Assembly (NCBI GenBank): GCA_963974875.1
Contig: CAXBER010000005.1
Span: 120,928-184,927 of the forward strand
Origin: an uncultured Pseudohongiella sp.
GTDB lineage: Bacteria > Pseudomonadota > Gammaproteobacteria > Pseudomonadales > Pseudohongiellaceae
Direction of reading: 5' to 3'
DNA length: 64,000 nucleotides
Translations under genes and position numbers: made by a program
Notes under the pieces: generated by a model
What the model saw: the letters and a program-made list of their open reading frames with translations, nothing else
The model's database searches: none
Told to the model about the DNA's origin: nothing
Part shown: piece by piece, positions 1 to 64,000 of the stretch
Layout of the letters: each line of letters begins with the position of its first letter
How positions within the stretch are numbered: the first letter of the stretch is position 1

Positions 1-429
1 GGCATGGGTTGCAAAAAACAGCATGGTGGTTTGTGGTACATACATTAATACGGCGTACCACAGGGTGTCCAGTTCGCCGCCGGTGCTGATGATGGTCGAG
101 CCTGCCAGTCGCAGGCTGGTGTAGGCCAGCAGGATGCCCCAAGCCCAGTTCGGTATGGCTGACTCATCGGTAAACAGATGGCGGCTGATCAGCCACAAAA
201 GGAAGGGGGCACTGATGGCCAGTGCGCGGACTACCTGTTGCAAGAAAATGGGGGCGGTCAGCGTGGCAGGCATTACCAGCACGATATAGGCAATCAGGCA
301 GAAGCTGTAAAATGCTACCAATCGACCCAGTTTCTGATGGCGGTAATGCGCCAGATATGAGAATCCCATGAACAGCAATTGTGAAATTGCGAGTGCACTG
401 ACTGAATAATGCAATATGAGCTGTGTCAT
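1..429 (-). CDS. Partial membrane-anchored protein running off the window start, probably an AraC-family regulator with an N-terminal transmembrane domain
   Basis: My own translation from ATG at 429 (MTQLILHYSVSALAISQLLFMGFSYL...) is open to base 1 and has several hydrophobic segments. It is divergent from a TBDR. The HTH domain would lie outside the window, so the product is inferred. Confidence 0.55.
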   Translation of the reverse strand, partial: MTQLILHYSVSALAISQLLFMGFSYLAHYRHQKLGRLVAFYSFCLIAYIVLVMPATLTAPIFLQQVVRALAISAPFLLWLISRHLFTDESAIPNWAWGILLAYTSLRLAGSTIISTGGELDTLWYAVLMYVPQTTMLFFATHA

Positions 430-702
430 AGCAGATTCGTCTTATTGTTGTTTTGATATTAATCAAGATAATCCACGGGAAATGATTAAGCAATAAAATT
501 TGCTGACAGATTTTTTTAAACGGCAAGGCAAGGCTGCTGTTCGGAATTCGTCAGGCCTGTCTATTCTGCAATCGCCGGATTTCAGAGTTCGTCAGAACTA
601 TTTTCATATTACGCAAGACTTGATGGCAGGGCATGTAAGGTAATGCAACAGAGCGTTACGTTCAGTAAGAAATAAATAACAATAATCAGACGAGGACTCT
701 AC

Positions 703-3700
703 ATGCTTATCAATCGCCATGGCTCACTGCGCCCGCGTTTTACCCGTAATACCAGCGCGCTGTGCGTCGCCGTTTCAATGTCAATGTTTGCTCTTTCATC
801 CACCACCCATGCCCAAAACAACACGCCCGAAGTGGAAGAGGTGCTTGTCACCGGTTCCTTTATCCGTCGCAGCGAAGGCCTGAACGCCGCATCGCCGGTT
901 ACTCAGCTGAGCGCCGAGGATCTGGAAGCGCAGGGCACCGTCAATATGGCCCAGGTCGTGCAGAATTTAACATTCAACAATGGCACTGCCGTTACCAACT
1001 CCATCCAGGGGGTCACCAGTACTACCTCCAGCTTCAATTTGCGCGGTCTTGGCTCAAGAGCCACGCTCACCCTGATTGACGGTAAACGAATTGCAACCGA
1101 TAACGTTCAGTCCATGCTGCCGGCATCGGCGCTGCAGCGCATCGAAGTGGTAACTGATGGCGCGGCTGCGCTTTATGGCACTGACGCGGTGGCCGGTGTG
1201 GTTAACCTGATTCCCTACAGCTCCTATGACGGCTTTAAGGCCGAGTATTTTGAAGAGGGTGACAGCCGGGGTGATTACCGCAAGGTGGAAACCTCTTTTC
1301 TGGGAGGCAAAAGTTTCGGCAGTGTGGATCTGGTGGTTGCCGGTTCCTACGTGGATGCCTCAGCGCTGGAATGGGCGGAACGTCCTGACTACGTCAAGTC
1401 TGGTCTGACCCACAACGGTGGCTCAAATCCCGGCAATTTTCTGGTGCCGAACCGCGATGCCAATGGTGATTTGACCGGCACGTCCGGCAGCCGCGTCGAT
1501 CCCAGCTGTGGATTTAAAACCGAACCTGATCAGGTGAGCAATGGCAATAACGCCTGGGGCAATCCGCTGGGCGGCCGCTGCTTTATGAGTTTTGGCGATA
1601 CCCGGGACTTTCAGCCGGAGTTTGATACGTCATCGCTGTACGGCAATCTGAACTGGGACGTCAATTCAGATATCACTTTCCGATCACAGGTTATCTGGAA
1701 CCGCCAGGTTACCCGTAACCGTAACAACACCGGTAACCCGGGCGCCCGAACCGCAGATCTTCCCATCGTCCGCGGGGAACTGCCGGGCAACAACTTCCGC
1801 GCAAGAACATCTACAGGCGCAGATCTGTTCGCAGAGCCGGCACGGGACGGCACCGGGGCAATCATACTGGACGGGTACGGCCGGCCACTGCCGCTGCGTA
1901 ATGCCTCAGGTCAGGTGCAGTTTGCCAACAACCGGTTTGCCTCCATAGACAGTGATCCATTGGGCGGTGTGCCGTTCAGTGAAGATGTCAGTATCAATGG
2001 TTCACAGTGGCTGCCTTTCGGCAAGCCCGAGGCAAACACCATCCCGACGGAAATGCAGAAATACGGCCATATTCAGATGAACCATGGTGACCGGCGTGCA
2101 CTGCGCTTTTCAACAGGGCTGGATTTTACCGTGCCGATGCTGGAAGGCTGGCGTGGTACCGCCAACTATGTCTACAGCCACTATGACAATGTGGGCAACA
2201 GCACGCAGCAATTCAGCCTGGGCGCTGTTGCGCAAGGTCTGAACTGCGATGTTGTCAATGACGTCAACAGCTGTTTCAACCCGTTTGGCGCAACTGATGC
2301 GCGGTTCAGAACGCCTCAGCACGTAGCCGACGCGATCTTTACCCAGGATCAGGTGGATGACCGGGATTCTCTGCAGACCTTTGACATTATCTTCAGTGGT
2401 GACGTGCGGCTGGGCAATTTTGAATTACCGGGCGGCGTTATCGCCATGGCGGCCGGTTACCAGCGCCGTGAAGAAACTGACAAGAACGGTCCCAGTGCGA
2501 CTTCCATCCGCAACGACCAGTTGATTGGCGTGCAGGCGCTGCCCACCAGTCAGAGTCGTACCAGTGACTCATGGTTTGCCGAGCTGGCATTTCCAATACT
2601 CGACAATCTGGAGCTGTCTGCTGCAGTACGCGACGAAAGTTTCAGTACCGGCCAGGGTGCAGTGGTCGACAAGTTCGGTCTGGTCTATGTACCCACCGAC
2701 TGGCTGAGCATGCGCGCTACCATGGGTGAGGCATTTATCGTGCCTACGTTGTCTCAGCTGAATTCACCTGAAGTCTGCGGGCTGAGCAACGTGGATGATC
2801 TGTTCTCACCCTTTCAGGGCTTCATTACTTCCTGCCGTACCGGGAACCCGAATCTGTTTTCCGAAGGTTCGGAAAGCCTGTCGTTTGGTGTGGATCTGGC
2901 CTTGCTCGACAACCTGACCTGGTCACTTACCTGGAGCGAAACAGACTTTGTTGACCGTATCGTGAGCACCACAACACAGGACATCATCCGTTCAGACTAC
3001 CGCAACTTCAGAGAAGCATCGGGTTTTAATCCGACAGACGCCAATCCCTATCCGACGCTGGCGCAACTGCAGTCCTGGATGAACGATCCGCGTTCAGACA
3101 AGCGTATTATTCGCAACGCGGCTGACATCACTACACCCGACAGAATCCTGCAGAGTGACTCAAATGCGTCGTCCATGCTGGTGCGTGCCTGGGATACCCA
3201 GATTGACTATGACTTCAGTCTGGATGATCTGAGCCTGAATGGCTGGGGTGATATCAGCATGCAGTTGCAGGCAACCTATGTGGATACCTACAGTTTCCAG
3301 ATGGCAGCAGATCTGCCAGTCATGGAAGCGGTCGGCAGGCAGAACAATGACTTTGGCGCGGTGCCGACCATTCCGCAGATCCGTGCCAACCTGCGCATCA
3401 ACTGGTCACTGGGTAACCACACGGTCAGCACGACGACACGGTTTATCGATGAGGTGTCGTTTGATGCCAACGAGTTCAGCTTCCAGCAGTTCTTCCCGGG
3501 CGCTGAATGGGGTGGTCCAACGGAGTCTCTGCGCGCCTGGACCCAGCTGGACATGTTCTACTCCTACCGGGGACTGGAGCTGTTCGGCAGCGATGTCAAT
3601 CTGTCAGTGGGCGCTCGCAACCTGACCGACCGTATGCCGCAGAAAACCGGCATGATTGCCGGTGTGGCGGCTGAATCCCAGGATGTTCTGGGACGGGTGG

Positions 3701-3729
3701 TCTACGGCCGGGTGAACTTCAACTTCTGA
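703..3729 (+). CDS. TonB-dependent outer-membrane receptor
   Basis: 1008 aa with signal peptide, TonB box-like EEVLVTGS, plug motifs (NLRGLG, RIEVVTDGAAALYGTDAVAGVVN) and C-terminal GRVNFNF. Confidence 0.95.
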   Translation: MLINRHGSLRPRFTRNTSALCVAVSMSMFALSSTTHAQNNTPEVEEVLVTGSFIRRSEGLNAASPVTQLSAEDLEAQGTVNMAQVVQNLTFNNGTAVTNSIQGVTSTTSSFNLRGLGSRATLTLIDGKRIATDNVQSMLPASALQRIEVVTDGAAALYGTDAVAGVVNLIPYSSYDGFKAEYFEEGDSRGDYRKVETSFLGGKSFGSVDLVVAGSYVDASALEWAERPDYVKSGLTHNGGSNPGNFLVPNRDANGDLTGTSGSRVDPSCGFKTEPDQVSNGNNAWGNPLGGRCFMSFGDTRDFQPEFDTSSLYGNLNWDVNSDITFRSQVIWNRQVTRNRNNTGNPGARTADLPIVRGELPGNNFRARTSTGADLFAEPARDGTGAIILDGYGRPLPLRNASGQVQFANNRFASIDSDPLGGVPFSEDVSINGSQWLPFGKPEANTIPTEMQKYGHIQMNHGDRRALRFSTGLDFTVPMLEGWRGTANYVYSHYDNVGNSTQQFSLGAVAQGLNCDVVNDVNSCFNPFGATDARFRTPQHVADAIFTQDQVDDRDSLQTFDIIFSGDVRLGNFELPGGVIAMAAGYQRREETDKNGPSATSIRNDQLIGVQALPTSQSRTSDSWFAELAFPILDNLELSAAVRDESFSTGQGAVVDKFGLVYVPTDWLSMRATMGEAFIVPTLSQLNSPEVCGLSNVDDLFSPFQGFITSCRTGNPNLFSEGSESLSFGVDLALLDNLTWSLTWSETDFVDRIVSTTTQDIIRSDYRNFREASGFNPTDANPYPTLAQLQSWMNDPRSDKRIIRNAADITTPDRILQSDSNASSMLVRAWDTQIDYDFSLDDLSLNGWGDISMQLQATYVDTYSFQMAADLPVMEAVGRQNNDFGAVPTIPQIRANLRINWSLGNHTVSTTTRFIDEVSFDANEFSFQQFFPGAEWGGPTESLRAWTQLDMFYSYRGLELFGSDVNLSVGARNLTDRMPQKTGMIAGVAAESQDVLGRVVYGRVNFNF

Positions 3730-3750
3730 TCAACAAACGTTGACTGCAAC

Positions 3751-3797
3751 AACCGGAAACCCTGCCCGACAGCAATGTCGAGCGGGGTTTTCCGGTT
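3751..3797. terminator. Probable bidirectional intrinsic terminator between convergent genes
   Basis: Long inverted repeat AACCGGAAACCC...GGGGTTTTCCGGTT. Confidence 0.75.
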
Positions 3798-5049
3798 ATT
3801 CAAGGCCCTGCGCCAGCGCAGCCGCCCCATCGGTGGCTATCTGCCGGGCCTGCTCAAGCAATCGTGCGGCTGCCTCGGGAGCATGCACGCCACGTGAGGC
3901 ATCGGCATCAACAAAATCCCAGCGAAACTGCGCCTGGCGATGCGCCCGCTGCGCTGCCGCAAGGGCCGGGTGATCAGGGTTGTCAGTCTGCGCCGTGGAC
4001 AACGCATCCATCAGAGTGCTCAGCGCTGATTCGGTCTGGGCAAGTAACGTATCGGTATTCTGCTGGATACGCTGAGTGCGTTGTGTCATTCGTGCAGCGT
4101 CACCGCGATGACAACCCATGCAGGCCTGCTGCACTTGCTGCAGTGGGCTGCGGATCCAGTGATCGGTGATTTCGCTACCCTGGAACTGCACGCGGGGCAT
4201 GTGACAGTCTGCACAGCTGACACCCACGGCGGCATGTGGTCCCTGACTGTGCAATTCATAGTTGGGGTGTTGCACCTTGATCAGTCCGGCACCCGTCCCG
4301 GGGTGGGTCCAGTCACTGAATCCCAGATCCGCATAAAAACGTTCGATGCTGTCCGGTTCCAGACCGTTTGCCCACGGAAAAACCAGTTCATTTCCATCGC
4401 CGCGAAAATAATATTCGACGTGGCACTGTGCGCAAACGTAGTCACGCATTTTTTCGGGTGGCGCAGCATCAGGATCGATGCCCTGCGACTGCAATGCATT
4501 GCGCAGTGCGGGACGGGTGATGGTCAATGCCATGGTGCCAGGCTGATGGCAGTCGGCGCAACTGCTGCCATGATGCACGCGTGCCGCAATATCCTGATAG
4601 GACATGGCATTCAGATTGTCCCAGCCCAGTTCTGCGACCAGCGCAGGGGCTTCGGCAGCATGACAGTGAATACAGCCGGCCGGCTGCTCGCGCTCCAGTG
4701 TACGGCGGCTGTTGCGCTGATCCGCTTGCGCATAGTAGTGCGCTCGTGCAGCGTTATACTCCAGTTCAAAGGCCATGCCTGCCCAGGCGCGGGCGCGGAA
4801 CGGATTTTCGGCCAGGCGATCATGCTGCGGGCTGGTATCGGCGCCGTTACCCTGCAAAAAACCGCCCTGAAAATAAGAGGCAACATGCAGCGGATACAGT
4901 GTTTGCCATAACGCCGGATCGGTCGCACTGCTCAACTGCTCGCCGCGCTGCAGTTGCTGCCAGCCGAACCCCAGCGCGAGTAGCATCACCACTGGCAGGC
5001 TGGCCAGTGCCAGCAGTTTTGCCCATCGTTCACGCATAGCTGACCTCAC
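3796..5049 (-). CDS. nrfA: NrfA-like pentaheme cytochrome c552 (ammonia-forming nitrite reductase family), heme-1 CXXCH variant
   Basis: Five heme motifs CIHCH, CADCH, CAQCH, CADCH, CMGCH; CAQCHVEYYF; KVQH between hemes 3 and 4; WAGMAFELEYNAARAHYY; QFRWDFV; N-terminal membrane anchor. Alternative start is ATG 5037. Confidence 0.85.
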   Translation of the reverse strand: MRSAMRERWAKLLALASLPVVMLLALGFGWQQLQRGEQLSSATDPALWQTLYPLHVASYFQGGFLQGNGADTSPQHDRLAENPFRARAWAGMAFELEYNAARAHYYAQADQRNSRRTLEREQPAGCIHCHAAEAPALVAELGWDNLNAMSYQDIAARVHHGSSCADCHQPGTMALTITRPALRNALQSQGIDPDAAPPEKMRDYVCAQCHVEYYFRGDGNELVFPWANGLEPDSIERFYADLGFSDWTHPGTGAGLIKVQHPNYELHSQGPHAAVGVSCADCHMPRVQFQGSEITDHWIRSPLQQVQQACMGCHRGDAARMTQRTQRIQQNTDTLLAQTESALSTLMDALSTAQTDNPDHPALAAAQRAHRQAQFRWDFVDADASRGVHAPEAAARLLEQARQIATDGAAALAQGLE

Positions 5050-6365
5050 GCCATATCAAAGAGTTCCGAGTGAATGCGACGCAGTGGCACGCCAAGCACG
5101 CGCAGATATTTTTCCATATTGACAATCATCGGGCGCGGACCACAAATAAAATACTCATAGTCTGCGCGATTGTCCGGGAGGTGTCGCTGCAGGATGTCCC
5201 GGGTAATCCAGCCAGTTTCACCGTGCCACTGCGCAGGTGGTGACTCAAGCACCGGCACGCTGGTCAGGTTCAGGTTTGCCGCCAGGGCGGTGATGTCCTC
5301 TCGCCGGGGTATGCGCTCAAATTCACTGTGCGCGGCAAACAGGACGTGCAGGCGTTTGTCGTTTGCGGCCAGCAGACCTTCCAGCATACTGATGACCGGC
5401 GCGACACCAATGCCGCCGGCGATAAACACAAATCCGGGTGCCTGAGGATAGTGCGAACAGGAAAATATACCATACGGCCCGTCCACACAGGCCGGCGTGC
5501 CAACCGGGTAGTTTGCCAGCGTGGCGGTGAAATCGCCCAGCGCCTTGATGGTAAAACACACACTGCCGTCCGCAGTCGGTGCACATGAAAAAGAGAAGGG
5601 ATGTTCCTGCATGGTAAAGGGTGAATGCCCCAGGCTGAGCCAGGCGAACTGCCCCGGCGTGAACTGCATACCATTGTGCCCCACTGGTCTGAGCACCAGC
5701 GTACGACTTTCACCACGTTCAGCGCGGTTTTCCACCAGTTGCCAGGGCCGGGCGGCCAGTCGCCAGGGTCTGATCAGACGGACAGTGACTATCAGCGCTA
5801 CCAGAATCAGCAACATCAGCACCAGTGCAAATGCCAGGACCGGTGTCGCGCTGTAGTAACCAATGGCAAACAGATGGGCCACCACCAGACCAACCACCGT
5901 CAGTGCCAGAAGCAGATGCAGAATGCGCCAGTGGTTATAGTGTAGCTGCAGTGTGCGGCGCCAGACCGAGGTCACTACCAGCAGTGCCAGCACCAGTAGC
6001 GCCAGCCAGCCACTGGTGAGCGCCCAGTCAGCCGGCAACAGACGTTGCCAGCGGGCGGGATCGTCAGCCAGCAGAAACAGCGGGTGCAGCAATACCAGCA
6101 TCACAAGAGCGCTGGCGGCATACCGATGAAAGTAATAGATGATGTCGATGCCAAAGGGCGCAGTGGGCTGGCGCAACCGCGCTGTCAGCGGAAACTGGCC
6201 CAGCAGCAGGCCCAGCGCACCAAAACCCAGCGCAATACCACTTTCCCACCAGAAACCGCCCTTGGCCGGCACCGGCGTGGTGAGCATCAGCAGCAGCGGT
6301 GCCAGCGCCAGCAGCGCATACAGCGTGAACCAGCTCAATGCCTGAATGCGCAGTGGTACGGTCAT
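5046..6365 (-). CDS. Ferric-reductase/NOX-like transmembrane flavocytochrome (heme b domain + FAD + NAD(P)H-binding domains)
   Basis: Six hydrophobic segments with two H-X13-H pairs, followed by HPFS, DGPYG, AGGIGVAP and ICGP motifs. Confidence 0.9.
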   Translation of the reverse strand: MTVPLRIQALSWFTLYALLALAPLLLMLTTPVPAKGGFWWESGIALGFGALGLLLGQFPLTARLRQPTAPFGIDIIYYFHRYAASALVMLVLLHPLFLLADDPARWQRLLPADWALTSGWLALLVLALLVVTSVWRRTLQLHYNHWRILHLLLALTVVGLVVAHLFAIGYYSATPVLAFALVLMLLILVALIVTVRLIRPWRLAARPWQLVENRAERGESRTLVLRPVGHNGMQFTPGQFAWLSLGHSPFTMQEHPFSFSCAPTADGSVCFTIKALGDFTATLANYPVGTPACVDGPYGIFSCSHYPQAPGFVFIAGGIGVAPVISMLEGLLAANDKRLHVLFAAHSEFERIPRREDITALAANLNLTSVPVLESPPAQWHGETGWITRDILQRHLPDNRADYEYFICGPRPMIVNMEKYLRVLGVPLRRIHSELFDMA

Positions 6366-6455
6366 CTGTGTCCCCCGCGGGTCAGTGTTGTACCCGTCAA
6401 TTGATTACATGAGCTTATCGACAATATGAACTTTATGTGTCAAATAAGCGAATTT

Positions 6456-6512
6456 TTGTCAAGCAAGATTCATAAATATCAAGAAAATCTGTCACACAAG
6501 TCTCTCTATAAT
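6456..6512 (+). promoter_or_regulatory. Putative PhoB-type promoter for the TBDR-phosphatase genes
   Basis: Heptamers in an 11-bp register (TTGTCAA 6456, GATTCAT 6467, CTGTCAC 6489; the 6478 position is poor), with a perfect TATAAT at 6507-6512, 11 bp after the last heptamer. Confidence 0.55.
6469..6482 (-). promoter_or_regulatory. FNR/DNR-like box upstream of the reductase-nrfA operon
   Basis: Minus strand reads TTGAT-ATTT-ATGAA, a 9/10 match to TTGAT-N4-ATCAA. Confidence 0.45.
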
Positions 6513-6629
6513 GCGCTCGCACTAAACTGTTAGAGCCGGCGCCCTTTTTGGGTGCGCGGGCATTTCTCCTAACCAAAAAACACTGACCATAAAGTGTCAG
6601 GTTTACGTCATATTACCTGGAGTTACAAG

Positions 6630-9600
6630 ATGAAGTTCAGAAAAAACCTGTTGAGTCAGGCAATTATAGTTGCGCTGTTTACGGTGCCGGCTATGGAGCT
6701 GGTGGCACAGACGCCCGGATCAGCTAATTTTGCTATCGCACAGGCAGGTGCAACCGGTATGGTCGCGGTGACCGGAGAAATCAGCGGTGTGGTAACAGAT
6801 GCCGTGCGAGGCGTTTATCTGGTTGGCGCAGAGGTGCGCATCAGTGGCATTGAAGTTGTAGCCGTAACGGACAGCGAAGGACGTTTCACACTGCGTTCGG
6901 TGCCAGTCGGCAACTACACGCTGGACGTCAGTTATCTGGGCCGCCCGTCGCGCCAGGCCACAGTAACAGTGACCGGCAATCAGGTGGCGACAGTAGACGT
7001 GGTGCTTGGTGCAACAGGTGAAAATGACCAGGTAATAGAGAGTATGGTAGTGATCGGCGCGCGCCCGCAGGCTGAATCCGAAGCCAGGGCACTGCAGATG
7101 CAGCGCTCTTCCGCTGCCATCATCAGTGTGGTGTCGGCAGACGCCGTGGGTCAGTTCCCGGACCAGAACATTGCTGCGGCGCTCTCACGTCTGCCGGGTA
7201 TCGCGGTTCAGCGCGACCAGGGGCAGGAGCGTTCAGTCAGTCTGCGCGGCGCGCCATCGCGCTGGAGCACGATTTCATTTGACGGCGTCAACGTGATTGC
7301 GCCCAGTGGTAAATCCGCGCGTACCGACACAGTGCCTGCGGCCATTGGCAGCGCTGTTGCTGTGCGCAAGGCAGTGACGCCAGCCATGCAAGGTGAGTCG
7401 CTGGCAGGCAATGTTGATATCATCACCCGGGGCGCGTTTGATTATCGGGGCTTCAAGTCTGCCTTGAACGTTGGTGCCGGTTACAACGAACTCGGCGGCA
7501 CGGATCAGAATGAGATTGGCGGCTTTGTTGCCAATACATTCGCCGATGGGCGTTTTGGTGTGCTGGTGTCGGCATCGCGATACGAGCGCGACATGATCAC
7601 CGACAACTTTGAGACTGACTGGGAAACCGGAGAGGATTCCCAGGACCGTGAACCCGGTTTCGAAGATCGCGCCTGGGCGGATGCACACCAGAACAAACTT
7701 TACCGCCTGACTCGCAGCAATACTGCGTACTCCGGCCGGTTTGACTTCCGTCCATCTGACGAACATCATTTTTTCTTCAGCTCCATCTACACCGAATTCA
7801 CCGATGATGAGTTGCGCAATGCTCACGAATTCGATTTTGATGACGGCGCAACGCGTACCGACCGTGCTGATGTGACACGCGGCTATGCCGATGTCCGTAC
7901 CGGCAACACCCCGTTGCAGGGTACAATCTACGGTGTGGAACTGGACAGCTCCCTGAATTCCAACAGGACACTGGAAAGCATTTTCACCAATACGCTTGGC
8001 GGTGAACAGCGATTCGGTGACTGGGATGCCTCCTGGCGGCTCAACTACAGTAATTCCCGTTCCGAGAGCGGACCGTCTATCCAGTCGGCCTGGAGAAGCC
8101 CTCGCGGAGCAGATGCGTTCAGCCATCGTCCGACTGTGGTCTATGATTACACCGACCGGGCAAGACACGGCGTCAGGCTTTACGAAACCATCGTAAATGC
8201 CGATGGGTCGCTCTCGCAAGGTGCCGTGAAGCGCTCTCTTGATCCACAGGATTACGAGTTTGTCCGACTGCGGAACAATGAACGGTTACAGGACAGTGAG
8301 TCCTCCAGCGTGCGTCTGGACCTGAGTCGTGATCTGACACTGTTCGGCCGACCGACTGATTTCCAGTTTGGTTTCCAGTACGACGACAGATCAAAGAAGG
8401 ACACCCGCCAGAGGCAGGAAATTTCTTCGGGCGCACTTGCCGATGCCGGCGTCGCTTTCCCGACTACCGATGATTTTGCCATCAATGATCCGTACCAGGG
8501 CGCACTACCGCTGGGTTATACCTTCCGCTACTTCTCGGACAGTGGTCTGCGGAGCCTGTGGAGCAGTCTTGCCGGACAGGGTCTGGCCGAAATCGACGCT
8601 AACGACTCACGGACCAATAATTACGAGGTCACCGAAACCGTGCTGGCCGGCTATGCGATGGCAACCACCTATTATGACTGGGGTAACATCCTGACGGGTG
8701 CACGTGTTGAACGCGTAGAAAACACCGGCAGCGCTCTGGTCCGGTTCGGAAATAATTTCGAGCCTGCCAAGGTTGGCGGCGACAGCGTTGAGATATTCCC
8801 CAGTGTGCACGTGAACTGGGACATCAACGACGAGCTCAAACTGCGCCTTTCAGCCAACAGCGGTGCGGCGCGGCCTGATTTCACCGTCCTGCGGCCGAAC
8901 TACACCGTCTCTGACGAGAACGAAACAATCAGCGGCGGCAATCCGCTGGCTGGTCCGGAGAAGGCTGTCGGCGGTGATGCCTACCTCGAATGGTACATGC
9001 CATCTGGCGCCTTCTTCTCTGTTGGTGCGTATTACAAGGCGCTGGATGATGTGCTCTTCACTGTCACCCGGCCGCGCTTCGGCAGCGATGTCTTGAACCA
9101 GACCGGGGTTGACCGGTCCGGGTACGAGTACACGACTATCGATAATGGTGGCAGTGGTCATATCGCCGGGTTTGAACTTGCAGTGTCACAGACGCTCGAG
9201 CCGTTCGCAGACCGTATGAACCTGCCAGACTGGGTGAGCGGTTTCGGCTTCCGCGGCAACCTGACGCTCAACGATTCGGAGAGCGAAACGCCTGACGGTC
9301 GCAAGATCCAGTTGCCCGGTTCGTCCGACACCATCTACAACCTGGCGCTGTCCTATGAGCGCTATGATCTGTCGACTCGGCTCAGCTGGCAGTACCGCAC
9401 CAAGTGGATCGACAGCATCGGCAATGGCGACATTCTGGGTGACGGCTACTGGGATGAAGTCGGTCGTCTGGATTTCAAGGTAGGGTATTCGTTTAATGAG
9501 AACGTTAATGTCTATCTGGAAGCGAACAACCTGCTGGAAGAGCCGGGTATCCGTTATGAAGGTGAGACGTACCGGGTCTCTGAGTACGAGGAGTTCGGGC

Positions 9601-9635
9601 GCCGCTACATGATCGGCCTGCGCATGAACTTCTGA
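6630..9635 (+). CDS. TonB-dependent receptor with N-terminal carboxypeptidase-regulatory-like domain
   Basis: ORF 6594..9635 with likely ATG at 6630 (MKFRKNLLSQA); VGQFPDQNIAAALSRLPGI plug motif; C-terminal GLRMNF. Confidence 0.95.
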   Translation: MKFRKNLLSQAIIVALFTVPAMELVAQTPGSANFAIAQAGATGMVAVTGEISGVVTDAVRGVYLVGAEVRISGIEVVAVTDSEGRFTLRSVPVGNYTLDVSYLGRPSRQATVTVTGNQVATVDVVLGATGENDQVIESMVVIGARPQAESEARALQMQRSSAAIISVVSADAVGQFPDQNIAAALSRLPGIAVQRDQGQERSVSLRGAPSRWSTISFDGVNVIAPSGKSARTDTVPAAIGSAVAVRKAVTPAMQGESLAGNVDIITRGAFDYRGFKSALNVGAGYNELGGTDQNEIGGFVANTFADGRFGVLVSASRYERDMITDNFETDWETGEDSQDREPGFEDRAWADAHQNKLYRLTRSNTAYSGRFDFRPSDEHHFFFSSIYTEFTDDELRNAHEFDFDDGATRTDRADVTRGYADVRTGNTPLQGTIYGVELDSSLNSNRTLESIFTNTLGGEQRFGDWDASWRLNYSNSRSESGPSIQSAWRSPRGADAFSHRPTVVYDYTDRARHGVRLYETIVNADGSLSQGAVKRSLDPQDYEFVRLRNNERLQDSESSSVRLDLSRDLTLFGRPTDFQFGFQYDDRSKKDTRQRQEISSGALADAGVAFPTTDDFAINDPYQGALPLGYTFRYFSDSGLRSLWSSLAGQGLAEIDANDSRTNNYEVTETVLAGYAMATTYYDWGNILTGARVERVENTGSALVRFGNNFEPAKVGGDSVEIFPSVHVNWDINDELKLRLSANSGAARPDFTVLRPNYTVSDENETISGGNPLAGPEKAVGGDAYLEWYMPSGAFFSVGAYYKALDDVLFTVTRPRFGSDVLNQTGVDRSGYEYTTIDNGGSGHIAGFELAVSQTLEPFADRMNLPDWVSGFGFRGNLTLNDSESETPDGRKIQLPGSSDTIYNLALSYERYDLSTRLSWQYRTKWIDSIGNGDILGDGYWDEVGRLDFKVGYSFNENVNVYLEANNLLEEPGIRYEGETYRVSEYEEFGRRYMIGLRMNF

Positions 9636-9669
9636 CTATGACGTTCCAGCTATGACGTTCTAAAAAGAC

Positions 9670-9705
9670 ATGCCCCCTCCGGTGAACGCCGACGGGGGCA
9701 TTTTT
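9670..9705 (+). terminator. Intrinsic terminator/attenuator hairpin
   Basis: ATGCCCCC...GGGGGCAT followed by a T-run. Confidence 0.7.
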
Positions 9706-9730
9706 CAAATAAATCGCGGGAATCATACTC

Positions 9731-11164
9731 ATGACAAATGCAATTTTTATCATCAAATCCCGGCGTCACCTGCTTCATGCAATTGTGCTCGCTGCGCTGA
9801 TGGCCGGTGGTCTGACAGTAACGCCGGCCATGGCACAGAACACACTGGTACCCGAGGGTGAAACATCACCCTATATCGCCACAGCTTTCCCGGATCGCAT
9901 CGTGCTGACCGCAACTGCCGACCCCGCACATGCCCAGACAGTCAACTGGCGTACCCGCAGCTCCGTTAATACGGCCTATGCCCAGATTACCAAAGCTACC
10001 GGGTCACCCGCACTGCACCTGACCGCACAAAATATTCAGGGCGAGACGCAGGCGCTGGATGCGCACAACGGCATGGCTCATCACCATCATGTAACCTTTA
10101 CCGGTCTCGAGCCGGACACGCTGTATGCCTACCGTGTCCGGGGCGACAACACCTGGAGCGAGTGGTTTCAGTTCCGCACCGCAACAAATGATTTCTCGCC
10201 ACATTCGGCAATCTATTTCGGTGACGCGCAGAACGCCGTCAAGTCCCACTTTTCACGGGTCATGCGTGAAGCCTACAGCACTGCGCCACGTGCACAGGTC
10301 ATGGTGCATGCCGGTGACCTGGTCAATTCTGGTGGCAACGACAACCATGACGATGAGTGGGGTGAGTGGTTTGATGCCGGCAGTTTTATCAACAGCATGC
10401 TGGTGAATGTCGCTGTTGCCGGTAACCATGAGCATATCCGCACAGAAACCGGTCCGCGGGTACTGATGCCACAGTGGCCGGTGCATTTCCGGTTTCCCGG
10501 CAATGGTCCTGCGCCGCTGAACAACACGGTCTATTACATGGACTACCAGGGTGTGCGTTACATAGGCCTGGATTCCCAACAGGCGTTGCAGGATGAAGCG
10601 CTGCTGAAACTGCAGGCCGACTGGCTGCGTGGCGTGCTCAGCGACAATCCCAATCGCTGGACCGTTGTGAGCTATCACCACCCGATGTTCTCTGTATCAC
10701 TGGGTCGCGACAATCCGCCGTTGCGTCAGCAGTGGCAGCCGGTGTTCGACGAATTCAATGTGGATCTGGTCCTGCAGGGCCATGACCACACCTATGGTCG
10801 TGGTGAAAACGTGGCAAGCGGCGCGTCGGGTCAGATGAACGGTGCCGGTCCCATGTACGTAGTGTCGGTTTCCGGCCCCAAGATGTATATGCTGGGCGAC
10901 CAGTCTGCGGCAACCATGGATCGGGTTGGCGAGGACGTGCAGTTGTTTCAGGTCATGGAGTTCCGCGAAGACCGTATTGTGTATCAGGCCCGAACGGCAA
11001 CCGGTGAGTTGTACGATGCCTTTGATATTGAGCGGGCGAGCGATGGCAGCAAACGTGTCATCGATCGTCGCCCGGATACGCCGGTCAGCCTGTGCAGCAA
11101 TCCCGAGGCGCGCACCGGTTCAAGCTGCTGGAGTGGCAGCAGTTTTTTGCAGCCGGATCTGTAA
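9731..11164 (+). CDS. Purple-acid-phosphatase-like metallophosphoesterase with FN3-like N-terminal domain
   Basis: Signal peptide; FGDAQ, HAGDLVN, AGNHEH, YHHP and QGHDHTY motifs. Confidence 0.9.
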   Translation: MTNAIFIIKSRRHLLHAIVLAALMAGGLTVTPAMAQNTLVPEGETSPYIATAFPDRIVLTATADPAHAQTVNWRTRSSVNTAYAQITKATGSPALHLTAQNIQGETQALDAHNGMAHHHHVTFTGLEPDTLYAYRVRGDNTWSEWFQFRTATNDFSPHSAIYFGDAQNAVKSHFSRVMREAYSTAPRAQVMVHAGDLVNSGGNDNHDDEWGEWFDAGSFINSMLVNVAVAGNHEHIRTETGPRVLMPQWPVHFRFPGNGPAPLNNTVYYMDYQGVRYIGLDSQQALQDEALLKLQADWLRGVLSDNPNRWTVVSYHHPMFSVSLGRDNPPLRQQWQPVFDEFNVDLVLQGHDHTYGRGENVASGASGQMNGAGPMYVVSVSGPKMYMLGDQSAATMDRVGEDVQLFQVMEFREDRIVYQARTATGELYDAFDIERASDGSKRVIDRRPDTPVSLCSNPEARTGSSCWSGSSFLQPDL

Positions 11165-11181
11165 CAGCTGATATGTGTCAG

Positions 11182-11212
11182 AAAACCGGAGCCCTGTGCT
11201 CCGGTTTTTTTT
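11182..11212 (+). terminator. Intrinsic terminator
   Basis: AAAACCGGAGC-CCTGT-GCTCCGGTTTTTTTT. Confidence 0.85.
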
Positions 11213-11300
11213 GCTTGCCTTGTCCGACTGGGTTAATCTTGAACGCGCCGTTACCAAAAACACGCGCAATTCAATGCCTCAAAGTCAGGGGAATGCAAGA

Positions 11301-12740
11301 ATGAACAAAACAATGATATCCGTCGCCCTAATGAGTCTGGTGTTATCTGCTGACGGAATCGCCCAGCAGACCGAACAGTATGATTACTGGGCACCGCAGC
11401 GGGCCATGGTGCAGCGCGGGCAGCAGGCGGTATTCATGTGCAATGGCCTGTTCACCAGCAACCGTACGCTGGAGCAGGTGTTCAGCCAGGAACTGGCTTT
11501 TCTGCGCAATCCCGTTGGTACGGCTGACGGCGGTGACTACCAGATTGACTCCGAGCGTCGCGCGGTGGAAGTCGGCGCGCCGGGTGATGTGCCGGTGATG
11601 CGCGCGGTGTTCCGGGAAGGCATAGGCTGCATCATTCTGCCGCCGGATCAGACGCTGGCAGACATCGACAGTCTGCCCGAACTGACCCTGCCGCTACCTG
11701 CCGGTGATGCGGCACAGATACCCTGGCCCGACGTCGACCTGATCGAACCGCAGGCATTACCCGCCAATATCGATGCCAATGCCCTGCAGGCGGCTTCTGA
11801 CTGGGCCTTTAATCGTCCGACCCCGGAGCAGGACACGCTCAGCCTGGTGGTGGTTTACAAAGGGCAGATCATCCTGGAACGTTACGCGCCCGGTATTGAT
11901 GTGGCCACGCGCACGCGTACCTGGTCCACGGCCAAGAGTATTGCTTCCACCTTGATCGGCATGCTGGTTGACGATGGTCAGCTGGCCCTGGATAAACCGC
12001 TGAATCTGGGCTGGCAGCCACAAGTGGACGCCGTCGAATCCGACCCGCGACGTCACATCACGCTCAGACATGTGCTGAATATGAGCAGCGGGCTGGAAAG
12101 TCCTGACAACGGAGGCATGGAATATGCAACCGGGTCAGGACTTTCCTATTGGGCGGGCGCCAGCTCCGTCAAGGGCGCCCTGAGTCGCGCCATGATCCGG
12201 GAGCCCGGCACACACTGGGACTACGAGAACTACGACACCATACTGGGTGTGTATGCCATGAAGCTGGCGCTGGGTGGCGAAAACGCGTACGCCGAGTTCC
12301 CCCGCAAAGCCCTGCTGGATAAAATTGGCATGCGCAACACCCTGGTCAGCACCGATCGGTTTGGTGACTTTGTGCTCAGCAGCCAGGTCTACACCAATGC
12401 CAGAGACCTGGCACGGTTTGGTCTTCTGTACCTGAACGATGGCATGTGGAATGGTGAGCGGCTCATTTCAGAGGACTGGATTGAATTCTCCCGCACCCCT
12501 GCGCCCGCCACGGTGGGTCGGGGTGGTCAGTACGGCGGGCAATGGTGGCTGGTGCCGGAAGGGCGCACTGACATCCCGGCGGATGCCTACTCCACCAATG
12601 GTAACCGTGGCCAGTACACCGTGGTTGTGCCATCGCATGACCTGGTGATTGTGCGCCGGGGTCTGGATTATGGCAGGCAGGGGTTCAGTCAGTGGGATCT
12701 TGCGCGGGAAGTGCTGAAGGCGGTGGGGCCGGCGCAGTGA
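11301..12740 (+). CDS. Secreted serine hydrolase, beta-lactamase/AmpC family
   Basis: SxxK (STAKS), WDYENYDT, GNRGQY; likely ATG at 11301 with signal peptide. Confidence 0.85.
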   Translation: MNKTMISVALMSLVLSADGIAQQTEQYDYWAPQRAMVQRGQQAVFMCNGLFTSNRTLEQVFSQELAFLRNPVGTADGGDYQIDSERRAVEVGAPGDVPVMRAVFREGIGCIILPPDQTLADIDSLPELTLPLPAGDAAQIPWPDVDLIEPQALPANIDANALQAASDWAFNRPTPEQDTLSLVVVYKGQIILERYAPGIDVATRTRTWSTAKSIASTLIGMLVDDGQLALDKPLNLGWQPQVDAVESDPRRHITLRHVLNMSSGLESPDNGGMEYATGSGLSYWAGASSVKGALSRAMIREPGTHWDYENYDTILGVYAMKLALGGENAYAEFPRKALLDKIGMRNTLVSTDRFGDFVLSSQVYTNARDLARFGLLYLNDGMWNGERLISEDWIEFSRTPAPATVGRGGQYGGQWWLVPEGRTDIPADAYSTNGNRGQYTVVVPSHDLVIVRRGLDYGRQGFSQWDLAREVLKAVGPAQ

Positions 12741-12781
12741 GTCAGGCTTTGTTTGTTGCTTTGGGTTGGCATGCATAATAT

Positions 12782-12856
12782 GTCGATATATTCTATAAAT
12801 ATCGACTTATCGTCTTGACGTGTCGATGTCATCGACATATTCTGTAAACATGTCGA
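12782..12856 (+). promoter_or_regulatory. Sigma70 promoter of fic with overlapping GTCGAT/ATCGAC palindromic operators
   Basis: TTGACG(12815)-17 bp-TATTCT(12838); GTCGAT-GTC-ATCGAC in the spacer; GTCGATAT-N9-ATATCGAC at 12782-12806. Confidence 0.65.
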
Positions 12857-12878
12857 AAAAAACAGATGATGTAAATAT

Positions 12879-14018
12879 ATGACTTGGGATCCAGCCAAGC
12901 CATATAACAACCTCCCTTTGTTACCACCGGCTCAAGAGTTGGAGACAAAGGCCGTCCTGAAACGCTGTATTGTCGCCAGGGCAGCACTTGCCGAACTCAA
13001 GCAGGCAGCTGAGCTTATTCCTAACCAGGCGATGCTGATCAACACTCTGCCACTCCTGGAGGCAAAAGACAGTTCAGAAATCGAGAATATCGTCACCACG
13101 ACTGACATTCTTTTGCAGTTTGCCTACGGCAATCAGGCACGTGCAGACTCAGCCACCAAGGAGGCTTTGCGATACCGCAGGGCGCTTTACGAGGGTTGGA
13201 AAACATTAGCCCATCGTCCGATCAATACCAACATGGCCGAATCAATCTGCAGCCAGATAAAAGGTGTTGATATGGCGGTGCGGAAAGTGCCGGGCACTAC
13301 GTTGGCCAACGACAGAACAGGTGAAGTAATCTACACGCCACCCCAGGGTGAAAAAGCGCTTCGTGATCTTCTGAGCAACTGGGAAAAGTTGCTTCAAGAA
13401 CACCCAGATCTTGACCCTTTGGTTCGTATGGCGGTGATGCATTACCAGTTCGAAGCAATCCATCCGTTTACAGATGGCAATGGACGTACTGGTCGCATTC
13501 TGAATATCCTGTACCTGGTGCAGGAGGGATTGCTCAATCTGCCAATCCTGTATCTGAGTCGTTTTATCATCGCCAATAAGGGGCGATATTATGATAGTTT
13601 GCTGGCAGTCACCCGGGAAAATGCGTGGGAATCCTGGATTCTATACATGCTGGATGCAGTTGAGAGCACTGCATTGTGGACGACACACAAAATCGTCAGT
13701 ATCCGTAACCTTGCCGATGATACGGCGGATCATGTGCGGGCGCAGTTACCGAAAGTCTATAGCCGTGAACTGATTGATGTTCTGTTTCAACAACCTTACT
13801 GCCGAATCAATAATCTCGTAGACGCTGGCATTGCCATGCGGCAAACAGCCTCGGAATACCTCAAAAAGCTGTCCGCTATAGGCGTGCTGACTGAGAATCA
13901 GGTAGGCAGAGAAAGAATATTTGTACAATCCAAACTGGTTCACCTGCTTACGACAGATGACAATGAATTTGAACCGTATCCCCGGCACGGGACACGTTTT
14001 CCGTCATCGTCCAAATGA
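12879..14018 (+). CDS. fic: Fic family adenylyltransferase with intramolecular inhibitory motif and C-terminal winged HTH
   Basis: HPFTDGNGRTGR catalytic motif; SSEIEN inhibitory motif; C-terminal wHTH-like segment. Confidence 0.92.
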   Translation: MTWDPAKPYNNLPLLPPAQELETKAVLKRCIVARAALAELKQAAELIPNQAMLINTLPLLEAKDSSEIENIVTTTDILLQFAYGNQARADSATKEALRYRRALYEGWKTLAHRPINTNMAESICSQIKGVDMAVRKVPGTTLANDRTGEVIYTPPQGEKALRDLLSNWEKLLQEHPDLDPLVRMAVMHYQFEAIHPFTDGNGRTGRILNILYLVQEGLLNLPILYLSRFIIANKGRYYDSLLAVTRENAWESWILYMLDAVESTALWTTHKIVSIRNLADDTADHVRAQLPKVYSRELIDVLFQQPYCRINNLVDAGIAMRQTASEYLKKLSAIGVLTENQVGRERIFVQSKLVHLLTTDDNEFEPYPRHGTRFPSSSK

Positions 14019-14110
14019 AAATATAACTTCGTCCAAATGAAAATAAAGTGACTCTTATAGTCGGCAGCCCCATTGGTATATACTCAGGGTTTTAATGTTG
14101 GGAGTCAGCC

Positions 14111-14896
14111 ATGCCTGATCGTCTGGTCGTCATCACCGGCGCCACCAGTGGTATTGGTGCCGCCTATGCCGAAGCGTTTGCGCAGCGCGGGTATAATCTG
14201 CTGCTGTGCGGGCGGCGCGAAAAAGAGCTCGGAGAACTGGCCGGTCGGCTGGCGCAGCAATATTCAGTGTCTGCAGAACTGCAGCTCGGCGACCTGGCTG
14301 ATCTGCACGATCTGCAGGCCCTGGTGGACACCGTCACGCAGTTGCCCAATCTGGATGCCATGGTCAATAATGCCGGTTATGCTGTTGATGGCCGCTTTGG
14401 AGAGGTTGACTGGCCACAGCATCAGGCGCTGCTGGATGTGCATGTGACCGCAACCACACAGCTGACGCATGCGGCTTTGCCCAATCTGCTCAAGGCAAAA
14501 GGCATCCTGATCAACGTTGCCTCGGTTGCCAGCTGGATTCCCACCGCGCAAAGCGCCCTGTATGGCCCGACCAAGGCGTACGTGCGAAGTTTCACCGAAA
14601 GCATTGGCCTGGCTTATCGCCATGATGGTCTGAAAGCCCTGGCACTGTGCCCGGGTTTCACCGTCACCGACTTTCATTCCCGCATGGGTATCAACCCGGA
14701 CAAGTTCTACAAAAAGAAAGGTTTCACCAGGGCCTGGACAGCCGGGCAGGTGGTCAGCCAGTCATTCAGGGATCTTGACAGAGGCCGTCTGATCTCAGTG
14801 CAGGGCTGGAACTACAAACTGCTGGTGTTTTTTGTGAGACACTTGCCCATGCGGTGGTTGTTTGCCGCGCTGGGGCGTTCCCGGTCAGCGCGGTAA
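14111..14896 (+). CDS. Short-chain dehydrogenase/reductase
   Basis: TGATSGIG, NNAG and YGPTK motifs. Confidence 0.93.
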   Translation: MPDRLVVITGATSGIGAAYAEAFAQRGYNLLLCGRREKELGELAGRLAQQYSVSAELQLGDLADLHDLQALVDTVTQLPNLDAMVNNAGYAVDGRFGEVDWPQHQALLDVHVTATTQLTHAALPNLLKAKGILINVASVASWIPTAQSALYGPTKAYVRSFTESIGLAYRHDGLKALALCPGFTVTDFHSRMGINPDKFYKKKGFTRAWTAGQVVSQSFRDLDRGRLISVQGWNYKLLVFFVRHLPMRWLFAALGRSRSAR

Positions 14897-14934
14897 AATC
14901 AGCCGCCAAACTTATTACAGGCAAGGAGTTAACC

Positions 14935-16293
14935 ATGTCATTCGCAACGTTCACCGGCGCTGGTGAATACAATGAATTCCGCCAGCACGATCTGCGCAAG
15001 CGTCGGCTGGTGATGGTCGATGGCAATCTGATGGCAAACGACAGTAATCATCTGGTCGGCCAGTCGGCACGGGTCTACCAGAATGGTTACTGGGGATTTG
15101 CAGCAGCCACAGAAGCCACCGGCGCGGAAAAGCTGGGCAATATTGCACTGGCCAATGCCAAAGCGATGCAACTGTTCGGCGGAACCAGCCGACCGTTGCC
15201 CGGTGAGGGCAGTCAGGGCGAATACGGCATCGTCTGCCAGCCAAACTGGTCATCTGAACAGCTGATCGAATGGCTGCAGGCGGTCAATGATCTGGCGCGC
15301 TTACGCTATGACAAGCTGGCATCAGTCACGCTGCTGGCCATGGATGAGTACCACGACAAATATGTGCAGAACAGTGTTGGGGCACGCGTCTACAACAATA
15401 TCTCCAGGGCGCTGGCGTACATGACGCTGACCGTCAAGGACAAGGACGACAAGCCGGTCAAACTGACACAGATCATCAGCGGCAAAGGCAGCTTTGGTGA
15501 TCTGGACATGTCACTGGGATCAGTGGAAAAACAGCTGGATGAGCTCTACCAGCACTTGCTGGCCAAGCGCGAAGCGGTGCACGCCCAGGGCGGTCTGCAG
15601 ACCGTGGTGCTGGCCCCGGATCTGGCCGGTATTCTGGCACACGAAGCGATGGGGCATCCGTGTGAGGCTGATCTGGTGCTGGGCGGTGCCGTGACCGGCG
15701 ACCTGCGTGGTCAGCGTATCGCCAGCGAACTGGTCACCATGATTGATTTCGCCCACAGCTATAACGGCGAAGAACTGCTGATGCCGGTATATGTGGATGA
15801 TGAGGGCACCCCGGCGCGTGATGTCACCCTGATCAGGGACGGTATCCTCACCGATTTTATGCATAATCGCGAAACGTCAGTCAGCTTTGGCGATCAGGTC
15901 ACCGGCAATGCCCGCGCCTATGCGCCGGACGACGAGCCACTGATTCGTATGCGCAACACCGCAATTCTGCCCGGCACCAGCAAGCTCGAAGAGATGATCG
16001 CCGGGGTGGAAGATGGCTACTATCTGATGAAAACCGGCAACGGTCAGGCCGATACCACCACCGAATTCATGTTTGGTGTAAACCTGGGATACGAAATCAA
16101 AAACGGCAGGCTGGGCCGTGCCATCAAGGACACCACGTTGTCCGGTTCCGCCATCAAGATGCTGCAGTCAGTGGACGCTGTTTCTGCGGATATGCGCTGG
16201 GAGAATTCAGGGTATTGCGGCAAGAAGCAGCCGATGGTTGTGTCCATGGGCGGGCCGGCACTGCGGGCCAAAGCACAGCTGGGAGGTGAATAA
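14935..16293 (+). CDS. tldD: TldD-family metalloprotease
   Basis: HEAMGHPCEAD, GNARAY...IRMRNT and terminal SGYCGK...GGP; ATG at 14935 preceded by AAGGAG. Confidence 0.9.
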   Translation: MSFATFTGAGEYNEFRQHDLRKRRLVMVDGNLMANDSNHLVGQSARVYQNGYWGFAAATEATGAEKLGNIALANAKAMQLFGGTSRPLPGEGSQGEYGIVCQPNWSSEQLIEWLQAVNDLARLRYDKLASVTLLAMDEYHDKYVQNSVGARVYNNISRALAYMTLTVKDKDDKPVKLTQIISGKGSFGDLDMSLGSVEKQLDELYQHLLAKREAVHAQGGLQTVVLAPDLAGILAHEAMGHPCEADLVLGGAVTGDLRGQRIASELVTMIDFAHSYNGEELLMPVYVDDEGTPARDVTLIRDGILTDFMHNRETSVSFGDQVTGNARAYAPDDEPLIRMRNTAILPGTSKLEEMIAGVEDGYYLMKTGNGQADTTTEFMFGVNLGYEIKNGRLGRAIKDTTLSGSAIKMLQSVDAVSADMRWENSGYCGKKQPMVVSMGGPALRAKAQLGGE

Positions 16294-17558
16294 TGCAGGA
16301 ACAGGCAAACGCCATACTCAAGACGCTTGGTGACGCCGGGTTTGATGACGGACGCGTGACCGTGCAGCAGACCGATGTCAATGAATTGAACATTGCCCAC
16401 AACCACGTCAGCCTGATGCGCACCACACAGAGCCTGTCACTGTCACTGATGGCAATCAGACAGGGACGGCGGGTGACCGCGTCAGTTACCGGTCTGGATG
16501 ATGCCGTCATACAACAGGTTGTTGCAGATCTGCTGCGTGATGTTACCGCTTCGCCGCAGGATGAAGCCTACGCCGTGGCACCGGACCAGACCGGCGACTT
16601 CAGCAGAGGCCCGCAGTCGGCAGACCGCGATGCCATTGCCAGCAGCGCCAAAGGTCTGCTGGATACCCGCAGCAGACTCTATCCGAGCTTCGGCATAGAG
16701 GAATGTGCAGTCAAACACACACTGCAAAAAACCACACTGGTGACCAGTCGTGGCAGCGGACTGACATCATCGGTTGGCAGCTATGGTGTCATGGTCATGG
16801 GTTCGAGCAAGGACAGCCATGGCAGCAGCTCGTTTACCTTCACCGGTGGTGAGCTGGAAGCACTCCCGGAACAGCTGGCCAGTGTGCTGGATATTGACGC
16901 CATGATGGCCAACAGTGTGCAGGAAACGCGCACGGAAATGATCGCTGAAAAATTCACCGGCGATGTGATTCTGACACCCATGGCCGTGATGGATGTGATT
17001 GGCTGGCTGCTGGGCCAGATCGGGGATTTTGCCCTGCTGAGCCAGGCCTCGGTGTATCAGCGCGCCGTTGGTGAAATGATCGCTGCGCCGGCACTGACAC
17101 TGCGCAACAACCCGCAGGGCGCGGGGCAGTCACCGTTCAACGATGAAGGATTTATTGTTGAACCGGTGACGCTGATAGACGCCGGTCGCCTGACCTGTCA
17201 GCTGCCATCTTACTATGGCAGTCGCAAGCTCAAATTGCCGCACCTTCCGGCCGGCAATGCGTGGCGCATCAGCGCAGGCGATGTGCCGCGCGCGGACATG
17301 CAGGCCAGTGTCGGGCGTGGCGCGCTGGTCGGTCGTCTGTCCATGGGTAACCCGGCGCCGAACGGTGATTTTTCCGGCGTGATCAAAAACAGTTTTCTGC
17401 TGGAGAACGGGCAGCGCACCAAAGCACTGTCAGAGACCATGATCACCGGCAACGTCGCGCAGATGCTCAAGGATATTGCGGCGATCAGTGAAGAGGTATC
17501 AGACTTTGGCGGGTACCAGGTGCCGTGGTTGAAAGTGACAGGGTTGCGATTCAGTTGA
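16293..17558 (+). CDS. pmbA: PmbA/TldE-family partner subunit
   Basis: Coupled to tldD (TAATG overlap); SPFNDEG, GDFSG...FLLENG and ETMITGN motifs; no HExxH. Confidence 0.85.
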   Translation: MQEQANAILKTLGDAGFDDGRVTVQQTDVNELNIAHNHVSLMRTTQSLSLSLMAIRQGRRVTASVTGLDDAVIQQVVADLLRDVTASPQDEAYAVAPDQTGDFSRGPQSADRDAIASSAKGLLDTRSRLYPSFGIEECAVKHTLQKTTLVTSRGSGLTSSVGSYGVMVMGSSKDSHGSSSFTFTGGELEALPEQLASVLDIDAMMANSVQETRTEMIAEKFTGDVILTPMAVMDVIGWLLGQIGDFALLSQASVYQRAVGEMIAAPALTLRNNPQGAGQSPFNDEGFIVEPVTLIDAGRLTCQLPSYYGSRKLKLPHLPAGNAWRISAGDVPRADMQASVGRGALVGRLSMGNPAPNGDFSGVIKNSFLLENGQRTKALSETMITGNVAQMLKDIAAISEEVSDFGGYQVPWLKVTGLRFS

Positions 17559-17610
17559 TCGCGGCAGTGACTCAGCGTCCTTGGAATTGAGGGGGCTGAG
17601 CACAAAAGTC

Positions 17611-17664
17611 TTGACATAAGCTTCATCAGTGTTAATTTATTAGCATAATGCTAAATAATTAACA
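17611..17664 (+). promoter_or_regulatory. Promoter with 35-bp imperfect inverted repeat (operator) upstream of the M56 gene
   Basis: TTGACA at 17611; inverted repeat TGTTAATTTATTAGCAT-A-ATGCTAAATAATTAACA at 17630-17664 overlapping the -10 region. Confidence 0.7.
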
Positions 17665-17705
17665 TTAATGAGGCGCTCCGGCGCTAATCAGGGCTGGAGA
17701 GATCC

Positions 17706-19058
17706 ATGGACTTGTCATCTGTCACACACAGCTTCGTCACTTCTGCCCCGGTGATGTTCGGGCTCAATCTGTTATTGAAATCAACGGCTGTGCTTGCTGT
17801 ATTTTGGTTGATCGACAAGTTGATCGGCCAGCGACTGAGCAGTCAGAACCGTCATCTGCTGTGGCTGAACGCGTTATTCTGCCTGGCAGTATTGCCAATA
17901 ATGTCTCTGCTGCTCAGTAATACTGTGGTCAGCGACAGCGGTGTTGTGGCAGACGCCTGGTTTGAGATCACGGTGGCGCCAGTCAGTGCAGGTGATGCAG
18001 TTGGTGACAGCAACGTTGCTGCGTCCTGGTTATTGCTGCTGTATCTGGTACCCACTGCCTGGTTGCTGCTAAGAATGCTTGTGTCATGGGTGCAATTGCG
18101 ACGGATCAGTCAACGCTCCGGACGTGTGTCATGTTTATCAACCAAGCGCCTGCTTTCAGAGCTGCGAACTCAGCTGGGCATCTCACGCAACATAACACTG
18201 CGCAGCGGTCACATTGATTCACCCCTGTCATTCGGACTGCTGAAACCCTGTATTATTTTGCCCGCACAGTCCCGCCACTGGTCATCATCGGTGATGACTG
18301 ATGTGCTATTGCATGAACTCAGTCATATCAAGCGTCTGGACTGGCTCACCATGCTGCTGGCGTGGTTTGTTGCCGCTTTCTACTGGATCAATCCACTGGT
18401 CTGGTTTGCCATAAGACGTCTTGACGATGAAGCGGAAAACAGTTGTGACGCGGCGGTGCTGCACGCCGGACGCAGTGACACAGACTATGCAGAAAGTCTG
18501 CTGAGTGTGGCCCAGGCCTGTATTCATTCCGCGCAACTCGCGCGCGGTGCAAAACTGCCGGCGCAGATGATGCTGGATCGTAATACCCTGAAAGCCAGAA
18601 TCCATCGCATACTGGAGAACAACACTATGAATACGTCTGACAAGAAATCCGTTAACCACCTCAGGAAATCACTGGCGCTGATGTTGCTGGTATCGGCGGG
18701 CACACTGTTCGGTATTGGCGGCACGCATCTGGTTTCTGCCCAGCCATCAAATCTGTCGCTGGAGATTGGCGAAGAGTTGGTTATTTTGCAACAGGTTGAA
18801 CCGGTGTATCCGGTCAGAGCTTTCCAACGGAAAGTGGAGGGCTGGGCACAAGTCCAGTTTACTGTCACTGCGGCAGGCACTGTTGATCCGGATTCCATCG
18901 AGGTCTGGGATTCCGAACCGCGTGGGATGTTCAATACCAGCGCCATGAAAGCCATTGCCCAATTCACATTCAAACCGAGAATCCAGAACGGAGTCGCAGT
19001 GGATGTGCCAAATGTGCAGTATGTATTCCGCTATGACATTGGAGATGACGCAGAGTAA
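17706..19058 (+). CDS. M56 (BlaR1/MecR1-like) metallopeptidase fused to a C-terminal TonB domain
   Basis: SPLSFGLLKPCIILP, HELSHIKRLD, WINPLVW, ENSCD; C-terminal PVYP...VEGWAQVQFTV...AMKAIAQFTFKP. Confidence 0.9.
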   Translation: MDLSSVTHSFVTSAPVMFGLNLLLKSTAVLAVFWLIDKLIGQRLSSQNRHLLWLNALFCLAVLPIMSLLLSNTVVSDSGVVADAWFEITVAPVSAGDAVGDSNVAASWLLLLYLVPTAWLLLRMLVSWVQLRRISQRSGRVSCLSTKRLLSELRTQLGISRNITLRSGHIDSPLSFGLLKPCIILPAQSRHWSSSVMTDVLLHELSHIKRLDWLTMLLAWFVAAFYWINPLVWFAIRRLDDEAENSCDAAVLHAGRSDTDYAESLLSVAQACIHSAQLARGAKLPAQMMLDRNTLKARIHRILENNTMNTSDKKSVNHLRKSLALMLLVSAGTLFGIGGTHLVSAQPSNLSLEIGEELVILQQVEPVYPVRAFQRKVEGWAQVQFTVTAAGTVDPDSIEVWDSEPRGMFNTSAMKAIAQFTFKPRIQNGVAVDVPNVQYVFRYDIGDDAE

Positions 19059-19224
19059 TCTCTTTTTATGCAATCAACTATGAGGTCTTCAAATACGCTG
19101 TTTTAGATCGATAACTGCGCGGAGTACAGAAGCCCGGTTATTATGCACAATTAAGCGTTATGTCAAAAAACGGCCAGTTTCTGACATAAGGAGCGCTCTT
19201 ATGTCAAATCTGAATCATAGCTGT

Positions 19225-20310
19225 TCAGAGCGAACAATCTACGATATGGTCTTCGAATACTGAGCCGATCAGCAGTCGCCCGTTGTACCAGGCACCTACG
19301 CTGGCGCCGGACATCAGCTCTCCGGTATCGATAAACTCAGTGCTCACCCCATAGCCAGAGGTGCCTTGTCGCACACGAACAACCTGTGATGGTGAATTTA
19401 CATTTTCATCTGTAGAGTGACGCACAAATGTGAGCAGGCGTGGATGCCCGCCAACCCAGAGATCACCAGTGACCGGGTCGATCTCGATATTGTCAGCGCC
19501 AAAACCAACGTCAATGACTTGCTGATGGGTCAGTGCGCCGCTGGCGGGTTCTCGCTGATAAACCTGAATGCGATTGCGACTGACTTCAGCAACGTACAGT
19601 CGTGTCCCGTCGGGGGAGACATTGATGCCATTGGCATAACTGAGCTGGCCGGCCACTTCGCTGAAAGCGTCGCCGTCAAAATAAACGACATTGGCCAGTG
19701 GCAGGCGCAGGTAGTCCTCCAGTTGACGCATCGCGCCGGGGCCTGAGCCGTGGTCGTTGCTAAAATAGAACCGTTCGTGGTCAACCCCCACCACATCATT
19801 GGGGCTGATCATCAGTTCATGCGCATGGGTCTGCCGATGAATCAGCGCATTGTCCACCACATCAAACACCTCAATGGTATGCCGCGGGCCACGCCCTTCG
19901 CCTTCGGGCGCGCCAAACAGGGACTCCCCCGGGTGATTGACGACAAACAGTGTTTCGCGTCCATCAGCGCCAACGTACAGAGAGAGCCCGTGAGGACGAA
20001 AGCGCAGGTCGGCATCCGGTGTCAGATTGATCGGAGTGGCTGATGGCGTGTCCAGATCGTACCGGAAAATTGCGCCGGGAGACGGGTTCCCGCTGATCAC
20101 CGAGCGTCGGTCGTCACTGGAAATATAGGCAAGGCGCCCATCGGGACGGATGGTGATATCTTCGCTGCCGGGCATGCCCGGGATCTGGCGGCATTGTCCG
20201 TAGTGCTGGTCGGCAAGGGTCCGGAATTCACCCGCATCGTTGGCCAGATAAATGACATAGGCAATGATCAGGGCGCATACGGCGCCAAAACCAATCAGGA
20301 ATTTCCGCAT
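19225..20310 (-). CDS. Paraoxonase/arylesterase-like (SMP-30/strictosidine synthase-like) beta-propeller lactonase
   Basis: N-terminal anchor; GSEDI, PHGL, PNDV, ANGI and ADNI motifs. Confidence 0.85.
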   Translation of the reverse strand: MRKFLIGFGAVCALIIAYVIYLANDAGEFRTLADQHYGQCRQIPGMPGSEDITIRPDGRLAYISSDDRRSVISGNPSPGAIFRYDLDTPSATPINLTPDADLRFRPHGLSLYVGADGRETLFVVNHPGESLFGAPEGEGRGPRHTIEVFDVVDNALIHRQTHAHELMISPNDVVGVDHERFYFSNDHGSGPGAMRQLEDYLRLPLANVVYFDGDAFSEVAGQLSYANGINVSPDGTRLYVAEVSRNRIQVYQREPASGALTHQQVIDVGFGADNIEIDPVTGDLWVGGHPRLLTFVRHSTDENVNSPSQVVRVRQGTSGYGVSTEFIDTGELMSGASVGAWYNGRLLIGSVFEDHIVDCSL

Positions 20311-20580
20311 TTGTTTATCTCCCTATTTGTTAACTTCCCTATCTACTGGCCCGCCTATCTATTAGCCCGCATGCTATTAACCCGCATGGGGACGCACCTA
20401 TCACCTTTAGTCAGTGAAGCGAATTATGGTGTAGATGTAAAGTCCGGCGGTAATATTTTGAGTGTGTGAATTCGTAATACTTTTCTGCTATACCCATTCG
20501 GGGGATTCAATAGAACATGATTTGTTTGAGGTTGTCAGTTGACAACCGGCTTTTCTCTTGTCACAATCAGGAGCCAAGGA

Positions 20581-20733
20581 ATGGCAAGGCCGACACACCC
20601 GAGAAAGGAAATTGAGCAGGCACTTCGTTTTGCAGAACAGCGGGGATGGGAGGTTAAGGTCAGTCACGCCAGAGCGCTGAGAAGGGTGGTAGAAAAATGC
20701 GTTAATCTGGCAGATCGTGTGGATTTAAATTGA
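20581..20733 (+). pseudogene. HicA-like toxin-family gene with probable in-frame internal deletion
   Basis: MARPTHPRKEIEQALRFAEQRGWEVKVSHA joins directly to RALRRVVEKC. Homologues I recall have a ~30-aa Cys-rich middle between GSHAWG and NHARALRR. Confidence 0.6.
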
Positions 20734-20742
20734 GAAATTGCC

Positions 20743-21267
20743 ATGGAATATACGTTCACCCTCAGATACCAGCTATCAGAACAAGACTGTGATCCCGACT
20801 TACTGCTTGAAAGGCTGGGAGCCGCGGGTTGTGATGACGCTCTGGTAGGTATCGGTCAGCCCGGCAGACTGGCACTGGAATTCTCCCGGGAGGCGCCTGA
20901 TGCGGAGCAGGCAATTGAATCGGCGTTGGCTGACGTGAAAACAGCTGTTCCATCAGCAACGTTGATTGAGGTTGCCCCGGATCTGGTTGGCTTGACGGAC
21001 GTTGCCGAGCTTGTGGGCGTGTCTCGCCAGGCGATGCGTAAACTGATGCTGTCCCATTCGATGACTTTCCCCAGCCCCATTCATGAAGGTGTTTTGTCTA
21101 TCTGGCATCTGGCCGACGTGCTTGATTGGCTGAAGGTGCGGGGTACGTACTCATTTGATGAGCGCGTGCTGGAAATCGCACAGGTGGCGCTGGGTGTGAA
21201 TATAGCCAAGGAAGCAAAGAGGCTTCATGAATTGTCCGCATCAACATACAACCATCGTCCGTCCTGA
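20743..21267 (+). CDS. HicB-like/HTH DNA-binding protein (putative antitoxin)
   Basis: GCDDALVGIGQPGRLALEFSREA N-terminal domain; HTH LVGLTDVAELVGVSRQAMRKL. Confidence 0.7.
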   Translation: MEYTFTLRYQLSEQDCDPDLLLERLGAAGCDDALVGIGQPGRLALEFSREAPDAEQAIESALADVKTAVPSATLIEVAPDLVGLTDVAELVGVSRQAMRKLMLSHSMTFPSPIHEGVLSIWHLADVLDWLKVRGTYSFDERVLEIAQVALGVNIAKEAKRLHELSASTYNHRPS

Positions 21268-21629
21268 CGCACAAACCGCGACTTCTCATGATGCAGTTGA
21301 ATCTGCCCATTTTCGTCGCGCCAGAATGCCTTGAACTCCACGGTGGCAGTATTGCCCTGCTGCTGACTGTCCACGACCTCCAGCCTGATCCAATCGGTAT
21401 CTGCAGCCCCCATCACAGCAGCGCTCACCGCCGGGCGGGTATCCGGGTGCCAGGTTTGCAGCAGATAGTCTCCCAGACCGCCGAGGGCAAATGCGCTGTA
21501 ACGCGAGCGCATCAGCTGTCTGGCGGTGCGCGCGTAAGCCTTGACGGCGTGGTAGGGGCCGCAGCAGGCGGCCAGACGTTTGTTGCTGCCGCATGGGCAT
21601 TGGGATTGTGAGTTGGTCATGGGTTGCAT
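21225..21629 (-). CDS. ychJ: YchJ family SEC-C motif protein
   Basis: CPCGS...CCGPYH, LMRSRYSAF, HEKSRF...WLYVD; ATG at 21629. Confidence 0.9.
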   Translation of the reverse strand: MQPMTNSQSQCPCGSNKRLAACCGPYHAVKAYARTARQLMRSRYSAFALGGLGDYLLQTWHPDTRPAVSAAVMGAADTDWIRLEVVDSQQQGNTATVEFKAFWRDENGQIQLHHEKSRFVRQDGRWLYVDADNS

Positions 21630-21739
21630 ATTAAACCAAATCCGGGCGCCAGCCGACAGGCAGGCTGGACAACGCCTTGAGCAGGAGATACCTTTTGTGG
21701 ATTGTGAATCCCATCCGCCTGCACCAGTGAGACCGACCG

Positions 21740-23137
21740 ATGAAGTTACACACGCTGCCATCCGCACGCCAGTCCACCCTCTTACTCAGCCTCGTGTTCA
21801 CTGTCCTGCACGGGGGCAATCTTCTGGCCCAGGCGCCCATAATGGTGCCGGCGTCCACGCCGGCACACGTACAGCCGTTGCCGACACTGCGTGAGCAGGC
21901 GTCCGAGCAGCAGGCGTGGCTGGAAGCGCGCCTCAATCGTGTGTTGCCGGCGCTGATGAGCGAGTACGGCGTCGACATGTGGATTCTGTCCATGCGCGAG
22001 TATGCCGAAGATCCCGTATTCTGGTCGATCACCGCGCCCACCACCTTCGCCGCCCGGCGCCGCTCCATTTATGTGATGACGCTGCAGCCTGATGGCACGG
22101 TAGAGCGGCTGGCACTGGGCGGTGGCAGCCAGGGCGGTGTGTTCGAGGCGTACCGGTCAACCCGGCCCGCACCCACGCAGGAGACCGGCGAGCTGGTGGG
22201 CGATGAGCAGTGGCAGCTTTTGCGTGAACTGATCGAAGATCGCGACCCGGCCAACATCGCGCTCAACATAGACCCTGACTGGGCCTTTTCTGACGGACTG
22301 CACGCCGGTGAGCGCGAGGTGCTTGAGGAGGCACTTGGCCCCTACGTCGATCGCGTGGTGCGTGAACCCCGCCTGGCGCTGAATTACATTGGGCTGCGCA
22401 TTCCCGAAATGATGCCGCGTTACCGCAAGATGATGGAGACCGTTCACGCGGTGATCTCTGAAGCCTTCTCCAACGCGGTGATTACACCCGGCGAAACCAC
22501 CACCGAAGACGTGATCTGGTGGCTGCGTCAGCGCGTGCAGGAACTGGGTTATCAGGTATGGTTTCAGCCCTCCGTGGATGTCTCACGCCAGGGCAGCGGG
22601 CGCATCAGCGGCGATACCGTCATCGAACCGGGTGATTTGCTGTGGACCGACTTCGGCGTGGTGGCCATGAACCTGCACACCGACACCCAGCATCTGGGTT
22701 ATGTGCTCAAACCCGGTGAAACCGAAGCACCTGCCGGTCTGCAACGCTGCCTGGCGGACTCCAATCGCATGCAGGCGTTGCTGCTGGAAGAAATGCAACC
22801 GGGCCGCACCGGTAACGAGATCCTCGCCTCAACACTGGCGCGCATCAGCGCCGAGGGCATCACCGGTACCGTCTACACCCACCCCATTGGTGACCACGGC
22901 CACGGCGCCGGACCGCTCATTGGCCGCTGGGATGGACAGGAAGGCGTGCCGATCCGGGGCGACGAAGTGCTGTTGCCTTCCACCTGGCACTCCATTGAGC
23001 TTCAAGCCACGCGTGAGATCCCCGAGTGGGGCGGTGAGCTGGCAAATTGTCGGCAGGAAGAAGAGGCGTATCTTGATGGCAGCGGTCAGCGGCATTGGGT
23101 ATATCGGCGTCAGACTGAGTTTCATTTAGTGTGGTGA
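21740..23137 (+). CDS. Secreted M24 family (Xaa-Pro-like) metallopeptidase
   Basis: Signal peptide; DFG...HTDTQ, YTHPIGDHGHGAGP and WHSIE motifs. Confidence 0.85.
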   Translation: MKLHTLPSARQSTLLLSLVFTVLHGGNLLAQAPIMVPASTPAHVQPLPTLREQASEQQAWLEARLNRVLPALMSEYGVDMWILSMREYAEDPVFWSITAPTTFAARRRSIYVMTLQPDGTVERLALGGGSQGGVFEAYRSTRPAPTQETGELVGDEQWQLLRELIEDRDPANIALNIDPDWAFSDGLHAGEREVLEEALGPYVDRVVREPRLALNYIGLRIPEMMPRYRKMMETVHAVISEAFSNAVITPGETTTEDVIWWLRQRVQELGYQVWFQPSVDVSRQGSGRISGDTVIEPGDLLWTDFGVVAMNLHTDTQHLGYVLKPGETEAPAGLQRCLADSNRMQALLLEEMQPGRTGNEILASTLARISAEGITGTVYTHPIGDHGHGAGPLIGRWDGQEGVPIRGDEVLLPSTWHSIELQATREIPEWGGELANCRQEEEAYLDGSGQRHWVYRRQTEFHLVW

Positions 23138-23244
23138 TAAGAGAAGGGTAAGTAAATATAGACGCACTCTTGAGCACATTTTCTGCTATACCTCGTAGGG
23201 GGAGTTGGTAAGCTAATAACTCAGCAACAAGGATCGGTGCTGAT

Positions 23245-23481
23245 ATGAAAACGACCGCATACTTTGACAAGTTGCATGCCAGAGAAGACAGATCATGTAT
23301 ACGGCTGCAATGGATTCAAAGAGTCATCGAGTCACCCATACGGGAGGTGACTCAAAGCGATGGAGGAATTAGACTTTGGGGTAGCGTGCCAGAAATGGAG
23401 AACAGATTTTTACGTGTTGTCCTGCTGTCAGATAGAGAGACAGTGCATAACGCTTTTTTCGACCGGAGATTTCGACCATGA
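23245..23481 (+). CDS. Small RelE/BrnT-like putative toxin
   Basis: 78 aa; DGGIRLWG...FLRVVLLSDRETVHNAFFDRRF; ATGA overlap with the DUF2283 gene. Confidence 0.6.
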   Translation: MKTTAYFDKLHAREDRSCIRLQWIQRVIESPIREVTQSDGGIRLWGSVPEMENRFLRVVLLSDRETVHNAFFDRRFRP

Positions 23482-23675
23482 AAATGAGTTACTTTGCGGA
23501 CACAGATACCCTGTACATTGAATTCAGGTCGATGGGAGCCGCAGATACAATAGATCTTGATGATAACACCGTCGTTGATTACGACGCGGCGGGTAACATT
23601 GTTGCGATCACGCTGGAGCATGCCAGTGCCAGAACAGATCTGCAGAATGTGACGCTATCCGGAATCGCGGCTTGA
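23478..23675 (+). CDS. DUF2283 family protein (putative antitoxin)
   Basis: YFADTDTLYIEF...VDYDAAGNIVAITLEHAS. Confidence 0.85.
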   Translation: MKMSYFADTDTLYIEFRSMGAADTIDLDDNTVVDYDAAGNIVAITLEHASARTDLQNVTLSGIAA

Positions 23676-23677
23676 TC

Positions 23678-24253
23678 CTAGTCAGTCGGCGCAGGCAGAC
23701 GCCATGAGTACACCAGCAACCACAGCGTGTTCACCATAATCTGTAATTTCTGCGCCATGGCCGTGGTGCCCAGGTTGGAGTCTGTCTCCCCATTCCACAC
23801 CAGCAGCAGGAAAAAGGCCGTGCTCAGCAGCGCACACACAAATGTGAAACTGCGCAGCGGATCATCACGGCGCAATATTGCATGCAATAGCAGAAACACA
23901 GGGAACAGCCCCAACTGCAGCGCGGCGCCTGAGTTGTGCGGCAGCCTGACGGGGTAGGGGAATGTCGCCACCAGCAGGATGCCAGTCGCCGCCACCACCA
24001 GCACTGCCACGGTCAACAAATTTCCCGCGGATTGCCGCAGTTGATAAAGACGAAACGCAATCATGAACTGCGTAATGGCAATGGCGTAGAAACCCAGGGT
24101 CAGCACCCAGCCTGCCGGACCGACAGCATAAATGCTCAGCGTCCGGTGCCACAACAACAGGTCGTCGCGGACAATATGCACAACAATAACGGCAACACAG
24201 AACCATGCTGCGCAGGCAAACGCCAGGTTTCGATAGAGCCTGTCTGATGTCAT
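23678..24253 (-). CDS. DUF998-like membrane protein
   Basis: Multi-TM; HIVRDDLLLWHRTLSIYAVG, FPYP...HN; likely ATG at 24253. Confidence 0.65.
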   Translation of the reverse strand: MTSDRLYRNLAFACAAWFCVAVIVVHIVRDDLLLWHRTLSIYAVGPAGWVLTLGFYAIAITQFMIAFRLYQLRQSAGNLLTVAVLVVAATGILLVATFPYPVRLPHNSGAALQLGLFPVFLLLHAILRRDDPLRSFTFVCALLSTAFFLLLVWNGETDSNLGTTAMAQKLQIMVNTLWLLVYSWRLPAPTD

Positions 24254-24487
24254 TCTGGAACCCGGTCCGGATAAAAGGAAGGTCAAATCAACGCCCATAT
24301 CTTCGCACGAAGTCCCACTTGAACAAACCGGTGATTCCGTGGCGGCAGCAATTTCTGTGCTGTCGTTCAGGGGGACGAAGTGTGCATTTGGCTGGCCAGT
24401 GAGCCGAATAAAAAGCATAATCGGCGCATATTCTGAACCAGATAATCGGTATGTGGTGGCAGAGATTGAGAACATTGGGCACATGAA

Positions 24488-25147
24488 GTGATTCAACTTA
24501 ACGCAACACGCAAGCTGTTCGCGAAACTCCCGTTGAAAAGTGACGGACAGTTGGCCGTGACCAAACGGACCGGGTGGCTTTACGAGCAGCCCGCGATTGA
24601 TGTCAATCCGTTGAGCGGCTGGCACGGCAATCTGGTGACTTTGCAGCGGCGTAACTGTGTCTTGCTGGTGCACGATCAGACTCGATTTCCCCTGGTATTA
24701 CCAGCGCTGACCAAACCGGATTTTGTTGAACTCAATGACCGTTTTGACGACGCGTTTATGAATACGCTGCTGAAGTGCGGCGCAGACGACCACCATCTTG
24801 ATACTGCCCATCGGTATCTGCGACCGTTTGTGGTCGGCACGCAAATTGACCGATCCGTGTTGGGTACCCTCAATCGTATGAAGGGTGATGTCGAGCACCT
24901 GCTGTGGTACGACAATGTCAACATAGCAGAATTGACAGGTTATCGTTTGGGGGCGTGGCTGGCGGACATGCCCTGGACAGCCAAGGGGCGTGGATACCTC
25001 CATCCACAAAAGGAAATGCTTGGCCTGCTTGACTCCCTGTCGGGCGCGGCATTATCGCGTCACGAACAAACCGGTACCGAGATGGATGCTGCGCAGGAGC
25101 TGCCAGGCAATGTGGTGTCCATGCAGGCGTTTCGGGACCGTCGCTGA
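24488..25147 (+). CDS. DUF6933-like hypothetical protein
   Basis: LSGWHGNLVTLQRRNCVLLVHDQTRFPLV pattern; GTG start. Confidence 0.55.
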   Translation: MIQLNATRKLFAKLPLKSDGQLAVTKRTGWLYEQPAIDVNPLSGWHGNLVTLQRRNCVLLVHDQTRFPLVLPALTKPDFVELNDRFDDAFMNTLLKCGADDHHLDTAHRYLRPFVVGTQIDRSVLGTLNRMKGDVEHLLWYDNVNIAELTGYRLGAWLADMPWTAKGRGYLHPQKEMLGLLDSLSGAALSRHEQTGTEMDAAQELPGNVVSMQAFRDRR

Positions 25148-25208
25148 CTTGATGTGTATTCGGTGGTTTTCCGACTACTTGTGATTTTCAGCGCCGGCCG
25201 GTGTCAAC

Positions 25209-26434
25209 TCAGGCCCGCTGTGCACCAGCTCGCCCATTCTCTACAACAAAAGATCTGGCCGTGCTCAGGGTAGCATTCGGATCCACCAGGCGGGCATCAG
25301 GCATGCTGCGATGGGCGGTACGCCACTCGTCGGTATTGACTTCACACAGCATGTAACCACGCTCCCGGGTCTCGATAAAACCCACATGCGGGTTCTGTGG
25401 TAACAGGGCGTTATAGGTGTCCATGTCGCCGCCGCCCGAGGTGATGGAGGTGCCGACAAATTCCGAGGCCACTGTGGCCGAGTCGGCATCGCGCCAGTCC
25501 GCCTTGATGTCGGTCACCCAGTAGGAATGCACATCCCCGCCAAGAAACACGGGGTTGGTGGTACTGTAATCCTGCAGAGTCTGCACAATTCGATCGCGTG
25601 CCGCTGGATAACCACCCCAGCCGTCGGTGGCATAGACAGGCATCTGCGGTGACCCGCGATTGAATTCGGCGAACAGGGTCTGCTGCGCCAGCACATTCCA
25701 GCGCGAATCGCTGTCGCGCAGGTGGTTGCGCAACCAGCTCTCCTGCGTCTCGCCCAGCATGGTCCGCGAGGGATCATTGAACTCGTTACACAATGCCGGT
25801 GTGACAGCCGGGCCGCGACCATTGTAGTCACAGGGATGATCACTGCGGTACTGGCGGTTATCCAGCACATGGAAGGCCAGCAGGTTTCCGAACGCCACAC
25901 GCTGATAGATGTGCATGTCCGGTCCGCGCGGGCGGGCACTGCCACGCAGCGGCATCATCTCGTAGTAGGCTTGATAGGCAGCGGCCCGGCGCTGCCTTCC
26001 ACAGGCGTGGTGATGGCTCGGCCAACCGGGCTGACATGATCGCCGAAACGGAACCGGTACCAATAGTCGCGCCCCGGCGTCAAGCCCTGAAATTCGACAT
26101 GGACGCTGTGTCCCCACGCTGGCTCGGCGATGGCGGTACCACTGCGCACGATGCGATTCATCGACTCGCTCTCGGCCAGCTCCCATTGCACGGGCACTGC
26201 CGCATCCGGCATACCGTAGTCTTCCAGCATCGGCTGCGGCGCCAGCCGGGTCCAGATCACAAAACCGTCGGAAAGGGGATCTCCCGAGGCCACGCCCAGG
26301 GTGAACGGATCGTCGGGCAGGCGCAGTTGGGCATGGACGCGCGGGATGATGATGGCCGGGGCAGCCGCGATTGTGGCGATTGAGGCGCCGAGCAGTCCGG
26401 CTGTCTTCAGGAACTGTCTGCGCGTGCGATGCAT
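25209..26434 (-). pseudogene. phoD: Alkaline phosphatase D pseudogene (internal deletion with frameshift)
   Basis: Tat signal (RRQFLK) and PhoD_N ([16 protein letters not shown]) are in one frame. [23 protein letters not shown] and GDVHSYW are in another. The GDYIY/WDDHE core is missing. Confidence 0.85.
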
Positions 26435-26480
26435 GGTTTTTCTCCCGGCCAGTTATTTGCACCCAGTCTGGCCGGCGTTT

Positions 26481-26498
26481 GTGACAGTACGTGAACAG
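26481..26498 (-). promoter_or_regulatory. Pho-box-like element upstream of phoD
   Basis: Minus strand CTGTTCA-CGTA-CTGTCAC, 11-bp period. Confidence 0.5.
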
Positions 26499-26534
26499 AT
26501 TTGTGTCGGTTCCGAGACGGTTTTGTGTCGCGTG

Positions 26535-26660
26535 CAGTTCAGCCATGCCTTTTGCCCGGGCAATATCTCCAAGCGCCATGGCGATAAAGGCGGCATCTCC
26601 GTCGCCTTCCTCATTAGCTGCTTCCAGATAGGCAGCCATTTCCTCGCAACTGCGAAGTTG
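26535..26660 (-). pseudogene. Internal fragment of an addiction-module antidote (HigA/HI1420-like) gene
   Basis: LRSCEEMAAYLEAANEEGDGDAAFIAMALGDIARAKGMAEL; clear DNA similarity to 41815-41940; no start codon and no HTH C-terminus. Confidence 0.85.
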
Positions 26661-26738
26661 CCGTCCATTTGCTGGTTTTGTCAGCGTCCATTTGTAGGGT
26701 GGATGGGATATACCGTCACTTCGCACTTTCTTTACGGA

Positions 26739-26762
26739 ACTATTAAGCGTATTATTAATAGT
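26739..26762 (+). promoter_or_regulatory. TA operator inverted repeat
   Basis: ACTATTAA-N8-TTAATAGT upstream of the Phd-like gene. Confidence 0.6.
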
Positions 26763-26796
26763 GCTTTTAAGAGTTCTTTTGTTGGAGGCAATACTG

Positions 26797-27054
26797 ATGG
26801 GTGCATTAACTGCCAATGACCTGAAAACCCGCGGGGTCAGCGCCGTGGAAGACGGCCTGCAGCACAATGATGAGCTCGTGATCTCCGTGCGCGGCAAGGA
26901 GCGTTATGTAGTTATGGCGATTGAGACCTATAACCGACTGCGCGAGCTGGAGCTGGCTGCCGCCGTGGCCGAAGCCAAAGCCGACTACGCGGCGGGGCGT
27001 TTCCACACGGACAGCGTGGAAGATCACATAAAGCGGATCACCGATGACCTATAG
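26797..27054 (+). CDS. Phd/YefM family antitoxin
   Basis: MGALTANDLK...VISVRGKERYVVMAIETY; GGAGG RBS. Confidence 0.85.
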   Translation: MGALTANDLKTRGVSAVEDGLQHNDELVISVRGKERYVVMAIETYNRLRELELAAAVAEAKADYAAGRFHTDSVEDHIKRITDDL

Positions 27055-27319
27055 GCTGGTTTACACCGACAGCTATGTGCGCCGCGCAAAGAAGTTTATT
27101 AAGCGTCACCCGCAGATACTGGGGCAATACGAAAAAACACTGCAGCTGCTGGAACTCAATCCCCGCCATCCTTCCTTGCGGCTGCATAACCTGGAGGGTG
27201 CGCTCAGCGGCTTGTCATCGGTGTCGATCAACATGAGTTACCGCATTGTGTTGGAATTTGTGATTCAGGATCGCGACATCATACTGATTGATATTGGTAA
27301 TCATGATCGGGTGTACTGA
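27044..27319 (+). CDS. RelE/ParE-superfamily toxin
   Basis: HPSLRLHNLEG...SVSINMSYRIVLEF; overlaps the antitoxin stop. Confidence 0.88.
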   Translation: MTYRLVYTDSYVRRAKKFIKRHPQILGQYEKTLQLLELNPRHPSLRLHNLEGALSGLSSVSINMSYRIVLEFVIQDRDIILIDIGNHDRVY

Positions 27320-27360
27320 TGGGCGGATCTCCCGCCCAGGATCAGCAGACCTGCATAGAA

Positions 27361-28689
27361 TCAGTCCGGCGCCGCCGCCAGGTCCGCGCGCAGATTTCTG
27401 GACGCCAGATAAAAATGGCAAGACGACCAGAACAGTACCGTCGGAATCAGTGCCACCATGGCATAACGCAGCGACTCATTACCCAGTGTGGGTAACAGGT
27501 AGTCACTCAGCATACCAACAGACCAGGGGCCAAGACCCAGACCAATAATATTGAGTATCAGGAACAAAATGGCCGACGCGGTGGCGCGCATGCGTTGCCC
27601 AACCAGGGCGTGCGAGGTCGCGATGGTGGTGCCCAGATAAACGTTAAACAGCAAGCCTGGTATAAAGGCCAGAATCAATGCCGTGTATTGGCTTGACGTC
27701 AAATAGACCGCCATCGTAAACGGCAAACTGATAAAGCCCGCGATGGCAGGCAGCCACATATACCAGCGCTTGTCGCGCGGTGCCAGTTTGTCGGCAATGA
27801 TACCGCCGGCAAACACGCCTATGGCACCAAACAGCCCGGTTGACAGCGCCAGCCAGGTGCCGAGTTCACCGGTTGTCATGCCGTGACTGCGGATAAAAAA
27901 CGAAGCCAGCCAGTTCAGTGTGCCGTAGGCCGCAAACGCATTGAGTCCTGCTGCCAGTGCCATATGACGGAATGATCTTCTGCTCCACAGTAGGGTTAAT
28001 ACATCCTTAAAAGGTACCAACGTTTCCGGGACATATTTATTTTCATTCAACCCACGGATTGGCTCGGCCAAGGTTCTGCGAATCAGCAAGGCGATCAGGA
28101 TGCCGGGTGCACCCACGACCACAAAGGCAACGCGCCAACCAAAAAACTCATTAAGCCAGCCGCCAAACAGGAAGCCAAACAGGATACCGATGTTGACACC
28201 TGTCGAGTAAATTGACAGCGCAGTCGCACGTTTTTCCGGCGGGTAAATGTCAGACACAATTGAGTGGGAGGGTGGGCTGCCGCCCGCCTCGCCGATCCCT
28301 ACGCCGATACGCGCCAGCAACAGCTGAATATAGTTCTGCACAAAACCACTGATGGCGGTCATAAAGCTCCAGACACCGATGGCCAGGGCAACAATATTGC
28401 GCCGGTTGCCCCGATCGGCCCAGCGCGCGATGGGTATGCCTGCCGTGACATAAAACATCGCAAACGCAAACCCGGTCAACAAACCCAGTTGACTGTCTGA
28501 CAACGACAGTTCCAGTTTGATGGACTCCTGCAGGATCGATAATAATTGCCGGTCGATAAAGTTAAAGCTGTAAACAACGGTAAGCACGCCGAGTGCGTAA
28601 TTCCTGGCGCGGTTGGTTGAGTAGGGGTTAAAGACGGGCGGTGGCGTTTGCTGTTGTTTTTCTTGTGTGCTTGCGCTTGTGTCAGTCAT
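27361..28689 (-). CDS. MFS transporter (spinster-like)
   Basis: NFIDRQLLSILQESIK, ADRGNRRN, GEAGGSPPS motifs; about 12 TM segments. Confidence 0.92.
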   Translation of the reverse strand: MTDTSASTQEKQQQTPPPVFNPYSTNRARNYALGVLTVVYSFNFIDRQLLSILQESIKLELSLSDSQLGLLTGFAFAMFYVTAGIPIARWADRGNRRNIVALAIGVWSFMTAISGFVQNYIQLLLARIGVGIGEAGGSPPSHSIVSDIYPPEKRATALSIYSTGVNIGILFGFLFGGWLNEFFGWRVAFVVVGAPGILIALLIRRTLAEPIRGLNENKYVPETLVPFKDVLTLLWSRRSFRHMALAAGLNAFAAYGTLNWLASFFIRSHGMTTGELGTWLALSTGLFGAIGVFAGGIIADKLAPRDKRWYMWLPAIAGFISLPFTMAVYLTSSQYTALILAFIPGLLFNVYLGTTIATSHALVGQRMRATASAILFLILNIIGLGLGPWSVGMLSDYLLPTLGNESLRYAMVALIPTVLFWSSCHFYLASRNLRADLAAAPD

Positions 28690-28829
28690 TAGGTGTTCCT
28701 GATAAGGCGTGCGTTTAAGAGAGCAGTTCTTTGAATTTTTTTATGTCTGGCATGCCGCTGTGAGACATCATATTGTGTTCTGCGTCATAAAAATAGCTGT
28801 ATGGCAGTTTGCCGGATCCGCTTTCTTTT

Positions 28830-28925
28830 AATGCCACAGACCCCGCGACCCTGCTCAATGACGATATCCACCTCAACCTGGTCTTTGTCCCGATAGTGGG
28901 TCAAGCGCAATTCGTCATCCAGCAC
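28830..28925 (-). pseudogene. Remnant of a DUF4143-type C-terminal domain (AAA ATPase family)
   Basis: Translates as LTHYRDKDQVEVDIVIEQGRGVCGI, the YR..EVD..GIE-type signature. Confidence 0.65.
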
Positions 28926-29113
28926 ACTGGTATTCGCCTCAACTCTTTATGGATCTTGCGGTATATAAGAGGGTTTCTTGGCAGCTTGTCCAATGCTTCT
29001 TCAATGCACAAAAGGAAGTCGTGACCCAAACCAACCCGCTTGCTCTCGTAGATCGTGAATTGTTCTTCAATATCAAATTCGGCCTCGGGCCGAACCGTTA
29101 GCGTGTAGACCAT
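28901..29113 (-). pseudogene. ParE/RelE-family toxin, 3'-truncated
   Basis: VRPEAEFDIEE...YESKRVGLGHDF...YRKIHKELRRIPV, then an out-of-family tail; the FPY-containing C-terminus is missing. Confidence 0.75.
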
Positions 29114-29773
29114 TTACTTGGACAGAATTCGGGCTTTGACAGTCGACCAGGTCGAGCCGACGTTTTGGTCTATCTCGAACGCTGACAGACGGCGATCCAA
29201 TTCCTCACGCTGGGGAGCCGTTACGTCGATCTCGGCCTCTTCAGCGATCACACTGTCCCACAACGCCTCCTCCATATGCGAAAAGCGATGCGAGCCACCA
29301 GTAAAGGTATGCGCCGTCATTTGCGGTCCCAGCGCATCAAGGGTCGCCCGGGAGTCAAGCAGCTCGTCAGCCATGTCCAGTAGCACCATGCCTCGCGCTG
29401 AGGGCAGGAAGTCCGGATAACCACTGGCGGTATCAGCGGTCAGGGTAAACGGCCGGCCATAGTGATCAAGATGGGAACCTATGTATTTGCTCAGTATGGC
29501 CGAAGGCGCCATGACCGGATTGATTGCCACAAAGGGTTTGCCTGTTGCCTCGGACAGCCTAGAGACCAGAAAGCCGCCCATGGAGGTGCCGATCAGCAGA
29601 TCCGCTTGCTGCAGCAAGGGCTCTACATCGGCCAGGACTTTTTCATACCCCTGCGAATAGTCAGGCGCGAAGGCGGAGACATTGGCTATTTTCCTAAGCG
29701 CCACCTGCTTGTCGCCGTTAGGGTCGACCTGGGAGCCGAAGCCGTGGATGTACAGGATGTTTAGCTTGGTCAT
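29114..29773 (-). CDS. Chimera: YqiA/YcfP-like esterase fused to the C-terminal part of a putative addiction-module antitoxin
   Basis: YIHGFGS, IGTSMGG and GGSHRF, followed by ALWDSV...QREELDRRL...TWSTVKARI. Confidence 0.75.
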   Translation of the reverse strand: MTKLNILYIHGFGSQVDPNGDKQVALRKIANVSAFAPDYSQGYEKVLADVEPLLQQADLLIGTSMGGFLVSRLSEATGKPFVAINPVMAPSAILSKYIGSHLDHYGRPFTLTADTASGYPDFLPSARGMVLLDMADELLDSRATLDALGPQMTAHTFTGGSHRFSHMEEALWDSVIAEEAEIDVTAPQREELDRRLSAFEIDQNVGSTWSTVKARILSK

Positions 29774-29843
29774 GCGGGTGCGTTCCTTCCGCAGCGAAGC
29801 CGCGATAGGGCTCCTCACGCTGTTGATTTTTTAAAGGGTATAC

Positions 29844-30131
29844 TCATGTGCGAACTAACTTGATTTGCAGTTCATACCCAACGGCATGCGCATACTTTTG
29901 CAGCGTAGCCAGCGAAGGGGAGTGTTTGCCATTGCCCAGGGAAGACTCCAGTCGCGTCACTGCTGGTGGTTTGGTTCCCATCAGTGCCGCAACATCGGCC
30001 TGGCTAAGCCCTGCCGTTTGTCTCGCCTTGAGCATCTGGCGCAGAAGAGTAAATTCTGGCGCCATGTCATCGTACGCAGCTTTTACCTTGGGATTGGAAA
30101 GTGCTTTTGGTTTTAATTCACTATGGTTCAT
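29844..30131 (-). CDS. XRE/HigA-like HTH antitoxin (orphaned)
   Basis: VKAAYDDMAPEF...GLSQADVAALMGTKPPAVTRLE...PSLATLQKYAHAVG; ATG at 30131. Confidence 0.88.
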   Translation of the reverse strand: MNHSELKPKALSNPKVKAAYDDMAPEFTLLRQMLKARQTAGLSQADVAALMGTKPPAVTRLESSLGNGKHSPSLATLQKYAHAVGYELQIKLVRT

Positions 30132-30159
30132 TTTGTCCTCACTCAATCGTCCATGACAT
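30128..30159 (-). pseudogene. Scar of an almost completely deleted HigB/RelE-like toxin
   Basis: ATGTCATGGACGATTGAG (MSWTIE) is fused to GTGAGGACAAAATGA, which overlaps the antitoxin ATG. Promoter TTGCGC-16-TACCAT and operator AACATA-N5-TATGTT (30171-30187) remain. Confidence 0.65.
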
Positions 30160-30204
30160 TGGAGAATGGTAACATATTTGTTATGTTGCGCAAGAGGTTT
30201 GGTG

Positions 30205-30260
30205 TTGGGTCAATGGCAACGCCTCCTCCATATGCGAAAATCGATGCGAGCCGCCGGGTG
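30205..30260 (-). repeat. 3' fragment of the YqiA-like gene
   Basis: GGCGGCTCGCATCGATTTTCGCATATGGAGGAGGCGTTGCCATTGA, near-identical to 42335-42379. Confidence 0.9.
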
Positions 30261-30289
30261 TGCGCTGCTGGTCAAATATCACCTAGCGA

Positions 30290-32005
30290 CTATTCCCGCC
30301 TGAAATTCCACTCCGCCAGCTGCTGACTGGCCCTCAATCTGGCGCGCTGAAACTCCATGGCGTGGAACATATCCTCCACCGATCTGCTGTCCGGTCCCAG
30401 CAAGGGTAATGCCGCCTCTGCCTCGATAAAAAACTGTTGGCTGAGTTTGTCGTCATCCAGATAGGCGGCTTCCCACCAGTGCAGAATATTGCTGCGTGAA
30501 TCCTTGAGCAGCGCCGCGGATGGCAGTTTGTCTGCTTTCGAATTGTTGGCCGCTGAGGTGCTGGGCATCAGGTTCCACAAGTCATTGTTGAACCAGCGCG
30601 ACCAGGGGAAGCAATGATCGACTGCATAATTGTCCAGTTTCAGTTTCCTGCTGGTCCACACGCAACTGACTGGATTTCCCGAAGCTGAGAGGGCGCCAAT
30701 GCGTGCGCGCACACCGGCAGTGTCACGATCCGCGTCAATCCAGTCAAACACATTTGCATAGACGGCGTTGTCGTACTGGTGGCGCCAGGACTGCATCAGC
30801 CGTATCCACTCATTGAAAATGGCGGGTTCAATCCAGCAGGCATATTGGCTGAAGCATTGCCACAAATTCGCCGGGATGCGGAAGACGCCAAATCGGGCGA
30901 GATTGCCTTTGGTGATTTGCCAGGGTTTGGTGATCCGGCCGGCAGAGCCAGTGCTGCACTCGAATACCTGCCGGTTCTGGCCAGGCCAGGTGATGAAGTT
31001 GGCGGGCATGCGTTTGATGTTGACGCAGGCGTCACCGATCGCGCCCACCAGGCGGCGTGAAGTCTCGGCATCGAAGGTGGCGCCAACACGCAGGTCGAAG
31101 GGCGACAGGTCCTGCAGGCTGTAGAAGTTGTTCTTGCTGGCCCAGCCGTAGCCGCGTTGATTGCGGTGGTCGGCCGTGGGTGTCTGAATAAGATTATGAC
31201 GCAGCACCAACGGCATATAGGTTTTCAGCCAGTACAAACCCACCAGCCCAAAGGGGATATCGACCCAGTCGTCGGAGCGCTGCAACACCATGCCCGGCGC
31301 GCCTTCTGCAATTCGTACCAGCACCCGCAGCAGACCGAGTTTATAGGTAGCAGCCTTGTTGTCGTTGACGATGATGTGCCGCAGCAGCGGCAGAGCGCCC
31401 GTGCCATCGTCGGGCAGTTTGAAGGCCAGGTAGTCCCAGCTGACTTCAGGGCGTGAGACGTCGGCAATTGCGCGAGTGTCCCGCTTGCTGATCAGCGCCC
31501 GGTTCTGCGCCAAGCGAATGATGTCGTTGGTCTCGAAGGGATGGAAACGCCCGGCATCATCTGGCCCATGCCGTAGTGAGATGATCAGCAAACCGTCGGG
31601 TGCCAGCAACTCACTGATGATGCGCATGGCGCGCTCGTGCTCGCTGGGTTTTAAGTGCATCCAGACGGCGCTGATCAGGATTAGCTGAAAGCGCTGGTCC
31701 AGCGCACGCAGGCGTTTGAGTTCAGGCAGGCGATCATCCAGCCAGTTGACCGAGCCTTGCTGCGCAGCCTGACTCGACGTGTGTTGCTCGCCCAGCTTGC
31801 GTAGCTCATCTGCTGGCTCGACCGCAATAACGTCCCAGCCCTTGCCGGCAAGCCAGGTTGCGTCGCGACCGGAGCCGGCGCCGATGTCGCAGGCCAGGCC
31901 TGGTTGGTCTGGCAACAGATCTGACCAGCTTTGATGCAGGAGCGCCGGATCCGCAGACTGGTAGAAGCGGAACAGGTCGTTGGCGTGGTCGGAGTAGTAG
32001 GTCAT
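30290..32005 (-). CDS. Class I SAM methyltransferase fused to a C-terminal HNH endonuclease
   Basis: DIGAGSGRD, SAVWMHL; NNKAATYKLGLL; VDHCFPWS..NNDLWNLMP...NNSKADK; ATG at 32005. Confidence 0.85.
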   Translation of the reverse strand: MTYYSDHANDLFRFYQSADPALLHQSWSDLLPDQPGLACDIGAGSGRDATWLAGKGWDVIAVEPADELRKLGEQHTSSQAAQQGSVNWLDDRLPELKRLRALDQRFQLILISAVWMHLKPSEHERAMRIISELLAPDGLLIISLRHGPDDAGRFHPFETNDIIRLAQNRALISKRDTRAIADVSRPEVSWDYLAFKLPDDGTGALPLLRHIIVNDNKAATYKLGLLRVLVRIAEGAPGMVLQRSDDWVDIPFGLVGLYWLKTYMPLVLRHNLIQTPTADHRNQRGYGWASKNNFYSLQDLSPFDLRVGATFDAETSRRLVGAIGDACVNIKRMPANFITWPGQNRQVFECSTGSAGRITKPWQITKGNLARFGVFRIPANLWQCFSQYACWIEPAIFNEWIRLMQSWRHQYDNAVYANVFDWIDADRDTAGVRARIGALSASGNPVSCVWTSRKLKLDNYAVDHCFPWSRWFNNDLWNLMPSTSAANNSKADKLPSAALLKDSRSNILHWWEAAYLDDDKLSQQFFIEAEAALPLLGPDSRSVEDMFHAMEFQRARLRASQQLAEWNFRRE

Positions 32006-32145
32006 CTTGGCGCCACATTTTGAATTGTATCGAGTCTTGACGAGCACAAGTCGATTGTCAATGGTTGGGCTTGCTTGCGATAGCATGGCCAGACGACTAT
32101 GCTTGATCGATTGATTGGCTTAGGCATTAGCAAGGAGCAAGCAGG

Positions 32146-33006
32146 ATGGCCAGAAGGCGACGAACCAGCCCGATTGAGGATCTGATGGATGTTGTATCAA
32201 AGTTGCCATGGTGGTTCGGTCTGACGCTGGCCATAGTGTCCTATGTTTTCTTAAGCAACTACGCTGCAAATTCAACTGCTGCGATTGAAGCTAACACGGG
32301 GAATTCAGCGGCGTTTGTAAGAGCTACTTACCTGCATACGCTTGCAAGTTTCGGCCAGTACCTGCTGCCGGGCGTGTTTCTTATAGGCGCTATCGCCTCC
32401 CTGATAAACCGAACTAAACGCAAATCATTGTTCCGCAACGCAGTGAATTCAGAGTCCGGCTCAGCGGTGCGGGAAATGAGCTGGCGGGAATTCGAAATGC
32501 TGGTAGGGGAACTCTTCCGCAGGCGCGGATATGCAGTTGCAGAAAACGATGGCAGTGGCGCCGATGGCGGGGTCGATCTGAAATTACGCAAAGGCTCCGA
32601 AACCTTTCTGGTGCAATGCAAACAATGGCGAGCTTACAAAGTGTCGGTAAATATTGTTCGCGAACTTTACGGCGTGATGGCAGCAGAAGGAGCCGCAGGC
32701 GGGTTTGTGGTGACATCGGGGGTATTTACATCTGACGCAAAAGCGTTTGCCAGTGACAAAAATGTCGAGCTGATTGATGGTTCGCAGTTGAGCGCTCTTT
32801 TGCGGGAAACGCAATTGAAAAGCACCGCGGACAGCTGGCAAGCTAAACCTGACATGGAGACCGTCAGGCATAACACGAAGACACCGCCATGCCCTCAATG
32901 CGGTGGTGTAATGGTGAGGCGCACTGCCAGACGAGGACAAAATGCGGGGCGGGAATTCTGGGGGTGTTCGAGTTATCCGGGGTGCCGTGGGATTGTGAAT
33001 GGATGA
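32146..33006 (+). CDS. mrr: Mrr-family restriction endonuclease with N-terminal TM segments and C-terminal topoisomerase-type C4 zinc ribbon
   Basis: WREFEMLVGELF, ADGGVDL, VQCKQW; CPQCG...FWGCSSYPGC. Confidence 0.88.
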   Translation: MARRRRTSPIEDLMDVVSKLPWWFGLTLAIVSYVFLSNYAANSTAAIEANTGNSAAFVRATYLHTLASFGQYLLPGVFLIGAIASLINRTKRKSLFRNAVNSESGSAVREMSWREFEMLVGELFRRRGYAVAENDGSGADGGVDLKLRKGSETFLVQCKQWRAYKVSVNIVRELYGVMAAEGAAGGFVVTSGVFTSDAKAFASDKNVELIDGSQLSALLRETQLKSTADSWQAKPDMETVRHNTKTPPCPQCGGVMVRRTARRGQNAGREFWGCSSYPGCRGIVNG

Positions 33007-33074
33007 TGGGGGTCGCGCGACTTTCACCAAACCGGCGTGGGTGGCTGACGACACGAATCAACAATGAGGACTGT

Positions 33075-33353
33075 ATGAAAGAGATGTTGAGAGCTATCTT
33101 TTCGCCGGTGCTGGCGGTGTTTGAGAAAGGCGAACCTGCCGAGAGCTACCGGCCATCGCACCGGAAAATTTTGCTGGCCGTTGGCCTGCTGTTTTTCGTC
33201 CTGTTTGCCGTGTCTTTATATGTGGCGGTTAATTCGGCGCAACTGGCATCGTTTCTGCCGGCTTTGATTTTTGGGGTGGTGAGTCTGGTGAGCTTGGTGG
33301 TGGCGGGTCTTGGGCGTGATGTGGCTGTGGCGCGGATCTGGGGACTGAAGTAG
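33075..33353 (+). CDS. Small two-TM hypothetical membrane protein
   Basis: ATG at 33075 with GAGG RBS; two hydrophobic segments. Confidence 0.65.
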   Translation: MKEMLRAIFSPVLAVFEKGEPAESYRPSHRKILLAVGLLFFVLFAVSLYVAVNSAQLASFLPALIFGVVSLVSLVVAGLGRDVAVARIWGLK

Positions 33354-33358
33354 GGGGT

Positions 33359-33889
33359 TCATTTGGTTTGGTGGGGTTGGCGGAAGAATCGGTAGGACGC
33401 AAATACTGTGACAATGGCAAAGAGACCAACGGTTGGAGCTACGGTCACTGGTAAATACCATCCATCACCCCATGGTGCGCTAATAAAAACGAAAAACAAA
33501 TTCAGGCCAGTAAGCGCATAAAAGCGATAGTAGCTTGATGACGGCGCCAACTGGTAGTCGACATCGGAGAGTGAAAACGTGGATACCCCGTTTCTAAGCG
33601 TCAGCGTACTGATCCAGGTGACAAGAACAGGCGCTGATATCATTACCGCAAGAACACTGATCGTCTCGAATGACACCGGATCGTGTGTCAATTTCTTAAT
33701 GAATGCGTACCCGAATAACGGCACCGCCAGCATGCATTGAGCGACAAGAGAACACCTGAAGATCTGCAGTATGTTGAGAAACCGTTGGGGCTTGAAAGTA
33801 TAAGCCGACAGCTCTTGCCGCCTGTTCTGTGACAAAGGATTCGCCACACCGTTCAAATAGTAGATATCGCCATTCTTGTATATCGCCAT
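33359..33889 (-). CDS. Hypothetical membrane protein
   Basis: 176-aa ORF with about four TM segments; convergent with the previous gene. Confidence 0.6.
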   Translation of the reverse strand: MAIYKNGDIYYLNGVANPLSQNRRQELSAYTFKPQRFLNILQIFRCSLVAQCMLAVPLFGYAFIKKLTHDPVSFETISVLAVMISAPVLVTWISTLTLRNGVSTFSLSDVDYQLAPSSSYYRFYALTGLNLFFVFISAPWGDGWYLPVTVAPTVGLFAIVTVFASYRFFRQPHQTK

Positions 33890-33937
33890 GTCTTTTCATT
33901 TCTCGTGTTTGTTGATGGGCAATTCATTGATCAGGTT

Positions 33938-33963
33938 GCGATAGCCCGTTGAGGGGCTATCGC
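33938..33963. terminator. Hairpin (terminator- or REP-like)
   Basis: GCGATAGCCC-GTTGAG-GGGCTATCGC. Confidence 0.5.
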
Positions 33964-33997
33964 CGCCCCCGGCTCTGAGACAGTTTCGTGTCACTGG

Positions 33998-34114
33998 CTA
34001 GCGGTTTATAGCAGTTTCAGCCCACAAAAATTCGATTAATGGCAGCGCTTCATCCATATGCGAAAAACGATGCGAGCCGAAGCCGTGGATGTACAGGATG
34101 TTTAGCTTGGGCAT
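33998..34114 (-). pseudogene. Collapsed YqiA-like minigene (38 aa)
   Basis: MPKLNILYIHGFGS joined directly to HRFSHMDEALPLI; start and end of the gene are retained. Confidence 0.85.
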
Positions 34115-34202
34115 GATTTTTCCGTCTATTGGGGAACTGGACTTCCGGCGATTTCAGGGCTACTGTTGCCCTCCTCTAACACACTGATACAGTGAGGTTT
34201 TC

Positions 34203-36455
34203 ATGCGTGGCGCGTTAATTGTTGTCTTGCCCTTCATCCTTGTCGCCTGCGAGCGGGCAGCAACACCGATCACGGACGGGTCCGGTGAACAACTGACCAT
34301 CGAGCGTCTCTACGGCTCGCCAGATCTGACCGGCCCAACTGCCCGCAATGTGCAGTTCTCACCCGATGGCAGTCGCATCAGCTTCCTGCGCGCAAAAGTT
34401 GATGACCGCACCGTGCAGGATTTGTGGGCAATGGATGTTGCCACCGGCGAGGCCTATTTGCTGGTTGATGCGCGCCAGCTGGTACCAGAGGAGCGCGAGC
34501 TGACGGAGGCTGAAATCCAGTTCCGCGAGCGATCGCGCATCACCTCTTCCGGGGTGGTGACCTATCAATGGGACGAAACAGGCGCAGCGGTTCTGGTGCC
34601 TCTCGACGGCGATGTGTTCTACGTTGATGTGGAAAGCGCACAAACCCGCCGCCTGACCGAAACAGAGGCGTTTGAGACCGACGCCAAGGTCAGTCCAAAC
34701 GGCGGCTTCGTCTCCTTTATCCGCGACCAGAATCTATGGATACATGATCTGTCTACCGGGGAAGAGCGTGCCCTGACGACCGAAGGCGGTGGTGAAATCA
34801 GCTGGGGCATGGCCGAGTTTGTTGCCCAGGAAGAGATGAGCCGCTACACCGGTTACTGGTGGTCGCCCGATGACAGTCGCATCGCGGTTGCACGAGTGGA
34901 TGAAAGCCCGGTGATGGTGGTGGAGCGCTTCGGCATTTCTGCCGACGCTGTGTCGGTGTCGGAACAGCGGTATCCGCGGGCCGGCACGGCAAATGCCCTG
35001 GTGACACTGCACGTCATCGACCTTGGCTCTGGTGACATCGGTGAGGCCTCTGGCGAGATGCGCGAGATGGACCTGGGTAGCGATACCGACATCTACCTCA
35101 GCCGCGTCAACTGGAGCGAGTCTGGCGAGACCTTATGGGTGCAGCGACAGAATCGGGCGCAGACGCAGTGGGACTTGCTTGCACTTGATCCGCGCACGGG
35201 TGCTGAAGACACAACACGACGTATCACAGAGCAGGCAGATACCTGGATCAATCTGGCGCACGATCTGCGAACACTTGCCGGGGGCGGTCTGCTCTATCTC
35301 AGCGAACAATCCGGCTTTCGCCATATCCGTCATGTCGGCGCAGATGGCGTAGCCCGCGATATCACATCGGGTGATTGGGTGGTCGATAGCCTGGAAGCCG
35401 TCGACGAGGACGCGGGTACTGTCTGGTTCTCCGGCTGGCGGGACACACCATTGGAGCGCCACCTGTACTCAGTGAACCTTGATGGCGGCGAACCGCAGCG
35501 TATTACGTCTGGCGAAGGACGCTGGAACGTATCGGTCGGTTCTGGCGGGTCAGGCTTGATCGGCACCTATTCTGACATCGACACCCCGCCCAACACCGGG
35601 CTGTATTCCATTGCAGGTGAACGCATTGCCTGGGTGGAGGAAAACCCGCTGAACCAGGCTCATCCTTACGCGCCTTATCTGGCGCGTCATGTCCGGCCCG
35701 AGTATGGCACGCTGACGGCTGCAGACGGGCAGACCGAACTGCACTGGCAGATGTACCGGCCGGACCACTGCACTGCGGCGACGCCCTGTCCGGCCATTGT
35801 TCAGGTGTATGGCGGGCCAGGCGTACAGACTGTCACCAGGGGATGGCAGTCACTGCGCGATCAGATTCTTGCCCAGTCCGGCTACGTGCTTTTTAAGGTC
35901 GATAACCGGGGCAGTTCAAACCGCGGCCATGCCTTTGAAGCGCCGCTGCATCTGCGCATGGGTATTCTTGAAGTTGAGGACCAACTGGCCGGGCTGGACT
36001 GGCTGCAGGGGCGCGATTTTGTGGACGCCGACAGGGTGGGGCTGTGGGGCTGGTCCTATGGTGGCTACATGACATTGATGACCACGCTGCAGGCGCCGGG
36101 CAGGTTTGCCGCAGGCATTGCCGGGGCGCCGGTTACGGACTGGGCGCTATACGACACACACTACACCGAACGCTTCATGTCGACCCCGCAGGACAATGCC
36201 GAAGGGTATGACGCCGGCTCGGTCTTTGCCCACCTTGATGGTTACCAGACCCCTCTGCTGATTATTCACGGCATGGCGGATGACAACGTGACGTTTGATC
36301 ACTCCACCCGATTGTTCGCAGAGCTGCAAGAGCGCGGCCAGGTGTTCGAGATGATGACCTACCCAGGCCAACGCCACGGCATCCGTCCGCCCCCTCTGCA
36401 GACTCACTTGCTCAGAACGCAAATGGCGTTTTTTAACCGGTACTTGCGCGATTAA
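34203..36455 (+). CDS. S9 family dipeptidyl-peptidase IV-like lipoprotein
   Basis: Lipobox-like LVAC; AQEEM.RYTGYWWSPD; GWSYGGY; HGMADDNV; YPGQRHG. Confidence 0.93.
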   Translation: MRGALIVVLPFILVACERAATPITDGSGEQLTIERLYGSPDLTGPTARNVQFSPDGSRISFLRAKVDDRTVQDLWAMDVATGEAYLLVDARQLVPEERELTEAEIQFRERSRITSSGVVTYQWDETGAAVLVPLDGDVFYVDVESAQTRRLTETEAFETDAKVSPNGGFVSFIRDQNLWIHDLSTGEERALTTEGGGEISWGMAEFVAQEEMSRYTGYWWSPDDSRIAVARVDESPVMVVERFGISADAVSVSEQRYPRAGTANALVTLHVIDLGSGDIGEASGEMREMDLGSDTDIYLSRVNWSESGETLWVQRQNRAQTQWDLLALDPRTGAEDTTRRITEQADTWINLAHDLRTLAGGGLLYLSEQSGFRHIRHVGADGVARDITSGDWVVDSLEAVDEDAGTVWFSGWRDTPLERHLYSVNLDGGEPQRITSGEGRWNVSVGSGGSGLIGTYSDIDTPPNTGLYSIAGERIAWVEENPLNQAHPYAPYLARHVRPEYGTLTAADGQTELHWQMYRPDHCTAATPCPAIVQVYGGPGVQTVTRGWQSLRDQILAQSGYVLFKVDNRGSSNRGHAFEAPLHLRMGILEVEDQLAGLDWLQGRDFVDADRVGLWGWSYGGYMTLMTTLQAPGRFAAGIAGAPVTDWALYDTHYTERFMSTPQDNAEGYDAGSVFAHLDGYQTPLLIIHGMADDNVTFDHSTRLFAELQERGQVFEMMTYPGQRHGIRPPPLQTHLLRTQMAFFNRYLRD

Positions 36456-36615
36456 TGCAACGAAGGCAAGTCAATCTAAGAGGTGGGTAACTACAGAGAG
36501 TCGCGTGAGCGACGTGCTTTAGAGCTTCGCATAAATAAGCCGTATTAACTAATATCTTGAAAAACACCGGGATAGTAAAAAGTACTTGCAATTTGCCGGG
36601 CGCCTTGTAATGTCT

Positions 36616-36639
36616 GTCCCATGTCCTAGGACGCGGGAC
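36616..36639 (+). promoter_or_regulatory. Palindromic operator upstream of the HTH-NTase-PP2C operon
   Basis: GTCCC-AT-GTCCTAGGAC-GC-GGGAC. Confidence 0.6.
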
Positions 36640-36658
36640 GGTAAATGAGGTAATATTA

Positions 36659-37303
36659 ATGAAAAGTCAAGACATCGGACTGCTTTTAAAACTGGAATCC
36701 ATGGGCAAGTCAGGCCTGAGCCCGCAGCGTAAACTGCTGTCCGCATGGCCACATGACTGGAAAGACTGGGCCAGTAGTCCAGGTGATGCGGATTGGGCGG
36801 GCGACTGGGAAGGGTTGGATCTTGCGATCTCCGGGCCTTCGATCTATAGCGCTCGCAGCTTGGAAAAACTCACAGGCATCAGTAAGTCTCAGATAAATCT
36901 GTCCTTACGCCGCTGTGTCGATGTCGGGCTTGCCAAATACGACCGTAAAACAGGTGTGCCCAAGGCGAACTCCAGGGCGCTCTACGAGTTCATCAAATAC
37001 GGCCTAAAATACGTGTTTCCCGCCAAACCCGGTGAGCTGGTGCGCGGCATCGCAACCACATTCAGCGCGCCCATCCTGAAAGACAAGTTGTTGAGTGCCG
37101 GGGACTTCAAGCTGGTTTGGCCGAATGCTGACGGCAACACCAAGGGGTTGGCGATAGAACCCCTGTTCAAGTCAGTAGGCTATGCCGTGCGTTACGATCC
37201 CACGCTGTATGCCATGCTGGCTCTGGTCGATGCCATTCGGATCGGGCAGCCTCGGGAAAAAAACCTGGCGCAGGCCATGTTGCAGGAGTTACTCCAGCCA
37301 TGA
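36659..37303 (+). CDS. Winged-HTH protein, putative type IV TA-like antitoxin/regulator
   Basis: YSARSLEKLTGISKSQINLSLRRC HTH-like segment; LYEFIKYGLKYVFP; ATGA overlap with the next gene. Confidence 0.65.
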   Translation: MKSQDIGLLLKLESMGKSGLSPQRKLLSAWPHDWKDWASSPGDADWAGDWEGLDLAISGPSIYSARSLEKLTGISKSQINLSLRRCVDVGLAKYDRKTGVPKANSRALYEFIKYGLKYVFPAKPGELVRGIATTFSAPILKDKLLSAGDFKLVWPNADGNTKGLAIEPLFKSVGYAVRYDPTLYAMLALVDAIRIGQPREKNLAQAMLQELLQP

Positions 37304-38010
37304 GTCACCACGATACTCATATCGCCATGTTAAAAGCCGTTGCCAAGGCGCTGGGCGATAAATTGCGTTCGGAAATGGCGTTTGTTGGCGGCAGCACAAC
37401 AGGCTTGCTGATTACCGATGAGTTTACACGCGAACAGGTGCGGGGAACTGATGACGTTGATTTGATTGTCCATGTAATTGGTCACCGAGGATTTAATCTG
37501 CTGCAGAAGGAGCTGGCTGGACACGGTTTTCAAGTCGCAATGCCCATTCCTGGCGAGGCTCCACCTATTTGTGCCATGACACTCGGCCAGTTGCGGGTGG
37601 ATTTCATGCCCGATGATGAAGCAGTGCTGGGTTTCAGCAACCGGTGGTATCAGGAGGCCATTGCGACTGCCTGGCCTCATGATCTGGGAGATGGCTTGCA
37701 GATCAAGCTGGTTTCACCTCCGTATTTTATTGCTACCAAGCTGGAGGCATGGAATGGGCGAGGCAATGGCGATGCCCTGGAGAGCAGGGATATCGAAGAC
37801 ATCATCAACCTAGTGGACGGTCGGCCGGAGTTGCTGGATGAGGTCGCAGAGTGCTCACCAGAACTGCGTCAGTACATTGCTGTGGAAGTCGTGAAACTGC
37901 TTGAAGACAGCAACTTCGAGTACGCCATACAGAGTCACACCGGTAACTCATCTGAGCGCGAGTCCATTATATTTTCTCGCTTCGAGAAACTTGGCGGGAT
38001 CAGCGCTTAA
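37300..38010 (+). CDS. AbiEii-like nucleotidyltransferase
   Basis: FVGG...RGTDDVD; KLEAW..RG....SRDIEDI. Confidence 0.75.
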   Translation: MSHHDTHIAMLKAVAKALGDKLRSEMAFVGGSTTGLLITDEFTREQVRGTDDVDLIVHVIGHRGFNLLQKELAGHGFQVAMPIPGEAPPICAMTLGQLRVDFMPDDEAVLGFSNRWYQEAIATAWPHDLGDGLQIKLVSPPYFIATKLEAWNGRGNGDALESRDIEDIINLVDGRPELLDEVAECSPELRQYIAVEVVKLLEDSNFEYAIQSHTGNSSERESIIFSRFEKLGGISA

Positions 38011-38747
38011 TGCAGGTTTCATGGAATAGTCGACAAGGACGCCAACGGCAAAGCAACAATGACGCTGCGACCATCGCCATCGGTGAGAACCAGCTGGTTG
38101 CCGTATTGGTAGATGCGGCGGAATCCCGCCAGTCAGGTGGTAACCAGGCCAGAGAGCTCGCACACTATTGGAGCCAGTTTCTGGCCCGGGCGGCGATGAG
38201 TCTTGCATTTCCTGTAGATGCCATTCAGCTGGATAAGCTGATGCGCCAGGAACAGGCGATCTTACGACACCGCTATCTGCACGAGATAGCCAGCTACTGT
38301 CTGGTCGTGCTCAATCCCGACTCGGGGCAGTACCAGGTTTTTCACTGTGGTGACACCCTTGCGGGTATAACGGTATCGCCCGAAGCCATTGACGGTGTGC
38401 AGTGGTTATACCCACCACATACGCTCACGCAGCAATACGCCGCCATTGGATCATCACCGGTGACGCAGTGCGTCAATGGCGAATCCGGTAGTACCAGTCC
38501 GGTATTAACCCGATGCCTGAATTCGCGACGCTTTCATTGCCCCGATACGCTCCACGGAACGCTTGATTCAGAGATCAGTATGGTGATTGCCAGTGATGGC
38601 TATTGGGATAAAAACACTGATGACGACAGCAGCGTCATTTTGATTCGTTCTGGTCAGCAGTCTGTGCAGTCCGACTCGGACTGTGACAACCTGTTCGTTT
38701 TTCCGGAAAGCACAGCGGTCACACGACAAGGAAGCCTCGCAACATGA
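38010..38747 (+). CDS. PP2C/PPM-like phosphatase
   Basis: RQSNND, VLVDAAE, HCGDT, LTRCL, ASDGYW and DDSSVI motifs; TAATG coupling. Confidence 0.7.
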   Translation: MQVSWNSRQGRQRQSNNDAATIAIGENQLVAVLVDAAESRQSGGNQARELAHYWSQFLARAAMSLAFPVDAIQLDKLMRQEQAILRHRYLHEIASYCLVVLNPDSGQYQVFHCGDTLAGITVSPEAIDGVQWLYPPHTLTQQYAAIGSSPVTQCVNGESGSTSPVLTRCLNSRRFHCPDTLHGTLDSEISMVIASDGYWDKNTDDDSSVILIRSGQQSVQSDSDCDNLFVFPESTAVTRQGSLAT

Positions 38748-38817
38748 ACACCGCTCCCACCAAAAAGCGGAACAGGCCGTTGGCGTGGTCTGAGTAGTAG
38801 TTCATCTTGTGGCAGCT

Positions 38818-41010
38818 CTAGTCCAGCACTCTCAGAAACTCACCCACCACACGGTATCGGCTGGTATCGTCTTCGCTCAGCACAAGCGTCTCAAATGACG
38901 GGTCAGAAGATCGCGGTTTCAGCAGGATTCTCTGATGTGCCCAGCTATCGCCATCCTCCGACTTGATGCTCTCGTATTCCTTGACGGTGTAGTGCGAACC
39001 ACTGTCGTCATCAATGATGTCTGAATGCTCCACCAGGACGATCTTGCCGTTGCGGCTACCGCCCTGATCGGTCCGGAACAGGCACACGGCGCCATTGGGA
39101 ATTATCCTGTTCATGGACTCCCCCTGAACCTTGCATGCGAACAGGTTTTTGTCAGCACGCTCTCCCTCAGGCAGAACAATCCAGTCGTCTATTTCGGCCC
39201 GTTGCTGCTCGCTGAAGCTGCCAGCGGCCGGGAGCAGACTATACAGCGGCACGGCATTGACGTAAGGCTCGGCTTTCACTTGCGGCAATTCGACAACATT
39301 ATCTGACGGCGTGATTTCGCGCGGTATGTGCTTAGCCAGGTACTCGCGGAAATCGGGATCGCAGGCATAAACAAAGGTGCCTCTGATACCCCGCAGCATG
39401 ATGGTTTTGTAGATGTTGAGAATATAACGCTTCAGTTGTTCCGGATCGGTGATCGACTGTTTGCCGTTGCGATCAAAATACAACTCAGGCCGGATGATTA
39501 TTTCGCCCTTGGTCTTGTCATAGCCGATCTCACGGCCAAATATGATACCGGCATAGTTCAGATCATATCCCTGTGTGGTGTGGATACAACCCACTTCAGT
39601 TGCTGATCCTGCCGCGTTGATCCAGTCCGAGCTGGTGCTGTTCCATCGCAGTTTTATGTTTTCGATTTCAATGTCGAACTTGTCGCGCTCTTTATTCGAT
39701 ACCCAGGGCCATGAATAACCGGCAATCATTCGGGATAAACCGATCTCGCTCTCTTTTTCCTGAATTTTCTGCTGGAACTCACAGAAACTGTCAAACAGTT
39801 TGAACTCGTAGGACCTGGACGTATGCTTTGCCGACGCAGGCAGGCGGGCATTGAGCAGGTCGTCAACAAACTTCACATAGGGATTGCCGCCCAGCACGCG
39901 GAACTGGGAGACCAGTTCCTGTACTTCGGTGTCTGGTGAGGCTTTCAGGGCTGAGAATACGTCTGCGGCGGCATCCGAGGGTTTTATGGTCTGATCGGTG
40001 TCATAGAAGAATACCGCCCGGCTGGATTGTTTGCGAACCCAGTCAACTTCGCTGCACTGCTTTGGATCAAACCCCAGTGCGACCGATGCTTTGTCGAAGG
40101 CGTGATAGTAGGCGCCGAGGTTTATCCGCTGACGTAATCGATGGGCCTCATCCACCAGCACGATGTCGTAATGCTGTTTCGCCAGCTCTGCTGGGCCAAT
40201 GACCATGCTGGATTTCAGGCCCGCTACGTTCGAGAAAGCTTTTTGCAAGGTTTTCCGGAAAGACGACATGGGTACAACCAGTGCCATGCGTGGTTTTTGC
40301 CCGTATTTTTCTCGCAGCCGTATCAACAGATCCTTGATTTCGGCCTCTTCGCTGGAGAACTCCCGGAAATTGAATTCATCATTTTCAGACTGCAGCAGTT
40401 TGAAGAGGAATATCGCCAGCACGGATTTACCCGTTCCCGCACCACCCTGAACCACCAGCGTGCGTGTGGTGTCGCTCACCAATGAGTGCATGATACCCAG
40501 CAGCCCCTGGCGTTGGTCTGCCGACAGCGCTTTATAGGGTGAGTATTTGAACAGGTCAGAGTTGTCCAGATGATCCAGCGAGTGCTGGGTAACGCCTTTT
40601 GCCCGAAGCTGATCCCATAAATGCTGGAAGATGTCGGCGTAGAGGATGTCCTTCTGGTAGTAGTTGTGATCCGCCAGCCCCAAGTTGCCGTTCAGCAGTT
40701 TGAACCGGCCATCGGCAGACATGTATTTGATCAGATTGGATTCAATATCCAGCGTCGCTGACTTGTTGAACTTCAGGCTGGTGATCAGATGGACCACCGA
40801 CAGATGCCGTTTGGCGTCATGTTTCAGGTGGGTAGTCATGCGGGCGACCGCATCAGCAGTCTCGCCAACGTAAGCCAAACGCTTATTGTCATCGCTCAGC
40901 ACATAGACCAGCGGCCAGTAGTTCTGCGCAAAGGAGTTGGCGCGGATATCGCTCAGCTGCTTGTCACTGAAGACAAAACGGCTGACTTCAATGACAGGAG
41001 ATGTGCTCAT
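38818..41010 (-). CDS. GIY-YIG-like nuclease / DUF2075 (Schlafen group-3-like) helicase / S24 peptidase-like fusion
   Basis: VY...YVGET; GGAGTGKS, VDEAHRL, HTTQGYDL; VQGESM...VKEY. Confidence 0.8.
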   Translation of the reverse strand: MSTSPVIEVSRFVFSDKQLSDIRANSFAQNYWPLVYVLSDDNKRLAYVGETADAVARMTTHLKHDAKRHLSVVHLITSLKFNKSATLDIESNLIKYMSADGRFKLLNGNLGLADHNYYQKDILYADIFQHLWDQLRAKGVTQHSLDHLDNSDLFKYSPYKALSADQRQGLLGIMHSLVSDTTRTLVVQGGAGTGKSVLAIFLFKLLQSENDEFNFREFSSEEAEIKDLLIRLREKYGQKPRMALVVPMSSFRKTLQKAFSNVAGLKSSMVIGPAELAKQHYDIVLVDEAHRLRQRINLGAYYHAFDKASVALGFDPKQCSEVDWVRKQSSRAVFFYDTDQTIKPSDAAADVFSALKASPDTEVQELVSQFRVLGGNPYVKFVDDLLNARLPASAKHTSRSYEFKLFDSFCEFQQKIQEKESEIGLSRMIAGYSWPWVSNKERDKFDIEIENIKLRWNSTSSDWINAAGSATEVGCIHTTQGYDLNYAGIIFGREIGYDKTKGEIIIRPELYFDRNGKQSITDPEQLKRYILNIYKTIMLRGIRGTFVYACDPDFREYLAKHIPREITPSDNVVELPQVKAEPYVNAVPLYSLLPAAGSFSEQQRAEIDDWIVLPEGERADKNLFACKVQGESMNRIIPNGAVCLFRTDQGGSRNGKIVLVEHSDIIDDDSGSHYTVKEYESIKSEDGDSWAHQRILLKPRSSDPSFETLVLSEDDTSRYRVVGEFLRVLD

Positions 41011-41327
41011 AACTCATTGTATTTCCTGGCGGTTCCCTTGGCCTTGCTGACCGGGTACTTCTCCTCGTTCTGCTTGATCTTGGCCAGCACGATGTCTTTG
41101 ACATCCAGATCACAGGCATCGGCCAGCAGAAACGCAAACGCGAAAACGTCCGCCAATTCCTCTCTAATCTTCTGTTTGTCGGCTTCTTCAGGCTGTTTCC
41201 ACAGGAAAGCTTCAAGTAGTTCGCCGGCCTCTATGCTCAGCGCCAGCGACAGATCCTTGGGGTTGTGGAATTGCTGCCAGTCCCGTTCGTCGCGAAATTT
41301 CTTGAGGGCGTCTATGATTTCATTCAT
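41007..41327 (-). CDS. MazG-like nucleotide pyrophosphohydrolase
   Basis: RDWQQFHNPKDL...EAGELLE...EELADV...KNEEKYP. Confidence 0.9.
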   Translation of the reverse strand: MNEIIDALKKFRDERDWQQFHNPKDLSLALSIEAGELLEAFLWKQPEEADKQKIREELADVFAFAFLLADACDLDVKDIVLAKIKQNEEKYPVSKAKGTARKYNEL

Positions 41328-41363
41328 GTTTTTGGTCTGTCGGTGTTCAGGTTGGTGGGTCGT

Positions 41364-41525
41364 ATGATTTCATGGAAGGCGCTGGCGGGCAATGGGCGCG
41401 CATGGTTCTCCCAACTTGACTCGAAACAAATAGATATTGGGAGCGGCAAGCGTGTATTGGTTCAAGATGGCAAGCTGAATAAGAAATATCAAATAACGCT
41501 GCCGTTATTTTTGTTCAAGGAGTAA
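41364..41525 (+). pseudogene. C-terminal remnant of an AbiEi-type (type IV TA) antitoxin
   Basis: AWFSQLDSKQIDIGSGKRVLVQDGKLNKKYQITLP; no upstream body. Confidence 0.65.
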
Positions 41526-41682
41526 GGCATTGGGATTTAAAGACATTTTTAAAAACAGGTTGAACTACTTGTCAGGGCGCTCCCCCATGTGCAGGTGGGA
41601 AAACAATTAAACCAGACGGGCTAAGCTCATGCACTTCGCGCAGCATGGTTTGACCGCCCTTATTCTCTAGTGGCCGATAAGG

Positions 41683-41976
41683 TCACGCTGCTGGCTTGAT
41701 ATGGAGCTGTAACCCCAGCGCCTTGGCAACTTTCAGCACAGTGCTTAGCTGAGGGTTACCGTCAGCTGAAAGTGCCTTGTACAGGCTTTCGCGTCCCAGG
41801 CCTGTCTCTCGGGACAGTTCGGCCATACCTTTTGCCCGTGCAATGTCTCCCAGCGCCATTGCGATAAAGGCGGCGTCTCCGTCGCTCTCAGCAATAGCTG
41901 CTTCCAGATAGGCAGCCATTTCCTCGCGACTGCGAAGATGCTTTGCTACATCGTATTCATGAAGTTTAGTTGTCAT
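41683..41976 (-). CDS. Addiction-module antidote (HigA/HI1420-like HTH)
   Basis: YDVAKHL..EEMAAYL...ALGDIARAKGMAELSRETGLGRESLYKALS.DGNP. Confidence 0.92.
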   Translation of the reverse strand: MTTKLHEYDVAKHLRSREEMAAYLEAAIAESDGDAAFIAMALGDIARAKGMAELSRETGLGRESLYKALSADGNPQLSTVLKVAKALGLQLHIKPAA

Positions 41977-42274
41977 TACCCGACTCCAAGCCTTTAACCA
42001 ATTCATAGGCCAGTTCAATATCATCACGCTGGCTCGACTTATCTCCGCCGCAGAGCAGGATGATGAGCACATCGTCCCGCTCCGTGTAATAAACCCGGTA
42101 ACCAGGGCCCACATCGACCTTCAGTTCGGAGACTCCGTGCTTCAGATTACGGGAAGTCCCCGGGTTACCCAGCGCCAAGCGTTGGATACGGGCCTGTACC
42201 CGAGCCCTACCGCTTATATCCTTTAAGCGATCCAGCCACTTGGTGAACTGGACGGTGGTTTGGATCCTTTTCAT
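41966..42274 (-). CDS. Addiction-module killer (HigB/RelE-like, HI1419 family)
   Basis: F..WLDRLKD...RIQRL..GNPG...GVSELKVDVGPGYRVYY...LLCGGDKSSQ..DI; ATG at 42274. Confidence 0.92.
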   Translation of the reverse strand: MKRIQTTVQFTKWLDRLKDISGRARVQARIQRLALGNPGTSRNLKHGVSELKVDVGPGYRVYYTERDDVLIILLCGGDKSSQRDDIELAYELVKGLESGNDN

Positions 42275-42280
42275 GTGGCT

Positions 42281-42308
42281 ATTGTATCTCATGGGATACA
42301 ATTTGCAA
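42281..42308 (-). promoter_or_regulatory. TA promoter and operator
   Basis: Minus strand TTGCAA-16-TACAAT overlapped by ATTGTATC-N6-GATACAAT. Confidence 0.75.
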
Positions 42309-42310
42309 GA

Positions 42311-42853
42311 CTAATTTGGGCTCTGCGTCTGGATCAACGGCAACGCCTCCTCCATATGCGAAAATCGATGCGAACCGCCGGCGAAGATATGCACCGTCAT
42401 TTGCTGACCCAGCGCATCCAGGGTCGCCCGGGAATCAAGCAACTCGTCAGCCATGTCCAGCAGCACCATGCCCCGTGCTGAGGGCAGGAAATCCGGATAA
42501 CCCCTGGCGGTGTCAGCGGACAAGGTAAACGGCCGGCCATAGTGATCAAGATGAGAGCCGATGTATTTGCCCAGTATCGCCGAAGGCGCCATGACCGGAT
42601 TGATCGCCACAAAGGGTTTGTCTGTTGCTTCGGACAGCCTGGAGACCAGAAAACCGCCCATGGATGTGCCGATCAGAAGATCTGGTTGCGACAGGAAGGG
42701 GTCTACGTCGGCCAGGACTTTTTCATACCCCTGTGAGTAGTCGGGCGCGAAGGCGGACACATTAGCGATTTTCCTGAGCGCGACCTGCTTGTCGCCATTG
42801 GGGTCGACCTGGGAGCCGAAGCCGTGTATGTACAGGATGTTTAGTTTGGTCAT
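42311..42853 (-). CDS. YqiA/YcfP-like alpha/beta hydrolase (intact copy)
   Basis: YIHGFGS, IGTSMGG, AINP, DELLD and GGSHRF motifs; ATG at 42853. Confidence 0.9.
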   Translation of the reverse strand: MTKLNILYIHGFGSQVDPNGDKQVALRKIANVSAFAPDYSQGYEKVLADVDPFLSQPDLLIGTSMGGFLVSRLSEATDKPFVAINPVMAPSAILGKYIGSHLDHYGRPFTLSADTARGYPDFLPSARGMVLLDMADELLDSRATLDALGQQMTVHIFAGGSHRFSHMEEALPLIQTQSPN

Positions 42854-42989
42854 GGTGACACTTTCCTTCGAGGGCGTGAAAACTGCAAGTATGTCGTAAT
42901 CTGCGGCTGGGGAGGTCGTACCGGTGGGTAAAAAAGAAACCTTGGTCACTTCGTAGGAACTGCGGCGCGGTGGTGTGCGGGCGGCGCGT

Positions 42990-43787
42990 TTACCTGTTGC
43001 TCAAAGGGCTATTCTCAGTCAGCAGCTTGATCATCTCTCCTTTTGCTGTGTCAAAGACGCGATTGAAGCCGCCAAAGTACGCTGGGTGATACAACCTTAA
43101 AGCAGGTCTGGTCAGCTTGGATGAATTGACCCGTGCTAACGCTCGTTTTTTGATTTCCCCGGATACCGCAAAGAAATCAGGCTTTGGAAGATTGAAACTA
43201 ATATCACCGTCGCGATTCGGGCCAGTCATAAATATAACCAAGTCAGGTTTGAGTAACGCTAGCTCTTCCCTAAATACCGGAAAGTGGTCACGCTCAAGTT
43301 TTCGGATTTTTGCATTCATCCCCTTTCTATCAGCTATTCCAATCTTGGATATATTGTTCCAGATAGAATAGACATTTCGGTCGGGAAATGCAGATTTCAG
43401 CGCTTGATCAAACTTTTCCACTGCTCGCCAGAATACTCGTTTGCCTAGTTCCTTTTCTTTATAACCGCCGTTAGTAAAGTATTTCTCGTAGGTCGCTGCC
43501 AACTCATCGACTGACTTTGCTCCCAGAGCAGACTGGCCTTTGGATGAGCCACCCCAGCCATACGTCTCTTGGCCGCAATACATGATTCTGAGATCAGATT
43601 GCTCATAAGCCTCTTCATTAATGCGAATCAGTAAAGGGTTTGCCGGTTTAATAGGCGCTGTCATTAAGGAGTCAGCAGCAGAAACAAGGCCGGACCAATG
43701 GTAGTCGTAAATTTCCTTTAGCTGAGAATTTATATGGGCCATATTCTTTCCTTTCGGATATTGTTTGAGTATATCTGACTCGAGCAT
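42990..43787 (-). CDS. Uracil-DNA-glycosylase-superfamily-like protein
   Basis: RIMYCGQETYGW, WNNISK, EL.LLKPDLVIFMTG, LYHPAY; start may be ATG ~43742. Confidence 0.6.
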   Translation of the reverse strand: MLESDILKQYPKGKNMAHINSQLKEIYDYHWSGLVSAADSLMTAPIKPANPLLIRINEEAYEQSDLRIMYCGQETYGWGGSSKGQSALGAKSVDELAATYEKYFTNGGYKEKELGKRVFWRAVEKFDQALKSAFPDRNVYSIWNNISKIGIADRKGMNAKIRKLERDHFPVFREELALLKPDLVIFMTGPNRDGDISFNLPKPDFFAVSGEIKKRALARVNSSKLTRPALRLYHPAYFGGFNRVFDTAKGEMIKLLTENSPLSNR

Positions 43788-43843
43788 CAGAGCAGTCTGT
43801 CACATAGCTCGCTAGCGAGCCAGCGTGGAATTGGGGCAAAAAG

Positions 43844-44260
43844 TCAGTTTTTCACTTGCCACCGGTTCTTCACGAACACATCATTCAAATCGCTCAGCGA
43901 GACCTCTGGATCCATCGGATTCAGCGCAGGATTGTGCAGGGTAATGCCACCGTCTGCTCCGGGTATAAATGAGAAGCAGCCTTTAGCGCTCACTATGCTG
44001 CCGGGACCGACGAATGACTCTATTTTCTCTGCTTCCGGGCGGGTAATGCTGAAGTGAAGAGTGACCTCGAAAATCATGCCTAGTCCGTCAAGCGCCAACG
44101 CATCGCCGTAGATATCGGCACTACCGTCCGCAAAAAAGCAGTACGATATATCAGTGATCTTCAATATTGTTTCCAGCTCAAACTGTAACAGCCAGAGGTA
44201 GGTCTCCCTTGGGTGTGTGTATTCAACATCATTCGTATCTCTCATGAGGTAAATCTCCAA
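43844..44260 (-). CDS. Hypothetical protein
   Basis: 138-aa ORF starting 3 bp after the previous stop in a co-oriented run. Confidence 0.6.
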   Translation of the reverse strand: MEIYLMRDTNDVEYTHPRETYLWLLQFELETILKITDISYCFFADGSADIYGDALALDGLGMIFEVTLHFSITRPEAEKIESFVGPGSIVSAKGCFSFIPGADGGITLHNPALNPMDPEVSLSDLNDVFVKNRWQVKN

Positions 44261-44263
44261 TGA

Positions 44264-44608
44264 TCAATCAGCGGCAAGCATGGTGTCAGCGCTGATTTTT
44301 GTGTGCCACTCAATAGTTACTACGTCGCCAGTAAATTCAACAACGCCTGCATTCTTTGGCAGTTGATTGCACTGCCCGCGATACTGGATAAAGATATCCA
44401 GGAGATTCATAAGTTCAATTTTGAAACCGGTTTCGCTGCAACGGGCGCCGACTTTCTCGTCCTCCAGGAACCACCTGGACCAGGAAATGCGATCCTCATT
44501 GTCTTCGGCGAAGAATATGACCCTGACTTTATGCGCTACTATGTCAGGGTATTGCCGTGCCAGCATTGTCAGCCGCATCTGTTCGAAGTCAGGATCGTAA
44601 TCTGACAT
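44264..44608 (-). CDS. Hypothetical protein
   Basis: 114-aa ORF with GGGGTGGG RBS-like sequence, directly downstream of the AAA ATPase. Confidence 0.65.
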   Translation of the reverse strand: MSDYDPDFEQMRLTMLARQYPDIVAHKVRVIFFAEDNEDRISWSRWFLEDEKVGARCSETGFKIELMNLLDIFIQYRGQCNQLPKNAGVVEFTGDVVTIEWHTKISADTMLAAD

Positions 44609-44641
44609 TTCCCACCCCTGTTATTGTTAACGGTAAAAATT

Positions 44642-46753
44642 TCAATGCAAAAACCCCATCGGCCGCCGCGCATCCTCTTTGGCAGCACACTCGCCCTGCA
44701 GCACCGAGACAAACTCCCGCGCTGATCCAATAGGCGAGAATTTGTGCCGCCGGGAGGCCGTGGCAAAATCACCCGGCGTCAGATTGCCCAGAGAACCCAG
44801 TGTGCGCGTTACCGATTCATCAGGCGCTGGCAAACCCAGCGACTCGCAGCAGCGATGCGTCAGCTGCACCGCCTGCTCTGGCGCCAGATAGCCAAAACGC
44901 AACTTAAGATCAAAACGCCGCAACGCCGCCTGGTCCAGGTTGTCAGCCAGGTTGGTGGAGGCAATAAAAATACCCTCAAAGGCTTCCAGTTGTGTCAGCA
45001 GTTCATTGACCATGGTCACTTCCCAGCCGGCGCGCAGGGAGCGGCGATCCTGCAGCAGGCTGTCCACCTCATCAATCAGCAGCACACTGGGTTCCTCGCG
45101 TGCCTGCTCAAGGGCCCTGGCAATATTTTTCTCGGTCTGCCCCACATACATGCCCAACAGATCCGAGGACTTTTTCATGATAAGCGGCAGGTCCAGTTGT
45201 TTGGCCAGCCAGTGCGCATACGCAGTTTTGCCGGTGCCGGGTGGGCCGTACAGACAGAGCCGGGCGCTGCTGGCTTTGCCGATGCCTCGGGCCAGCGACA
45301 CCAGGTCGGATTCGCAGTTAACAAAGGCCGGATCATACACGGCGGGCAAGGGCGGGGCTGCTTTGGTTTTCTCCAGCGTGCGGAATCCCTGGGCCTTCAA
45401 TGTGCTGTTGACCAGGCTTTTGACCACGTCGGCTGACTTGCTGTCCGGCAACTGCGCCTTGACCGAGCAGGCCACCGCGATGGCTGAACGGGCGACTGCC
45501 GGGGACAGGTCAGTCAGTTGCGAGAACTCAGCGATTTCCTCCTTGCTCAGCATGTCGCCAAAAAATTCAGTCAGCATACGGCTGCGGTGTTTGCGTGAAG
45601 GAATCGGCAATTCAATCACCATGTCGAAGCGACGGATTACGGCAGGGTCGATACCGTAGGTGCTGTTGGACAGCCACAGCGTGGGCACGGCGTTTTCTTC
45701 CAGCATGCGGTTCAACCAGGCCTTGCGCGACTGAGCGCGCCTGGGTCTGAATATATCGTTTTCGCCAGTCAGCACATCCTCGGCTTCATCAAAGACCAGC
45801 ATGGCACGCGAATTGGCGAAAAAGCACTGGCCGGCACGGTACGCGCGAAGCCGGTTTTCGCCTCCCACCGAGTCGCCGTCCTCATCACAAAACGCCACCT
45901 CATAGAGTTGACGTTGCAGATGCTGCGCCACCACACGTGCGAGCTGACTCTTGCCGGTGCCGGGATCGCCGTGCAGCAGGATGTTGACGCCTGTTTTTGC
46001 CCCGGCAGAGACTGCCTCCAGGTAGCTGCGCAGGATAAGCATGTCATGCTCGATATGCGCATAGTCAGACCATGCCAGCTCCGGTGCAGATGCAGGCGTG
46101 ACCGTCTCGCGCAGCAGCGAAACCGGTTCGGCATCCAGCGTCAGCAGGCAGTCGGCAAAGCTGTTCGACAACAGGTCCAGCTTGCGGCTGATATAGTTCA
46201 TGCCGTTGCGATCAATGGATACCAGCCCGGACCTGACCAACAGCCCCCGCTCACCCAGGGACAGTCGGATATCAGGCTCCGGTATGTCGAGAAGCACAGA
46301 CAGCGCCCGCATCAGGTCATTACTGGACACATTGCCCAGAGAGTCCGTCGCGGTCGTCAGAAAGTCGTTATTAAAAACCATAACAGCAAACTCAAGTACC
46401 CGGCAGTCAGTATCAGTCAGCCCCACCATACCGGCCAGCTTGTGTATGTTTTGCTGAAGCGAGGCGGGCAGCGATGTGCCGGCGGCTGTTTTCTCGGCAA
46501 CAAGTGCCAGCTTTTTCAGCTCCGCCCGGATTGCTTTGTCGTCAAAATCGTCCGCGTTTATCCAGTGCTCAAGGCCGATGACCTTGGCCAGGCGCTCGTC
46601 TTCAAAGCCATGGGATTGGATAAACTCGCGATATCCGCCGCACTGCATCAGCGCCCGGTAGATCCACAGCTTTACCCGCGACGGGACAGAGGTGCTGACA
46701 TTGAAATGAGCTCGTCGATGGCGTCGAACAGATGGTAGCGCTGGCATAAGCAT
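44642..46753 (-). CDS. Double-domain AAA+ ATPase
   Basis: Two Walker A motifs (GDPGTGKS, GPPGTGKT) and two Walker B motifs (VFDEAE, LIDEVD); C-terminal MGF; start ATG 46753 or 46747. Confidence 0.9.
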   Translation of the reverse strand: MLMPALPSVRRHRRAHFNVSTSVPSRVKLWIYRALMQCGGYREFIQSHGFEDERLAKVIGLEHWINADDFDDKAIRAELKKLALVAEKTAAGTSLPASLQQNIHKLAGMVGLTDTDCRVLEFAVMVFNNDFLTTATDSLGNVSSNDLMRALSVLLDIPEPDIRLSLGERGLLVRSGLVSIDRNGMNYISRKLDLLSNSFADCLLTLDAEPVSLLRETVTPASAPELAWSDYAHIEHDMLILRSYLEAVSAGAKTGVNILLHGDPGTGKSQLARVVAQHLQRQLYEVAFCDEDGDSVGGENRLRAYRAGQCFFANSRAMLVFDEAEDVLTGENDIFRPRRAQSRKAWLNRMLEENAVPTLWLSNSTYGIDPAVIRRFDMVIELPIPSRKHRSRMLTEFFGDMLSKEEIAEFSQLTDLSPAVARSAIAVACSVKAQLPDSKSADVVKSLVNSTLKAQGFRTLEKTKAAPPLPAVYDPAFVNCESDLVSLARGIGKASSARLCLYGPPGTGKTAYAHWLAKQLDLPLIMKKSSDLLGMYVGQTEKNIARALEQAREEPSVLLIDEVDSLLQDRRSLRAGWEVTMVNELLTQLEAFEGIFIASTNLADNLDQAALRRFDLKLRFGYLAPEQAVQLTHRCCESLGLPAPDESVTRTLGSLGNLTPGDFATASRRHKFSPIGSAREFVSVLQGECAAKEDARRPMGFLH

Positions 46754-46789
46754 CTCCGGTTGGTGGGAGTTGCAGAATACCCGGAGTTG

Positions 46790-46862
46790 CGACGAGAAGT
46801 GTCGTTTATGACGGATTGATTGAATTAGCCAATTGGGTAGGTTGCAACGACACAAAATGTCG
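46790..46862. promoter_or_regulatory. Two CGAC-N7-GTCG palindromes (putative WYL-regulator sites)
   Basis: CGAC-GAGAAGT-GTCG at 46790-46804 and CGAC-ACAAAAT-GTCG at 46848-46862. Confidence 0.65.
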
Positions 46863-46922
46863 GTACTATCATTAAGGTACCATCGTTACGGTACCATCGA
46901 TATAAGCAAGGCAGGTACTACC
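46862..46922 (+). repeat. GGTACYAYC direct repeats
   Basis: Copies at 46862, 46876, 46890 (14-bp period) and 46914. Confidence 0.75.
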
Positions 46923-46995
46923 TGACGCCAGGCGCAAAAAATAATGCGTCGGAAAACTAAAAACATGAAAAAACAGACAGATAACGGAAGCATTC

Positions 46996-47952
46996 ATGCC
47001 AAAACGCCCTGATGGCATGGAAACGGTTCATCTGACCATTGAACTGTTACAGCGCATCCCCAGGCAGCGCAAAATCACCGCCAACGAGCTTCAGGCACAG
47101 TTGGCGGATGCCGGTTATGAGCGGACTTTGCGCAGCATCCAACGTCAACTGCAGCAGATCACCGAGCATTTTGATGTCGAATGTGATGACCGTAGCAAAC
47201 CCTTTGGCTACCGCTGGAAAGAGAAATCCAAAGGTTTGTCCCTGCCCGGGCTGAACCAGCATGAATCATTACTGCTGGCGCTGGCAGAGCAACATCTGCG
47301 CAACCTGCTGCCCGGCAAACTCATGGCCTCCATGGACGCGTACTTCCGCCAGGCCCGAACCAATCTGCAGGACACCAGCAAAGCACACCTTGAAAAAGAA
47401 TGGCTGCAGAAAGTCAGAGTGGTCAGCGCAACCCAACCATTACTCCCGCCAACCATAGACGAAAGCATTTTCTCCCAGATCAGCCATGCGCTGTATAACA
47501 ACCTGTGGCTGAAGATCCGGTATCGCAATGCCAGCGGCAAGGAGGTTGACTCGCGCGTCATGCCTCTGGGGTTGGCACAGCAAGGCGTGCATTTGTACCT
47601 GGTGTGCCGCTTTGAAGGGTTTGACAATGAGCGCACACTGGCATTGCATCGGTTTATTTCGGCGGAAGCCGGTACGATGACGTTCAAGCGGCCGAAAGAG
47701 TTTGATCTGCGGCGTTACGACGATGATGGGCGCTTTGGTTTTGGCGAGGGGGAGCGAATCAAGTTGAGCTTCTGCATCAATAAGGCGGCCGGGAAACATT
47801 TGTTAGAGGCGCGGTTGTCTGAGGATCAGGTGGTTGAGGAGTTTGAGGGGTATTACCGGATTACGGCGACGGTGGTGGATAGTGCGATGCTGGATAGGTG
47901 GCTTCGTGGATTTGGGGGGGAGCTCTGGGCCGCATCAAAAAATGGAATTTAG
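46996..47952 (+). CDS. wHTH-WYL-WCX transcriptional regulator
   Basis: RIPRQRKIT...RTLRSIQRQL; YRNASG...MPLGL...LYLVC...ALHRF; LLEARLSEDQ...WLRGFG. Confidence 0.92.
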   Translation: MPKRPDGMETVHLTIELLQRIPRQRKITANELQAQLADAGYERTLRSIQRQLQQITEHFDVECDDRSKPFGYRWKEKSKGLSLPGLNQHESLLLALAEQHLRNLLPGKLMASMDAYFRQARTNLQDTSKAHLEKEWLQKVRVVSATQPLLPPTIDESIFSQISHALYNNLWLKIRYRNASGKEVDSRVMPLGLAQQGVHLYLVCRFEGFDNERTLALHRFISAEAGTMTFKRPKEFDLRRYDDDGRFGFGEGERIKLSFCINKAAGKHLLEARLSEDQVVEEFEGYYRITATVVDSAMLDRWLRGFGGELWAASKNGI

Positions 47953-48460
47953 CCCACTTTCACTAAATGATTGCCGCCAAAGGTAAGGATCGCTTTCGAA
48001 GTTAAGCTTTAGTGTTTCCACAGTGAGAGGGAGCGCATAAAAGGTGGTCACCAACGAACGACCGTCCCATTTTCCACGGGTCAGTCGGGCTCGGTGATGC
48101 AGATAGCCCTAGCGATCAAGTATAAGGAAAGTACTCTGGCTCTGTTTTATGCCGGATGTGTAAATCTGGGTGCGGCGGCACCGGTGCATGCTTGGCGGGA
48201 TGACTGCAAGTGAAAGCAGCGGTCAGCGTAATTTAGTAATTGAGTGGGTGAGCATTGAAGTGACGCCATTTGTAGCGAAAATATATTCCTCACGGCGGTG
48301 ACTGTGGGTGGAGGCTGCTTTGCATAGAGTATGGGAAATAGCTCACGGAAGCGACTACGTTCTACTTGAAGTGTGCGGGAAGCTTGGGCTGGTCCAGACA
48401 TTTTACTAAAGTGTCCGAAATTTCCAGGGCAGAGTCCATAACAATAAAACAGGATAAAAC

Positions 48461-50747
48461 ATGTCAATTTTTAAAGCAGAAGCTAAATCGTTGCTAAAAT
48501 TGTTTACAGGTGAGGCAAACCGTATCGGCTTTAAAATCCCGGAATATCAAAGGAAATATGACTGGGGTGAAAACAATATCATTAGATTATTCGAAGATAC
48601 TCTGTCTGGATTGAAATCATTGGAGCGGGATCCAGATTCCATCACATTCTTAGGTTCAATAATTCTTATCCAAAATCAAGATCTAAGAGAGCCGAGCTTT
48701 GACGGAGAATCTTTAGAAATAGTGGATGGTCAGCAGCGAATAACTTCATGCGCTATAGTAGCGGTGCATCTTCACGAAGCGATAGACACGGAACTGTCTA
48801 GTCTTCCCGAGATAGGCACTGATCTTAGAGAGTGGTTAACAAGAGAAGCGAAAAGAACGAAGCAATTGCTGCTGCAGTGCGTATTTGGGAATTTATTGGT
48901 GGATGGTATAGATAATTTCCCATTTCCTAGAATTGTAAGAACGAATGATAATAGAGCTGCGTCAGATGGTGAGTTGGAATATCGGTCATTAACTGCTAAG
49001 TATTTTTTTGGGTATGCTCAACATATTAGAAAAAGGACTAGTCGCCTATACGAGAAACCCGAAGCAGACAAAAATGATCAATCGACAGTCAGATTCTTGG
49101 AGAATGTCAAATTTATAGAAAAATGCATAAGGGTTCTCAGTAAGAGCTCCGAAGAAGTTGACTTTGGAGTAGAGCTTCTAGAAACGAATACTTTCAAGGT
49201 GACAAATATAAGAAAGCTCTTTCAGGCTCCATCGGAACGACAAGACATCACTAATAGACACTTCGAAATGATATGTGGCAAGTACCGATGTGAAACAGAA
49301 GCTCTGGTGAGGCTTGTCATTTTTGCAAACTATTTCCTGGAAAATGTAATTCTAACCGTTGTAACTACTCGGGCAGAGAAATACGCTTTTGATATCTTTG
49401 ACTCCCTTAATACGACAGGCGAGCCATTGACTGCGATCGAAACATTTAAGCCTAAGGTAATTCGATTCGAAAACGGCCAGCAAGGAAAGTACAAGGGATC
49501 CGAAAGTGAGTCCCATTTTGCCGTGGTAGAGAAATATATCGATCAATTTAGTAAAAATAGTGACAAACAAGAAGAGTCGCGTGACCTAATTCTTCCCTTT
49601 GCGCTGCTAACGACTGGTGACAGATGTTCTCGCCATTTGGTAAACCAGCGACGATATCTGAGAGCAGAGTATGATTCAATACCTGTTGAAAATAAGGTTA
49701 ATAAACGGAAATTCATTAAAAATCTCGCAGACATTGCGAGGTTTAAAAGCGAGTTTTGGAATCGAGATAACTTGCTTCAAAGGCTGCCAGTACTCTCGGA
49801 CAGAGAGTCTGTAATATTGTGCCTTGCATTCCTAATAGACCTTAAAAACACTCTTGCAATACCCATACTCACGCGAGTATGGGTTCATTCAGAAGAGATG
49901 GGCGATTTTAAGTTTTTTGCGGACTGTGTCAAAGCACTAACAGCTTTTGTAGTACTTAGAAGAAGCGCTACGGGAGGGACTGCAGGGATCGATAATGATC
50001 TAAGAGGTGTGATGGAAAAAGGGGGGGGTAGATGGAAGCGACCGAGGAATGAAAACTGGGACGAGGTTTGACCGTCCGATGACTTCCGTGACTGACTTCA
50101 AGGAGATGCTGAAAGTTCGTCTAGCAAGACGACCTGCGGAAATTAACGGCAAAGAATCTTGGCTTGACCAGGCCAAAAAGCAACCTTTGTATTTAAGCTC
50201 GCGACCTCTTTGTCGGTTCATTATTCTCGCCGCAAGTCACAATTCTCGCCCATCCCAGGCAGAACCCATACTTTTATTGAAAGATAGACCCAGCCCTGAA
50301 CTGGAGTATCTTTCTTATAGAAAGTGGTTTGAAGACGATTTACTAACAATTGAGCATATAGCACCCGAAAGCGACCGGGAGCGGAAGTGGCCGCTGCCAA
50401 TTTATGATCTACCCTATCTAAGGCACACAATCGGAAATTTGACGTTACTTTCACAGGAGCAGAACTCTGCAATAGCCAATTATGAATGGGGACGGAAGAA
50501 GCTTTTCTATAAAGCATTTTCTGTAGATACGATACGGGAAGTTGAAGCAGCTATCCATGAAGCTTCTGGTCACGGGGTTTCCTTTAGTAACAGGACCAAA
50601 GTGATGCTGAGGGGAATGCGGCAATTGCCAGTGGCAAAAGGGATATCCTTGGCCAGTACGTGGTCTGTCGCGGAGATTGAAGCTAGAACTGAAAATTTGC
50701 TTAGCATCTGTTGGGATGAGATTTCCCCTTGGCTTTTTGATAGCTAA
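48461..50747 (+). pseudogene. sspE: SspE-like DUF262-DUF1524 effector split by a +1 frameshift in a G8 tract (ORFs 48461..50071 and 50049..50747)
   Basis: IPEYQRKYDW, DGQQR and FDSLNTTG in ORF1; EHIAP and GNLTLL in ORF2. Removing one G from 50021-50028 gives a single 761-aa frame. Confidence 0.8.
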
Positions 50748-51067
50748 AGTTTTCTCTGTTTAATAATGCCAGCAACACGATTTGTATCGTAGGTCTTTGG
50801 CCGTAGTTGGAATGGCTCAAAATTAACTCAGGGTCATCGATCAGGATAAGTTATTCGAGAACGGATAATGTGTCCTGAAAGAGCGATTCCGCGGGCCTGA
50901 CGTCTTGAGGGTTGGTTGTATTGAGTATATTGAAAGTATTGTGGTGTGCCTAATTTAAATTGATGGTGAGGTTGCGAGTTGAAGTTACGGCTTTTCGAGC
51001 TGCTTTCGTTTTAATAGGCGGTACACTGGCAGGTTGGCAACAAAGGTATACCTTATAGGCCGGCGTG

Positions 51068-51096
51068 ATGTAACATTATCTCATGTTATGTTACAT
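51068..51096 (+). promoter_or_regulatory. Inverted-repeat operator in front of the ssp operon
   Basis: ATGTAACAT-N11-ATGTTACAT. Confidence 0.7.
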
Positions 51097-51109
51097 AGAG
51101 GGTAAAGTG

Positions 51110-51310
51110 ATGGCAGTGGGCTCAAGCGGTCGAATTGTGATAGAGATTGATCCGGCTACGAAAAAAGAGCTATATCATATGCTTAGAGAGGAAAACTCCA
51201 ATTTAAAAGAGTGGTTTCTACGGCATGTAGAGGATTACCTGGCAGGTAAAGAGCAGTTTCAGTTAGATCTTGGGGCTCCGGTTCGTAACAAAGGCAGACA
51301 TTTTATATGA
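51110..51310 (+). CDS. Small ribbon-helix-helix-like regulator leading the ssp operon
   Basis: RIVIEID...KKELY..L...NLKEWF pattern; ATGA overlap with sspB. Confidence 0.6.
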   Translation: MAVGSSGRIVIEIDPATKKELYHMLREENSNLKEWFLRHVEDYLAGKEQFQLDLGAPVRNKGRHFI

Positions 51311-52227
51311 GATTCAACCCCGAAAAAATGGCCTTCGGGCGGCACGAGACTTTCGCTCTACGCTATGGCTGGCTCTCCAAGGGTTTTCAGGCGCTAGAAG
51401 AAGACGACGGCATCTTCGAGTCAGACGACGCAACTGTAAAGTTGGGCGTGGGTAAAAACATGGTAAATGCCATCAAGTATTGGTTGCGCGCTTGTCAGAT
51501 GATGCACCCTACTCAGAATGCCCCTACTCAGCTTGGAAAAGAGTTGTTGTCTGGTACTGGGTTCGATCCCTACCTAGAAGATGAAGCTACGATATGGTTA
51601 TTGCATTGGCTTTTGGCTACGAATGCTGAACTAGCGACCTCATGGTATTGGTTCTTTAATCGCTTTCATAAGCCAGAGTTTACTGGTCAAGAGTTGAACA
51701 CGGCCCTCAATGACTTCGTTTCGGACAAAGTCATTAATAGAAAAAAACCTGCCCCTGCGACTTTAGCGAACGACGCGAATTTGCTTCCACGCATGTACAC
51801 CCAATCAAAGGGAAATACTCGAACGCCTCTGGAGGACGCACTAGACTCACCATTTTCTTTGTTAAAGCTAGTGACTCAGAGTGCGAGTGGCAGGAGTTTT
51901 CAATCGCGGCCTATGGCGAGACCCGATTTGCCGCTCGGGGTCTTGGGCTTTGCTGTATGCCAAACGTTTGAGATTAAAAACACCAAGGCAATTCCTATAG
52001 AAGATTTTATGTACAGCAAAGATAATTATCCTGCGATAGGTTCGGTATTCCGACTGACAGAAAGCGACTTAGTAACAAAACTCGAAAAACTAATTAACTA
52101 TATCCCAGGTAAATTCGATATCAGAGATACTGCAGGACAGCATCAGCTTTACTCCTCAGAGGTGACTGATGGAATGATCTACATTGCTGAACACTACAAC
52201 CACCCCGCCCAAGGTGTCGCAGCATGA
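51307..52227 (+). CDS. sspB: SspB (DUF4007) phosphorothioation protein
   Basis: FGRHETFALRYGWLSKG, LGVGKNMVNAIKYW, FDPYLED..TIWLLHWLL. Confidence 0.88.
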   Translation: MRFNPEKMAFGRHETFALRYGWLSKGFQALEEDDGIFESDDATVKLGVGKNMVNAIKYWLRACQMMHPTQNAPTQLGKELLSGTGFDPYLEDEATIWLLHWLLATNAELATSWYWFFNRFHKPEFTGQELNTALNDFVSDKVINRKKPAPATLANDANLLPRMYTQSKGNTRTPLEDALDSPFSLLKLVTQSASGRSFQSRPMARPDLPLGVLGFAVCQTFEIKNTKAIPIEDFMYSKDNYPAIGSVFRLTESDLVTKLEKLINYIPGKFDIRDTAGQHQLYSSEVTDGMIYIAEHYNHPAQGVAA

Positions 52228-55200
52228 CCATAGCAAGGCAAGTCCAAATAAATACACATTACACTCGTTCTATTAATTTGGAGCGCGATGCCAATTCCAT
52301 CGACGTTGTCAAAGCATATATACCTACTTCTAGGTCTCTGAAACTATTCGGTCGTATAGCTGACGGATTTCATGGTGAGCGTGCTCCGCGAGCTTGGTCG
52401 CTAATCGGACCGTATGGATCTGGTAAGTCTTCGGCATCTGTATTTCTTTCCCAATTGTTATCGTCCCCAGACTCTCCCGCAACTAAAGTAGCGACGAAAG
52501 CGCTAAAGGCGGCAGCGCCCGAGATCGCATCGCAATTCCGAAAAGAGACTAGTGGAACCGATGGTTATTTGAAAGTACTAGTGACGGGTTCGCCAGAGCC
52601 GATGGGCAAGAAAATAATTAGAGGGTTGTCGGCATCGGTGGTTCAGTATTTCACAAAATTCAAAGGCTCTAACCCCAAAGTAGTTTCGCGCATTGAGGAA
52701 CTTGTCGAATTAGAGATAGTATCTACTTCGGTTGTGCTCGAGATTATGCTGGAATTGCAAGCAGCTCTTGCAAAAAAGAAATGCAAGGGTATCTACATCG
52801 TTATTGATGAACTAGGCAAATTTCTGGAGTTTGAAGCACGTCACTATGGTGCCAACGATATCTATTTGCTTCAAACTTTGGCAGAGCATGCCTGTAAAGG
52901 TGATGAGTGTAATCTCTTTCTTTTTGTGTTGCTGCATCAGTCCTTTGAGCAGTACGCCAAAGGATTAGGTGAGAGCCTTAAGAACGAATGGGCTAAAGTC
53001 CAAGGACGCTTTGAAGATGTGCCGTTTCTTGAGTCGGTAGAACAAGTTCTGAGGGTGGTGAGTGCTGCCTTCAGCTATGATTTTAAACCGAAAGAGCAAG
53101 CGTTGCTTAAGAAGAGAATGGCTGGCTTTGTTGAAGTATTGGGTTCGAACGGCGCTCTACCCGGCGTCGCAGATAGAAGCGCTATGGTTGATCTCATGTG
53201 CCACTGCTATCCGTTTCATCCAGTTAGTGCTGTGTTATTGCCCACGCTCTGCCAGAAAGTAGCGCAGAATGAGCGGACATTATTCAGTTATCTTGGGAGC
53301 CACGAAGAATTTGGACTCCAAGATATGATTGAACGGTTTAGTTCGCTCGATGATTTTATCTACCCGCATCATGTTTACGATTATTTCATTACGAACCAGC
53401 CCGCGGCTTTAGGTGATTATCGTACTCATAGGCGTTGGGCGGAAGTAGTTACCGCGATAGAGAGGTTGGGCGACGCCCCAGAAGATCAGCTCAACCTTCT
53501 TAAAACGATTGGCCTAATGAATATTATCGGGATAAAGGGAGGTTTCAAACCTTCGAAGGCACTGTTAGGGATCTGTGCGCCCGGAAAAGCAGGGGTAAGT
53601 AGTTCCTTAAAGGCGCTGCAAGATAAGTCAATAGTCACCTATCGGCGTTTTAGCGGAGAGTACAGGGTTTGGCAAGGTAGCGATTTTGATCTTGAAGAGG
53701 CGCTAGAAGAAGAACTAAACAATCTTGGTGAGTTCTCTCTGGCCGAAGAGCTTAATAGTGCTAACGCTTTGATGCCAATCGTAGCTCGAAGGTATACGAT
53801 TAAAAGCGGCGCTCTACGCTACTTTGTCCCCGAGTTTGTAGATGCCCAGACTTATATAAAGTCTTCTGGAAAAACAAGCGAGCCGCGCATAATATTTTTC
53901 CTGGCGACCGCCCAGGATGATGAGGCTCTTTTTAGGAAGTTAGTTGTTCAGCACTATTCAGAGCTCGATCTGGTAGCGCTATGCCTTAACGGAACCCAGT
54001 TAAGAGAAGCTACCGCAGAGGTGTTGGCGTTACGACAAGTGCAAAACAAGAGGCAAGAGTTAAACACTGATCCGGTGGCTAAAAGAGAGTTTGAAGATCG
54101 CCTAACTGCAGCAGAGAACGCGGAGCGGCAGCTTCTTCAGCGACTGCAAGAGCAACCGCAAGAGTGCAATTGGTACCATAGTTCCAAAGAGTATAGCGTA
54201 GACGCAAAGCGCGAATTCCAAGAACTATTGTCCTCAGTTCTAGAAAATGTGTATAGCAAATCGCCTCAGCTGCACAATGAGCTCTTAAACAGAGATCGAC
54301 CATCCGCTCAAGCGAACGCGGCACGCAATAGACTTTTAGAAGCGATGATGTTGAATCCGCTGGATAAGGACGACCTTGGGATAGAAAAATTCCCTCCAGA
54401 GAAGGCTATATATCGATCAATCCTGTTGACTACGGGGCTCCACAATAAGGTTTCGAGGGAATTCCAGGAGCCTGCCAAAGACTCCACAATATTCCACGTA
54501 TGGCGACAGATAAATGAGTTCCTTGACTCTACCGAGAAGGCTCCGAAGAGTTTTGCGCAGCTAAATGAATTGTTGATGGCCCCCCCTTATGGCGTTAAAG
54601 CTGGCATGCTTCCTGTTCTTTACGTGGCCGCATATATCGTCTATCAACATGAGCTTGCTTTATACGAAAACAGGCAATATAAGCCAGTTTTTACCCAGGA
54701 GATGATCGAGAGATTTGTCAAGCGCCCTGATGAGTACACTTTTCAAAGATTCAGGATAACTGGTCTGCGGTCTTCAATTTATAAAGAGTATTGCAAGATT
54801 ATTGATACCGGATCGAAGCAAACTGTAGTTCAGCTAGTGAAGCCCTTAGCTCAATTTATTAGTTCATTGCCTGATTTCACTCAGCGTACAAAGAACTCAG
54901 AAATATCGGACCAAGCTATAAAAGTCAGGAATGCATTTAATTTTGCAAAATCTCCAGAGCACCTGATATTCGAGGAAATACCAAAGGCACTCGGATATGA
55001 GGAAGAGCTCCGTAAGAAGAAACCAAACTTGGAGGGTCTCTCCGCAGCCCTTCAGGATTGCTTGCAACAATTAAAGAAAGCATATCCTCAAATGATCCGG
55101 AATCAAATCCGTATGTTGCTAGGCGCATTTCATATGGATGTTAACGCGGACCTGGAAACCCTTAGAAGAAAGGTAATTGGTCGCTATGAAGGTTTAGAGC

Positions 55201-55703
55201 AGCATACTGTGGATGTAGACGGACTCAAGGCGTTTATAAAGAGGTTGACGAAGAGAGAGGGTGATGACGATAGCTGGCTTGAGAATGTTCTACTTTTCTT
55301 GGGACAGAAGCCTACTACGAAATGGACTGATATGGACTGTACAGAAGTCGATATCAAGCTAAGTGAGTACGCCAAACGAATATTAGACCTTGAGGCTTTG
55401 CGTGTTCACTACGATCGCGTAAAGAGCAATATGGATGGGGACTTTGATGTCATTCTGTTAAAGGCAGTAAAGAAAGGCAGTGAGCCCATCGATGAGGTGG
55501 TGGCGATAGACGCTCGAAAGAAAGAAGCCATTCAACTTTGTAAGGCTGGAATATACGCGGCTATAGAAGGTCATTCGGACTCAGAGTTGCAGCTTGCGGC
55601 TTTAGCCGAAGTCGTCGAAGAGTTTCTGAAGAAACGGAAAAACTCTGTTATGTCTGGTCGTCGCCCCACAAAACAAGTTAGGGAGGTGAAGCGTGGCAAT
55701 TAG
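52224..55703 (+). CDS. sspC: SspC P-loop ATPase
   Basis: SINLERD, GPYGSGKS, IDELGKFLE, YPFHP, QNERTLFSYL; 1159 aa between DUF4007 and PAPS reductase genes. Confidence 0.85.
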   Translation: MTIARQVQINTHYTRSINLERDANSIDVVKAYIPTSRSLKLFGRIADGFHGERAPRAWSLIGPYGSGKSSASVFLSQLLSSPDSPATKVATKALKAAAPEIASQFRKETSGTDGYLKVLVTGSPEPMGKKIIRGLSASVVQYFTKFKGSNPKVVSRIEELVELEIVSTSVVLEIMLELQAALAKKKCKGIYIVIDELGKFLEFEARHYGANDIYLLQTLAEHACKGDECNLFLFVLLHQSFEQYAKGLGESLKNEWAKVQGRFEDVPFLESVEQVLRVVSAAFSYDFKPKEQALLKKRMAGFVEVLGSNGALPGVADRSAMVDLMCHCYPFHPVSAVLLPTLCQKVAQNERTLFSYLGSHEEFGLQDMIERFSSLDDFIYPHHVYDYFITNQPAALGDYRTHRRWAEVVTAIERLGDAPEDQLNLLKTIGLMNIIGIKGGFKPSKALLGICAPGKAGVSSSLKALQDKSIVTYRRFSGEYRVWQGSDFDLEEALEEELNNLGEFSLAEELNSANALMPIVARRYTIKSGALRYFVPEFVDAQTYIKSSGKTSEPRIIFFLATAQDDEALFRKLVVQHYSELDLVALCLNGTQLREATAEVLALRQVQNKRQELNTDPVAKREFEDRLTAAENAERQLLQRLQEQPQECNWYHSSKEYSVDAKREFQELLSSVLENVYSKSPQLHNELLNRDRPSAQANAARNRLLEAMMLNPLDKDDLGIEKFPPEKAIYRSILLTTGLHNKVSREFQEPAKDSTIFHVWRQINEFLDSTEKAPKSFAQLNELLMAPPYGVKAGMLPVLYVAAYIVYQHELALYENRQYKPVFTQEMIERFVKRPDEYTFQRFRITGLRSSIYKEYCKIIDTGSKQTVVQLVKPLAQFISSLPDFTQRTKNSEISDQAIKVRNAFNFAKSPEHLIFEEIPKALGYEEELRKKKPNLEGLSAALQDCLQQLKKAYPQMIRNQIRMLLGAFHMDVNADLETLRRKVIGRYEGLEQHTVDVDGLKAFIKRLTKREGDDDSWLENVLLFLGQKPTTKWTDMDCTEVDIKLSEYAKRILDLEALRVHYDRVKSNMDGDFDVILLKAVKKGSEPIDEVVAIDARKKEAIQLCKAGIYAAIEGHSDSELQLAALAEVVEEFLKKRKNSVMSGRRPTKQVREVKRGN

Positions 55704-56562
55704 AAAAGTATCCATAAAGGACATCGAAGGTTTCGATAGCTGTCGGCATGTCTTGGGCTTGTCAGGTGGCAAGGATAGTGCGGCGCTAGCTGTGTACATT
55801 AAGGATAAGTATCCGGAAGTTCATGAGAAAGTAGAGTATTTCTTTACCGATACTGGTGCCGAACTGAAGGAGGTTTACGATTTTCTGGACAAATTGGAAG
55901 CATACTTAGGAAAAGAAATCGCAAGGCTCAGTAGCGGGAAAGACTTCGATCACTGGCTAAAGGTTCACAATGAATACCTACCATCTGCCAAGCAAAGATG
56001 GTGTACCCGCACGATGAAGATAAAACCTTTCGAAGAGTTCGTGGGTAATGATCCGGTGATTAGCTATATTGGCATCAGAGCGGATGAGAATAGAGAAGGA
56101 TATATAAGCCACAAGGAAACGATAAAAGCGGTATTCCCTTTTGTGGAAGACGGGTTAATTAGAAGCGATATCTTTCAGATTCTAAGTGATTCAGTTGGTG
56201 TGCCTGAGTATTACAAGTGGCGCTCACGCTCGGGATGTTACTTCTGCTTTTTTCAACGACAAGATGAGTGGCTCGGCCTAAAGAGAAATCATCCAGACCT
56301 CTTTGAGAAAGCACGTGAGTATGAAAATAAAATTAGGTCAAAGTTCGACTGGAAGGATGGGGTGATTCCAGTGAATGGTCACGGTTATACTTGGTCGTCA
56401 CAAGGGTCCATTGATGAGCTCGTTCTGCGTGCCGAAGCAAGGGAGAAAGAGCAAGGTATTATTGCAAAGTCATCGACGAAAGCTGAGCGGTGGCAGAAAA
56501 CTATAGAGAATATGATAGATGATGATCCCGAAGACCAGGCTTGTTTGATTTGCAGCCTCTAG
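55693..56562 (+). CDS. sspD: SspD PAPS-reductase-family protein
   Basis: SGGKDS, RWCTR.MKIKPF, YKWRSRSGCYFCFFQ, terminal CLICSL. Confidence 0.88.
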   Translation: MAIRKVSIKDIEGFDSCRHVLGLSGGKDSAALAVYIKDKYPEVHEKVEYFFTDTGAELKEVYDFLDKLEAYLGKEIARLSSGKDFDHWLKVHNEYLPSAKQRWCTRTMKIKPFEEFVGNDPVISYIGIRADENREGYISHKETIKAVFPFVEDGLIRSDIFQILSDSVGVPEYYKWRSRSGCYFCFFQRQDEWLGLKRNHPDLFEKAREYENKIRSKFDWKDGVIPVNGHGYTWSSQGSIDELVLRAEAREKEQGIIAKSSTKAERWQKTIENMIDDDPEDQACLICSL

Positions 56563-56779
56563 GTGTCGCCAAGTTCTCTCTTCGTTGCGAGATTCTCTTG
56601 ATCTCTCTACACATTATGTGTGAGATGAGGCCAGTAATTTCGAAAGGGAAGGTGGCGATTATCTACGTTTTTTCTTCCAGCTACGAATTTCTAGTTGTTA
56701 GATACAGGCTTGCTATTTAACTCAGCTGGGTGGCTTTTTTGCCTATGGAAGGGTTCAACGAGAAAATAGAGGTAAAATT

Positions 56780-58957
56780 GTGACGCTTAGGGAATTGCCG
56801 CTTAAGTCAGTCTACCGCAGTGGTGAAGATAATATTCTGACTGACTTCTATATACCATGCTTGAAATCAAGTGTGCTATACGAAAGAGCAGTTGGCTTTT
56901 TCTCTTCGTCAATTCTAATTTATGCCATGTGCGGTATCTCTGAACTCCTTCGAAATGGGGGTGAAATGCGTCTCATCATTGGCTATCCTCTAGAAGATGA
57001 TGAGTTTGAGATGTTACAGGCAAGTGAGTCGCTTAACCATCTTGGTAGTAAGCTTAGCGCTGATCTCGAGAAAATGATTTTAGGCGCCAATACTGACTTG
57101 CTTAAGTATAGGTTGAAACTCTTTTTCCTGATGACAGTTACAGGCAAGTTGAAAATTAAGTTTGCCTATCGCCGCAACGGCATGTATCACGAAAAAATTG
57201 GGATTTTACATGATGCAAGTGGAAACAAAGTCTTGTTTCAAGGTTCGGCCAATGAGACAACAAACGCTGTAAATCCAGACCTAAACTTTGAATCTATTAG
57301 TATATATCGCAACTGGGTACATGAGATTTACAGTGACTATGCGCAACCCTACGAGAATGGGTTCGCAAGACTGTGGTCTGGCTCTGACCCTCACACTAAA
57401 ACCTTAGATATCCCGAGCGAACTATATACGTTTATTCACAAGCAGATTAATAGGAGTGTCGAGTACTCAAGACTTGATGACCTTATCGAAGACGAGCGAC
57501 TGTTAGGCGAGCGTCAGGTTGTAGCATACGTTAATAGCTACCCAGTGGTGCCGGCGGAGATTGGAGGGAGACCTTTTACGCCCTATCCGCATCAAATTTC
57601 CGCTCTTAGAACCTGGGCCGCTAGTGAGTATCAAGGGATATTCAAACTGGCGACTGGGGCTGGAAAAACGATAACCGCGATGTACGCCGTAGCTAAAGTT
57701 TTCGAGGCAAATAGGGATGAGCGAAGAATTGCCTTAATAGTTGCTGTTCCATATATCGCTCTTGCGGAGCAATGGATCAAAGAGCTAAGGTCATTTAATA
57801 TGAACCCGATCCCATGTTTCGGGGTGCTTGAAACATGGAGGGACCGTCTCAACTCGTCGATAAGCCAGCTTAATTTAGGGGAGCTTGAGTTTTTTAGTGT
57901 TGTTGTTGTTAATCAGACTCTCCATAAAGAGCCATTCCAGTTGAGTATGGCCAGATTATCCCCAGATAATATTTTCTTCGTTGGTGATGAATGCCACCAC
58001 CATGCTACATCTACTCTCGCAAGTGCAATACCTGCCGCCGCATTCAAGATTGGGCTCTCTGCTACTCCATACTCCGACGAGCTTGATGCCGGGTACGAAA
58101 CCGATCCCGTTAGAATAGGCGCTCTTACAAGTGCATACGGCGGGATAGTTGCTGAATACGGGTTAGCAAATGCGCTCGGTGATGGTGTTCTTACGCCTTA
58201 CAACTACTATATTGAACACGTCTATCTTACAGATGTTGAGATGGACGAGTACCAGGAACTCAGTAAAGAAATAGCAACATGGTTGTCTTCAAATGAAAGC
58301 GAGTTGAGCAATAAGGTAAAAGACCTAATCCGGCGCCGAAATCGTATTATTAACAATGCGTCTCAAAAAATACCTGCGCTTCAGAGGCTTCTGGAAGCAG
58401 AGAATATTGATGACAAAAAGCACACCCTAGTGTACGTCGGGGAGGGGAGGGTACTAGAGCAGGAGGGAAATGTTAGCTTAGAAAAAGACCTAAATCAGCT
58501 TAGTGCCGTGGCTAACTGTATGATGAATCTCGGCTGGAAAGTTTCTAGATTTACCGCGCAAGAAAATAAATCTGACAGATTGGCTATTATAAGCGATTTT
58601 AAGGAAGGTAATATTGAAGCTCTAGTATCAATGCGAGTGCTAGATGAGGGCATCGATATACCCGCGTGCGAGAGAGCCTTCATTCTAGCAAGTACAACAA
58701 ACTCTCGGCAGTTCATACAAAGGCGGGGCAGGATATTGCGAAAATCTCCTGGGAAAGAAGTGGCGAACATTTATGATTTCATAGTAATCCCTAGCGTGAC
58801 AGGTAACTCAGCGCCAGCACCTTGCTTCGTAAGTTTAGTCCGAAGAGAGCTTTACCGATTAATGGAGTTTGTGAAATTGTCAAAGAATAGAAAAGAAGGA
58901 GAGAGCTGGGCGGCAAATCTCGCGAGCCAATTTGATCTGGACATAAAGGAGTTCTAA
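56780..58957 (+). CDS. PLD-like/SF2 helicase of PT-associated restriction modules (SspFGH/PbeA-like)
   Basis: YHEKIG...QGSANET; ATGAGKT; DECHH; LSATP; RVLDEGIDIP; QRRGRILR. Confidence 0.8.
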   Translation: MTLRELPLKSVYRSGEDNILTDFYIPCLKSSVLYERAVGFFSSSILIYAMCGISELLRNGGEMRLIIGYPLEDDEFEMLQASESLNHLGSKLSADLEKMILGANTDLLKYRLKLFFLMTVTGKLKIKFAYRRNGMYHEKIGILHDASGNKVLFQGSANETTNAVNPDLNFESISIYRNWVHEIYSDYAQPYENGFARLWSGSDPHTKTLDIPSELYTFIHKQINRSVEYSRLDDLIEDERLLGERQVVAYVNSYPVVPAEIGGRPFTPYPHQISALRTWAASEYQGIFKLATGAGKTITAMYAVAKVFEANRDERRIALIVAVPYIALAEQWIKELRSFNMNPIPCFGVLETWRDRLNSSISQLNLGELEFFSVVVVNQTLHKEPFQLSMARLSPDNIFFVGDECHHHATSTLASAIPAAAFKIGLSATPYSDELDAGYETDPVRIGALTSAYGGIVAEYGLANALGDGVLTPYNYYIEHVYLTDVEMDEYQELSKEIATWLSSNESELSNKVKDLIRRRNRIINNASQKIPALQRLLEAENIDDKKHTLVYVGEGRVLEQEGNVSLEKDLNQLSAVANCMMNLGWKVSRFTAQENKSDRLAIISDFKEGNIEALVSMRVLDEGIDIPACERAFILASTTNSRQFIQRRGRILRKSPGKEVANIYDFIVIPSVTGNSAPAPCFVSLVRRELYRLMEFVKLSKNRKEGESWAANLASQFDLDIKEF

Positions 58958-58960
58958 AAG

Positions 58961-59182
58961 ATGGACCCTATCGAAGAGTTGAAAGCAATAAAGGAAGAAC
59001 TTATCAAGGACGAACAGGAGGACGTGATTCAGAGAACCCTTTCTAAGCTAATTGCTATAGAGAAGTCCGCTGTGTACGGAGGTAGGGTTTCAAATAAAGC
59101 CGGAAAGATAGAGAGCGTGATCGATTCGGAGTTTAAGGTTTATAAGGAGAACTCGGGTGCTTCTAAAAAGAATAAAGCTTAA
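58961..59182 (+). CDS. Small 73-aa protein (PbeB-like position)
   Basis: Tightly packed, 3 bp after the helicase stop and overlapping the next gene; KLIAIEKSAVYG. Confidence 0.65.
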   Translation: MDPIEELKAIKEELIKDEQEDVIQRTLSKLIAIEKSAVYGGRVSNKAGKIESVIDSEFKVYKENSGASKKNKA

Positions 59183-61208
59183 AAATTTTAGGCAGTATTA
59201 TGGCGACGTCCATATACGTTTCGCGACTGATAAACATAAAAATATCACAGTAATACATGGTGAAAATGGGGTTGGTAAGACTGCACTTTTGAATGCAATT
59301 AAATGGTGCTTTTATGGAAACGTCACTACCAATTTCAGAAACCCGCAGGATTTAATATCATTCGCTGCTTTAGAGGAGGATGTTAGATCTTGCTCAGTGG
59401 AAGTAGAGTTCGAGAACGGTGGTGAATTGTTTCTAATAATAAGGACCTATGATAGCTCCAAGGGCTCGCTTACAAAGGCTGCGACTTGTCCGCCAGGGAT
59501 AGTGAAGGTATACAAGCAAAATGACAATGTATGGAGTGCCGCTCTACCGGAACCTGAGCTAGTCATCAATGGCATGCTGCCTCGAGAAATGGCGGATTAC
59601 TTCTTTTTTCAAGGTGAAGGTAGTAATGCGGTTGAAACAGGAAATAAAGGTATCAACTTAGCTAAATCAATTAGAAATATACTCGGTTTTGCGATCGCAG
59701 AGTCTACTCGAGATATGCTACGTAAATACAATAATACATTATCAAGGAAAATCGCTGAGTACGATACATCAGGAGAGGCGCAAAAATCTGCACGGGAAGT
59801 AGAGAAGTTGAGTGATTCTCTGCAGGCAATAGCTTCGCAGATCAAAGATACTGAAGACCTAATTCCTGAACTACAGTCGAGTTTAGAAGAGGCTGAGGCC
59901 AATTTGGCTAAAATAAATCACTTTGATCTTCAGTCGCTTAGGGCCGATGAAACTAAAGCGGAAAGGGAATTATCTTCGCTTCAGAAAGAGCATGCTGAGC
60001 TAAGTATTCGGAAAATAAGGAGTATTAATACTTTTGGTTGGGCGTTGTTTGGCAGTGAGTTCGCAGATGAATCGCTAGATTTTATTGATGACAGTACCTT
60101 AAAGGGCAAGCTACCTGAGCCTTATAACAAAACTTTTATAGATGACATATTGTCAGCCGCTGTGTGTATTTGTGGGCAGTCGCTCGAGCCCGGCTCTCCC
60201 GGCTATCTTAAGATCGCTAGCTTATTAGATAAGGCTGCTAACCCGGCTCTGCAAAATAGGTTGGGAGGCATTCGAGCGCAAATCCAAGACATCAAAACTA
60301 AAAATGAACTAGCCCCGGATTCAATAAGAAGTTTATTGGGCAATGTAGATAAAATCGAGTCCGATATTCAGCTTCAGAAGAACAGGCTCCAATCAATACA
60401 TGAAAAAATCACGTTGATTCCGGAGGATAGAATAGCTGCTCTTCAGAGAGCAAAATCTTCCATCCAAAAAGATCTAAGCAGTCAGAACCAAATGCTGGGC
60501 GGCCTTAAGACTAGGTTTGAAAATCTAACAAAAGAGCACGACTCGAAAAGCAGGCAACTTAAATCACTGCAGCCAAATAGTACTCTGATCGGCGACCTTA
60601 ATTTGCGGAAGTCGTTCATATCTGAGCTACAAGATTTTCTTGTCCGACATATGGAAAAAATTGAGAGCAATGTTCGGTTTCATATCATCAATAGCGTAAA
60701 TAAAATGATGCAAGATTTTTCTCGGCATTCATACAGTATTCGGGTCAAGGAGGAGGACTTCAGTATACAACTCGTTGACAACGATAGTAACTTCGTGGGT
60801 CAAGGGGATGGATTGAATCTTCTTCTGAATTTGTCTATTACTGCATCCCTCATTGAATTCGTCCGAACAAACCAGTTCGTGCGAGATCCCTTGTTGAGTT
60901 CGGCAACTGTCGCCCCGCTAGTTATTGATGCGCCATTCGGAGTGCTAGATAACGCTTATCGAAACGTCGTCGTTGGGAGTTTGCCCGCGCACGCCGAGCA
61001 AGTAATGTTCTTCGTATCTAGTAGTCAGTGGGGTGAGGATATGGATTCGGCCATACGCGATAGAATTGGTGCGGAATACTGTCTAATTCTAGAACAAAAA
61101 GAAGATAAAGGCTCCAAGCCTCTTGATATATTCACTATCAAAGGTCAGGAAATTGTTGCCAATAGATATGAATGTGAGCGTGATCGCGTTTTTGCGCTGG
61201 AGGTTTAA
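59157..61208 (+). CDS. SMC/DndD-like ATPase
   Basis: LKNFRQYYG, GENGVGKT, YFFFQGE, long coiled coil, PLVIDAPFGVLD. Confidence 0.85.
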   Translation: MLLKRIKLKNFRQYYGDVHIRFATDKHKNITVIHGENGVGKTALLNAIKWCFYGNVTTNFRNPQDLISFAALEEDVRSCSVEVEFENGGELFLIIRTYDSSKGSLTKAATCPPGIVKVYKQNDNVWSAALPEPELVINGMLPREMADYFFFQGEGSNAVETGNKGINLAKSIRNILGFAIAESTRDMLRKYNNTLSRKIAEYDTSGEAQKSAREVEKLSDSLQAIASQIKDTEDLIPELQSSLEEAEANLAKINHFDLQSLRADETKAERELSSLQKEHAELSIRKIRSINTFGWALFGSEFADESLDFIDDSTLKGKLPEPYNKTFIDDILSAAVCICGQSLEPGSPGYLKIASLLDKAANPALQNRLGGIRAQIQDIKTKNELAPDSIRSLLGNVDKIESDIQLQKNRLQSIHEKITLIPEDRIAALQRAKSSIQKDLSSQNQMLGGLKTRFENLTKEHDSKSRQLKSLQPNSTLIGDLNLRKSFISELQDFLVRHMEKIESNVRFHIINSVNKMMQDFSRHSYSIRVKEEDFSIQLVDNDSNFVGQGDGLNLLLNLSITASLIEFVRTNQFVRDPLLSSATVAPLVIDAPFGVLDNAYRNVVVGSLPAHAEQVMFFVSSSQWGEDMDSAIRDRIGAEYCLILEQKEDKGSKPLDIFTIKGQEIVANRYECERDRVFALEV

Positions 61209-61214
61209 GGAAAA

Positions 61215-61727
61215 ATGGGATCACTAAGCAAAGAAATAGCAACAAAGGAAGTTCGTCGTAATAACAAATACAATGTTCTGGTAAACCTGCTGGTATTTGG
61301 TTCGCTTGATGGAGATGAAAGCTTTAAAGGTCAACGGGTTTTTCCTTACATTAAGGACTTAATAATATTCGCTGCGATGGTCGGCAAGCGTTTTAATGTT
61401 CAAGAGGAAGTCGAGCGCGAGAATACAAAAATTATTCTAGGTACATTTGAGGGTAGTGCTGGAAGTAGTCGTGAAACAAGAATTGATCAGCATAATATTA
61501 TATTTATGTTTGGGCTTTCTGTGCTCAGAGATATGAAATACTTAAGAGATGAGAATGTGGACGAAGTGATTGAGGTCTTCGAAAGATACTCCAATGGAGG
61601 GTTGGGCATTATTTACGAGTGGCTCCGGGATGCGGCTTGGAACCCTATGGTGTTGCTAGACAAAATGGTCGATGAAGTAGAAGCGTCTGCCGGTGGACAG
61701 CCTAGTGCGATCACCAACCCATTTTAA
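61215..61727 (+). CDS. DNA phosphorothioation-associated small protein (dnd-associated protein 4/PbeD-like)
   Basis: FPYIKDLIIFAAMVG...FERYSNGGL pattern; last gene of the module. Confidence 0.65.
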   Translation: MGSLSKEIATKEVRRNNKYNVLVNLLVFGSLDGDESFKGQRVFPYIKDLIIFAAMVGKRFNVQEEVERENTKIILGTFEGSAGSSRETRIDQHNIIFMFGLSVLRDMKYLRDENVDEVIEVFERYSNGGLGIIYEWLRDAAWNPMVLLDKMVDEVEASAGGQPSAITNPF

Positions 61728-61951
61728 AGAAGCCTCGGTGGCAGTGGCTGTGCCGTATGGCGATGTCTTCTGGAGTGTCGAGCATTCGATTTAGGCAATG
61801 AGTACATCGCTCAATTGGGTTAGGTTCAAGTTGCGACACGTTGCTACAACTATTGCGGGCTTTGGAGGCTGCTAGGAATTAGTGCGTGTGCGTTTCAGAT
61901 GATTCTCGAAGCTGGTTAGGTAAGTGAAAGAAAAAACAAGTAACCAGTTAA

Positions 61952-62038
61952 TGGTGCCCAGGAGAGGACTTGAACCTCCACGACCTTTCGATCACTAGCA
62001 CCTGAAGCTAGCGTGTCTACCAATTCCACCACCTGGGC
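61952..62038 (-). tRNA. tRNA-Leu(CAG), CCA encoded
   Basis: GCCCAGGTGGTGGAATTGGTAGACACGCTAGC-TTCAGGT-GCTAG...GTTCAAGTCCTCTCCTGGGCACCA; 87 nt with long variable arm. Confidence 0.97.
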
Positions 62039-62205
62039 ATTGCGGGGTGAAGCATTTCAGAGCGCGCATTTTGCCCATCTGCACTTCAGCTGTCAATGGG
62101 TGTTCGCAAAATCTTCAGGAAATAAGGTGCCGTAGCGTGTATACTGGCCGCAAAATAGCGACGAAACAGACGAATACAGACGAATAAAGAGAAATCAGAG
62201 AATAT

Positions 62206-64000
62206 ATGTCAAGACAGAAGCAAGACGGAAAGCCCACCGGGGCGGCCCAACAGAAGTCCACAGGCAATGCCCCCATCAAAGACCCCTTCGCCAACCGCGA
62301 AGCGGAAAACTACGAAAAACCCATCCCCAGCCGCGAATTCATCATGGAGTACATGGAGGAAGTTGGCGAGCCGGTGAGTTATGAGCACCTGTGTGAACAC
62401 CTGGAACTGACCGATGATGAGGATCAGCTGGAGGCCCTGCGCCGCCGCCTGATCGCCATGGCCCGTGATGGCCAGCTGATCAGCAACCGCCGTGGCGTGT
62501 ATGGCCTGGCGGACAAGATGGAGCTGATCAAGGGCCGCATCCAGGGTAACAAGGAAGGCATGGGCTTTTTTATCCCGCAGGATGGCTCGGGTGACCTGTT
62601 CCTCAGCCCCGGCGAGATGGTCAAGGTATTTGACGGTGATATCGTGCTGGCGCGGGTGTCGGGCGTGGATCGCCGTGGCCGCCGTGAGGGCATGATTGTT
62701 GAGGTGCTGGAGCGGCGCACCACGCAGGTGGTCGGTCGTTTCTACCATGAGAGTGGTTTTGGCCTGGTGGTCCCGGATAACCGGCGCATCAGCCAGGAAA
62801 TCCTGATTCCAGAAAAAGACATCGGCAAAGCCAAAGACGGCCAGTTTGTAGTGGCGGAAATCCGCAGCTACGCCGACAACCGCCGCAAAGCCGTGGGCGC
62901 AATCACCGAGATCCTGGGCGACCACATGGCGCCGGGCATGGAGATTGATGTGGCCCTGCGAGGCCATGGCATTCCCTTTGAGTGGCCGGCCGATGTTGAG
63001 CACGCGGTGGAGGGCCTGACTGAAGAAGTGGCCGAAGCCGATCTGGCCCATCGTATTGATCTGCGCAAACTGCCCTTTGTCACCATTGATGGTGAGGATG
63101 CCAAGGACTTTGATGACGCGGTATTCTGTGAGCCCATGGATAATGGCGGCTCGCGGCTGTACGTGGCGATTGCCGATGTCTCGCACTATGTAAAGCCCAG
63201 ATCACCGCTGGACGATGAGGCGCAAAAGCGTGGCAACTCGGTGTACTTCCCGGGCCACGTGGTGCCGATGCTGCCGGAGGTGCTGTCCAACGGCCTGTGC
63301 TCACTCAAGCCCAAGGTCAATCGGTTGACCATGGTGTGTGAGATGGAGCTAAGCCCCACGGGCAGAGTGGAGCATTACCGCTTTTATGAAGGTGTGATTT
63401 TCTCCCATGCCCGCCTGACCTACACCGAAGTGGCGGACATGCTGGAGGAGTCGGACAGCGATGTCCGCGCCCGATCCCGCGAGCGTCTGCGTGAACGTTA
63501 CGCGGATGTTGTGCCGCATCTGGAAACGCTGTATGCCACCTACCTGAAGCTGGCTGAAGCCCGGCGTCAGGCCGGTGCGCTGGATTTCTCCAGCACCGAA
63601 ACCCGAATTGTGTTTGGCGAGACGCGCAAGATTGCCGAGATCGTGCCGGTGATTCGCAACAATGCTCACCGCCTGGTGGAGGAGTGCATGCTGGCGGCCA
63701 ACGTCTGCACCGCGCGCTTCCTGGAAGATTCTGACTTGCCGGTGCTGTACCGGATACATGAAGGCCCCAATCCGGAAAAAATGGAAAACCTGAGCGCGTT
63801 CCTGCGTGAGCTGGGCCTGGTGCTGACGCGCAAGTCCAAGCCGGAGCCAAAGGATTACCAGCGTATTCTGGAAAGTGTGAGTGACCGCCCGGATGCGCAT
63901 CTGATTCAGACCATGCTGGTGCGTTCGATGCTGCAGGCGGTGTATGCGCCGGAGAACATCGGCCACTTTGGTCTGGGTTTTGACGCCTATACCCACTTTA
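62206..64000 (+). CDS. rnr: Ribonuclease R (3' partial; missing from the ORF track because it runs off the window)
   Basis: PIPSREFI, FVTIDGEDAKDFDDAV, VAIADVSHYV, RGNSVYFP, AHRLVEECMLAAN, HFGLGFDAYTHF. Confidence 0.97.
   Translation, partial: MSRQKQDGKPTGAAQQKSTGNAPIKDPFANREAENYEKPIPSREFIMEYMEEVGEPVSYEHLCEHLELTDDEDQLEALRRRLIAMARDGQLISNRRGVYGLADKMELIKGRIQGNKEGMGFFIPQDGSGDLFLSPGEMVKVFDGDIVLARVSGVDRRGRREGMIVEVLERRTTQVVGRFYHESGFGLVVPDNRRISQEILIPEKDIGKAKDGQFVVAEIRSYADNRRKAVGAITEILGDHMAPGMEIDVALRGHGIPFEWPADVEHAVEGLTEEVAEADLAHRIDLRKLPFVTIDGEDAKDFDDAVFCEPMDNGGSRLYVAIADVSHYVKPRSPLDDEAQKRGNSVYFPGHVVPMLPEVLSNGLCSLKPKVNRLTMVCEMELSPTGRVEHYRFYEGVIFSHARLTYTEVADMLEESDSDVRARSRERLRERYADVVPHLETLYATYLKLAEARRQAGALDFSSTETRIVFGETRKIAEIVPVIRNNAHRLVEECMLAANVCTARFLEDSDLPVLYRIHEGPNPEKMENLSAFLRELGLVLTRKSKPEPKDYQRILESVSDRPDAHLIQTMLVRSMLQAVYAPENIGHFGLGFDAYTHF

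Follow-up and report, generated by a model that had tools for sequence, protein, structure and literature searches.

The sspE gene of a Pseudohongiella-related marine gammaproteobacterium, an organism known only from metagenomes, probably carries a real and recent frameshift that arose by slippage in a run of eight G residues (G8), that is fixed at the consensus level, and that lies in an otherwise intact island of SspBCD and a Pbe-like effector module. The lesion has the appearance of a recent gene loss of an ordinary kind, not of a switch that evolved to turn the gene on and off. Positions given below are those of the window, the whole 64,000-nt stretch of DNA that was analysed, unless a contig name precedes them.

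A single extra G splits sspE

The sequence around the lesion (50012-50071) reads ATG GAA AAA GGG GGG GGT AGA TGG AAG CGA CCG AGG AAT GAA AAC TGG GAC GAG GTT TGA. The ATG at 50012, which is preceded by GTG, is not a start codon and corresponds to an internal methionine (residue 518) of the open reading frame 48461-50071, whose 536-aa frame is closed by the stop at 50069-50071. The 5´ ORF encodes a DUF262/GmrSD_N domain with the DGQQR motif (IVDGQQRIT in the translation) and the beginning of the C-terminal domain; its last 15 residues, past the G8 run, are read out of frame. No stop interrupts the +1 frame between the run and 50747, and its translation contains VDGSDRGMKTGTRFDRP and, further on, TIEHIAPESD. 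Its longest ATG-started ORF is 50049-50747 (232 aa). Both pieces match, one after the other, a single 766-position PADLOC profile of SspE (Table 1).

Table 1. Coordinates of sspE, its tract and the neighbouring genes in the window, with the evidence for each assignment
Feature	Coordinates	Strand	Evidence or remark
G8 homopolymer, frameshift site	50021..50028	+	sspE codons 521-523
sspE 5´ ORF, 536 aa	48461..50071	+	PF03235 5e-27; PADLOC SspE 2.8e-155, profile positions 4-527 of 766
sspE 3´ part, +1 frame, DUF1524/GmrSD_C, EHIAP/HNH region	50029..50747	+	PF07510 1.7e-15; SspE profile positions 539-765
66-aa ORF overlapping the sspB start	51110..51310	+	called in L002, L006, L008 and L009
sspB (DUF4007), intact	51307..52227	+	PF13182 7e-80; PADLOC SspB 2e-92, full profile
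sspC (large P-loop ATPase), intact	52224..55703	+	PADLOC SspC E=0, profile positions 1-1063 of 1064
sspD (PAPS-reductase-like), intact	55693..56562	+	PADLOC SspD 8e-105, profile positions 1-276 of 277
PbeA-like PLD + SF2 helicase, 725 aa, first gene of the module	56780..58957	+	PADLOC PbeA 1.5e-229, positions 1-680 of 682
73-aa ORF in the PbeB position	58961..59182	+	size and order only
PbeC-like SMC/DndD-like ATPase, 683 aa	59157..61208	+	PADLOC PbeC 2.5e-179, positions 1-642 of 643
170-aa ORF in the PbeD position	61215..61727	+	TIGR04062 dnd_assoc_4 1.8e-11, below cut-off

Removal of one G yields a continuous frame of 761 aa whose alignment to P0003, an intact metagenomic orthologue of the same length, needs no gaps, with 673 of the 762 aligned positions identical (88%, terminal stop counted) and the local string MEKGGVDGSDRGMKTGT common to both. 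The orthologue itself matches the solved SspE chains (PDB 6JIV, 7DRS) over its full length, with E-values of 3e-103 to 5e-108. In the published structure of SspE, the N-terminal domain (residues 1-324) is joined by a linker (325-331) to the C-terminal domain (332-771); by homology, the G8 tract falls inside the C-terminal domain, between its DNA-binding start and the HNH motif. Of the 14 G/C runs of at least eight bases in the genome, only the tract in sspE connects two long frames. These results bear out what the preliminary description had read from this segment: that one extra G in a G8 tract interrupts sspE, that the frame stops at 50069-50071 whereas G7 would lead on to 761 aa and into the EHIAP domain, and that the truncated product keeps DGQQR and lacks the nuclease.

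The gene resembles the SspE nickase of the phosphorothioate-sensing SspBCD-SspE defence systems of Vibrio cyclitrophicus FF75, E. coli 3234/A and Streptomyces yokosukanensis in its DUF262/DGQQR and DUF1524/HNH domains and in its adjacency to sspBCD, whose products match the SspB, SspC and SspD profiles end to end at 51307-56562. It differs from them in that the ORF is split by the additional G inside the C-terminal domain, so that the DUF1524/HNH domain is encoded in the +1 frame after G8 and not on the same polypeptide as the N-terminal domain. The cluster around it also departs from those systems: it has no sspA, a 66-aa ORF precedes sspB, and a Pbe-like module accompanies the writer genes.

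The ssp island and its second effector module

The 66-aa ORF has no family match on record. Its sequence conservation marks it as a real, unnamed gene of the ssp cluster: 53 of 67 residues are the same in the orthologous locus, with a dN/dS of 0.07.

Downstream of the phosphorothioate (PT) writer genes lies a second, intact PT-linked effector module, as had been noted before. Its assignment to PbeABCD is based on strong PbeA and PbeC profile matches beside the PT writers, and on size and position for B and D; the archetypal PbeB and PbeD have 66 and 152 aa (PMC6459918). The PbeA-like gene also matches TIGR04095 (dnd_restrict_1) at 3.5e-124, with a score of 415 bits that falls short of the curated threshold of 600. 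In gene order and sizes (a helicase, a protein of about 70 aa, an SMC-like ATPase and a protein of about 160 aa) the module is like that of DndCDEA-PbeABCD in Haloterrigena jeotgali A29 (PMC6459918). Unlike the haloarchaeal system, it stands here in a bacterium, next to writers of the Ssp type (single-strand) and together with an sspE gene. Its identification as SspFGH was considered and rejected: the published description, with a Walker-A SspF and an FtsK-like SspH (PMC8092258), does not fit, and PADLOC returns Pbe. The arrangement of one PT writer with two restriction modules is still shared with SspBCD + SspE + SspFGH (PMC8092258), from which the present locus differs by a second module unlike SspFGH as described and by the breakage of one of its two effectors.

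The genome comprises 25 contigs (3.68 Mb, 54% G+C) in which a 16S gene is absent, and is therefore identified as a metagenome-assembled genome (MAG). In RNase R it shares 95% identity with a marine gammaproteobacterial MAG and 78% with Pseudohongiella. This sspE is missing from 40 relatives, which indicates that the island is strain-specific. A scan with P0003 of genome and metagenome contigs for further orthologous DNA returned just the contig that was already known.

The gene immediately upstream of sspE (46996-47952) has the same orientation and encodes a WYL-domain regulator; divergent from it is a double-AAA ATPase gene (44642-46855). On the orthologous contig L002, a UPF0227 (YqiA-family) gene (L002:575-1225), next to a Gp49/HigB-like gene, is found some 0.9 kb from sspE. 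The ssp island may occupy an insertion hotspot shared by the two lineages and filled with different cargo in each.

The G8 tract recurs across assemblies

Five contigs, drawn from NCBI, Logan, ENA and Tara, encode the exact 536-aa truncated product; at 685 kb, one of them exceeds every contig of the present assembly in length. G8 is present in scaffold L006 from Tara sample SAMEA4397174 (100% identical over 2.6 kb), in scaffold L007 from SAMEA4397295 and in scaffold L008 from SAMEA4396941, the last with an additional SNP at 50034. It is also present in Logan contig L009 of run ERR2762120 (100% identical over 3.2 kb) and in a Logan contig of run X1. In all, G8 recurs in at least six assemblies, including the MAG, and in at least three Tara samples, and is the consensus everywhere the population was assembled. 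No other tract length was seen in these assemblies, where lengths were read from contigs, that is, as a consensus under which a minority of G7 cells would be hidden. Run X2 gave no contig across the tract; this gap is uninformative, because a similar one occurs in the same run 300 nt further on, at a depth of 3-4x. An intact version of the G8 allele was not found among the matches of a large protein search.

Age of the frameshift and possible further decay

In comparison with P0003, the dN/dS values are 0.115 upstream of the tract and 0.162 downstream, where the 241 codons contain no gaps or extra stops; the corresponding value for sspB is 0.056. The low ratio after the tract indicates that the nuclease part has been under selection nearly throughout the time since the lineages split, and hence that the frameshift is recent. 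At the consensus level, the population as a whole carries a lesion that is disabling relative to intact orthologues, which is one of the marks of a recent pseudogene.

Evidence of additional decay is equivocal. The SNP of L008 at 50034 (L008:1283) is a G-to-A change six bases past the tract; it replaces Gly by Arg in the functional frame and turns TGG into TAG in the shifted frame. In the same scaffold, 61 nt (49709-49769) are swapped for 25 unrelated, G+C-rich bases (L008:994-1019), an in-frame net loss of 36 nt, and the 25-nt insert has no match elsewhere in the genome. L007 is without 29 nt (49194-49222) and 39 nt (49784-49822) of sspE, the first of these deletions being bounded by a 6-nt direct repeat, CTTTCA. 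Both L007 and L008 are low-coverage scaffolds, and L006 contains a scaffold gap of 10 N. Gaps of 10 N and joins at short repeats could both arise from scaffolding under the defaults of the SPAdes scaffolder. The L007 deletions and the L008 replacement may therefore be either real variants or artefacts of scaffolding and assembly, and they were not used as proof of decay, given that the 6-nt repeat and the 10-N gap fit scaffolding. If real, they would add to the damage borne by G8 haplotypes and would establish sspE as a pseudogene. It had been proposed beforehand that a fixed G8 with other decay would identify a plain pseudogene: the first half holds at the consensus level, and the second remains ambiguous, comprising the SNP and the indels of L007 and L008.

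Phase variation as an alternative

The preliminary description regarded sspE as a candidate phase-variable effector that slippage could toggle while the second effector module stays on. On this reading, a contingency G run would flip between G7 (ON) and G8 (OFF) and let a fraction of cells switch the nickase, with PT writing and the Pbe-like module remaining active. No phase-variable PT-sensing effector would have preceded it. The 8-base G run within the ORF does toggle the frame, with a stop at G8 and a gapless 761 aa at one G fewer, and a reversible switch would also predict the fully intact, low-dN/dS downstream part that is observed. Toggling would be cheap, given that SspE needs PT, is non-toxic without it and adds to a second effector. 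There is also a precedent in Campylobacter: in the type IIG enzyme cj0031 of Campylobacter jejuni, as in sspE, a G run lies within the ORF of a DNA-targeting enzyme and one base decides on the full-length product.

The evidence from tract length and conservation argues against this reading, which is now rather unlikely. The poly-G restriction enzymes have conserved tracts that are polymorphic in length within cultures, and neither property is found here. Tract length does not vary in the assemblies and samples examined, with the reservation that contigs hide minority variants. In the nearest orthologue the tract is interrupted (AAA GGG GGA GTG, that is, G5-A-G, encoding the same K-G-G-V), and the more distant SspE homologues have no Gly-Gly at this site, which answers in the negative the earlier question of whether orthologues keep a G run here. 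The difference between GGA in the orthologue and GGG in the present gene indicates that the long G run is a lineage-specific product of a synonymous change.

The genome as a whole does not show the repeat excess that accompanies contingency loci. Counts of G/C runs fall geometrically (251, 49, 10, 2, 1 and 1 for lengths 6 to 11), long runs are not over-represented, and G8 runs are tolerated in frame in essential genes (argH, murF and secF). The tract lies at codon 521 of 761, 68% of the way through the ORF and far from its 5´ end. MutS (905-aa frame) and MutL (623-aa frame) are intact, and their presence predicts low switching rates. The hosts of poly-G phase-variable restriction enzymes are not known to have MutS/MutL-type repair. 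A full-text search of one library of papers found none that links SspE to phase variation.

Low-rate reversion is possible for any G8 run, and what has been removed is the positive evidence for a contingency locus. It is unlikely that the tract works as a low-rate reversible switch on one of two PT-dependent effectors, with all of the sampled populations being OFF at present.

The two longest G/C runs of the genome, a C11 (C3:218133-218143) and a C10 (C5:260418-260427), are located outside the window, at or just upstream of the starts of ORFs of 246 and 232 aa, where a change in length could affect expression. As candidates for expression that depends on slippage, these two runs are stronger than the tract in sspE.

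Possible expression-level rescue or a split enzyme

Function could also be retained in spite of the frameshift, either because some full-length SspE is made by an occasional +1 ribosomal slip on GGG GGG G or by slippage of RNA polymerase, or because translation of the 3´ ORF starts separately, at the ATG at 50049 or 50079, and its product assembles with the 5´ piece. The fixation of G8 while the 3´ part is intact would suit both versions. For a ribosomal slip, the tRNA-Gly on GGG would re-pair perfectly one base downstream, and GTA then follows to give exactly KGGVDG; around the tract, however, neither a slow codon nor a known stimulator is correctly placed. For a split enzyme, the ORF that begins with the ATG at 50049 shares 23 nt with the end of the 5´ ORF, as is typical where translation is coupled, but the GAGGA ahead of this ATG is too near to serve as a ribosome-binding site. 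Assembly from two polypeptides has a precedent in GmrS/GmrD, which are two-gene enzymes. A functional split of this kind at a domain boundary is weakened by the position of the break, which misses the 7-aa linker between the domains and falls within the C-terminal domain. The orthologues, moreover, are single unshifted ORFs, and rescue or a working split enzyme is considered quite improbable.

Sequencing or assembly error as an alternative

The possibility that the true tract is G7 and sspE intact, which had been raised as a real alternative, is now very unlikely: homopolymers are classic sites of indel errors, the data are all metagenomic and from one project, some at about 5x depth, and run X2 has no contig across the tract, but different assemblers give G8 in three Tara samples, two Logan runs and the MAG, a haplotype distinguishable by its extra SNP has G8 as well, other coding G/C runs of at least eight bases (among them those in argH, murF, secF and a GST-like gene) remain in frame within long ORFs, and broken genes are not in excess at the homopolymers of this genome. 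Genome-wide, frameshift-like junctions occur at 3-4% of homopolymers against 3.1% of random positions, figures that come from a permissive detector, which catches ordinary gene junctions too, and that are useful solely as a comparison of rates. Illumina short reads seldom shift the consensus at eight bases, and the Tara metagenomes are presumably short-read Illumina data. Since all of the assemblies derive from one sequencing project, and presumably from one platform, a systematic artefact is conceivable.

A proposed course of events and its significance

The reading preferred here, a real and recent slippage frameshift, can be described in two steps. A synonymous change from the GGA seen in the orthologue to GGG would have created a run of G7, a presumed intermediate, and replication slippage would then have lengthened it to G8. 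The resulting product retains the N-terminal domain, for GTPase activity and PT sensing, and the DNA-binding opening part of the C-terminal domain, and lacks the HNH nickase. Published work that cites Xiong 2020 describes both domains of SspE as necessary for defence. By analogy with such work on SspE, the G8 product should not defend.

The loss was probably tolerated through redundancy, as SspB, SspC, SspD and the PbeABCD-like module are intact. SspE is reported to be PT-dependent, harmless without PT, and additive to a second effector acting with the same PT writer. PbeABCD is likewise PT-dependent and non-toxic in the absence of PT (PMC6459918), and 36 genomes have been reported with both SspE and SspFGH, whose protection is additive (PMC8092258). 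Losing SspE would be cheap because it acts only with PT, is harmless without it, and leaves the writer and the Pbe-like module in place.

For annotation, the locus is to be described as SspBCD and a Pbe-like module with a disabled SspE, and sspE as a frameshifted gene, neither as two genes nor as an assembly error. Mixed tract lengths, if seen in reads, would bring phosphorothioate-based immunity into the range of phase variation. For now, the locus is a clean natural case in which slippage in a homopolymer has cost a defence island one effector but neither the modification partner nor a second effector; it fits the rapid turnover of such islands.

What the first reader, a model, noticed from the sequence alone, without database searches (positions are those of the whole stretch)
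48461..61727. One SspBCD phosphorothioation writer flanked by two different effector modules
An SspE-like gene lies upstream and a helicase/ATPase module downstream of sspBCD, all on one strand. Established: SspE and SspFGH can share one SspABCD module. Here a natural locus appears to carry both, with one effector frameshifted, which may show effector replacement or hedging.
Basis: partly seen in the sequence, partly recalled or inferred. Interest (0 to 1): 0.62.

Follow-up and report, generated by a model that had tools for sequence, protein, structure and literature searches.

The report
Ssp DNA-sulfur writer with SspE and PbeABCD
A horizontally acquired island in a marine bacterium joins one DNA-sulfur-marking module (SspBCD) to two anti-phage effectors, a genuinely frameshifted SspE and an intact PbeABCD cassette (not SspFGH); the parts are known, but I found no paper describing the recurrent Ssp-Pbe pairing.

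Summary
On the + strand of a low-GC island (48.4-61.7 kb, beside tRNA-Leu) lie sspE, a small conserved ORF, sspB-C-D and a four-gene module.

The downstream module is not SspFGH. It is a complete pbeABCD cassette: HKD-nuclease/SF2-helicase PbeA, 73-aa PbeB, CxC ABC-ATPase PbeC and DndE-like PbeD.

sspE is broken by one extra G in a G8 run, which cuts off the HNH nuclease. The break is real: three independent metagenome assemblies of the same clone also show G8. It is recent, because dN/dS is 0.17 downstream against 0.11 upstream. The tract is not conserved (G5 in an intact 88% relative), so an evolved phase switch is unlikely.

The genome has IscS but no DndC, so SspBCD is the only writer available to Pbe.

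Ssp-Pbe adjacency is recurrent: 40 of 60 PbeA-clade loci with full flanks. At least seven further loci also carry SspE with SspBCD. The two modules are shuffled relative to each other.

Two effectors on one Ssp writer is already published for SspE+SspFGH. I found no paper on the Ssp-Pbe pairing.

Verdict: a new variant of a known kind, of moderate interest. PT dependence of Pbe here is inferred, not shown.

The parts
48461..50071 (+). sspE, 5' ORF (536 aa). It holds the DUF262/GmrSD_N GTPase domain with DGQQR at residue 89, plus the first part of the C-terminal domain. It ends 44 nt past the G-run in the wrong frame.
   Evidence: PADLOC SspE 517 bits, profile positions 4-527 of 766; Pfam GmrSD_N; motif
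50021..50028 (+). G8 homopolymer, the site of the +1 frameshift. An in-frame reading needs one G fewer.
   Evidence: Sequence. The intact 88% relative has G5 here. G8 is also present in three independent metagenome assemblies.
50049..50747 (+). sspE, 3' ORF (232 aa from the first ATG; gene callers start it at 50079, 222 aa). It holds the DUF1524/GmrSD_C HNH nuclease part (EHIAP, GNLTLL).
   Evidence: PADLOC SspE profile positions 539-765; Pfam GmrSD_C; motifs; gene calls in L099
51110..51310 (+). Small ORF (66 aa) whose stop overlaps the sspB start by 4 nt. It is RHH-like, and this assignment is tentative. It is conserved upstream of sspB in the same Ssp subclade.
   Evidence: ORF; homologues in L090, L011 and L053; AF2 model pLDDT 61 with two helices after an extended N-terminus
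51307..52227 (+). sspB (DUF4007; DNA-recognition/nicking subunit of the writer)
   Evidence: PADLOC SspB 307 bits; Pfam DUF4007 269 bits
52224..55703 (+). sspC (1159-aa P-loop ATPase; Walker A GPYGSGKS, Walker B IVIDE)
   Evidence: PADLOC SspC 1430 bits; motifs
55693..56562 (+). sspD (PAPS-reductase-like PP-loop sulfur transferase; SGGKDS motif)
   Evidence: PADLOC SspD 348 bits; Pfam PAPS_reduct; motif
56780..58957 (+). pbeA (725 aa: HKD/PLD nuclease domain plus SF2 helicase). The motifs H137-x-K139, D145, GSAN155-158, GAGKT, DECH and QRRGRILR are all intact.
   Evidence: PADLOC PbeA 762 bits; TIGR04095, PLDc_2, ResIII, Helicase_C; columns invariant in 27 homologues; motifs
58961..59182 (+). 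pbeB (73 aa, small fast-evolving protein between pbeA and pbeC)
   Evidence: ORF. 43-47% identical ORFs sit at the same position in L002 and L003. Size and position match the published 66-aa PbeB. A 71-73-aa gene is called at this position in L099, L102 and L104.
59157..61208 (+). pbeC (683-aa coiled-coil ABC ATPase of the CxC type: Walker A GENGVGKT, C337-I-C339, Walker B LVIDAP)
   Evidence: PADLOC PbeC 596 bits; AAA_23/SMC_N and a weak DndD match; motifs; CxC definition from PMC10853773
61215..61727 (+). pbeD (170 aa, DndE cognate / 'dnd_assoc_4')
   Evidence: TIGR04062 E=1.8e-11, below its cut-off. PF27807 is listed for the identical gene in L099. AF2 model pLDDT 77 with two beta-alpha-alpha units. 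The best-fitting PDB matches are DndE, but not significantly.
61952..62038 (-). tRNA-Leu(CAG), the right border of the island. RNase R follows at 62206.
   Evidence: ARAGORN; Pfam RNB

Best explanation
This is a three-module phosphorothioate (PT) defence island.

Writer. SspB, SspC and SspD, with sulfur supplied in trans by the unlinked chromosomal IscS-type desulfurase, place single-strand PT marks on the host chromosome. This mechanism is inferred from what is established for the family.

First effector. SspE is a PT-sensing GTPase/HNH nickase. In this lineage it is switched off by a real, recent one-base insertion in a G run. The insertion separates the HNH nuclease from the GTPase and DNA-binding part.

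Second effector. The downstream module is an intact PbeABCD cassette: HKD nuclease-SF2 helicase, a small protein, a CxC ABC ATPase and a DndE-like DNA binder. It most likely uses the Ssp-written mark to spare self DNA while it attacks unmarked phage DNA or blocks its replication. In this strain it is the only working effector.

Shown here: gene identities, intact motifs, the reality of the frameshift, the absence of any Dnd writer in the genome, and the strong recurrent Ssp-Pbe adjacency.

Inferred: that PT is actually written, and that Pbe activity depends on that PT.
For: - Gene identities.
- Motifs intact in SspC, SspD, PbeA and PbeC.
- Operon packing: orf66/sspB/sspC/sspD overlap by 4-11 nt. 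pbeA-D are 3-6 nt apart or overlapping. sspD and pbeA are 217 nt apart.
- Own genome: an IscS-like gene on another contig (573 bits) and no DndC.
- Adjacency: 50 of 80 PbeA-clade loci have SspBCD within 10 kb, and 40 of 60 with full flanks. SspD occurs in only 6 of 399 other scored genomes of the class.
- The closest Pbe relatives are Ssp-linked as well. L104 (Pseudomonas sp. PAMC 26793) has sspA+sspBCD+pbeABCD. L102 has pbeABCD+sspBCD.
- Triple loci with PADLOC-confirmed SspE: L004, L017, L021, L022, L031, L036, L038.
- Frameshift is real: G8 in L099, L100 (TARA) and L101, which are independent samples. The assembly is not prone to homopolymer errors.
- Frameshift is recent: dN/dS is 0.17 downstream and 0.11 upstream.
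- Nuclease is lost: the break at about residue 523 lies inside the CTD, and the HNH residue N676 is essential for defence (PMC9646914).
- PbeABCD defence is PT-dependent in the archaeal prototype (PMC6459918).
Against: - No experiment shows PT in this DNA, or that Pbe depends on it.
- Ssp and Pbe identities are only weakly correlated across loci (rho 0.16-0.27), so the two modules do not co-evolve tightly.
- About 10 of 60 Pbe loci show no writer within 10 kb. Some pair with Dnd genes or methylases instead.
- Rakesh et al. argue that CxC/Pbe systems can act independently of PT.
- In a small random sample of SspD-positive genomes, none of six had a true PbeA. Pbe is therefore a minority partner of Ssp.
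- The two separate SspE pieces could conceivably keep some activity.
Confidence: 0.75

Rival explanations
1. The Pbe (CxC ABC-ATPase) module is a stand-alone defence system that merely shares a defence island with Ssp. It neither reads nor needs PT.
For: Rakesh et al. 2024 question the role of Pbe as a PT-dependent restriction partner, and note CxC systems without PT genes. Between-module correlation is weak. About 10 of 60 loci have no writer nearby. The upstream flank here is a mixed defence island.
Against: Two-thirds of this PbeA clade lies within 10 kb of sspBCD, in several architectures and many phyla. SspD is present in under 2% of sampled genomes. Most of the remaining loci carry Dnd writer genes. 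The archaeal prototype needs PT.
Confidence: 0.14
2. The G8 tract is a contingency (phase-variation) switch that turns SspE on and off by slipped-strand mispairing while Pbe stays on.
For: A single-base shift in a G8 run. G/C runs of 8 or more are rare: 14 in 3.68 Mb. The downstream reading frame is fully preserved with intact motifs.
Against: The tract is not conserved. The intact 88% relative has an interrupted G5. All four assemblies, one genome and three metagenomes, show G8. No intact protein more than 88% identical exists among 5.8 billion clusters. Metagenome scans found no length variants. Minority variants within reads could not be examined.
Confidence: 0.08
3. The split SspE still works as two polypeptides, as GmrS and GmrD do in some relatives. 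Both effectors would then be active.
For: Both ORFs are intact. An ATG with a GAGG just upstream opens the 3' ORF inside the 5' ORF's tail. From my own knowledge, not checked here: GmrS/GmrD systems exist as separate subunits.
Against: The break is not at the NTD-CTD linker (about residue 325-331) but inside the CTD, near residue 523. Even a 3-residue linker deletion lowers nicking and defence. The GAGG lies only 1 nt from the ATG, which is poor spacing.
Confidence: 0.05
4. The frameshift is an assembly or sequencing error, and SspE is intact.
For: Homopolymers are classic error sites. I could not inspect reads.
Against: Three independent metagenome assemblies from different samples carry the same G8. 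There is no excess of frameshift-like junctions at homopolymers in this assembly.
Confidence: 0.03

Closest known systems
DndCDEA-PbeABCD of Haloterrigena jeotgali A29 (Xiong et al. [quoted passage not shown]
   Same: The same four-gene cassette in the same order and with similar sizes. PbeA is HKD plus SF2 helicase. PbeB is about 70 aa. PbeC is a coiled-coil ABC ATPase with a CxC motif. PbeD is a DndE-like protein of about 150-170 aa. It sits directly beside a PT writer.
   Different: The writer here is SspBCD (single-strand PT type, ORC/Cdc6-like ATPase, no DndE), not DndCDEA. The genome has no DndC at all. The host is bacterial. An SspE gene is also present.
SspABCD-SspE (Vibrio cyclitrophicus FF75, E. 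coli 3234/A, Streptomyces; Xiong 2020; PMC9646914)
   Same: sspB, sspC, sspD and an SspE with DGQQR and HNH motifs. As in E. coli 3234/A and V. anguillarum FF-93, there is no linked sspA, and IscS serves in trans.
   Different: SspE lies upstream of the writer and is frameshifted, so the nuclease is uncoupled. A small RHH-like ORF is translationally coupled to sspB. A second effector module follows.
SspBCD-SspFGH, and natural sspE+sspFGH loci (Wang et al. 2021, PMC8092258)
   Same: The same concept: one Ssp writer serving two different effector modules. This was shown to be compatible and additive, and was seen in 36 natural genomes.
   Different: The second module here is not SspFGH. It has four genes rather than three, it has HKD-helicase and CxC ABC ATPase proteins recognisable in Pfam, and it lacks an FtsK-like SspH.

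Membership tests
SspABCD-SspE | SspB (DUF4007), SspC (P-loop ATPase) and SspD (PP-loop PAPS-reductase-like) encoded together | tested here: met
   PADLOC 307, 1430 and 348 bits; Pfam DUF4007 and PAPS_reduct; Walker A/B and SGGKDS intact; overlapping genes
SspABCD-SspE | Cysteine desulfurase (SspA, or IscS in trans) | tested here: met
   No linked sspA. An IscS-like gene lies on contig C4: 573 bits to TIGR02006, which is below the 643-bit cut-off.
SspABCD-SspE | Intact SspE with the DUF262 GTPase and the DUF1524 HNH nuclease in one polypeptide | tested here: not met
   A +1 frameshift in the G8 run splits it into 536 + 232 aa. This is confirmed in three independent assemblies.
SspABCD-SspE | Single-strand PT (for example CpsCA) present in genomic DNA | not testable with these tools
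   Needs LC-MS, iodine cleavage or SMRT/nanopore data
PbeABCD / CxC ABC-ATPase system | PbeA: HKD (PLD) nuclease domain fused to an SF2 helicase | tested here: met
   PADLOC PbeA 762 bits; PLDc_2, ResIII, Helicase_C; TIGR04095 at 415 bits, below its 600-bit cut-off; HKD and helicase motifs invariant
PbeABCD / CxC ABC-ATPase system | PbeC: coiled-coil ABC ATPase with a CxC motif | tested here: met
   PADLOC PbeC 596 bits; Walker A; C337-I-C339; Walker B
PbeABCD / CxC ABC-ATPase system | PbeD: DndE cognate (double RHH) | tested here: inconclusive
   TIGR04062 E=1.8e-11 but under its cut-off. PF27807 is recorded for the identical gene. The AF2 model has two beta-alpha-alpha units. DndE structures are the best-fitting PDB matches (TM 0.57-0.60 normalised to the target), but with E>1.
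PbeABCD / CxC ABC-ATPase system | Small PbeB between pbeA and pbeC, with gene order A-B-C-D | tested here: met
   73-aa ORF at 58961-59182. The same position and size are seen in L002, L003, L099, L102 and L104.
PbeABCD / CxC ABC-ATPase system | Paired with a Dnd (DndC/DndD/DndE) writer, as originally described | tested here: not met
   No DndC anywhere in the genome. The neighbour is sspBCD.
PbeABCD / CxC ABC-ATPase system | PT-dependent inhibition of virus replication | not testable with these tools
   Needs phage assays with and without the writer
SspFGH | Three-gene cassette with a Walker-A SspF and an SspH that has an FtsK/SpoIIIE-like C-terminus and otherwise no recognisable domains (PMC8092258) | tested here: not met
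   Four genes. No FtsK/HerA-type domain in any of them. Clear PLD, SF2 and ABC domains are present instead.
SspFGH | Sequence homology to V. anguillarum FF-93 SspF, SspG and SspH | not tested
Phase-variable (contingency) locus | Homopolymer tract conserved in relatives, with length varying among copies | tested here: not met
   G5 in the 88% relative. G8 in all four assemblies. No variants in the metagenome scans. Read-level heterogeneity could not be tested.

The most novel reading that the evidence does not exclude
SspE and PbeABCD may be more than two parallel effectors. They may form a recurrent composite in which an SspE-type PT reader works with the HKD-helicase/CxC-ATPase machine. In eight loci from distant taxa, sspE directly abuts the pbe operon with gaps of 6-55 nt. 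In this lineage, the retained 536-aa SspE fragment keeps the GTPase, the PT-sensing part and the DNA-binding part but lacks the nuclease. It could still serve as a PT sensor for Pbe. More broadly, Ssp-linked Pbe would be a third major class of Ssp effector, and that would account for many of the 'solitary' pbeAC loci in the 2019 survey.
Probability: 0.12. Interest if true: 0.75.

Novelty: new variant of a known kind. Interest (0 to 1): 0.46.

Why it matters
- PbeABCD has been tied experimentally only to the double-strand Dnd writer, in one archaeal model, and its PT dependence has since been questioned. Here the only PT writer in the genome is Ssp, and Pbe is the only intact effector. The strain is therefore a natural single-variable test of whether Pbe reads single-strand Ssp marks.
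- Ssp linkage is the majority state in this PbeA clade. That may explain part of the 58% of pbeAC loci that the 2019 survey called solitary (the same lab's 2021 paper still reported 84% of sspBCD clusters without a known effector).
- The fixed, recent loss of SspE in a clone seen in ocean metagenomes gives a small real-world example of effector turnover around a shared writer.

Tried and rejected
- E. coli complete genomes: only the tRNA matched.
- SspE in 60 relatives' genomes: absent, so the island is lineage-specific.
- Integrase or att repeats at the island borders: none found.
- Promoter and terminator scans: at or below shuffled expectation, so uninformative.
- P0122 (523 aa) first looked like a second truncation at the same point. 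It is an N-terminally cut fragment that reads straight through the site.
- The WYL regulator at 46996-47952 as an Ssp regulator: dropped.
- Two metagenome-contig scans for tract-length variants returned only the already known intact relative.
- Krishnan et al. 2020, the first CxC description, is not held in the library. A prior mention of Ssp-CxC linkage there cannot be excluded.
- orf66: no Pfam or PDB sequence match and a low-confidence fold. The RHH label stays tentative.
- Direct comparison with the SspFGH reference proteins was not possible.
- The host genus was not determined. The RNase R look-up found no record.
Full report
ANATOMY

The window has a low-GC block at about 48-62 kb. GC is 42-46% in 2-kb windows and 41-47% per gene, against 54.4% for the 3.68-Mb genome. 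On its + strand lie, in order:
- ORF 48461-50071 (536 aa) and ORF 50049-50747 (232 aa)
- a small ORF at 51110-51310
- 51307-52227, 52224-55703 and 55693-56562
- a 217-nt gap
- 56780-58957, 58961-59182, 59157-61208 and 61215-61727

A tRNA-Leu(CAG) follows on the minus strand at 61952-62038, then RNase R.

The small ORF, sspB, sspC and sspD overlap by 4-11 nt. The last four genes are 3-6 nt apart or overlap. This gives two tightly packed units plus sspE.

IDENTITIES

- PADLOC assigns the first two ORFs to consecutive parts of one SspE profile (positions 4-527 and 539-765 of 766).
- The next three large genes are SspB, SspC and SspD (307, 1430 and 348 bits).
- The last two large genes are PbeA (762 bits) and PbeC (596 bits).
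- Pfam and NCBIfam agree. PbeA carries PLDc_2+ResIII+Helicase_C and matches TIGR04095, 'DNA phosphorothioation system restriction enzyme'. PbeC is an AAA_23/SMC_N ATPase with a weak DndD match. The 170-aa protein matches TIGR04062, 'dnd_assoc_4'. PF27807 is recorded for the identical gene in another assembly.

The published pbeABCD cassette is PbeA (PLD plus helicase), PbeB (66 aa), PbeC (SMC-like) and PbeD (152 aa), in that order (PMC6459918). It has been re-annotated as HKD-SF2 helicase, small fast-evolving protein, CxC ABC ATPase and DndE cognate (PMC10853773).

The window matches on every point. That includes the 73-aa ORF between pbeA and pbeC and a C337-I-C339 motif in PbeC.

SspFGH is defined differently. 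It has three genes, a Walker A motif in SspF, and an FtsK-like C-terminus in SspH, with no other recognisable domains. The downstream module is therefore PbeABCD, not SspFGH.

PbeD folds (pLDDT 77) into two beta-alpha-alpha units. Its only well-fitting PDB matches are the three DndE structures, but their E-values are above 1. I rate that as consistent, not proven.

Catalytic motifs are intact throughout:
- SspC: Walker A and Walker B
- SspD: SGGKDS
- PbeA: HKD, GAGKT, DECH and QRRGRILR
- PbeC: Walker A and Walker B
- the two SspE pieces: DGQQR and the HNH elements

THE FRAMESHIFT

The break is in a G8 run at 50021-50028. Reading with one G fewer gives 761 aa, exactly the length of an intact 88%-identical homologue, P0121.

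In that relative's DNA the site reads AAAGGGGGAGTGG, a G5 run. The long tract therefore arose by synonymous changes in this lineage and is not a conserved feature.

Three metagenome contigs from different samples carry the whole island at 99.99-100% identity: ERZ3421961, a TARA Oceans scaffold, and ERZ3422114. All three have G8 and the same 536-aa ORF. Apart from a scaffold N-gap, the only difference is one SNP.

The assembly shows no excess of frameshift-like junctions at homopolymers: 13 of 672 runs against 273 of 20,000 random positions. The frameshift is therefore real and fixed in an environmental clone.

It is also recent. Against the 88% relative, dN/dS is 0.11 upstream of the break and 0.17 downstream.

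No intact protein more than 88% identical exists among 5.8 billion clusters. Two metagenome scans found no tract-length variants.

In the solved SspE, the NTD is residues 1-324 and the CTD is residues 332-771. The CTD holds the DNA-binding helix (about residue 404) and the HNH motif, and N676A abolishes defence. The break at about residue 523 therefore cuts inside the CTD and uncouples the nuclease. SspE is most probably non-functional as a nickase.

WRITER CONTEXT

The genome has an IscS-type desulfurase on another contig (573 bits) and no DndC. SspBCD is thus the only PT writer that Pbe could use. The absence of a linked sspA is normal for Ssp systems.

None of 60 relatives' genomes, 21 of them in the same genus, has this SspE. 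With the low GC and the tRNA border, this marks a horizontally acquired island. I found no integrase and no att repeat.

HOW GENERAL IS THE ARRANGEMENT

I fetched 80 genomic loci encoding PbeA relatives, with 10-kb flanks, and searched them with the window's proteins.
- 50 of 80 have at least two of SspB/C/D nearby. For loci with full flanks the figure is 40 of 60.
- The architectures vary: co-directional, divergent, and a pbeC-D-A order with sspDCB downstream.
- The taxa range from Gammaproteobacteria and Alphaproteobacteria to Acidobacteriota, Chloroflexota and Actinomycetota.

The 20 full-flank loci without Ssp mostly carry Dnd writer genes (DndB in 7, a PAPS reductase in 6, DndA-type in 5) or DNA methylases (2+2).

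SspD occurs in only 6 of 399 other scored genomes of the class, so the linkage is far above chance. Of those six genomes, two have an adjacent SspE and none has a true PbeA. Pbe is a minority partner of Ssp, while Ssp is the majority partner of this Pbe clade.

The closest diverged Pbe relatives are Ssp-linked as well. Pseudomonas sp. PAMC 26793 has sspA+sspBCD+pbeABCD. A metagenome contig has pbeABCD with sspBCD and a DndB-family gene.

Pairwise identities correlate strongly within modules (PbeA-PbeC rho 0.93; SspC-SspD rho 0.83). They correlate only weakly between modules (rho 0.16-0.27). The window's Ssp genes are closest to L053, L011, L014 and L028, while its Pbe genes are closest to L002, L003 and L102. 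The island is a mosaic of re-assorted modules.

TRIPLE LOCI

Nine further Pbe loci carry an SspE confirmed by PADLOC at 500-1500 bits, and all of these copies are uninterrupted: L004, L013, L017, L021, L022, L023, L031, L036 and L038. Seven of the nine also show SspBCD in the fetched stretch. L076 (Nonomuraea) adds an eighth by tblastn alone.

In eight loci, sspE directly abuts the pbe operon with gaps of 6-55 nt. The arrangement is either sspE followed by pbeA, or pbeA or pbeD followed by sspE.

The window's layout, with sspE upstream of the writer, is a different architecture. It is also the only one of these with a broken SspE.

COMPARISON WITH THE LITERATURE

Two effectors sharing one Ssp writer is established for SspE+SspFGH. 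That pair is compatible and additive, and 36 natural genomes carry both (PMC8092258). PbeAC and DndFGH also co-occur near 25 dndCD clusters.

An Ssp-Pbe pairing is a different matter. Only two held papers contain both 'sspBCD' and 'PbeA', a review and an optical-mapping paper. The 2021 SspFGH paper, the 2024 reappraisal, the 2025 review and the 2026 gut-microbiome survey do not describe it.

Earlier AI notes of this scan report Ssp-Pbe operons in other genomes with the same literature result. They agree with my reading but are not independent evidence.

MECHANISM AND VERDICT

The most likely mechanism (confidence 0.75) is this. IscS and SspBCD mark self DNA with single-strand PT. PbeABCD uses that mark for self/non-self discrimination and is the only active effector here. 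SspE was a second, PT-stimulated nickase that this lineage lost recently.

Shown: identities, motif integrity, the reality and recency of the frameshift, the lack of any other writer, and the recurrent linkage.

Inferred: PT writing, and PT dependence of Pbe.

Rivals are a PT-independent Pbe (0.14), a phase-variable SspE (0.08), a functional split SspE (0.05) and a sequencing error (0.03).

This is a new variant of a known kind. Its main value is as a natural test case for Ssp-dependent Pbe defence and as an example of effector turnover around a shared writer.

Noticed in passing
window 51110-51310: A 66-aa ORF whose stop overlaps the sspB start is conserved (47-79% identity) upstream of sspB in Kangiella (L011), an Oleiphilaceae MAG (L053) and the metagenome relative (L090). 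Its pattern is a strand 'GRIVIEID' followed by two helices, which looks like a ribbon-helix-helix. It could be an unrecognised regulator or subunit of one Ssp subclade. The fold model is low-confidence (pLDDT 61).
   Followed up: partly
window 55967 (sspD codon 92): This is the only polymorphism among the four assemblies of the island. The window and L099 have His92. L100 (TARA) and L101 have Pro. The position is always H, Y or F in 25 SspD homologues, inside a conserved WLK-x-[HYF]-x-x-[YF]-LP stretch. The writer may therefore be impaired in part of the natural population.
   Followed up: partly
L004, L013, L017, L021, L022, L031, L036, L038: In these loci from Oleiphilus, Moraxella, Roseovarius, Vibrio halioticoli, Thioclava, Pseudoalteromonas and others, an intact sspE sits 6-55 nt from pbeA or pbeD in the same orientation. 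It appears to be co-operonic with the Pbe cassette rather than with sspBCD.
   Followed up: partly
L102:247-2145 and L102:7194-8978: The 72% PbeA relative has a 632-aa methyltransferase-like gene directly upstream of pbeA. It also has a DndB-family gene, rather than SspE, beside sspBCD. This is another variant of the Ssp-Pbe composite.
   Followed up: no
G242:C23:23071-24297 (next to SspD at 24663-25475): One randomly sampled SspD-positive genome has, right beside sspD, a 547-aa frame that matches only the helicase part of the PbeA profile (74 bits). This may be yet another kind of helicase effector linked to Ssp.
   Followed up: no
window 41737-47483 versus L090:1-2069: In the 88% relative, the esterase-like UPF0227 gene (91% identical to window 41737-42875) lies only about 1 kb from sspE. 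The window has about 3.7 kb more in between (42.9-46.6 kb), holding the AAA+ ATPase run. L090 keeps only a 72%-similar 173-aa remnant of the WYL gene. The left flank of the Ssp island is thus a site of module turnover. A 526-bp segment of it is repeated at window 29261-29786.
   Followed up: partly
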